DNA of 41,168 nucleotides, from the NCBI GenBank assembly GCA_002269645.1, contig NIVC01003307.1:106801-147968 (forward strand), in the 5' to 3' direction. Both the position numbers and the translations under genes were made by a program. Below are positions 1-41,168 of this stretch, piece by piece (the first letter of the stretch is position 1; each line of letters starts with the position of its first letter). The stretch comes from Macrostomum lignano. Taxonomy: Eukaryota. The notes below the pieces were generated by a model. The model saw only the letters and a program-made list of their open reading frames with translations, ran no database searches and was not told the DNA's origin.

Positions 1-117
1 CACAGAATGGGATTCCTAAAGCAAACCCGATAGCGAAAAGGATTTCTGACAAAGGAAAATACACATTTACTGGATTAAAATGACACGAGAAATGCTTGAT
101 TCTGCAGCAAAGCCTAC

Positions 118-285
118 CTTGCCATCAGCTGCAGTGTCCTCTTCAACAGTGTCGTCTTCCTCCTCCTGTTCGAGCATCTTCAATTCCTCAGCCTGACGCT
201 CGTCGTCATTGTACAGGACAGCTTTCTTGGCCGTGACTCGGCCGGAGCGGCCGCTTAGTGCTAACGCCACGGATCCAACCGAGGC
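118..285 (-). CDS. Internal coding exon 3 of the large minus-strand gene (ASVGSVALALSGRSGRVTAKKAVLYNDDERQAEELKMLEQEEEDDTVEEDTAADGK); gene continues beyond the left edge
   Basis: Pyrimidine-rich acceptor ttccccccttgttgccgtttcattgcag| (phase 0) and donor aag|gtaggc at 117. The 168-nt exon is open and in frame with exon 2. RSGRVTAKKAVLYNDD resembles the RRSSRQVKRKRYTED motif preceding the chromodomains of CHD7-type proteins (recalled similarity, not searched). Confidence 0.7.
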
Positions 286-3200
286 CTGCAATGAAACGGC
301 AACAAGGGGGGAAGCGGACGCTGTGAAACTGGCCCGACTGCTGCTGTCGTCAACGTCGGTTAGCTCAGCGTCGTCGGCTTCTGTTTCAACGTCGGCATCG
401 TTGGCCGGATCGGCAGCGGCCGAATTGGAGTCGGTAGGCGGACAACTCGAACTAATTTAGTCTTGGCTCTGTACACCTGATCGTCTGAGGTGTCAGCGAA
501 TGACAAGGCATTCCAAGCTGACGATAAAGGCCGACCGTTTGTGTATTTGAATTTGCGCTTTCGCGAGCCCTTCAAGCTGGCAGGTGCTGGAGACTGTTGC
601 TGCTGCTGTGCTGTGCTGGCTCACTTTCCACTTGCATTTTGTGTGCTAACTATAAATCACAACTGAGACGCATTCCAGCCGGGCCAATTTTAATGCAGCC
701 TGGGGGCCCACTGTCAGTCTGTCGGTCAAGCCGGGGCAGTGGCAACCCGAGACACAAGTAAAAGTGATAGAAGAAAAGGATGAACGAGAGGAGGGGTTGG
801 TGGTGGCAGAAAGATGGCTGAAACTGGATGGGAGACCCGAGAAACTGAGGAAGGGCGGGGAGAGAATGTAGGAGATGACTTTGGCCCTTCTTAAATATCC
901 GTCTGTCCCTCTCTCCGCACTCGGATGGGGGCCTTTCTGCCTCCGCGCTCCTCTCTCTCTTTCTTCGGCCAAGCACCGGGTCGCGGCGGGGACTAGCTTT
1001 AGCTTAGCTCTCTCGGTGGCAGGGGGTCGGAGAGCGGCCAGGAGGATGGATGGGAGGGGAGCAACGGGAGAGCTTTCCCGTGTGTGGTGTGTATGTGCGG
1101 GCGTGTATGTGTGAGAGAGTGTGTGGTAGGAGCAGCTCTATATTTTTTCCTCTCTCAGGCTCAGTCTCTCACTAAAACTCGCAGTCTCTTCAATTGAATT
1201 GATCAGCCAGGGAGGAGAGACGGAGGCAGCGGAGAGGACGAGCGCCCCCCCCCCCCCCAACAGCAGGGAAGAGAGAAAAGAGAGCCCAGAGGATAGGCAA
1301 TGGTTTAGCGCGCGCGAGCCGAGAGGAAGCCAAAGCTTTGAGGGAGTTGAGGATAGGGGGGGGGACTGAGGTGGGGCCTGGAGCGGTCGGTTTGAGAGGC
1401 GGAGTTCAGAGAGAGTATAGGAGGCCAGTGACCCCCCCCCTGACATGACATATGCTATAATATCCTTTTGCAGCGTGACTTGACGGCTTGCAAAAATGGG
1501 ACCAGGCTGGACAGAGGAGAAAGGGAAGCGATCATTGGTGTGCAGGACTTGGGGATTTGAGGAATTCTGAGAAAGAGGAGAGAGAAAGACGCCACCTAAA
1601 AAAAATAAGCTTTGAGAATAGGAGGAATTGAACTGGGGTAGGTGGCGGTGGAGACTACGGAGAGGACAACACGCTTACAGACAGACCACAGGAATATAAT
1701 CTTTTTTTCCTAAAAAAAACTCCGCCAAAATATACCGCTTTGCCGCCCCCGAATACGGTCAGGAAACTTTCGGCTATTCAGCTTTTTTCTTTTTCTTTTT
1801 TGAAAAAAATACAACGCACACAGCCAGTTAGTCTATGGGCGTGGGGTGGGTGGAGTTCAGGGCGGATAGGAGCCGGCCGGGACGTTAAAAGACCTGCTTA
1901 GAAATCTAGGCACAGGATAACACAAGCGACAGCCACCCCACAGCCAACCCTCATCCCCCAGCCGACTTAGAATTAGAAAGGATCCCGTCTCTCGGTCATC
2001 GTGCAATATAGCAAGCTAAGCAGTAAGGCCATTTTTTCCAATCCATTGCCAAAAAAGACGAACTGACGACCCACCGACCTGCCTTGCTGCCTTCACTCGC
2101 TCCAACACCAGCAAGCACACTATTTATAAAGGATTGGCGCTGCGGGGGCAAGGCAGACAGACAGGCACGCGGAGTGGATCTTGCGAGCGGCCAGAGGCGT
2201 AATGCGGAGAGGCGATGGGTGGCTGGGAATCGGTCTCTGTCTCTCTCTCTCTCTCTCTTTCCGGACGACAATTTCTAGCAGGAGTTCCCTTCAAATATAA
2301 TAACTAACTAAATGCTGATCGAGACACACATAGAGCGGTGTTGCGCAGGCCAAATATGTGACAGGTTTTTTAGTGTGCCGAGTACCTGTGGGCTGCGTGT
2401 ATTTGTGTGTGAGAGGGGACAGGAGAGGTCACGGCGCATTGAGTTGGCAAACCGGTTTCAAGCCTCTGGGCTCAACTTCAGGCCAAAAATTGGGCCGAAG
2501 CGGGAGGGTGGCATAAGGAAAACGCAACTAGCTGGGATTTCTAGTTTAAAAAAGAAGCACACGAAAAAAGAAGACAAACCAGCAGCAAAAGCAGAAGATT
2601 TGGTACTGAAGGAAGTTAGGGGTGGGGGGCGCAATATTATAGCGCATTGCCCGCGGAGGGAAGACACACTACAGACAGACAGAGGGGCGCGTGGACACAC
2701 AGCAGCAGCACTTGATAGAGGTGCATAAAAATAAGGGAATGAATTTGCTGTCAAACAAGCCAGAGAGCCAGGTAGAGATGAAAGCGCTTAGAATTTGGGC
2801 AGGCACCGGGGGGGAGCTTTTCCGCTTGCTGGCCAGAAACAGAAATCGGTAATAGCTATAGGCCAAAGCAGAAGGAATTCGCGGGAGGCAAGAGGGAGCT
2901 AAGGGAGGCAGGATGGAAGCTTTAAGGCTATAGCGGCTTCTTCATCAGTTCAAGACGACCGGCAGGGCCAGGCAAGGCAGGAGAGTGAGCAGGGACTGGC
3001 AGGCACGGGGGAGTGAGGGGGGAGGGGAGAGCATTAGCAAGCAAAGTTAAGAAGGCCGAGCAAGGCCTCCTGTCAGCGCGATGCAGCGGGAAACTGGGAG
3101 ATATGGACAGAGGGGATTGCTGATACCCGGCTGGGAGGGGAGGGATCTCAAGACAGGAGACAGGGGGAAGCAGAGAGCAGAGATAAGCAAGGCAGGGTGA

Positions 3201-5675
3201 TGCAGGAGCAGAACTTAGTAAAACCCAGCTGGCAACCATACTTAAAGGAATAACTTTGACCAAACAAAACTAAAGAGACACGCATTATAGTCATATAGAG
3301 GCACAGAATCTCGGGAAACTGGCATGGCAAATCAAGCTTGAGCAGGGGAAACAGTACGAACGGGGAGGGGGGAGCGAGAGCAGACTAGCCGGGCAATGGT
3401 TCATGGAAAAATGCGGCTGTGAGCCCGGGGCTGTGAGCAGCAGGAGATGAGGCAGAGAAAAGATGAAGAAGGAAGTGGAGAAATAGGGAATAGGCGGACA
3501 GAGCACAAGAGTGTTGCCCATTCTATCCTCCGTTCCCTGGACTGCTCAAGGGCAACAGTGATGCTGGAGATGAAGTAGGGTGAGGGGAGGGGAGTCTTTA
3601 GCGGCAGTGGAAGAAGCAAAACGTCCCAAACCGGAGCAGTGTGTGTGTGCGGGGAGGTTGGCGTGGCAAAAACCAGGAGGGGCCGGCCGAGGAGAGAGGA
3701 GGAAGGGGGAGGAAAGGGGAAAAATCGAGGAATGAAGCCAGCAGGGATTGGGATCAGTGAGGATCTCAATTCGCAGGCCTTAACCGGTTTGAGCCCGGGT
3801 GATCTAGACATACAATTAATTACTTAGTAATACTGATATTATTATTATTATTATTAGCTATGAACTGAAACTAACTCAGTAATAAAACATAAGCCAATAA
3901 TAACTATTCCCAGGTAAAGTTAGAACCACACTGCCTGGTTAGTGAGGCAGTTTGCTTAAATAATTCCACAATCGAGCTCTAAGATTGAGGACAGGCCGAT
4001 CTAGTCTAGGGATTGCTAAGAAAGCAGCAATGCAAAGAAAACTGCCGACACCCGAGAGAGTAGGGCAGAGAGAGAGAGAGGCCTATTCACTAACCGAGAC
4101 GCTGGCATAGCGCCATCATGCGCGCGCGCACACACACACGGCCCAGCATAGCCAGAATAGTGTCTCCTTCCTATACACTGCCGATAAAGGGTGATTTGCA
4201 GCTCAGCTCACCACTGGGATTGTACGGAGAAGCCCGAGCTGATAGGAGCAATTCAGCCTCCCTGGCCCCCGCGGGACACCGGCGCGGCAGGCGGCTAGCG
4301 GAGAGGAGAAGAAAAGAAGAGAGAGTAGGGCTGGGGGGAATTTTTCTGTCTGTCTGTCTTCCTGACACTGGCTGAGTACAGGGCGAGTCTGAGTGAGTGT
4401 GTGTGAGTGAGAGAGAGCAAGAGCCCCCTCCCACAGATTTCCCAGATTATTCACTTCCCCTTTAGCCACACAGAAAACTCGTTTGGTTTGGCCAGCCGGG
4501 CCTCTCAGTTGCAGTCAGCGAGGCGGCAAAGACCGGATTAAATTTAGGACGCGCATATATATACACATATAATATCTGCGCAATAAAGTTGGCTACTATA
4601 ATTCAGGACTACACACCTTCCATTAACACACACGGATTGACAAGCCTAGGTAAACCTAGCCTGGCAAAAAGAATATTAACTCTGGGAATAGAAATCTGAT
4701 CAAGGAATCGGTGAGAGCAAGTTTGAAAACCGAACCTTATCAGTGCCAGCTCTGCCTCATCCCTAGTAAAAGTTTCCATAAAATGTCTAACCCTGTAATG
4801 GAGATAATTTAGACAACTAACTTTACTCGCTACTCACAATCGAACAACAGTAGGCATATAAGGAAGTTATATTATAAAAAATAATTTCTGGATAAAAAAC
4901 GCACTAAAAACCCGCAACAAACAGCTATCAGGTAAAGAGCAATCCGAAGAAAACAGGGGAAAAGAGAGAGAGAGAGAGAGAGAGACGGGTTGACGGTACA
5001 GTCAGTCAAGAATGCACATGCGCCAATCGCCGCCTATAGGTTGGACTTGGGTTAGGCCAGATTTCACAAACCGCACCTGGGGTATAAACATGCCTCGCAC
5101 GGCCAAGCCCTACCTAGATGCGAGACAATCACAATCTACGCACATGGCTAGCCTATATAGTCAACTAAACCCGACTGGACCCCGCTAGCGTTCATGCCGG
5201 GAGGAGGGAGGGTGGAGGAAGCCAAAACCTGCATCGCGCCTTCTCCCTGTTCCGCCTTCTCTTCTCTCTCCTCTCTCCGCTGTTTTAGTCAGCTTCTTTT
5301 TGGTTTCTTTTCGAAAAAGAAAAAGTCATTTAACTGGGCCTAAACTGGCGGCAGTCAGCTGGCGGGAAGGAAATAAGGCTACGCAGGCCAAGAGATGATG
5401 ACAAGAACCTGAACGATAGAGAGGAAAAGTAGTAGGAATGGGGGGGTTGGGGTGGGGTGGGTGCGGCTAAGGTCGCGCGAGTTTTCTGTTGCCGAGCAAG
5501 GCAGAGGCGGCATCAATATTTCATTCGCTCGCTTATAAATTGGGCAGAGAGCTCTGCACACTACACAGTAGTATTAATATGATTTTGCCTGCCTTCTGCA
5601 GCTTCTGAACTGTGCACTGAACAGATATTGTTCTTGTGAATACCGGCTTTTAGTTCTATGGAAAACTAAGCCGGG

Positions 5676-6104
<429 letters not shown>

Positions 6105-7021
6105 TAGAAAACTACAAAATATCTATGACAGAGTGAAGCGGCGAAATCAATTCACCACTCCAAGCAAAACTAAGCTATACTCTCTACTTAGTGGGTCGGA
6201 CAGTATCTAGATAGGCAAAAAAGGCCGGCACAAGCTGAACGGCAGAAAATCGTGATGGTGGGGAGCCAGGAGAACGATATACTGTGTGCGAGAGAGAGAC
6301 GAAAGTGAAAGAGATCCCCGCGTGGCCTGACATTGGCTGGCGGTGGGGTTCAAGCAATTCACTGGAAATATTGACCTGCATCTTCTGGCCCGAGAGAAAA
6401 AGAGAGAGAGAGAGACAGATGAAGAGGGAGATGATGCTGGGAGCGGCTCGTATAGACGAAATGGGGGGATTTCGGGGAATGAAAGCTTTGGGAACAAGAA
6501 GCTGGAGTGAGAAAGAGAGGGAGAGAGACCGCGGAAAAGGCTTCGGATCGTAGATTCGGAGACGGAAGGGATGTCCAACACACGATGGGGGGGGGGTTGG
6601 CGCGGACTAGGCGGGGATCAGCTGGTGCAATACAAGCAGCAAGCGGACAGAATAGAGGGGGTGGGTGGGAAGAAAGGCAGAGGGACGGAGGTGAAGGAGA
6701 TGAAGGAGAGCGGCACTGAGATACCTGCTAGTGCCATTGCTAAAACAGGAGATTCTCTGGCTAATAGAAACCAACCATTAAGTCCTTTTAGACTTGGGGC
6801 TCGGGCTCGGGCGATTCGAGGTCGGGCAAAGATCTGGACGAAACTAGCCAAGTTTGGAGTCCCCTAGTTTGAGGAGATAAAAGGAATAGACAGGGGCGGG
6901 CCAGCGCACCGAAAAGAAATGGCCTTACCTCACCAGTTCTCCACTACCAATTTTTTTTACGTAAAAATCAATCAAATGTTGACAAAATTATTTAGAAAAC
7001 AAATAATGACACGAAGCTTAC

Positions 7022-7217
7022 CGAGTCCTCGCTGGCGGCATCAATCGAGGCATCTCCAGCGGAGACGGAGGCCGCAGATGCGGCGGCAGCGGCTGCAGCG
7101 GCGGCAGCAGCGGCGGCAGCGGCAAACGACTTGCTGGGCCGATGATCAACATCGTCCGAGTCGTCCGACTCGTCGCCGCGTTTCGGTCGCTTCTTTTTAA
7201 TCAGGACGGGTGCCGGC
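7022..7217 (-). CDS. Coding exon 2 of the large minus-strand gene (PAPVLIKKKRPKRGDESDDSDDVDHRPSKSF-polyA-SAASVSAGDASIDAASEDS)
   Basis: Acceptor ctcactaaatctttccgtccgcag| and donor tcg|gtaagc. The 196-nt exon is phase 2 in and phase 0 out, continuing the exon 1 frame across a 216-nt intron. Confidence 0.8.
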
Positions 7218-7433
7218 CTGCGGACGGAAAGATTTAGTGAGTGAAATGCTTTTATACTACTAATATATTAAGTAGTATTGAGGAGCATACAAGCAGCAAC
7301 CCTCGAACAATAAAAGTACCTGGTAGTTTTCTAGGATTTTTTAACTAGTAATTATAACAAACAAGAGCTGGGTCAAGGGGTCAATTGCCCCCACCCCTAC
7401 TATCATGAAAATGTGAAAAACCACGACACGAAC

Positions 7434-9910
7434 CTTCGTTTTTTGCTTGGCGCCGACGTTTTGGACTTTTTAGCCGGCGGTGGCTGGCTGGCGCTGTCGG
7501 CGTCGCCCACGTCCGCTGACGGAGCTGAAGCGGCGGCGGCGGCGACAACCTGACTCTTGGGCGGAGCGGGGGCGATCGGCACCAGTCCTTGGGCGTTGGC
7601 AAAGGCCACCGCCGACGCAGCGTCAGCAGTCGGAGTTGACGGCGGGGTCTTCTTTTTCTTTTTTTTAGACTTGGCCGGCTGGGCTCGTTTCGGAGTTGCC
7701 GCTTCGGTTGGAGCCGCTGCCTCCTCTGTCGGGGCCACCGATGATTCATCAGCGGCAGTCGCTGCTGCCGTGGCCTTCTTGGACTTTGAAGACTTAGGAG
7801 TGGACTTCTTCTTGGAAGCCGCAGCAACTGGTGTCGTGCTTTCGTTGGCTTTCTCTTCAGCTTCTTTTTCTGGTTGTTGTTTTTTCTTCTTTGATTTTTT
7901 CGGCTTGCTTGGCGCCACCTCGGCGGCTGCGGCGGCGACTGCGACATCCGTTGCCGAATCGTCCAACGCGGCGATTGACGAAGGCGTCGCAGATGCCTCG
8001 GGGGCGCCAGCGGCTGATTCGCTCTCCCGTTTGCGCTTTGTCGCAGCCGGCCGTCTTCGCTTCGGTGGCGAAGGCGCCGCCGCCGCGAAAACCGGCGCTT
8101 CGCTGCCGCAAACGTCTGCTAGAGTTTCATCGATAGATCCCAACTGATGCTGCGGCTCCGCTATGAGCACCGGCGGCTGCGGACCGCAAGAGCCAGGCAT
8201 AGTTGTTGCCGTCTTCGCTGCCGCCGCAGATTCTTCGGCTGGCGTTGTTGGCGAAATCTGCGGCGACGAGGTCGGCAATGAGGTCGACGCTTTCAATTGC
8301 GGCGCGTCAACGCCGCTGACTGGCAACGCTGGCTGCTTCTGCTTAGGCCGAATAGGCGGGTAGGCCCGGCCGCCAGCGGATGAGACGGCAACAGTGGTGA
8401 CTGCGGAGGTGGTGATCAACTGAGGAGGCAGAGGCGGTGACAGCACTGGCGGCTTACTATAGCTAGTATTAATGTTACTAGACGCATCTGACACGGAAAC
8501 GGCAACTATAGAAGAACACGCTTCTGATGGAGCAGCAACATTTTGGACAGGCTTAGCAGAGCTATCGTCTAGCCCAGTCTCCGGCTTGCTGACTTGCGGA
8601 GTCTCAGCTGCCGGGACTGCGTACTGCGGACTCGGCGACAGACTAGGAGGCTGATCCTTGACTCCGCTCTCCGGCTCAGCTGCCTGCACTTCAACAACAG
8701 TTGATTTTTGCGCCGCCTCGGGTTCAGCTGGTGCAGCAGGAACAGTGTCGCATTCCATTGGCACGGTTGGTGAGACAGTCTCCGCCTTAGTTGCACTTGA
8801 ATCATCCGGTGTGGACTTTGGCAACTTTGTCTCAACTTTTGGTTCAGTTTTATCTTGCTGATCAGTGTCCGGTTTTGTGTTAATCACTTCACTAGAAGCT
8901 TCATCAACCAGCATCTGCTCCTCGTTTGAGCTTGCAGCGGATTCTTTCACTGGCTCCGATGGCCTGGAGTTGTCCTGTTCCATCTGCTGCTCCTGGCGCG
9001 GCGAAGGCTGCTTGTCCGCCTCCGTCATCTCCGCTGCAATATTATCCACGTTTTCGTTTAGATTTAAAGCCGTAGAAGATGCTTCCTCGTCGTCTTCTGG
9101 CGAACACTGCACCGGCGGCGTATTCATCTCTTGCCTGGCCGCGTCCGCATTGCTGCTTTCGTCATCATCTTCTTCCTCATCATCACCATCATCTTCAGCC
9201 TCTTCAGCCACTACGTCATCGCTATTCCCAATGTCAACTGGGATAGCGCTACTGCTATGAACGTCGCTACTGATACTGGTACGAACTGCTGGTAAATCCG
9301 CAGTCATCGATTGTGAAATCATCGATGCTGTACAGGGTGGCAACGGCTGAGAGATTGGCGATGGTCGAGGAGGCGGCTGCGGAACTGGAGGTGGAGCTTG
9401 ATGCTGATGCTGTTGCTGCTGCTGCGGGGGCGGCGGAGGAGGCGGCGGCGGAGGCGGTGGCGGATGCATCTGATGCATTTGCGGATGCTGATGAGGCATT
9501 GGCTGCATGTGATGAGGCGATTTCATCATTGACGTGTTGGCTATTGAGGCTTGCGGCGGCACGTGCATCTGATGCAACTGAGAAGGCGACTGCGGCGGCA
9601 TCTGACCCGGATACGGTGCCGCCGTCTGCGGATGGTGATACATCTGCTGCTGTTGCTGCTGGTGCATTTGCTGATGCTGGAGAAGCTGTTGATGATGCTG
9701 AGACAGCTGCTGCGGATGCTGCTGTTGATGCAAAAGATGCTGTTGCTGTTGCTGCTGCTGTTGATGATGAGCACTTGATCTGCTACCTCGTTTACTACCA
9801 GACTCGCCTTTGGACGATGACGGCGGAGGGGCAGCTGGAGGGGGCATAAGCTGCGGACTAGGCAAGCTCTGTTGCTGAGTAGGCTGCTGAGGCGGTTGCT
9901 GTTGTTGTTG

Positions 9911-9941
<31 letters not shown>

Positions 9942-10630
9942 ACTTGCAACGGCGCCATAGGCTCCCTAACTGACGCCATTGACGTAGGCTGTTGAGGATA
10001 TTGCATATGATGAGCGGCAGCGTTTAAATGCGAATGCGGCGAACCGTAAGGTCCGCCTGGATAGCCCGGATATCCTTGCTGCTGTTGAGCTGCAGCCTGC
10101 TGCGGTTGAGCATACTGCTGATGGTGATAGGCGCTAGGACTGTACATCTGCTGCTGATGCGGTGATCGGTACACTCGCTGAGCGTAGGCGGCAGCAGCTG
10201 AAGCAGACGCACCCGGATATCCGGGATAGCCACCGGCGCCGCCAGTTGAAGACGCTGACCAGGGATCGGCGCCAGCGGCGCCAGCAGCAGCAGCAGAGCG
10301 CATCTGATGCGACGGCGAAGAAGTCGGATAGCCGCTTGGGCCGCCGGGGTAGCCGGCGTACTGCGAAGGCGATGGATAGCCGGTCGAGTCAGTGGGGTAC
10401 ATGCGCTGCTGCTGGGGATAATAGGCAGCTGGCCCGCCGCCAGCTCCAGAATAATCCGGCATAGCCTGAGCCTGGCCAAATCCGCTAGGCATGCCAGTTG
10501 GCTGCTGCCCAGCAACCGGGTCACCGTTGGTCAGCTCCTCCAAGAAGCTGGTGCCGCCGACACCGCCGCCGCCGGCGCTAGAGTGCGAAGACGACGGCTC
10601 GAGAAAGTTCATGAAAGACTGCCCGTCCAT
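7434..10630 (-). CDS. First coding exon (~1,065 aa) of a large nuclear protein with a disordered Q/H/P/Y-rich then acidic and K-rich N-terminus; tentatively CHD7/8/9 (kismet)-like
   Basis: 3.2-kb open frame from aaacATGg (MDGQSFMNFLE...), polyQ/polyP tracts, several basic NLS-like clusters (KPKKSKKKK, KSKKKKKK) and donor ag|gttcgt at 7433. No folded domain lies in the window, so the family assignment is low-confidence inference; an ARID1/osa-like protein is an alternative. Confidence 0.85.
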
Positions 10631-13246
10631 GTTTAGCGATAACCAGATTATCAATAATGCCTTGATTGCCCGCCTAAGGTGCAGGGGGGCAATCGAACTG
10701 GCCTGCCAATTACTCGCTCTATTTAATCGGCTGCATCAGTTGAACAAGTGTACCGATAAAAAATTGAGAGTGGATAAATTGTGACCTTTGTTATTCTTTT
10801 GTTCCTATTATCAACACCTTGACAAGCTTTGATAGGCTTTCAAGCGGTTGCCTTGCTGGGCTGATTAATCGCGGCTTATTTAAGTAATTTTCTTTATCGC
10901 GCTCGAGCGCCGATGCTTGATCGGCAGCCGACACAAAATTGGCAGCAAAAGAATTATATAGATAATGGATATTGGCATAAATGGTAATAGGGAAAGCTAA
11001 CCTAATTGAATAACTTTCAAATTTTAGCCTATGTGCTCAAGCTGCTCATTGATTCCACTGTCTCAAGGTTTCTACATACTATTGAGCAATAAAACAGAGC
11101 GGTTCATATTCTTAGTGGGTGGCAGACTGGGCTTGCTTTCTTGGCAAAGCTTCCAAAGCCCCCTGTGTATCCTTCGAAACCGGCCCACCTCAACTCCCAA
11201 AGCGTGTCTGCAGTGCTGTGTGTGTGACGCATCGCGCTTTCCTTTCCTCTTTCTGGCTGCCTGGCCTCTCTTTTTGCTAGTTCACTCGACATTAAAGAGA
11301 AAGAGAGAGAGAAAGGGTGGGGCAGGAGGCAGTAGTATTGGATAGAGATTGCTGTATGGGAGAAAAAAGGAGAGGGTGGAAGGCCAAAGGCCTCGGCTGG
11401 GAAATACGCGGCAATGAGGCATAGTGTAGAGGGAGACTTAGGAGGATATTTTAGCCGTGGACGAGAAAACGCGAGCTTCAGAATTATTGCTCAGGGAGTT
11501 TGAGTGTGTAGCGGAGACTCTGTGAAGATCAGGCGAGAAGGGAAGAGAGCAAAGTAGGAGGGTGGGGTGGGGAGACGAACAGTGTGGTGGAGGGCTTGGG
11601 AAGAGCCGTAGTCCCGTTTATTCACAGCGGCCCCAGCCCCCCCCCCCCGTCTCGCATGTGCGCCAAAGAGAACTAAGCCAGCCAGCTACCCCTGCTACTT
11701 GAGTTGAGACGCGCAGCATTAGCAGCTCAGGAGAATCTGGTGATGCGGCTGGCCAGTGGGCGGAGGAGAGGAGGAGCTGTGTGGCTTAGCAGTCTGTTTT
11801 CCCTTCCTCAAAGACAAGAGACAGGGTTGGGAGAGAATAGCCGCAGTCCCATCCACCCATCTGGATTAAGGAGTCGAGAAGATAGATAAAGAAATCATCA
11901 ACGCGGACAAAATTTATGCAGTGTCAAAAAGGTTCTCGATGAAGCACGCAGAGACGGAACAGACCTTTTCGAATCACCCGCTATCCATGGATGGACCATG
12001 CCTTACTCTTAAGCGAGGCAAGCCAACAAAGTAACCAAAGCGAACAAAGTTCATTAAAAGAGAGAAAGCTCTTATACCTACTAAAATCAAAGTAAAAAAA
12101 GAGACTGAACAGGCTAAGCTAGGGCAGCCTCCCGTCCCCATCCTTCATCCATATCCTTCACCCCAGCAGAATTATGGAAGCGCGCGCGCCTGGGCGGTGC
12201 TTTCTAAGAAAGAAAAACTAATGCCTCAGCTAGGCGGTTTCGGGACGGAGTTAGCCACAGAAAAAGAGAGCTGAGGAGGAAAGGCGGGAGAGAGATAGAG
12301 GGAGCAGAAGCTGAGCTAGAAGACTCCTCACCCTGGCCGCACCGAACCCGATCAGGAAATTTGTGGGTGGTTGAGGCATCTTGGTCTTGCTGTGTCTGGG
12401 GTGGGGGGTGAGACACAGGCGAAGTGGATAGGTATAGCTTTATATGACTGAAAGCTGAAGAATGGGGTGGAAGGGCGGGGGGAAGGTTGGTCGGTCGCCC
12501 GCTGAAGCTCGGCTTTAACTATGCTCTCGGTGAGGAGAGCCGGACAGACAGACGTGGCCTTGGGAGACGGGGAGGAGGTGAGGAAGAGGGGAAGATTTTG
12601 GTGGCAATCGGGGGGGGGGGGGACTGGAGCAAGCGAAGGTCGGGAAAGAGATAGAGAGAGTGACACAGGAACAGAGGGGATGGGGATATTTTTAGGAGGT
12701 TTCCAATTAGATAGAAGCATGGAAGAGGAGGGAAAGGGGAAGATTGGCTTGGCTTTGAGTAAAAAAAGGGAAGTCAGATAGATCGTCAAGAGCGCGGGCT
12801 GCATCTGCGGGGAGGGGAAGAGAAGGCAGGGGATTTTGAAGTCCCGAAATCACAGCAAACTGTCCGAAGCCAGTAACTGTAGAAGAAAAGTAAAAACTAT
12901 CAAACTATTTCTATAAAACAGTGCAAAACTAACTATAGACTCTACATCAGCTAAGTATAGGCGCACATAAGGGAATAAAAATGAAACGCAAAACAAACAC
13001 GCAATGACAAGTCAATCGCAGGAGCAAATGCCATTTCAGAGTATTTATAATCTACTCGATTTACTGAATGCTCAGAAAAAAAGACAGAAAGATGCGGACA
13101 AATTGATCTTTACAGTAATAGCTAGTACGAGGACTTTAGCGCAGAAAAGTACACAATGTTTTAACCACTTCAATACATTAATGTAATAGTAGAAGGCTTA
13201 TAGATGTTAGTGCTCTGGCACTTTCTATATATAAATTTTAGGTTAC

Positions 13247-13302
13247 TGCTATTGGCTGAAGGTGGTCACGTGACCGGCTTACCCAGATCTACAAACCAAT
13301 AG
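13247..13302. promoter_or_regulatory. Candidate CCAAT box / GTCACGTGAC E-box / CCAAT module upstream of the large gene
   Basis: ATTGG(13251)-N11-CACGTG(13267) in a GTCACGTGAC palindrome, plus a second CCAAT near 13296, about 2.6 kb upstream of the ATG at 10630. Confidence 0.4.
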
Positions 13303-13388
13303 TAAGGCCGCGTACTATATATGCATGTAGAGAGAACGCGGGTAGTTCAGTTGAGCCAAAAATGAACAAGGGGCTACACTGCCGAAGA

Positions 13389-14697
13389 GGGACAGCAGCG
13401 CCCTACTGAAGGACCACATGGGGACAGCAGCGGCCTACTGAAGGACCACATGGGGGACAGCAGCGGCCTACTGAAGGACCACATAGGGGATAGCGGTGGC
13501 CTACTGAAGGACCACATGGGGGATAGCGGTGGCCTACTGAAGGACCACATGGGGGATAGCGGTGGCCTACTGAAGGACCACATGGGGACAGCAGTGCCCT
13601 ACTGAAAGACCACATGGGGGATAGCGGTGGCCTACTGAAGGACCACATAGGGGATAGCGGTGGCCTACTGAAGGACCACATAGGGGATAGCGGTGGCCTA
13701 CTGAAGGACCACATGGGGGATAGCGGCGGCCTACTGAAGGACCACATGGGGGACAGCAGTGCCCTACTGAAAGACCACATGGGGGATAGCGGTGGCCTAC
13801 TGAAGGACCACATAGGGGATAGCGGTGGCCTACTGAAGGACCACATAGGGGATAGCGGTGGCCTACTGAAGGACCACATGGGGGATAGCGGCGGCCTACT
13901 GAAGGACCACATGGGGGACAGCAGTGCCCTACTGAAAGACCACATGGGGGATAGCGGTGGCCTACTGAAGGACCACATAGGGGATAGCGGTGGCCTACTG
14001 AAGGACTACATGGGAGATAGCGGTGGCCTACTGAAGGACCACATAGGGGATAGCGGTGGCCTACTGAAGGACCACATGGGGGATAGCGGCGGCCTACTGA
14101 AGGACCACATGGGGGACAGCGGTGGCCTACTGAAGGACCACATAGGGGATAGCGGTGGCCTACTGAAGGACCACATAGGGGATAGCGGTGGCCTACTGAA
14201 GGAATACATGGGAGATAGCGGTGGCCTACTGAAGGACCACATAGGGGATAGCGGTGGCCTACTGAAGGACCACATAGGGGATAGCGGTGGCCTACTGAAG
14301 GAATACATGGGAGATAGCGGTGGCCTACTGAAGGACCACATAGGGGATAGCGGTGGCCTACTGAAGGACCACATGGGAGATAGCAGTGGCCTACTGAAGG
14401 ACCACATGGGGGATAGCGGTGGCCTACTGAAGGACCACATGGGGGATAGCGGCGGCCTACTGAAGGACCACATGGGGGATAGCGGTGGCCTACTGAAGGA
14501 CCACATGGGGGATAGCGGTGGCCTACTGAAGGACTACATGGGAGATAGCGGCGGCCTACTGAAGGACCACATGGGGGATAGCGGTGGCCTACTGAAGGAC
14601 CACATGGGAGATAGCAGTGGCCTACTGAAGGACCACATGGGGGATAGCGGTGGCCTACTGAAGGACCACATGGGGGATAGCGGTGGCCTACTGAAGG
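13389..14697 (+). repeat. 33-bp minisatellite, ~39-40 copies (consensus ATGGGGGATAGCGGTGGCCTACTGAAGGACCAC)
   Basis: Directly visible tandem array with a few 32-bp units. It begins about 75 nt downstream of the Fcf2 stop codon. Confidence 0.97.
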
Positions 14698-14772
14698 TCG
14701 AAGAACCAAGAGTTACAACTGACAGAATTGAATCCATAAGCCCCTCATACTTTGGTAATATCGTTAAAATGC

Positions 14773-15480
14773 TCAATTGCCCTTAGCCTTAGTAGTCCTT
14801 GATTTCTGCTTCTTAGTAAGCCGTTTCAGCTTATTGGCCTTGCGCAGACTCTCGGCAATGCGAGCCTGATGAATCTTTCTATAGCGCACGCGGAGCTTCT
14901 TCATAAAGTCTTCGCTAGCTAGAAGTTCATCCACAACATCCGCCCGACGCTGCTTGCGCGTTGTCCTGGAGCTGTAATAATCCTCGGGCCGATCTTCGAA
15001 AGTGCCAACCTGATAGTAGCGAGCGGGCTTGTCCCGATCGTTGCGTTTATAGAAAGTCTTCGTGTCCAGAGCTCGTCGCATCTGAAGCACTTCTAAAGCC
15101 TGCGCTTGAGCCTCGTCGGTCTCCTGACGCGGTAAGCCGAACCAATTCTTGCCGGCTGTTCGCAGGCGCTCGGCGCGGCGCTGACGCTTCATAGAGCGCG
15201 CCGATTCAGCGCTAGGAATGGCTGGCAATTGCATAAGCCGGCCGGATTCTGGGTCCGGCCGGCTCAAATTTCGGACAGTTTCGGCCGGTGTTGGCCGAGT
15301 AACATCGTCAACAGGTTTGAATGGCAGGCCGCACATTCGCTTGGCGATGTCCGCCTCGCTGATTGCGGGCACGTCGGGCTCCAGCAGGTCGTAGTCTATG
15401 GGCCAACCTGCCAGCACCGTGTCTGCCAGGCTGCGCCAGCTCGAGGACATTGAAAAGCCAGATGAGGCTGAGGCGGACAT
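14773..15480 (-). CDS. DNTTIP2: Fcf2 pre-rRNA-processing domain protein (DNTTIP2/TdIF2/Fcf2 family), 235 aa, single coding exon
   Basis: Family motifs TAGKNWFGLP, LEVLQMRRALDTKTFYKRND, YYQVGTFEDRPEDYYSSRTTRKQRRADVVDELL and a basic tail. ATG at 15480 is preceded by an acceptor-like ttaag|a. Confidence 0.92.
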   Translation of the reverse strand: MSASASSGFSMSSSWRSLADTVLAGWPIDYDLLEPDVPAISEADIAKRMCGLPFKPVDDVTRPTPAETVRNLSRPDPESGRLMQLPAIPSAESARSMKRQRRAERLRTAGKNWFGLPRQETDEAQAQALEVLQMRRALDTKTFYKRNDRDKPARYYQVGTFEDRPEDYYSSRTTRKQRRADVVDELLASEDFMKKLRVRYRKIHQARIAESLRKANKLKRLTKKQKSRTTKAKGN

Positions 15481-15585
15481 TCTTAATTTTAACAATAGAA
15501 TTCGTGAAGAACAGAAAATAAAAAATAGGAATTATCTATGAAAACTTGGCAATAGACACATTAACTTACGTATCTTTTAAAGAAT

Positions 15586-15815
15586 GGGTTGTAGCCTAAT
15601 GGTTTGAGTGTCAGACTCCCAACCGAAAGGTCAGGGGTTCGAATCTTGACCCACTCTGAACAATTTGTGTCCTTGAGCAGACACTTAACTCAGCTGTACA
15701 TGGGTGCCAGCATTAGCTGGGGTAATTTAGGGTGTGTGGTGAACCACCACCCCCCCCCCCCAGGTCCTTGGACTGAACAGCCATACACAGCCTTCAGATG
15801 CACCACGCAATAGCT
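15586..15815 (+). mobile_element. tRNA-derived SINE with a CORE/V-type central domain
   Basis: A box TAGCCTAATGG (~15592) and B box GGTTCGAATC (~15636) in a tRNA-like head with an imperfect anticodon stem. This is followed by TGTGTCCTTGAGCAGACACTTAAC, typical of SINE central domains. The 3' end is approximate. Confidence 0.8.
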
Positions 15816-17681
15816 GCAGCTGAACTTTTGGTTGCACAACTAAAATAGTATAATATGTCAACTATTTTCTAATTGCACATCTTAAATCTTCAAACTAATG
15901 GAATGAATAAGTAGTCCTATAGATAAAAGCTAGATAAAAATGGCTGTAGGTATAGGTAAGAAGACAGCCATAGTTTTAATTAGTAAAAATTATATATTTA
16001 CCCACAAAGTCTATTTACCCCTAATATTTAGATTGTACCAAAGACAAATCTTTTAAGCTAAATATTTTTGCAGCCATTTAAATTGTAAATTTCAAGGATA
16101 ATAAATAAATGTACAAAATTTAATTATAGATCACCAAGAAATCATATTCAATTTTTTATTTTTATATCTAATGACAAAAATTGGTTAATAAAAAAGTATC
16201 TTAGAAAAGAAATTATTATCTACATACTAAAAAGTTTAATTTCTAATTTACAAGATGAGCCAAAGCTTCATCTTCTTATTCATTTATTTAATCCAAAGAC
16301 TAAATAACATAATAATCTAATTTGAAAAAAGCAAGCATTTATCTTCTAATATACAAAATCACCTTGCCTTTAAGCATTAGTCAAAGAAATATAAATCATT
16401 TACATATAAGTTAGACATACTAAACCTTATCTACCAAAGAGACTTCAACTCCATTTCAAATGCATCTTTGCCTAGGCCCTGGTAGACTTTATAAAAATTT
16501 TAATGTAGTCTAGTTTAAAAAGTTAATTTGAGTGAATTAAGCTCTTAGCAGGCAGTCTAATAAGATTTTGAGGATTTTTAAAAATTTTTCATTTTTAAAC
16601 TTCATTCATCTAAGTAAAAAGACACTTTACTTTTGAAAATTGGTCAAGTAATAAAAAAGTTACAAAGCATTTTGAATCTTAATTTTTTAATATTTTTATA
16701 ATGCATTTTGCCTATAAGTTAATATACTATAATCAATTTTGCTTGCAAACTTTAGACCTAGCATGTTTATGCAACTATTTTTAATTCCCATGTCATATTT
16801 TTTTCTTTTTTTTTCTTTTCTTAAAAAAATAAACTAAGTATATTTTACACCAATATAATATACTTATTTTTGAGTGTTATATTAGGGATAAAACAAGATC
16901 TCAATTGTTAAGATCTTGGCATTTTTGAATTGGTATTATAATATAATGCCATAGTAGAAAATGATGTCTGCCAAAAGGGATAGGAAATGATATAAAAAAT
17001 GTTCTAGCCTTTAGCTCTTATCTACTTTTCTATCTATCATTATCTACTAATTTATCTAACTGTTCTATCTATTGCTGCTTTTATTTTGCCCATTTATTGC
17101 TTTATCTATGACTCTAGCTACTGCTCCAATAACTTCTTTATAAACTAAGGGCCTACTCTATCTAGCACTCAAAGATACTATATTATGGCATCAATTCAAA
17201 CTTAAAAAATAAAATACCAAAACAAACTAGAAGCTTGCAAATATTATCATACTTACATTTAATATATGTTAAGTTATTAACAAACCTAAAATTAAATAAT
17301 AATCATTTTTCTTTTTATTAGCATTGTATATATACAATAGGTATACAAACAAAAAACTCCCTGGTATAAATTCTGCCATGCATCCAACATGATCTAGAAT
17401 AAGGATTTTATGTTTTTAACCAATAATAATATCATTATTGATAGAAAGAATAATATAAATAGGCCTACTAGATAAAAATTAGGCTTAATCCCAAATCTTA
17501 ATCAAATCTTGATTATCTCAGAAATATAGATCTTAAGTCTCAAAACTCTTGAAAATTTAGTATTATCTAACCCCTATGGCTATGTTATAGGTTGTCATTT
17601 AAAAAGCCTTTTTATGAATATTTGGAAAGTGAAAGGGCTCTCAATAACCTTTCTAGCTTTTTAATAGAAAAAATTAGATTA

Positions 17682-19771
17682 CTAGTCACTATGGCAACAA
17701 GACATTTTGGTGATAAATAATTTGGTGACAATTTTGGGACAAAAATGATTTTTGGCAATAGTACTTGCAACTTCCTAAACATTAGGTATATAAAATATTC
17801 CTGATTTTCCATTTTTTCTAAAACTTTTGCCAGAGTCTTATAGACTGTTTAAAATGACAATAAAGCAAAAAACTACAAAAAATTATCTTCAGAGTTAATA
17901 GGAGCTCAATTTGTTAATCCCTATATATTTAGTGATAATTTGATATAAGCAGTTTTGGAGAATTGTATATTTGAAAATTAAACTTTCTATAATATAATAA
18001 AAAAATTAAAAAAAACAATTAGAGGGTTAGATTTTTAACTCCAATAAAGAGTGTATATTTTAATTTATCTTTACTTAGTTTATTATAGTGCAGTGAGAGT
18101 GCCATGTTTGATTAGTATTTTTGAAAAAAATCCTGACTCATTGTTTACCATTGCCTCTCACCTCCTGCTTTTGATTTGCTATTTTTCTCTCATGGTTATG
18201 ACTAGCTGTACATTCTTTACTTGTTTACCTATACTTATTACTATTAATCTGTGCTGTCTTCTCCATTCTAAAGGTAACTATAGCTGCTGATATCAATCAA
18301 TTTGATAGGGTTTATAATTTTTTCTAAATGGAAGTACTTGATAATTTGCTGAATTTTTAATTTAAGCTTTATTACAATTTTCCCCTAGATACCCCTAGTC
18401 TCTAAATGTATCTACCTAATCTACAATAGACTCCCATGCCTTTATTGAAGTTTATTTAGGTACAAAAAATCAATTCCTAATGAAGATTCTCCTTATCCTA
18501 AAACCCCCTTTCCCCCTTGCCTTGGTAGTTGTTGGTTGTTAGCCACCCCCTGTTAGACCTCTTCCTTTAGGTTTGGAATTTATCTACCTAATCTTCAATA
18601 GACCTCTATGCCTCTCTTAAAGTTAAGGTATATAAAATCAATCCCTATGAAGATTCTCCCTTACCCTAAAACCCCTATTCCTTGGTTGTTGATGGTTGTT
18701 AGTCCTCTTTTCTACCCCCACCCCTACCTCCCAAGACTTGTCCCTTCTCTTTAGCTTTTGAATTTATCTACCAAATCTTCAATAGACATCCATGTCTCTA
18801 TTGAAGTTTATGTACATAAAATTAATCCTCATGAAGATTCTCCCTACCCTAAAACCTTCCATTTCCCATGCCTCAGTGTTTGGCTTTGAGCTACGAAAAA
18901 ATGAAGCTCAAATTTGAAATTAAAAATTAAAAATTAAAATTAACAATAAAAAACTAGCAATGTCCTAGTTTCCTGCATTAAATTATTTTGACCCAATTTG
19001 ACCCATGCACACAAATAACATTGAAGGCACTTGAGCCTATGTAAAGGCAAAGTTTTGTAGTCAGCATGGTACCAGTGACAACCTTTTTGACTCCCACTTT
19101 AGCAAGTTTCTCTGGCACCAACTCTACCCAAAAAAGAGTTTTGGCAACTTTGTATACTAGCTAACATATTACTATGCCATGTAATACTCCTTTTAAGACC
19201 TAAGACTCATTTTAAATTTTTAATAAACTTGCTTTTGTTTGTTTGTTTTAAATTTTGAGTCAAAAAATTTAATGAATTTAAAACTAGGACATTGCCCAAA
19301 AAACTTTATAGAGACAAAATTATGATCTTATCAAAATTGCAACTATTTTATCTACCTAAACTAAAGTTCAAAAAGTCCAATAATTGCTATATTGGCAACA
19401 AAGAAAAAGACATTTCAACAAAAGCCTACAATATGAATTTAAGAATAAATATATTAAGCAGTAGCAACTGCATCTTTATTTTAATAAATTGATATATTTA
19501 AAGAATTTAGGTTTACCAAAAGTAGCAAGTTAAAAAAACTTATTGATTTCAAATTAAATAAGTCATTAAATAAAATAAACTAAAATGAAGTAGGCCTAAA
19601 CTAGTCCATTTGAGTATATTAAGCAGTAGCTGCATCTTTATTTTGTTAAAAAGATATAATTAATTTAAGAATTTAAGATTGTTTCCAAAGTGACTAGGCC
19701 TAGGCCTATTACCCAAATGTCTTATTGCCAAAGTATCTACTGCCAAAATGTCTTATCACCAAAGTGACTAG
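17682..19771. mobile_element. Old ~2.1-kb non-autonomous DNA transposon with degenerate TIRs made of ~15-bp subrepeats
   Basis: Left end ctagtcactatggcaacaagacattttgg matches the reverse complement of the right end (ctagtcactttggtgataagacattttgg). The TSD is ambiguous (TA or CTAG) and no coding remnant is recognised. Confidence 0.55.
18405..18880 (+). repeat. Three diverged ~175-185-bp tandem units
   Basis: Recurrent atctacc(t/a)aatct(a/t)caatagac ... atgaagattctcc...ccctaaaacc at about 18410, 18580 and 18765. Confidence 0.75.
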
Positions 19772-19775
19772 AAAC

Positions 19776-20499
19776 TAGAGCTCGAACGGGAGTAGAATTT
19801 TTGGGATCGGGCGGGATCGGGATTGAAAATAATTTTGGGATCGGGATTCGGGAATCTGGGATCTGGGAATATACTACTTACTAACTAATGAATCAAGGAT
19901 TCAAGGATAGTTTTATCTGACTATAAACCCATGAGGGGCTTTTCATATTGTCAATTCTTGTTCCAGACCCTTTTTCCAAAGTATAGCCTAAAAATTATCG
20001 GAATACTTGATGGAATAGTTAATGGAAAAGTTAACGGAATACTTAACGGAAAAGTTAATGGAAAAGTTGACGGAATAGTTGACAGAATAGTTAATAGAAA
20101 ATTTAACGGAAAAGTTGACGAAAAAGTTGACGGCCAAAGTTATACTCGTCTTTTTTCTTGTAAAATTCTGTTTCTGGAATCGCTTCGTGAAAAGCCTCAT
20201 ACTTGTTAGTTCGTTATTTACGAGTACAACTCTTTATAAATCTGTTACTAAGTAAAAATCTGCTGCTTTATTTGGTGAATTCAAGGTCAGACTTTCAACA
20301 TATTTATAGTTGCTGTTACAAAAATTAGCTTAGTATTGATTACTGCTCTTGATTGTTGAAAGCATCATCTTCATTATCAATCTATTGTGCTCCTGAATCC
20401 CGAGTTCTCTAAGCCTTCGGGATCCCGATCCTGAATTCCCAAAAAATCTTCGGGATCCCAAGAATTCGAGATCGGGATCGGGATCCCATTCGAGCTCTA
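19776..20499. mobile_element. 724-bp non-autonomous hAT element
   Basis: TIR TAGAGCTCGAA(C/T)GGGA, perfect 8-bp TSD ctagaaac (19768-19775, 20500-20507), subterminal GGATCGGGAT repeats at both ends and an internal 12-bp repeat array at ~20020-20135. Confidence 0.92.
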
Positions 20500-20803
20500 C
20501 TAGAAACTAGGCCTAAAACTTTAGATAGGGATCTAAGAATCTAGTCTAACTAAGTCTCTAGAGGCCTATTGCAATTTTTAAAAAGTCAACTTTTAAGTTT
20601 TATTTTAGGCTAAGTTATGCCAATTTCCAACTTTTCTAAAAATACTAAGCTCTAGGCCTATATATGTTTTTTACTTAAAAAGTTGAAATAATAGCTTAGA
20701 CCTAAATTATTCCTATAGCCTAGTCAATTATTATATGAACAAAAAATGACAAGGAGAATAAGGTTTTTGAACTTTTTGCTAAGAATTTGCTAAGAATTAT
20801 TTT

Positions 20804-21247
20804 GGCTATCTTACAGAATCATTCATTAAATTCACTGTATGCATATTTTTTAGCTATTGACATGAAACTTGCCAAAAATGAATAGGGGGTCTACTTTCAT
20901 TATGCAAACATTTTAGAAGTGTTTTGGCATTAAAACTCCATTTTTGGGGAGTTGTAAATTATCTTTTATTACAATTTCTAGGTTTTTCTAGATTTTTCTG
21001 AAATTTAACATGCTTTCCACTTAAAAATGGCTGGCGTACAACCTTCTGCCCCAACATAGATAGATTGTGCCACATCAAAAGGTATGCCTAGCCCTTGAAC
21101 TAGGGGCCTAACAAATATCGGACACTTCTAAACACTTCTAAAATGTTGGCTTGGCATAATGAAAACATTCATTTTTGGAAAGTTTCATGTCAATAGCTAA
21201 AAAATATGCATACAGTGAATTTGACGAACGATTCTGCAGGATAGGCC
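20804..21247. mobile_element. ~445-bp MITE with ~130-bp imperfect TIRs
   Basis: aaattcactgtatgcatattttttagctattgacatgaaactt (left) and its reverse complement at ~21195-21235. An inner extension (tttcattatgc...ttagaagtgttt) is also mirrored. Confidence 0.8.
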
Positions 21248-22141
21248 TAGCCATTATTCGTCAGCTCTACTACTCCACACAAAAATATTCTTATTGCTTT
21301 CTATTCAAATCTTGCATTTACAGTTAAAATTGTTTTGCAAGAAGTTGCAAACAGTTGTCTGTTCGGTGTTAATGTTTTTATAGCCAGATATATTAGATAG
21401 AGCCTAGCCTACCGCTATGGCGCTACGGGCCAACAGTGGACATGATATATTGATAAGACTTTGCTTAAGTTAAGCCACCGTTCACTTAATGGGACCTACT
21501 AAGAAACAGTCACAAACTACAGTTCTAAGGGAAGAATATAGATAGTTATTTAAGTACTAAAAAGTGAAACTCTGTGAGGGCTACGGCATAGAGATTACTT
21601 TAATACGATTGTGATTAAAATGCAATTATATGAAAAATAAATAATGAGTTTAGTTAAATTAGTTATGATATCGGATTTTGAAAAATATTTTATGGTGATG
21701 TAAACAAATCGTGTACAACATTTGTCGTTCATTTCACTAGTCTTTTACTGTTAATTTAGTCATAATCTTCAAAAGAATTTAAATGTAAGTTTTAAATAGA
21801 GATTACCTGGCCATCTAAGAAATATACGACATATATTTCCGGAGTTAAAAAGTTATTAATGTTAATTTTTATCTAATGCGAAATTTGTATTTTCTAACCA
21901 ATGAGTACATTGTATTAAATTTACCCTTACGTCCCATGAAGTTAAGTAACTCATTTATTTTAATACTTCTGGGAAGACATATACAATACCATTTTAGACT
22001 ATGGAAGTGTATCTGAATGCAGCGTATATAAAATACTTTTAATATCTAAATATTATTTATTAGACAATTAAAGCACGTATTTCTACAAGGCTCAAAGCTA
22101 TTCTTGAAAGCCAAAAGAAATAATAACTTTCTAGGGTAATA

Positions 22142-22314
22142 CCGAACTAGCAGCGGACTCGTGTGTAGCAGCCCAGCTGGTAGTTCAAATATTTGATGAT
22201 CAGCGACACCCGTTATGTATTGCCATAGTCGATGAAATGTACAAGGGCGTCTTCCCGCCCGGCCCTGATGCAAATGCCTCGGTAGAGGCTGCCTTCGTAG
22301 CATGCGGCGAACAG
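22142..22314 (-). pseudogene. Pseudogenised duplicate of the start of the Tudor exon (LFAACYEGSLYRGICIRAGREDALVHFIDYGNT*...)
   Basis: Clear nucleotide similarity to 26478-26648 starting at the same AG| acceptor. It has an in-frame TAA at 22213-22215 (GAA in the gene) and a 1-nt frameshift shortly after. Confidence 0.88.
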
Positions 22315-23783
22315 CTAGGGCGAAAATAACGTTCTGTGATAATATTACAGCAAAAAAATCGAAACGCTCTTTAGTCGCACTGTACTTATAGTTATAACTG
22401 TAAATGGGATATCGCTCCAGGAAATCGATTGAGCAGTTTATCTGCATGTATGAAACTGACATTCTAGCCAGAGTTATATAGGTTCCAGTATTGTCTTAAC
22501 AATATTAATATTTTCCCTGAGGTGCAGAAAGGTGAATCATCAGAACTCGTAGTACAATACATGTAGTTCAAGCTAAGATGAAGCAACTCTGGTACATGTA
22601 CGCTTGCACAGTGCATTCCGATTCCTAAAATAGCGTTGTGCAAACAGATGCTGATCGTAACAAAAATATTTTCATTTATAGAATACAGCAGTCGTGCTTT
22701 ATTTCAAAGTCAGCGGTAGTCAAAAATGGGAGAAAATAATTGGGTATCAAAGCCTGTTAAACTTCAAGAACTATATTAAAAAAATTTGACAACAAAACCG
22801 AATCGTCTCGTGTCAAAGAAAACAAAAACAATGCCTTGAGAACGGCAAGGCCGTCATAAGCAGAAACGTCTTTAGCACCTTTTTATTTTTTACTTTGAAT
22901 ACAGAAAAAAAACAAAAATAATTGCACAAACAAACTGTTCGTTGCCTAAAAAATGCTTGGCAGCAAAGGATGTTGGCTCCTTTGAACTGCATATTTCAGC
23001 AGCTCATATTATAAGGCAATAATAATTCGACATAAAATGCAAACAGAAGACTTAAATTTGCTTTTTGCAAAATCGAAAAAAAATTATTACGGAAAAAGGC
23101 GAATTACGATGCCAAACTGCTGGAAAAAAGCCTATAAAAATGCTTAAAAACTGGATGGAGTCTACTTCAGATGCACTGACCACTAGAAGTTACCGGTGTA
23201 TATCCCGGGACAAATCTCAGGCTTCTATTCGATTGGGAGGTTCATCTACATAATTGTTTGTTGAATTACTGTTCGGGAAGCTGGAAGCGGAAGAGTATAA
23301 TATGTTCTCTATTAGAAATTTTGGCAGAATTCACTGTATCAAATGGTATTTTACCAACAGACAATCTTGGGGGAGTCTCTGGTAGCATTTTTCGCTATTT
23401 TTTCAAGTCGATAAGCTCGTAAACTTATGAAGCCATCTCAGTTTCATGTGCATTAAATGCATTTTGCATCCTATTTGGGCTTACACGCATCCAAAATACG
23501 TTTGCCAAACTAAATGGAACTTTTGTCTATGGCAGCAAGGCTGGCACAGCAGCATTTGAAATTTAAAAAATGCTATCTGCCTAACCAGGGACAACTAAGA
23601 CCCTCGGGACGCAAAACGAGCCAATTCATGGCAAAAAATCTGAGGGGCTCGCTCAAAAGTACTGTTCTATGGCTTTTTCAAGTCTTCTCTGCTATCAGGC
23701 AAATTAAAATTGCTTTAGCTGCGGCCAGCAGTGAAGCTAAGCTGAACTAAATCAAGAGAAGCATTTTTTATTCACTTGATGAA

Positions 23784-24095
23784 ATGCCAAGAAAGTGCAG
23801 CGTATTTCCGTGCTCGTGAAATTACAACTCTGAAGCCGTTCGAACACGGACATTTGCGTTTCCCAGAGATCCACAGGAGCGAGAGCGATGGAGAAAGGCG
23901 CTGCCAAATATTCTCCAGGTAAGAAACCAGATCATTTGCTGTCATTACTGCTGCATAATTCCGCTTCAATTCTGCATGCCAGTCTCGTCCAAACAACTTG
24001 AAACCCAAAATTTATTATTTTAGAGAGTGACTGACCATATGGGCGTGTGCGTAAAGCATTGGCCAAGCGATGCTCCAATGGTCAAGATCCCATGA
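23784..24095 (+). pseudogene. THAP zinc-finger remnant with a 105-nt GT-AG intron (MPRKCSVFPCS*NYNS...FAFPRDPQERERWRKALPNILQ|RVTDHMGVCVKHWPSDAP)
   Basis: The C2CH ligands plus the conserved FP and W of THAP are restored when 23919-24023 (cag|gtaaga...ttttag|) is spliced. There is a premature TGA at codon 12 and a stop at 24095. Confidence 0.8.
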
Positions 24096-24596
24096 TAGAA
24101 AGCTTCGGAAGTTAGATGCTCAGTAGGTGAAGTTCCAGCGTTTCCTTTATGTACGGGCTACTGACTGTTTGTGTCGTCTTGTCCTTGGAGTTCCGTATTT
24201 GCTTCTATCTTCTTGCCGTTGGAGTTTCATCTTCGCTTTCATCCTTTATCTTCTTGCCGTTGGAGTTATATCTTTGCTTTCATATTTTATCTTCTTGCCG
24301 TTGGAGTTTTTTGTTGATATGGCGGTTACTTTATTGTAAATACATTGTAATTATATCACTGGTTCCTATTCTTTAAATTAAATACTCGACATTGCCTCGC
24401 TTTACTATTTAATCTAACCGTTAATGCCTGATAGCAGAGAAGACTTGAAAAAGCCATAAAACAATACTTTTAAGCGAGCCCCTCAGATTTTTTGCCATGA
24501 ATTGGCTCGTTTCGCGTCCCGAGGGTTTTAGTTGTCCCTGTGCCTAACTATAACAAAAAAGAGCATTTTTAGAATGGTCCAAACTGCGCTTCGATA

Positions 24597-24991
24597 ACGT
24601 ATTAAACATTCGCCGACACTTATTCAGACACTTCTACAGACACTTTAGTTTCTGTCGTACGAATCGTAGGAACAAGCATTAAATTTGTTTATTCCTAACA
24701 AACTATCAGTAAAATGCTTTATTTTAAGCTTTTTTAATTTTATTTTATAAATTATGAATCATGAAATTTGTTATTCTGCATAGATTCTCTTCACGTGAAG
24801 AAGAAAGTTAAATTTGTCTAGGACACTTCCTAATTCATATTTAATAAAATAAAGCAAAAAAAGCTTAAAATAAAGCAATTCCTAGTTTGTTAGGAATCAA
24901 CAAATTTAATGCTTGTTCCTACGATTCGTACGACAGAAACTAAAGTGTCTGTAGAAGTGTCTGAATAAGTGTCGGCGAATGTTTAATACGT
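24597..24991. mobile_element. 395-bp hairpin MITE with ACGTATT termini, nested in the right arm of the THAP element
   Basis: About 140-bp near-perfect TIRs (acgtattaaacattcgccgacac.../...gtgtcggcgaatgtttaatacgt) and TSD cttcgata(a) at 24589-24596 and 24992-24999/25000. Confidence 0.92.
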
Positions 24992-25181
24992 CTTCGATAA
25001 CAAGTTGGAGCCGCTATGGACCAAATTAAATGCCGCAGTGCCAGCCCTGCTACCATAGACAAAAAAGTTTTCAAGATGTATAAAAACGCTGCTTATAGGA
25101 CAAAGTGAACAAATTTCTGTAATTATTAACTAGCCAATTAACCAACAACAACAGCGGCAGTCAGCTGATTCAACCACAGCA

Positions 25182-26648
25182 TTATTCACGCATGGCCAAG
25201 CCAGCCGAGATCAGCTGACTGGCCATGAGGCAGCCGCTATTACCGGAGCCGGACACGTGAAGGTCAACCGGGTAGCAGGGCAGGCCGCCGCTTTCCGAGC
25301 TGTACACGTCCGCGTAGGCCGACACGGCTGAGGTGGTGGCGGCGGCCCCGCCGGACTCTTTCAGATCGGCCCAGCTCGGGTCCGCCAGACGACGCATCAG
25401 GCAAACGGCCTTGCTGGTCAAGCCGGGCAGGGCGCCGACGGCCAGGCCGCGCAGGCGGCACAGCGAGGCCCGCGTCGGGGCGGTCATAAAAGCCGCCAGC
25501 TCGGCGTCAGTCGGTGGTACGACATAGATTTCTGACAAAGATTTGCAAGTTTCAACGTAGCCAAAATCGACTAAGAGAACGGTTGCCGTGGCGTTGCTAA
25601 GGTTCAATCTGAGTAGGCGCATTCGGTGATAGCGGCGCGTTGGATCGTGCGAATACTGGCCGAGGTACACGCTGTTCACATCGATTTCGTTCTGGTCGCC
25701 CAGACTGACGAGGTGCGCCGGCTTCTTGTACGTGAGCGGCGGAGCTGGCGGCGATGGAGGTGCACCAGGAAGTATGCAATAGAATTCGCTTGGCGAGACT
25801 ATATGCGTTAGCTTTAGCGGGCCACTATAGATACAGTGTAGTTTGTCGCCAGGCGGTTTGATCTCGTTTCCAGGCGGTTCGATTTCGTTGCTAGGCGGTT
25901 TAGCCTCGTTGTTAGGCGGTTTAGCCTCGTTGCTAGGGGGTTTAGCATCGTTGCTAGGCAGTTTAGCATTGTTGCTAGGCGACTTAGCCTCGTTGCTAGG
26001 CGATTTAGCCTCGTTGCTAGGCGATTTAGCCTCGTTGATAAGCGGCTTGATTTCGTTGCTAGGCCATTTAGTCTCGTTGCTAGGCGGTTTTAACAAGTCG
26101 TTAGACTTGCAAAACTTCAAGGCATTAGCAGTCTGCTTGGCAAGCGACAACTCATTAATAGGCAGGTTCGAATTTTCATCGCACAGAGCAGCATTGATGT
26201 TTGTAATCGGTCGCATAGCAACAACAGGCGCGGTTCCGGCGGCTTGCTGATTGCCGTACCGTACTGGTTTATAGCGACGGACAAGACGCAGCTCGATAAG
26301 ACGCTCGCTAACTGATTGACCAGCCTCATCAAGCAGATCCTCGACAACGATGGCAGCCTGGCCGCAGTCTGTACTGTCGGACAAGCGCAGCGTGACTGGC
26401 TGCTCCAGCGCCAAGCGGGTGATTTCAGCCAGGGCCGCCTCCTCGTCAATGGCAAGCAGGCCTTCCAGGCTGCAGCACCGAACTAGCGGCGGACTCGTTT
26501 GTAGCAGCCCGGCTGGCAGTTCGAATATCTGATTCAGCGGCACCCGTTCGGTGTTCCCGAAATCGATGAAATTAATAAGTGCGTCTTCCTGCCCGGCCCT
26601 GATGCACATGCCTCGGTAGAGGCTGCCTTCGTAGCATGCGGCGAACAG
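25182..26648 (-). CDS. Last coding exon of a Tudor-domain (TDRD-like, extended Tudor) protein: core of Tudor 1, a repeat linker and Tudor 2
   Basis: AACYEGSLYRG...FIDFGNTERVPLNQIFELP...PPLVRCCSLEG and THIVSPSEFYC...RYHRM...LLVDFGY...ASLCRLRG are extended-Tudor signatures. Acceptor ttggtgctttccaccccag| is phase 0, giving 488 codons plus TAA. Confidence 0.92.
   Translation of the reverse strand: MFAACYEGSLYRGMCIRAGQEDALINFIDFGNTERVPLNQIFELPAGLLQTSPPLVRCCSLEGLLAIDEEAALAEITRLALEQPVTLRLSDSTDCGQAAIVVEDLLDEAGQSVSERLIELRLVRRYKPVRYGNQQAAGTAPVVAMRPITNINAALCDENSNLPINELSLAKQTANALKFCKSNDLLKPPSNETKWPSNEIKPLINEAKSPSNEAKSPSNEAKSPSNNAKLPSNDAKPPSNEAKPPNNEAKPPSNEIEPPGNEIKPPGDKLHCIYSGPLKLTHIVSPSEFYCILPGAPPSPPAPPLTYKKPAHLVSLGDQNEIDVNSVYLGQYSHDPTRRYHRMRLLRLNLSNATATVLLVDFGYVETCKSLSEIYVVPPTDAELAAFMTAPTRASLCRLRGLAVGALPGLTSKAVCLMRRLADPSWADLKESGGAAATTSAVSAYADVYSSESGGLPCYPVDLHVSGSGNSGCLMASQLISAGLAMRE
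25851..26091 (-). repeat. In-frame 21-bp coding repeat, ~11.5 copies of K(P/S)PSNE(A/I)
   Basis: Visible in the translated ORF between the two Tudor domains. Confidence 0.9.
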
Positions 26649-26770
26649 CTGGGGTGGAAAGCACCAATTTTTACTGCTTAAGCTTTCAATAGGGAAGCTA
26701 GAGAAGGCCAGGTAAATCATAACTAACACGGAGCTGTCAGCTTAAGCGTCAGAATAGATATCAGAGTAAA

Positions 26771-28627
26771 AATTGGGACAGAATTGCATGTATTGCACAC
26801 AATTGGGACAATTGCATGGATTGCACACAATTGGGACAATTGCATGGATTGCACACAATTGGGACAGAATTGCATGGATTGCACACAATTGGGACAATTG
26901 CATGGATTGCACACAATTGGGACAATTGCATGGATTGCACACAATTGGGACAGAATTGCATGGATTGCACACAATTGGGACAGAACTGCATGGATTGCAC
27001 ACAATTGGGACAGAACTGCATGGATTGCACACAATTGGGACAATTGCATGGATTGCACACAATTGGGACAGAATTGCATGGATTGCACACAATTGGGACA
27101 GAACTGCACACATTGCACACAATTGGGACAGAATTGCATGGATTGCACACAATTGGGACAGAATTGCATGGATTGCACACAATTGGGACAGAACTGCATG
27201 GATTGCACACAATTGGGACAGAACTGCACACATTGCACACAATTGGGACAAAACTGCATGGATTGCACACAATTGGGACAGAACTGCATGGATTGCACAC
27301 AATTGGGATTGCCCACAATTGGGACAGAATTGCATGGATTGCACACAATTGGGACAGAACTGCAAGGATTGCACACAATTGGGACAGAATTGCAAGGATT
27401 GCACACAATTGGGACAGAACTGCATGGATTGCACACAATTGGGACAGAATTGCAAGGATTGCACACAATTGGGACAAAACTGCATGGATTGCACACAATT
27501 GGGACAGAATTGCAAGGATTGCACACAATTGGGACAAAACTGCATGGATTGCACACAATTGGGACAGAATTGCATGGATTGCACACAATTGGGATTGCAC
27601 ACAATTGGGACAGAATTGCATGGATTGCACACAATTGGGATTGCACACAATTGGGACAGAATTGCATGGATTGCACACAATTGGGACAGAACTGCATGGA
27701 TTGCACACAATTGGGACAGAACTGCAAGGATTGCACACAATTGGGACAGAACTGCAAGGATTGCACACAATTGGGACAGAATTGCAAGGATTGCACACAA
27801 TTGGGACAGAACTGCATGGATTGCACACAATTGGGACAGAACTGCATGGATTGCACACAATTGGGACAGAATTGCAAGGATTGCACACAATTGGGACAGA
27901 ACTGCATGGATTGCACACAATTGGGACAGAATTGCAAGGATTGCACACAATTGGGACAAAACTGCATGGATTGCACACAATTGGGACAGAATTGCATGGA
28001 TTGCACACAATTGGGATTGCACACAATTGGGACAGAATTGCATGGATTGCACACAATTGGGACAAAACTGCATGGATTGCACACAATTGGGACAGAATTG
28101 CAAGGATTGCACACAATTGGGACAGAACTGCATGGATTGCACACAATTGGGACAGAATTGCAAGGATTGCACACAATTGGGACAAAACTGCATGGATTGC
28201 ACACAATTGGGACAGAATTGCATGGATTGCACACAATTGGGACAAAACTGCATGGATTGCACACAATTGGGACAGAATTGCATGGATTGCACACAATTGG
28301 GATTGCACACAATTGGGACAGAATTGCATGGATTGCACACAATTGGGATTGCACACAATTGGGACAGAATTGCATGGATTGCACACAATTGGGACAAAAC
28401 TGCATGGATTGCACACAATTGGGACAGAATTGCATGGATTGCACACAATTGGGATTGCACACAATTGGGACAGAATTGCATGGATTGCACACAATTGGGA
28501 TTGCACACAATTGGGACAGAATTGCATGGATTGCACACAATTGGGACAAAACTGTATGGATTGCACACAATTGGGACAGAATTGCATGGATTGCACACAA
28601 TTGGGACAGAATTGCATGGATTGCACA
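26771..28627 (+). repeat. 30-bp satellite (TTGCACACAATTGGGACAGAA(T/C)TGCATGGA) with 28-bp and 16-bp variant units, ~1.86 kb, intronic
   Basis: Directly visible array. It fills most of the 2,115-nt Tudor intron (26649-28763). Confidence 0.98.
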
Positions 28628-28763
28628 ACATTTCCTAGTTGTGTGCTGTCATTCCCATTCTCAGAAGATAGTCTGAAAATGCCACTCTCAGTGTAACATT
28701 AATTAATAATCTAAAAACATTAAAATATCAATGTGTTGGCATTATGTAGACAAGACAGCTTAC

Positions 28764-28919
28764 CTCTCCAGGAACTGGCACAGCTGGCTTAGAGCAAGCC
28801 TCAACCAGCTGCTGCACTTGAGCTAAATCATTTGCCTCCTTATCAAGATTGATGTAAAGTCTGTCAAAATCAGCCACATGAGCTAGAATGCCAGATAGCA
28901 TGATTGAGCAATTAGACAT
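28764..28919 (-). CDS. Upstream coding exon of the Tudor gene (MSNCSIMLSGILAHVADFDRLYINLDKEANDLAQVQQLVEACSKPAVPVPGE)
   Basis: It supplies the N-terminal strands and helix of extended Tudor 1. Donor gag|gtaagc is phase 0, matching the phase-0 acceptor at 26648. An acceptor ttttttaccag| at 28931 means the true start may lie further upstream. Confidence 0.82.
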
Positions 28920-29188
28920 TATTTGTCTAGCTGGTAAAAAAGTATATCATGAAATAAATAACAATATTTTTGAAATATCAGATTTAACAGATAATAGCCC
29001 AAAACTGGCAATGTTGCCTTTAAAGCACAGAGACAAAGCCCTTTGGCTATAGATTTAAAAGGGCCTTTTTGTAGATATAAGTTCTATATAAAATGATATA
29101 ATTTTATAAGCAATTGATGGCAACAATCTTTTTAAAGGTAAACATAATAAAAATATTTAGTTGAAAACTGCCAATTTTTTATATAAAC

Positions 29189-29361
29189 ATGCTTGGGCGC
29201 AACCTTGGGATCCACCCGGCCGTTTCTATTGGCAACACACGCATGTAAGTTGCTATTGGCTGAGAGCAGTCACGTGACTACTGTTCTGTCCAATAGCGAC
29301 TTACATGTGTGTGTGTTGCCAATAGAAACGGCCGAGTGAATCCCAAAGTTGCGCATGTATG
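29189..29361. mobile_element. MITE A: ~170-bp near-perfect palindrome centred on GTCACGTGAC
   Basis: Arms cggccgtttctattggcaacacac-catgtaagt(t)gctattgg mirror ccaatagcgacttacatg-gtgtgttgccaatagaaacggccg. The right terminus is GTTGCGCATGTATG and the element is flanked by tatataaa(c). Confidence 0.85.
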
Positions 29362-29370
29362 TATATAAAC

Positions 29371-29627
29371 CATACATGCGCAACCCCCCTGATTTACACT
29401 GGCCATGCGACTTACTTTTTGACCAAAAATGCGACTTACCTGTGAAAGAAACCCTAACGCAATTTTGGGTAAACGGCAGGAGTAACTATGACTGTCTTAT
29501 AAGGGCTAAATGCCTCGTCATCTAATTAGTACTACATCTGTATTCTATAGGCTGGGCATTTTTGCGACTTACCCCTGGTCCACCACAATTTACGGTGGCC
29601 AGATCGGCCAGCAGTTGCGCATGTATG
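29371..29627. mobile_element. MITE B: 257 bp, perfect 14-bp TIR CATACATGCGCAAC, 9-bp TSD tatataaac, carrying a 28S rRNA fragment
   Basis: TIRs at 29371-29384 and 29614-29627; tatataaac at 29362-29370 and 29628-29636. Confidence 0.88.
29467..29530 (+). other. Degenerate 28S rRNA fragment (helix 69-71 region; R2/I-PpoI target); not an rRNA gene
   Basis: GGGTAAACGGCAGGAGTAACTATGACTGTCTTATAAGGGCTAAATGCCTCGTCATCTAATTAGT versus conserved eukaryotic 28S GGGTAAACGGCGGGAGTAACTATGACTCTCTTAAGGTAGCCAAATGCCTCGTCATCTAATTAGT. Confidence 0.92.
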
Positions 29628-32481
29628 TATATAAACAGACATTGTTTAGAACAAATCATCTTATTATGATACAGAATCATATACATACATTATTATGCAT
29701 ACATGTCATAAGAGGCCATGACCATCTTATTTTGGTAATGCTTAAAGACAAAAAAACTTGGTTATTAAGTAATTGAGAATTACTAAAGAAATTTAAAAAA
29801 TCATAAAAAGACAAACCTGTTTTCAAGTAATACACAAAATCAAAAGCCAATAAAATTTTAGAGTTAGACTATTTAGTATATAATAAGACTATTACCAAGG
29901 ATATGATAGGTAAGAATAGTCAAAGTTATACTTAAGTTATTTTAAAATATATAATTTATTAATTTATTACCTATTTACTACAACTATTAAAGTAAATAGT
30001 GAGGGTTAAGCATTGAATTAAGGCTTATATAAAAAAGCATTTAGTTTCAGAAAAAAAGTTAGAATTAGCCTTCATAATGATGTAGCATTAATGCTAAGAA
30101 TAAAAATTACAGAAATTATTAATCTTTAATAACTATATATAAATATAAATAAAGATGGGACAAAATGAGATTTTGGCTTTAAGCCAAAGTTTATAGGGAA
30201 TAGCTGAGATGTCAAGGCTAAGGTCAAAAGCTATATGTTGTATATTCAAAACTTTTTACTATATTATTTGCTGGCTCCTCACAAGGGGTTGCTGATTAAA
30301 GAAGTGTCATAATCAAAGTCAGGAGATTTATTTAGGAATCACTGCAATATCAAGGCTTAGAGAGATTGCTATAATGCTGTAATGCTATAATAACTCTAGG
30401 AGAATTACTGAAATGTTAATGCTTTAGGGTTAGGGTTAGAAGGATGACATATTTTTGAGGAATTCAAGGCTTATTGGGAGTCATTGCTGAGATATCAAAG
30501 GGGGAAAGGAGTTGATATGTCAAGGCTTATAGGGGGGAATTGCTTAGATGTCAATGCTTATAAGGGATTGCTGAGGTTATTGCAAAGAGATACTATAGAT
30601 AGTTTATTTGAAAACTTTTATTGCATTTTTTGGCTCCCTAATAGGGGGTGCTGATTGCCAGTCTAATCCTAAATTCCCTTTTTCATATATGAGCCTCAAT
30701 TCCACAACCCCAAAAACTCTTGACTTTTCAAATGTAAACTTCTTAGTTCTTAATTCCCTAGTTCTTTCTTTTCATTTATAAGCTACAATATTAATACTTA
30801 ACTTGTGGCACATTCTAAATATTTGCCCTACATTCAAATGACTATTTGGTATTCAGATTGTCAACTTTCCAATTCTGATTTGAACTAGAAATTTGGTCAA
30901 TTTGATTCAATTCCAAATATTCAAAAGATTTCTCCTATCTCTATTGCTAACATCCAACCAACATAGCTTATTAAGCTAGGCAATAAGCAAGTATATTAAG
31001 TTGCAAAAACATTATCTAAAAAAAAATCTAAAAAGAAACAAAAAAGGAAAATATAATTATAAAAAAGAAAACAAGAGAAAAAGAAAAAAAGAAAAGAAAA
31101 AAGCAAATAAGAAATAAGTTGCAATTAGAGGTAGCCAGGTTGTATTTAGTTGAAGCTAAGTTGCACTTGGATAGGCAAGATAAAGCTAGGCCTAAGCTAG
31201 ACTCTGGAAGGTTATGTATATATTGGAATTTTCTGGTATATCATTGGAAAGTTTAGCTGTTTTGGCATACCATTTTGAGCTTAAGAAAATTTTGGTATAT
31301 AAACTACAATAATTTGTTTTTAAAACTACATGTGCATTTTAACAATAATAAGAGTTTTAAAAATTAAAGAATACTATTTTTATATTATATATATAAACTA
31401 ATATCATAACAGTACTTTTTTAAATAGAACCTTTGAAAAATAGTTTTATCTGTTTAAAATTTGTTGGTGATAACATTTTTTCTTTTTGTAAGATGTTATA
31501 AAAAATTTTATTTAAAAACATTTTTCAGAAAATTAAAAAAATTTTTCACTTTGATAGCATTTTCAATCCTTTTAATTGTTACTTTATTGTTGTAATTGCA
31601 AAAGGTCCTTTAATTGTTGCAACTGCAAAATAAGGTCCTTTATTATCATTTTTCTAATATACTATATTGCACTATCCAATCCAAAGACTAGGGCCTAAGT
31701 TGCTTTTAGAGGGAATATTAAAAATATAGAAAATACAATAGTTTATATAAAATCTAGACTTATATTTAAGTTGAACTATTTGAGTATAGTAGCTTTAATA
31801 AATGACAAACAAAGCAATATTTTTAAGAAAAAAATAAGTGAATTATCTAAAAATATAATGCAATGTATTTATTTTATTTAAGCCAAGCAAAAGACCAATA
31901 TATTAATATTAATATTAACATTTAGCCAAAGCTATTATATAAAGTTATAATAGGCCTAGCCTAGCCTAATAGCATTGCCCACCCCCAATATAGGACTACC
32001 TATAGGTATAGGTGATAAGGTGAAAATATCAATTGACTGAAGGTAAAGCAATCAGTAGGCCTATCCATTGCAGCCATAGGCTAGCCTACTCAGGCTAGGC
32101 CTACTCTGGAAGATTAGTGCATGCCTGCATGCCAGAATTTTCTTATAGGACTGCCTGTAATCGCTTAAAATAAATAACCTAGGCCTTATCACACACTAGA
32201 CCTAATTGTTATTGTCTAATTGTTACTACAATTTATTCGATATCGATTCGATAGCATAGGCCTAATATAAATATTATATATGGTCTATATAAATAGGCCT
32301 ACATACATCGGTTTGTCTCATATAGAGTAGCGACAGTCTGTGTCACTTAGTGTTGCTAAGAGCTAATAGCCAGCAGCCAGCTGCATAAACAAAAGCTGAC
32401 GATGGGTATTTCAGATAATGGTGGGAGATGGAAGACTGAGTACCTTAGATAGATCGCCGACGAGCATGCACGTCCACAGAC

Positions 32482-34534
32482 GTAGTAGTAGTAGTAAGAG
32501 AATTTGGCTCAGGCAATTGGCCTGTTTGGCCAATATATTATAGAGCTATGTATTTGGAAAAGTTTTCGAAATAGAAGTTTATAAAGACGATTTGCCGCGA
32601 GTTAGTAGTAAGAGTTAGAGATTTATTGTAAAAGATAAAGTATTTGAAAGCGCGCCAGAATTTTTACGGTATTTTTGGACGAAAAGTGACGACTAACAAC
32701 TAACAACGAGTATAAATATTAATACAAAAATGAGTACAAATTACGAGGTATAGCTTTAATTGCGAGATTACTTTGGTAAGCGAGTTTGTAAAAAAAGATG
32801 TAGTATTTTTGAAAGCGCGTGATGTTTCAAAGCGTGAAAAAACGAACATAAACAATACTTCGAAAGAACTTTACGTTTAACGAATAACGACGATTTAAAT
32901 AGGGAATTAAAAAAGACAGTAAATGAATAAACAACTGAAAAGCGGATTTGTTACACTGCTAATGTATCTGATTCAGTTTGTTTAACTGTTTTAGCTATTC
33001 ATGACTTCATATATTTTAGCTACACCAGTGAGTTCTTTTCTGACTCTTTTTTCATTTGTAGCATATCCTATCTTGTGTATTTGATTGCTATTTAAGAGGT
33101 ATTGACAGAAGTATTTTTTCCTGATCTCTTCAGTTTGTGGACATTCGGTCAAGTAGTGTAGAATGTCAAAACCATTTCGCGCTCCACACATTTTACATGG
33201 TTCTTGAGAAAAAAAGTTGGGTGTAATCTCGCATTTCAGTTTTAGGAGGGTTGTTAAGAATTTTTTGTTTCTAAATGTACATGGAAAGTAATCTGAAAGG
33301 TCGGGCCTGCAGATTTTTTTGTAGAGATAGGCGTTTTTGTAGAGTTTAATATGTTGCTGATTCTCTAGCTTTTGGCTAAGTTCTCTTTCTCTGTGTATCT
33401 TGAGGTGCTTTTTCACTAGGTATTTCTCGTTATTAAAGCTTTGGGAAAGTTTATCTTCAGTTAGTGCTTTTAGGTCTATACTTTCTAGTTTCTTTAGTAC
33501 ATTCATTTTCCATGGATTTTTTTGGCCGGTGCTTGAGTAGAAAATTTCTAGAGTCGTTTGGCAGAGTTTTTTGTGTCTAATCTTCAGCCAGTAGATGAGG
33601 TAGGTTTTAGCGATTCGTTGAGAGATTGGAGTAAGCTCAAGTTCTGATGATATCACACTGTTGCTAGCAAATTTTGGTAGATTGAGGAGATATTTGTAGA
33701 ATTTCAGCTGAATATTATCAATAGCTTTTGTATCAGACATGGTAGCCAGAGGGCCCCAGAGCTCACAACCGTAAGTGATAACGGGGGTAACAAGCGCGTC
33801 AAATAGTCTGCGAATGAGTGTGATGTCTAGGGACGTATTCTTTACCCTATGGAGTAGGGAAAACATGGCTGTATATCCCTGCTTAGTTTGGTGTTCAATA
33901 CATTTTTAAAGCTGTTTTTTGGTTCAAAAATAATTCCCAGGTATTTAAATTCATTTACTTCTTCTATTTCTTGGTTGTCGTAGTATATTTTTGTAGCAAT
34001 GCTATCTGTGTCGTTTTTTTGTCTGGTATTGCCCTGCATAAACTTTGTTTTGCTTGCGTTTACTTTCAAGTAATTTTGTTTGCAGTAATTTTCCATAGTC
34101 GTAAATGTGTCTTGAAGTTCGTCTTTGTTTTTAGCTAGAATGGCTTGATCGTCTGCAAAGAGTAGGATGAGTGGGAAAGCAGATCTCGTAAGAGAGCGCC
34201 TAGCGCTAGAGAGTTCAAGATATTCAACAATGTCGTCAATATATAGTTCAAAAAGAATGGTAGAGAGAGGGTTGCCTTGAAGAACACCTTTAGATATTGG
34301 GATTGGCTGGGTTTCATCATCATCATCATCTTTTTTTAGAATGAAGCAGGCATTTTTATGCATGTTCTTGATAAGTTCCATCATTTGACCTTTAATACCC
34401 TGATTATCCGTTTTGCACCAAAGGGTCGGTTGATTTAAGCTATCGAAGGCTTTTTCATAGTCAACAAATCCAATAAAGAGTTCTTCTTTGTTGTAGATGG
34501 ATTGGTTTATAATGTTGTAAAGATTAAAACATTG
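32482..34534 (-). mobile_element. 5'-truncated non-LTR retrotransposon of the CR1/L2 group (Daphne/Crack-like), ~2 kb
   Basis: RT motifs FVDYEKAFDS, GVLQGNPLS, LFADD, FKYLG and YGCELWG, plus a C-terminal C..C...H...C. The ~490-nt 3'UTR ends in a ttggcc-aaaca-ggccaa stem-loop and a (TAC)5 tail. Confidence 0.92.
32991..34534 (-). pseudogene. Truncated reverse-transcriptase ORF with a frameshift near 33860-33870
   Basis: Two overlapping ORFs (33842-34582 and 32991-33866) join into one LINE ORF2 C-terminal half. The endonuclease and RT N-terminus are missing. Confidence 0.9.
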
Positions 34535-34784
34535 GTATTCATTTCCCGATTGACATTCAGATTCACATTCAAATTTTAACAAAGCCGCTGTAACTTTTCT
34601 TTACTTAAACGAAACGCTTTAAAATTTTACAAAAACTTTGACGCAATCAAGAAAAAAAAACTACGTAAAATATCTCGGCATTTAAAAAATAGACTGTACA
34701 AATTATTCACATATAAAGTTTGTTCCTATCTCCTTAGTGTATTATTATGCAACTCAACAAAACGGCTTAAAATACACGCAGAAA

Positions 34785-35757
34785 GCTACGAAACTTTATT
34801 TTTCTCTTGACGCATGCGAGATGCGTTGGCAAGTCAAAAATCAGCACCCTAGCTTAAAGCCTGTACGAGTTATTCACCTGCAAACTGTGTTCCTATCTCC
34901 GTAGTGTATTTTGGGGGTCCAGCTTGACATTCGCTGACAGACACTTCTACTCAACGCAGAGCTACGAAACTTTATTTTTCTCTTGACGCACGCGAGACGC
35001 GTTGGCAAATCAAAAATCAGCACCCTAGCTTAAAGCCTGTACGAGTTATTCACCTGCAAACTGTGTTCCTATCTCCGTAGTGTATTTTGGGGGTCCAGCT
35101 TGACATTCGCTGACAGACACTTCTACTCAACGCAGAGCTACGAAACTTTTTTTTTTCTCTTGACGCACGCGAGATGCGTTGGCAAGTCAAAAATCAGCAC
35201 CCTAGCTTAAAGCCTGTACGAGTTATTCACCTGCAAACTGTGTTCCTATCTCTGTAGTGTATTTTGGGGGTCCAGCTTGACATTCGCTGACAGACACTTC
35301 TACTCAACGCAGAGCTACGAAACTTTTTTTTTCTCTTGACGCATGCAAGATGCGTTGGCAAGTCAAAAATCAGCACCCTAGCTTAAAGCCTGTACGAGTT
35401 ATTCACCTGCAAACTGTGTTCCTATCTCCGTAGTGTATTTTGGGGGTCCAGCTTGACATTCGCTGACAGACACTTCTACTCAACGCAGAGCTACGAAACT
35501 TTATTTTTCTCTTGACGCATGCGAGATGCGTTGGCAAGTCAAAAATCAGCACCCTAGCTTAAAGCCTGTACGAGTTATTCACCTGCAAACTGTGTTCCTA
35601 TCTCTGTAGTGTATTTTGGGGGTCCAGCTTGACATTCGCTGACAGACACTTCTACTCAACGCAGAGCTACGAAACTTTATTTTTCTCTTGACGCATGCGA
35701 GTTGCGTTGGCAAGTCTAAAATCAGCACCCTAGCTTAAAGCCTGTATGAGTTATTCC
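34785..35757 (+). repeat. 176-bp tandem repeat in the left foldback arm, 5 full units plus a partial
   Basis: gctacgaaac recurs at 34785, 34961, 35137, 35314, 35490 and 35666. Confidence 0.97.
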
Positions 35758-36850
35758 AGTATTAGAGACTGTACGAGATTACAGTATTTACGCTTTCCGC
35801 CTCTGTAGTCTGGACAGTGACTAAGATTCAGGGAATTCATCTAATGGGAAACATATGACGGGATAGAAAGTTCACAAATTCGGCTCTGGTCATAGCTGGG
35901 TCACCCACCTGAGCCTTAAAAATAATTTCTGTACGGACCCCCTGCCACACATCCCTTAATGAGCACGCATCGCATCATTTTTACGCTGCTTTAGTGGGGT
36001 GGTCCCATGATCGGGAGTTGTTTGAGCCATCTGGTGTAGCCCGGAAGTCGAAAACGGGACTCATTGGGAGTCTGCTACACCATGCAGCCATGCAGAAGAC
36101 TTTTTAAACAGTGGATCCTCTTTCTGTGAATGATGAAGAGGTGACCGGACATTTTGTCAACCAGCATTTCGTCAACCGGCAGTTCGTCAACCAGACATTA
36201 CGGCAACTCAGCAAATTGTAGCTAGCTCTGCACCAGCCAAAGAATGTGAGAAGTGGTAATGCGATGTCAAAGAGGATGTGAACTTAAGCGCGATTTGGAT
36301 GCCGTGAGTCCAGCAACCAAACCGCAGCGAAATTCTCACTATTCAGACCCAAAATAGACAAGAAAAGTGTAATTGATCTTTCTTCCACTCCGGCCGCTTC
36401 CGCATGGGATAAATGGGGAAAATGGGGATTTCATGTGAACTTATAAGGCTCTGAAATGGAAGTGGTGGCCGATTGAGCTGGTTTCTCTATCGGATCTCTC
36501 TACTGGACCGACAATGAGAGAAGAATCGTTGAAAACCGATCTCTCTATCATTTGGTCTCCCTGAATGGGATAAATGGGGAAAATAGGGATTTCATGTGAA
36601 CCTAAGGCTCAAAGAATCCAGTATCGGCTGAGGATCGCCCCTTTCACGGAAAACTGACTGCTATTGAGTCAAATACCAGTAGGCTGGCTACGCTTTTCCG
36701 CTTTTCTGTCGAGTCGGCTAGATGTCATTATCGACAACTGTATTGCCAAATACAACCGATCGCACATTGGATTCCCTGAATCTTAGTCACTGTCCAGACT
36801 ACAGAGGCGGAAAGCGTAAATACTGTAATCTCGTACAGTCTCTAATACTA

Positions 36851-37476
36851 GAATAACTCGTACAGGCTTTAAGCTAGGGTGCTGATTTTTGACTTGCCAA
36901 CGCATCTTGCATGCGTCAAGAGAAAAATAAAGTTTCGTAGCTCTGCGTTGAGTAGAAGTGTCTGTCAGCGAATGTCAAGCTGGACCCCCAAAATACACTA
37001 CGGAGATAGGAACACAGTTTGCAGGTGAATAACTCGTACAGGCTTTAAGCTAGGGTGCTGATTTTTGACTTGCCAACGCATCTCGCGTGCGTCAAGAGAA
37101 AAATAAAGTTTCATAGCTCTGCGTTGAGTAGAAGTGTCTGTCAGCGAATGTCAAGCTGGACCCCCAAAATACACTACGGAGATAGGAACACAGTTTGCAG
37201 GTGAATAACTCGTACAGGCTTTAAGCTAGGGTGCTGATTTTTGACTTGCCAACGCATCTTGCATGCGTCAAGAGAAAAAAAAAGTTTCGTAGCTCTGCGT
37301 TGAGTAGAAGTGTCTGTCAGCGAATGTCAAGCTGGACCCCCAAAATACACTACAGAGATAGGAACACAGTTTGCAGGTGAATAACTCGTACAGGCTTTAA
37401 GCTAGGGTGCTGATTTTTGATTTGCCAACGCGTCTCGCGTGCGTCAAGAGAAAAATAAAGTTTCGTAGCTCTGCGT
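36851..37476 (-). repeat. The same 176-bp repeat inverted in the right foldback arm, 3 full units plus a partial
   Basis: gtttc(g/a)tagc recurs at about 36932, 37108, 37285 and 37461. Confidence 0.95.
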
Positions 37477-38362
37477 GTATTTTAAGCCGTTTTGTTGAGT
37501 TGCATAATAATACACTAAGGAGATAGGAACAAACTTTATATGTGAATAATTTGTACAGTCTATTTTTAAATGCCGAGATATTTTACGTAGTTTTTTTTCT
37601 TGATTGCGTCAAAGTTTTTGTAAAATTTTAAAGCGTTTCGTTTAAGTAAAGAAAAGTTACAGCGGCTTTGTTAAAATTTGAATGTGAATCTGAATGTCAA
37701 TCGGGAAATGAATACGTCGTCCACAGGCGTAGGCCTATAGAAAGACAGTCAGTCAACATTGAGTTATAAGCCAAAGGCAGGCAAACCAAAATTTAAAAGT
37801 GCCAATTAGTCCCAAATAAATTTTGTTTAATAGCTTTACGAATTAAAAAAATTATATAAAAAACCTTAATTTTGAATAAAACTTTTGACTTTTTGTTGTT
37901 TATCAGGGTAAAAAATGAAGAATTTGTTTGTATACATCCAATACTTTTTTTATTGTATTGCAAACTCAGCCCATGCGGCTGTGGCATGCATGATGGTCAC
38001 ATGCCGCGTCTGGGGCATGCGTTTAAATAATTGAGTGGCTGAAACGCGGCTAGCGACATGCAAGTGTGATTTCCTCAGACTTAAAGTAACTACATGTAGC
38101 GTATCGAGTTGCGAAATGCCGAATCTGCAAAGTTTTTCTAAACTCTCAGCGGCAGTAACAAATCTATGACAGGATTTAATAACGCTCCACTTAGTCAATT
38201 TATATTAGTATATTCGGTAATTTAGTCATGTCCATATCTTTTTTAGTAGCGTAGGAGTCTTTCTAGCAGTACTGCAGTATCATAACAACTTATAAAATCA
38301 TTTGTAAATAAATGTAGGCGACTCCTTGCAAATACGCGTCAAAACTTTAGCAAAAAAATGCA

Positions 38363-38512
38363 GCGAAACACCAGTGAAATGCTACCGAAACGCCGGCGAA
38401 TACAATGGCGGCAATTCGCCGGCGAATCGCTATAGCGGATAAAATGACAAAATCGCCGGCGATTCGCTATCGATAAAATTGCCGGCGAACCGGCGAGTTT
38501 TTTTCGAGAGGG
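38363..38512. repeat. Cluster of four (C/T)GCCGGCGA palindromic motifs, possibly a MITE fragment ending ...ttttcgagaggg
   Basis: Motifs at about 38391, 38417, 38454 and 38480; no matching left terminus found. Confidence 0.4.
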
Positions 38513-39077
38513 TTTATTACTCAAAAAAATTATTTTTTATTATATACATGATGCAGCGGATTTCCATCTACTGTAATTCTTATACATGTATAGCAGGCAT
38601 GTGTATATGTATAATTAAGCATGGACAATTACTTTAGTTATCCGTGTATGCTAAATATCTCGTAAATGTACAAAGTACGCTCGTATAAATTTGTATTACA
38701 TGTGCATTCAAAAGCTGCAGGAGTTATATTTCCATTCCAATTGCACGCAGCATATTTTGAAGTTATACATGCACAGGCACGTGTACATGTGTAAGCACAT
38801 ACATTTGCATGCCCCATCTGCGCTCATAAATCGAAAGCATTTCTAATCTTGCAGGCTAGGGCTTAAATATAAGCTGTTCCTACCATTGTGCGCTGACCAG
38901 TGTTACGAAAATAAGTCGACTGTTTTTCGATTTTGGTTAGCCTTGAAAGATAAGGGAAGAGTCTATCGCAGTGTTTTAGCTATCTCACTTTGTCTACAAG
39001 TATACTGACTTTAACCCTGAACATGCACTCTGCAGCCATAGGTAGCGGGCTCAAACAGCTCGCGAATCAACAAAGTT

Positions 39078-39243
39078 ATGCCTTCTTTAGATCCTTTTCA
39101 GCTCGACCAGCAGGCTCTAGACAACAAGCTAAAGCTACTGCAAGAGAGCCTCGAAAGATGGCGCCGCGTGAAGATTGACGCTGGTGAACTTACCTCGCAG
39201 GAGGAGCTTCAAGAAGCCGAGGATGAATTCAACTGGCTGCGCG
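39078..39243 (+). CDS. Exon 1 of a Syntaxin-6/10 N-terminal (Habc) domain protein (MPSLDPFQLDQQ...ERWRR...EFNWLR)
   Basis: The M-x-x-x-DPF start and helical pattern match the STX6 N-terminus (MSMEDPF...QRW...IDW). Donor g|gtaaga at 39244. Confidence 0.8.
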
Positions 39244-39705
39244 GTAAGATCTCGCATTTAGGTCTTTTTTCAATTCGTGCATCCAGTTTGCATGTAACAT
39301 GTACAGTTAAATGTGTTTTTTGAAAGTCCAATTGATCATAATCCTAGTGTAAATTGAATCATGCATGATATAGGAGCTAAAGGACTAACTAGACTTGACA
39401 TTTGAGATGTCAATTAGTTCTAATTCAGTGCTTTAGTTACCACCCAGTCACGTACATGTATGTATACATGCATGCATAGGTGAGGTTATCAGTCGCAGAG
39501 TTAAATATCGTCGGTATAGTAAATTATAAAATGCGCAAATAAAATAATCAGCATAACATACCTACAGGCATAGTGATGACGAAACGATCTATTTATTATA
39601 TCTACTAAAAAGTGGATAAAGCGAAGTTAACGCTAAAAGCAGTCTATTTTTTTAATATATAATACGCTCGGAGTGTTGTTAGTCGATGCCTTTCTGCTTT
39701 TACAG

Positions 39706-40079
39706 AAGAAATTGGAAAGTCGGTGAAAAGCATTGGCTGGGATCTGGACGACCTGGCCGAGACCCTTCGACGGATGTCTGAGCAAAACCGTCAGCCAGCG
39801 GAGGAAACCACAGCCCGAGGCGAGTACATCCGTAGAATGCGCCATCTTCTAACGACTATCGACGATGAGGTAAAAAAATCGTCTGAGGCTTTGGCAGCTT
39901 CAGAGTCACCAGATGGTCGTCAGAATCGGCATCAACAACAGCAGCAACCAGACTCGGGGATGAGTGCATCAACTGAGCGCCTCGTTGAATCTCTTCTGCA
40001 GCAGGACGACGAAGACGACGATGTGGAGCTGCTGATCCAAGACGACTCCAGTGTTCGGGCCGAAGACAGTTCAGCGTAG
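39706..40079 (+). CDS. Exon 2 of the Syntaxin-6-N-domain protein (EEIGKSVKSIGWDLDDLAETL...RGEYIRRMR...), stop at 40079 as assembled
   Basis: SIGWDLDDLAET corresponds to STX6 SIEWDLEDLDET. Acceptor ctttctgcttttacag| is in the correct phase after a 462-nt intron. Confidence 0.82.
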
Positions 40080-40255
40080 CGGTGGACGAGCAGCCGGCCT
40101 CTCCAATGATGCGGCTGTGGCGAAATCACCGACCGGCCGTCGTATTCGTGGGAGTTGTTGCACTACTGCTGCTGATCATTTTAATTGTGTCCTTGACCTC
40201 AGGTGAACACCGGAGCAAGGACTCCGGTCCGGTAACTGACTCTCCGGCGCATTAA
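40070..40255 (+). CDS. Probable C-terminal transmembrane anchor of the same gene in a different frame (…RLWRNHRPAVVFVGVVALLLLIILIVSLTSG…)
   Basis: A ~20-residue hydrophobic stretch preceded by basic residues. The frame is open from 39977 to TAA at 40255. Confidence 0.6.
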   Translation, partial: FSVAVDEQPASPMMRLWRNHRPAVVFVGVVALLLLIILIVSLTSGEHRSKDSGPVTDSPAH

Positions 40256-40729
40256 TCACTGGTTGTGGACGCCTATCTAGCATGCGCACCGACATGCAGC
40301 AACTGCGAAGACAAGTCATATTCAGTTTTTTTATTAGACCGAGGAAGACCTCGAAAAAGCTGAGGATGCACTTTTGTATTAATTTGCGGAGAGCTTGGAT
40401 AAGTAGCTGTAGCTACTGATGAATTTGATTTTGCTTCTCATTTTAAAAAATGTGCTTCTGTCGCATTCCTGTTTATGGACAATTGTTGGTTTATAAAAAG
40501 CATTAAACATTGTACGGGTCGACTCTATATCAGAGTCAAAGTCATGTTAACCACTGCTGTGCTGTATGATTGCCAGACATTCATGCGAAGTTAGCAAAGT
40601 TTAAGCTTATACGACCTATATGCTCAATCCCTGTCATTGTGTTCTCCAGATATCTAATAAAGAAATAAACAACGATGGTCAATTGAGCAAAGAAAAGTGA
40701 GCATTCTGTATTTTTAATTGCGATTCACG

Positions 40730-41024
40730 CAGGCTCGTCGCCACCGGGGGGACAGGGGAGACATGTCCCCCCCAGTAAAAGCTATGAGGGGGACATGCCA
40801 ATGCTTTGTCCCCCACCCCACCTTGTGACTCGTTGTGGTAATAAATAATTTTTCTTCAGGGCGCCAAAATATAGCGCGTTCGTGCTAAAATAAGTGCTTG
40901 CGGCGCTAAAATGAGCGCTGACAACACGATTCTCACAATAATGGAAATATAGGAATTTAGTCATCTACATGTTGAATTCTTGGCCTTGTCCCCCACCCAC
41001 CATAAAATCCATGGCGACGCCCTG
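40730..41024. mobile_element. 295-bp hAT MITE
   Basis: TIRs CAGGCTCGTCGCCA and TGGCGACGCCCTG, perfect 8-bp TSD gattcacg (40722-40729, 41025-41032) and subterminal GGGGGACA/TGTCCCCC motifs. Confidence 0.92.
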
Positions 41025-41168
41025 GATTCACGTAATTCCTCGTTAAAACAAATCTGATCTCTTTAAAATGCCTATATGTACCAATAGCAGCATTTGAATA
41101 CTCCGACTCGACTAATATTCAAGTTTCATTAGAAATTTATAGATCGTGTTTTGAGAAGTATCGCCATT

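What the first reader, a model, noticed from the sequence alone, without database searches (positions are those of the whole stretch)
32471..37726. 5.2-kb foldback transposon whose left TIR tip was split by a LINE using tail microhomology
Seen: removing 32482-34534 rejoins AC + GTATTCATTTCCCG into ACGTATTCATTTCCCG, the exact complement of the right end, and the whole unit is flanked by cgtccacag twice. The LINE's (GTA)5 tail abuts the ACGTA terminus, with gta repeated at the other junction. Established: CR1/L2-group LINEs prime on tail-like microhomology, and FB/MULE elements have modular long TIRs and 9-bp TSDs. Inference: the terminus itself is a LINE target, so retrotransposition immobilises the element and could recur family-wide.
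Basis: partly seen in the sequence, partly recalled or inferred. Interest (0 to 1): 0.72.

Follow-up and report, generated by a model that had tools for sequence, protein, structure and literature searches.

The report
Foldback transposon with nested LINE insertion
A recently inserted, non-coding foldback DNA transposon in the flatworm Macrostomum lignano has a truncated LINE retrotransposon lodged two bases inside its left tip; the structure is real, but it is an ordinary nested transposon, not evidence of a special targeting mechanism.

Summary
The window is Macrostomum lignano contig NIVC01003307.1. A 3,185-bp foldback element sits between two exact copies of CGTCCACAG. It has modular inverted repeats built of 176-bp tandem units and a non-coding middle. 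The 9-bp duplication and the insertion are therefore proven.

A 2,053-bp, 5'-truncated non-LTR retrotransposon lies on the minus strand between AC and GTATTC of the left tip. It has an RT domain, a 494-nt 3' UTR and a (TAC)5 tail. Removing it restores a perfect terminus. A second polymorphic 395-bp palindromic element in the window has the same ACGTATT ends, both intact.

Three claims are not shown:
- The microhomology is only 3 nt, from a single event.
- The LINE's CR1/L2 membership was not tested.
- Nothing supports tip targeting or recurrence across the family. No other FB or LINE copy could be reached, and the FB has 102 other GTA/TAC sites.

The closest analogues are Tetris/DAIBAM, Tm1 and Drosophila FB (Mutator-type foldbacks). 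Verdict: a new member of a known kind, of low to moderate interest.

The parts
32471..32479 (.). Left copy of the 9-bp target-site duplication CGTCCACAG
   Evidence: D13. It is present once only at the empty sites of L001 and L002.
32480..32481 (+). Outermost 2 nt (AC) of the foldback element's left inverted repeat, separated from the rest by the LINE
   Evidence: AC plus GTATTCATTTCCCG is the reverse complement of 37702-37717.
32482..32496 (-). LINE 3' tail: (TAC)5 on the LINE sense strand, (GTA)5 on the + strand
32497..32990 (-). LINE 3' untranslated region (494 nt)
   Evidence: It lies between the ORF stop and the tail.
32991..33866 (-). LINE ORF2 C-terminal portion (291-aa open frame) with a CX2CX9HX4C motif at 33141-33197
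   Evidence: The relatives P0001, P0005 and P0015 share the C-terminal motif.
33842..34534 (-). LINE reverse-transcriptase domain, 5'-truncated (starts at Pfam RVT_1 position 64). Motifs: FVDYEKAFD 34442-34468, QGNPLS 34262-34279, FADD 34148-34159. There is one frameshift relative to the downstream frame at about 33842-33866.
   Evidence: (RVT_1, E=9.5e-22).
34535..34783 (+). Left inverted repeat, outer domain (minus its first 2 nt). It has 12-bp subterminal repeats (ATTGACATTCAG / ATTCACATTCAA) and a degenerate copy of part of the 176-bp unit at 34691-34743.
   Evidence: (I10, I23, I11, D3, D6).
34784..35756 (+). Left inverted repeat, tandem array: 5.5 copies of a 176-bp unit
   Evidence: period 176, 97% matches; units 96.6-100% alike.
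35757..35839 (+). Left inverted repeat, inner domain
   Evidence: I1; 97.6% to the right inner domain.
35840..36767 (.). Non-palindromic middle domain (928 nt). It has no ORF longer than 44 aa, a 15-nt x4 tandem at 36150-36213 and two 40-nt direct repeats.
   Evidence: No Rfam match.
36768..36850 (-). Right inverted repeat, inner domain
   Evidence: I1.
36851..37476 (-). Right inverted repeat, tandem array: 3.6 copies of the 176-bp unit
37477..37717 (-). Right inverted repeat, outer domain, ending ...CGGGAAATGAATACGT (intact tip)
37718..37726 (.). Right copy of the 9-bp target-site duplication CGTCCACAG

Best explanation
Two successive, independent transposition events hit one intergenic site of Macrostomum lignano. 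The site lies between a Tudor-domain gene and a syntaxin-6-like gene.

(1) A non-autonomous foldback-type cut-and-paste DNA transposon of 3,185 bp inserted and duplicated 9 bp of target (CGTCCACAG). Each inverted repeat has an outer domain of about 250 nt, a 176-bp tandem array and an 83-nt inner domain. The middle is 928 nt and non-coding. The 9-bp duplication and the architecture point to a Mutator-like (MULE/Phantom-type) transposase supplied in trans. That assignment is inferred, because no transposase was seen.

(2) Later, a non-LTR retrotransposon integrated by target-primed reverse transcription. The + strand of the FB tip was nicked either at AC^GTA or at ACGTA^TTC. The freed 3' end, possibly paired through GTA with the (UAC)n RNA tail, primed cDNA synthesis. 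Synthesis stopped inside the RT domain, leaving a 2,053-bp 5'-truncated copy. No FB bases were lost, and GTA appears at both junctions, either as a 3-bp duplication or as 3-nt priming overlap.

Shown: both insertions, their boundaries, the 9-bp duplication and the empty site. Inferred: the order of events, the priming register, the superfamily of the FB, and that the split tip now prevents excision.
For: - Source: the window is NIVC01003307.1 of assembly GCA_002269645.1.
- Empty sites: two other copies of the locus in that assembly align to both flanks at 98.6-99.6%. These are NIVC01001210.1 (L001) and NIVC01002379.1 (L002). Both read GCA-CGTCCACAG-GCGTAGG with one copy of the 9-mer and no footprint.
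- Inverted repeats: the outer 125 nt are 100% complementary, and 692 nt are 98% complementary.
- Tandem arrays: 176-bp units, 5.5 copies on the left and 3.6 on the right.
- No coding capacity or known RNA in the FB proper.
- LINE: RVT_1 at E=9.5e-22 starting at model position 64; reading frames open apart from one frameshift; (TAC)5 tail. More distant relatives (25-33% identical: P0013, P0035 and others) carry an AP-endonuclease domain (Pfam Exo_endo_phos_2; faint for P0013). One of them (P0013, locus L008) has a (CT)n tail.
- Related element: a 395-bp palindromic MITE at 24597-24991 is absent from L001 and L002. It has the same ACGTATT termini, an 8-bp (8-10) duplication, and shares ACATTCGC[C/T]GACA...CAGACACTTCTAC with the 176-bp unit.
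- Literature: foldback structure with 8-10-bp duplications indicates Mutator/Phantom (PMC3169594, PMC4079207, PMC6446971). Overlaps of one to several bp at LINE 3' junctions are known for CR1, L2 and RTE (PMC6007223, citing Ichiyanagi and Okada 2008).
Against: - No allele with the FB but without the LINE was found. Both other copies are empty, so the order of the two events is inferred, not observed.
- No transposase or autonomous partner was identified, so the MULE assignment rests on duplication length and architecture only.
- The microhomology is 3 nt from one event.
- The single frameshift in the LINE lies next to homopolymer runs in a long-read assembly and may be a sequencing error, so it says little about age.
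Confidence: 0.85

Rival explanations
1. The LINE was already inside the FB copy at a donor locus, and the composite FB+LINE (5,238 bp) transposed here as one unit.
For: No LINE-less FB allele exists among the three assembled copies; the other two are both empty. Because of the GTA overlap, the composite's outermost 5 nt still read ACGTA, like the native tip.
Against: Only 5 nt of the native terminus would adjoin the cleavage site. The rest of the 250-nt outer domain, including the 12-bp subterminal repeats, lies 2 kb away. Cut-and-paste transposases generally need the contiguous terminal inverted repeat (general knowledge, not tested here). No second composite copy was seen, though only about 106 kb was searched.
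Confidence: 0.1
2. The whole 5.2-kb unit is a single retrotransposition event: a read-through RNA carrying FB sequence as 5' transduction plus the LINE. The 9-bp repeat would then be a LINE target-site duplication.
For: LINE insertions can make duplications of about 9 bp. The LINE tail points outward, towards the left duplication.
Against: - Two bases (GT on the LINE strand) lie between the tail and the duplication. They are exactly the bases that complete the inverted repeat.
- The putative RNA would have to start precisely at the FB's terminal nucleotide.
- The LINE is 5'-truncated inside its RT domain right at the FB junction. This fits insertion into the FB, not co-transcription with it.
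- A related MITE with the same ends makes an 8-10-bp duplication with no LINE present.
Confidence: 0.02
3. FB termini are preferred landing sites for this LINE family. The cause could be that ACGTA matches the (TAC)n tail, or that transposase nicks or cruciform bases at the tip supply priming ends. Tip capping would then recur across the family.
For: The insertion is within 2-5 nt of the tip, with a 3-nt overlap to the tail. If GTA/TAC sites in the FB were hit at random, only about 2 of 102 would be at a tip.
Against: There is one event, and it was noticed because of its position. Three other ACGTATT tips in the window are intact. The priming end is not at the transposon/flank boundary, where a Mutator-type transposase would cut. 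No further copies could be examined.
Confidence: 0.07
4. The structure is an assembly artefact, such as a chimeric long read or mis-join near a contig end.
For: The element lies 3.4 kb from the end of the contig, and the assembly is from long reads.
Against: A mis-join is not expected to produce an exact 9-bp duplication, exact reconstitution of the terminus, flanks collinear with two other contigs on both sides, and a typical 5'-truncated LINE with a tail.
Confidence: 0.02

Closest known systems
Tetris foldback transposon and its MITE partner DAIBAM (Drosophila virilis; PMC4079207)
   Same: Nearly the same blueprint. Each inverted repeat has an outer flanking domain, internal tandem repeats (about 220 bp there, 176 bp here) and an inner domain. 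The middle is non-coding. Duplications are 8-10 bp. The tandem unit shares a short stretch with the outer domain (37 bp at about 80% there; 53 nt at 83% here). A short MITE shares the terminal part of the inverted repeat.
   Different: A different phylum and no sequence similarity. The MITE here shares only the terminal 7 nt plus internal motifs. No satellite expansion of the 176-bp unit was seen in the DNA examined. The Tetris superfamily is itself only inferred.
Tm1 Mutator/Foldback family of root-knot nematodes (Phantom subclass of MULEs; PMC3169594)
   Same: Composite inverted repeats of variable length built from tandem motifs, with unequal arms within one element. Duplications are mostly 9 bp. 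The family includes MITE-like and non-coding members.
   Different: Tm1 repeats are 13-15 bp units and its ends are asymmetric 7-bp motifs. Here the units are 176 bp and the ends are symmetric (ACGT...ACGT). Tm1 has an identified transposase-encoding member; none was found here.
Drosophila FB elements and Mutator-like elements in general (MULE/Phantom/Rehavkus; PMC6446971, PMC5499845)
   Same: Long inverted repeats made of tandem repeats and a 9-bp duplication. MULE groups with 9-bp duplications are recorded in Platyhelminthes (Curupira, Phantom, a Schmidtea subgroup).
   Different: No DDE/MULE transposase, FLYWCH, SWIM or PHD domain is present to test membership.
Galileo and other P-superfamily foldback-like elements (mentioned in PMC4079207)
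   Same: Long inverted repeats with internal tandem repeats that carry extra transposase-binding sites.
   Different: Galileo makes 7-bp duplications (from my own knowledge). Here the duplication is exactly 9 bp.
Non-LTR retrotransposons with simple-repeat tails (CR1, L2, RTE groups) and their 3'-junction overlaps (PMC6007223, citing Ichiyanagi and Okada 2008)
   Same: A simple-repeat tail rather than poly(A), 5' truncation, a very short or absent duplication, and 1 to several nt of overlap between the tail and the target.
   Different: The clade of this LINE is not established. It has a C-terminal CX2CX9HX4C motif, and its nearest relatives are about 31% identical and unnamed.

Membership tests
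Foldback-type DNA transposon (structural class) | Long terminal inverted repeats that make up most of the element and are built from tandem subrepeats | tested here: met
   The inverted repeats are 1,307 nt and 950 nt of a 3,185-bp element. 176-bp units occur 5.5 and 3.6 times. Arms are 96-100% complementary.
Foldback-type DNA transposon (structural class) | A bona fide insertion: a target-site duplication and an unoccupied site | tested here: met
   Exact 9-bp duplication. Clean empty sites in L001 and L002.
Mutator-like elements (MULE, including Phantom and FB) | Target-site duplication of 8-11 bp, most often 9 bp | tested here: met
   9 bp for the FB. 8 bp (8-10 ambiguous) for the related MITE. 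Reference ranges come from PMC3169594 and PMC6446971.
Mutator-like elements (MULE, including Phantom and FB) | A DDE transposase with a MULE domain, in the element or in an autonomous relative with the same termini | not testable with these tools
   The FB has no ORF. No autonomous copy was found in the window or in L001, L002, L004 and L005. The rest of the M. lignano genome could not be searched by DNA.
P superfamily foldbacks (Galileo type) | 7-bp (7-8) target-site duplication | tested here: not met
   The duplication is exactly 9 bp. The bases outside it differ on both sides.
hAT superfamily | 8-bp target-site duplication | tested here: not met
   9 bp for the FB. A different element in the window, at 23586-24540, does fit hAT.
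Non-LTR (LINE) retrotransposon | A reverse-transcriptase domain of the non-LTR type | tested here: met
   RVT_1 at E=9.5e-22 with motifs F.DY.KAFD, QG.PLS and FADD. All 69 homologues carry an RVT_1 domain, and a subset of the more distant ones also carry AP-endonuclease domains.
Non-LTR (LINE) retrotransposon | Signs of target-primed reverse transcription: a 3' tail at one junction, variable 5' truncation, and no LTRs or inverted repeats | tested here: met
   A (TAC)5 tail at 32482-32496. Truncation lies inside the RT domain at 34534. There are no terminal repeats.
Non-LTR (LINE) retrotransposon | An AP-endonuclease domain | not testable with these tools
   This copy lacks everything upstream of RT motif A. 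More distant relatives (25-33% identical: P0013, P0035 and others) have Exo_endo_phos domains, a faint match in P0013.
CR1/L2 group of LINEs | Placement of the RT domain within the CR1-group clade | not tested
   No labelled reference set was available. The nearest hits are unnamed and 24-33% identical.
CR1/L2 group of LINEs | A simple-repeat (non-poly-A) 3' tail | tested here: met
   A (TAC)5 tail. This feature is not exclusive to the group, because I, RTE and some R1-clade elements also have such tails (from my own knowledge).
CR1/L2 group of LINEs | Short overlap between the tail and the target at the 3' junction | tested here: inconclusive
   A 3-nt GTA overlap in one event. The chance expectation is about 1/64, and it cannot be told apart from a 3-bp target-site duplication.

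The most novel reading that the evidence does not exclude
The ACGTA termini of this foldback/MITE family are preferred integration sites for the (TAC)n-tailed LINE. Either the tip pairs with the RNA tail, or nicks left by the transposase at the ends are used as primers. LINE 'capping' would then be a recurrent way in which one transposon family disables another in M. lignano.
Probability: 0.07. Interest if true: 0.55.

Novelty: new member of a known kind. Interest (0 to 1): 0.22.

Why it matters
The locus documents recent mobility of several transposon families in Macrostomum lignano, a regeneration and transgenesis model whose repeat content is poorly classified. Within 41 kb, five insertions differ between three near-identical copies of the locus:
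- the foldback element;
- the LINE nested in it;
- a related MITE;
- a hAT-like element;
- a fifth element in the L002 contig.

The foldback family has a 176-bp tandem unit and ACGTATT ends. It appears to be undescribed: a full-text search found no paper linking foldback elements with this species. It is a candidate source of tandem repeats and of ectopic recombination, as Tetris is in Drosophila virilis. The three-copy structure of the assembly gives built-in empty sites, which makes it a convenient system for profiling target sites. The specific idea that LINEs target transposon tips would be interesting, but it currently rests on a single event.

Tried and rejected
- Exact-protein look-ups of the LINE ORF, an FB tandem-unit ORF and the Fcf2 ORF found nothing. 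The collection holds M. lignano only as NCBI gene models, so transposon copies cannot be reached that way.
- blastn and tblastn of the LINE, FB, MITE and hAT-like element against the window, L001, L002, L004 and L005 found no further copies.
- Two scans of metagenome contigs, one with the FB tip and one with a 176-bp-unit motif, gave 0 hits, as expected for an animal genome.
- Rfam on 32000-38200 gave no match. Six-frame translation of the FB middle showed no reading frame.
- I tried to assign the LINE to a clade through its relatives' neighbours. The locus of P0001 has no clear tail. The loci of P0015 and P0013 show a coiled-coil ORF1 and a (CT)n tail but no diagnostic ORF1 domain. The clade remains unresolved.
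- The single-event 5'-transduction model was considered and rejected. The GT between the tail and the duplication completes the inverted repeat. The LINE is also truncated at the FB junction.
- Excision footprints were considered as an explanation for the empty sites and rejected. Both sites are clean single copies with no extra bases.
- The other ACGTATT/AATACGT 7-mers in the window (22075, 23501, 33833) do not pair into elements. They occur at the frequency expected by chance.


Full report
SOURCE AND CONTEXT

An ORF at 14773-15495 (Fcf2 domain) is 100% identical to a Macrostomum lignano protein. Cluster members and look-ups place three copies of the locus in assembly GCA_002269645.1. They lie on contigs of 147,968 bp (NIVC01003307.1), 335,260 bp (NIVC01001210.1) and 179,440 bp (NIVC01002379.1).

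The reverse complement of L006, from NIVC01003307.1, is identical to window 15182-38934. From the record range of L006, the window corresponds to bases 106801-147968 of that contig and runs to its end.

The finding lies in the intergenic region between two genes:
- a Tudor-domain gene on the minus strand (ORF 25182-26729, with a likely upstream exon near 28728-28919);
- a syntaxin-6-like gene on the plus strand (from about 39078).

CHECK OF THE OBSERVATION

Every sequence statement is correct.
- CGTCCACAG occurs at 32471-32479 and at 37718-37726.
- The right end reads CGGGAAATGAATACGT (37702-37717).
- The left side reads AC (32480-81), then a 2,053-bp insert (32482-34534), then GTATTCATTTCCCG (34535 onward). 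Removing the insert gives ACGTATTCATTTCCCG, the exact complement of the right end.
- The outer 125 nt of the arms are 100% complementary, or 127 nt counting AC/GT.
- The insert starts with (GTA)5, and GTA recurs at 34535-37.

THE EMPTY SITE

The window was aligned to the other two copies of the locus.
- In L001, window 29613-32485 and 37718-41168 align at 98.6% and 99.4%. The two blocks overlap by 15 nt in the subject.
- L001 reads GAGCATGCA-CGTCCACAG-GCGTAGGCCTATAG. This is identical to the joined window flanks with one copy of the 9-mer.
- L002 gives the same result.

Both sites are clean, with no footprint. They are therefore unoccupied sites rather than excision products. The insertion and its 9-bp duplication are established.

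The 15-nt near-repeat that the repeat finder reports (D13) has a simple explanation. It is the 9-bp duplication plus a chance resemblance between the FB tip with the LINE tail (ACGTAG) and the right flank (GCGTAG).

ANATOMY OF THE FOLDBACK ELEMENT

Without the LINE the element is 3,185 bp.

Each arm has three parts:
- an outer domain of about 250 nt, essentially identical between arms apart from a 1-nt difference in an A-run;
- an array of 176-bp units, 5.5 copies on the left and 3.6 on the right, with units 96.6-100% alike;
- an 83-nt inner domain, 97.6% identical between arms.

Further features:
- The order of unit variants is shared between the arms. Left unit 3 equals right unit 1, and left unit 1 is 99.4% identical to right unit 0.
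- The outer domain begins with 12-bp subterminal repeats (ATTGACATTCAG, ATTCACATTCAA). Their core, TTGACATTC, recurs once per 176-bp unit.
- Positions 34691-34743 of the outer domain are 83% identical to part of the unit. The array therefore looks like an expansion of outer-domain sequence.
- The 928-nt middle (35840-36767) has no reading frame and no Rfam match.

The element is non-autonomous.

THE NESTED LINE

The insert lies on the minus strand.
- A 230-aa frame (33842-34534) matches Pfam RVT_1 (E=9.5e-22) from model position 64 onward, so the copy is 5'-truncated inside the RT domain.
- A 291-aa frame (32991-33866) continues the protein after one frameshift. It carries a CX2CX9HX4C motif at 33141-33197.
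- A 494-nt 3' UTR and a (TAC)5 tail follow.
- The frameshift lies next to homopolymer runs, so it may be a long-read error.

Relatives:
- Database relatives are at most 33% identical (31% for the best overall match, P0001). Most have no name, and the few names given point to molluscs, a clam-symbiont MAG and two vertebrates.
- Several of the more distant hits have AP-endonuclease domains.
- The three full-coverage relatives that were read (P0001, P0005, P0015) share the C-terminal HRLxIExGR...CxLC..DE.H....C motif.
- One relative (P0013, locus L008) has a coiled-coil ORF1 and a (CT)n tail.

I could not assign the clade.

HOW THE LINE WENT IN

The first-strand cDNA is the window's + strand, so the primer was the + strand 3' end to the left of the LINE. 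There are two possible registers.
- Nick at ACGTA^TTC. The primer's GTA pairs with UAC of the RNA tail, and GTA is then duplicated at the far junction, giving a 3-bp duplication.
- Nick at AC^GTA. There is no pairing and no duplication.

The sequence cannot distinguish the two. No FB base was lost.

A 3-nt overlap has a chance expectation of about 1/64 for a single junction. It matches the 'one to several bp' overlaps reported for CR1, L2 and RTE (PMC6007223, citing Ichiyanagi and Okada 2008). The microhomology reading is therefore consistent but unproven.

A RELATED ELEMENT IN THE SAME WINDOW

Comparison with L001 and L002 shows that window 23586-24991 holds two further insertions that those contigs lack.

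One is a 395-bp palindromic MITE at 24597-24991:
- 115-nt arms, 97% complementary;
- ends reading ACGTATTAAACATTCGCC...;
- a duplication CTTCGATA, 8 bp, with 8-10 bp possible because the flank continues AC.

It resembles the FB in three ways:
- the terminal ACGTATT;
- 12-nt-spaced subterminal repeats (GACACTT);
- the motifs ACATTCGC[C/T]GACA and CAGACACTTCTAC, which also occur in the FB's 176-bp unit.

The ACGT terminus is therefore a family-level feature. The pairing of a large foldback with a short MITE sharing its tips repeats the Tetris/DAIBAM situation in Drosophila virilis (PMC4079207). Both MITE tips and the FB right tip are uninterrupted.

ORDER OF EVENTS AND RIVAL READINGS

The most parsimonious order is FB first, then LINE. 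After the split, only 5 nt of the native terminus (ACGTA, thanks to the overlap) remain at the outer end. The rest of the outer domain is 2 kb away. This is an inference: neither other copy carries an FB-only allele.

Rivals:
- Composite transposition of FB+LINE remains possible; I give it about 0.1.
- A single retrotransposition with 5' transduction is disfavoured. The GT between the tail and the duplication exactly completes the inverted repeat. The RNA would have to start at the FB's first base, and the LINE is truncated at the FB junction.
- An assembly artefact is very unlikely given the exact duplication and the collinear flanks.

THE FAMILY-WIDE CLAIM

No other FB or LINE copy exists in the window, L001, L002, L004 or L005, which together make about 106 kb of partly overlapping sequence.
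- exact-protein look-ups failed;
- metagenome scans were empty.

The FB contains 51 GTA and 51 TAC trinucleotides, and three ACGTA plus three TACGT. The tip is therefore not a unique match to the tail. One tip of four in the window is hit. Targeting of termini is therefore speculation; I give it about 0.07.

COMPARISON WITH KNOWN SYSTEMS

The element works like, and is built like, the Mutator-type foldback transposons:
- Tetris: outer domain, about 220-bp tandem repeats, inner domain, non-coding middle, 8-10-bp duplications and a MITE partner (PMC4079207);
- Tm1: composite unequal inverted repeats, 9-bp duplications, Phantom transposase (PMC3169594);
- Drosophila FB.

MULE groups with 9-bp duplications are recorded in flatworms (PMC6446971).

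Membership of the MULE superfamily is supported by duplication length and architecture only. The defining transposase could not be tested. Galileo-type (7 bp) and hAT (8 bp) assignments fail on duplication length.

Nested LINE insertions in DNA transposons are commonplace.

VERDICT

The mechanistic extension to tail-microhomology targeting of termini and family-wide immobilisation is not supported by present evidence.

This is a new member of a known kind, a previously undescribed foldback/MITE family of M. lignano, caught with a young nested LINE. Interest is low to moderate.

Noticed in passing
window 24597-24991: A 395-bp palindromic MITE that is absent from both other copies of the locus. 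It has 115-nt inverted repeats (97%), ends reading ACGTATTAAACATTCGCC..., and the duplication CTTCGATA (8 bp; 8-10 bp is possible). It shares the terminal ACGTATT and internal motifs with the foldback element's 176-bp unit, so it is probably mobilised by the same transposase.
   Followed up: yes
window 23586-24540: A 955-bp element absent from L001 and L002. It has 116-nt inverted repeats (96%), ends CAGGGAC...GTCCCTG and an 8-bp duplication TGCCTAAC, which is hAT-like. It carries a THAP-domain fragment with an in-frame stop at 23784-23921 (Pfam THAP E=7e-5, exactly at the cut-off) and a 41-bp tandem repeat at 24206-24309.
   Followed up: partly
L002, reverse-complement coordinates 16644-19898 (site corresponds to window 38164/38165): The third copy of the locus has its own 3.26-kb insertion 440 bp right of the FB site. 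Its inverted ends read CCCAC[A/G]TAACCAA..., with an apparent 2-bp duplication (CT). It has no similarity to the FB, the LINE or anything else in the window.
   Followed up: partly
window 26771-28627, 13402-14697 and 5676-6104: Three large tandem arrays: a 30/60-bp unit of about 1.86 kb just upstream of or inside the Tudor gene region; 39 copies of a 33-bp unit; and (CAGA)108. Copy numbers of the 30-bp and 33-bp arrays differ between the three contigs.
   Followed up: no
window 16991-17105, and 19778-20499 / 17411 relative to L002: Further insertion/deletion differences between the three copies of the locus. The window has 114 bp extra relative to L001 at 16991-17105. The window has about 720 bp at 19778-20499 that do not align to L002. 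L002 has about 1.3 kb extra at window position 17411. These were not characterised.
   Followed up: no
window 33842-33866: The only frameshift in the LINE's reading frame lies beside homopolymer runs. In a long-read assembly it may be a sequencing error, in which case the truncated copy would be undamaged and very young.
   Followed up: no
window 1-41168 (NIVC01003307.1:106801-147968): The window runs to the end of its contig. The three copies of this locus are 95-99.6% identical over long aligned blocks. Whether they are alleles or duplicates from the hidden polyploidy of M. lignano was not determined.
   Followed up: partly
L007 2874-3896 (unrelated marine or invertebrate contig carrying the LINE relative P0015): Next to the LINE relative lies a gene with a YqaJ / viral alkaline exonuclease domain (E=1e-22). 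A Harbinger-type DDE transposase and a THAP gene are also nearby, so the region is transposon-rich. This is not relevant to the finding.
   Followed up: no
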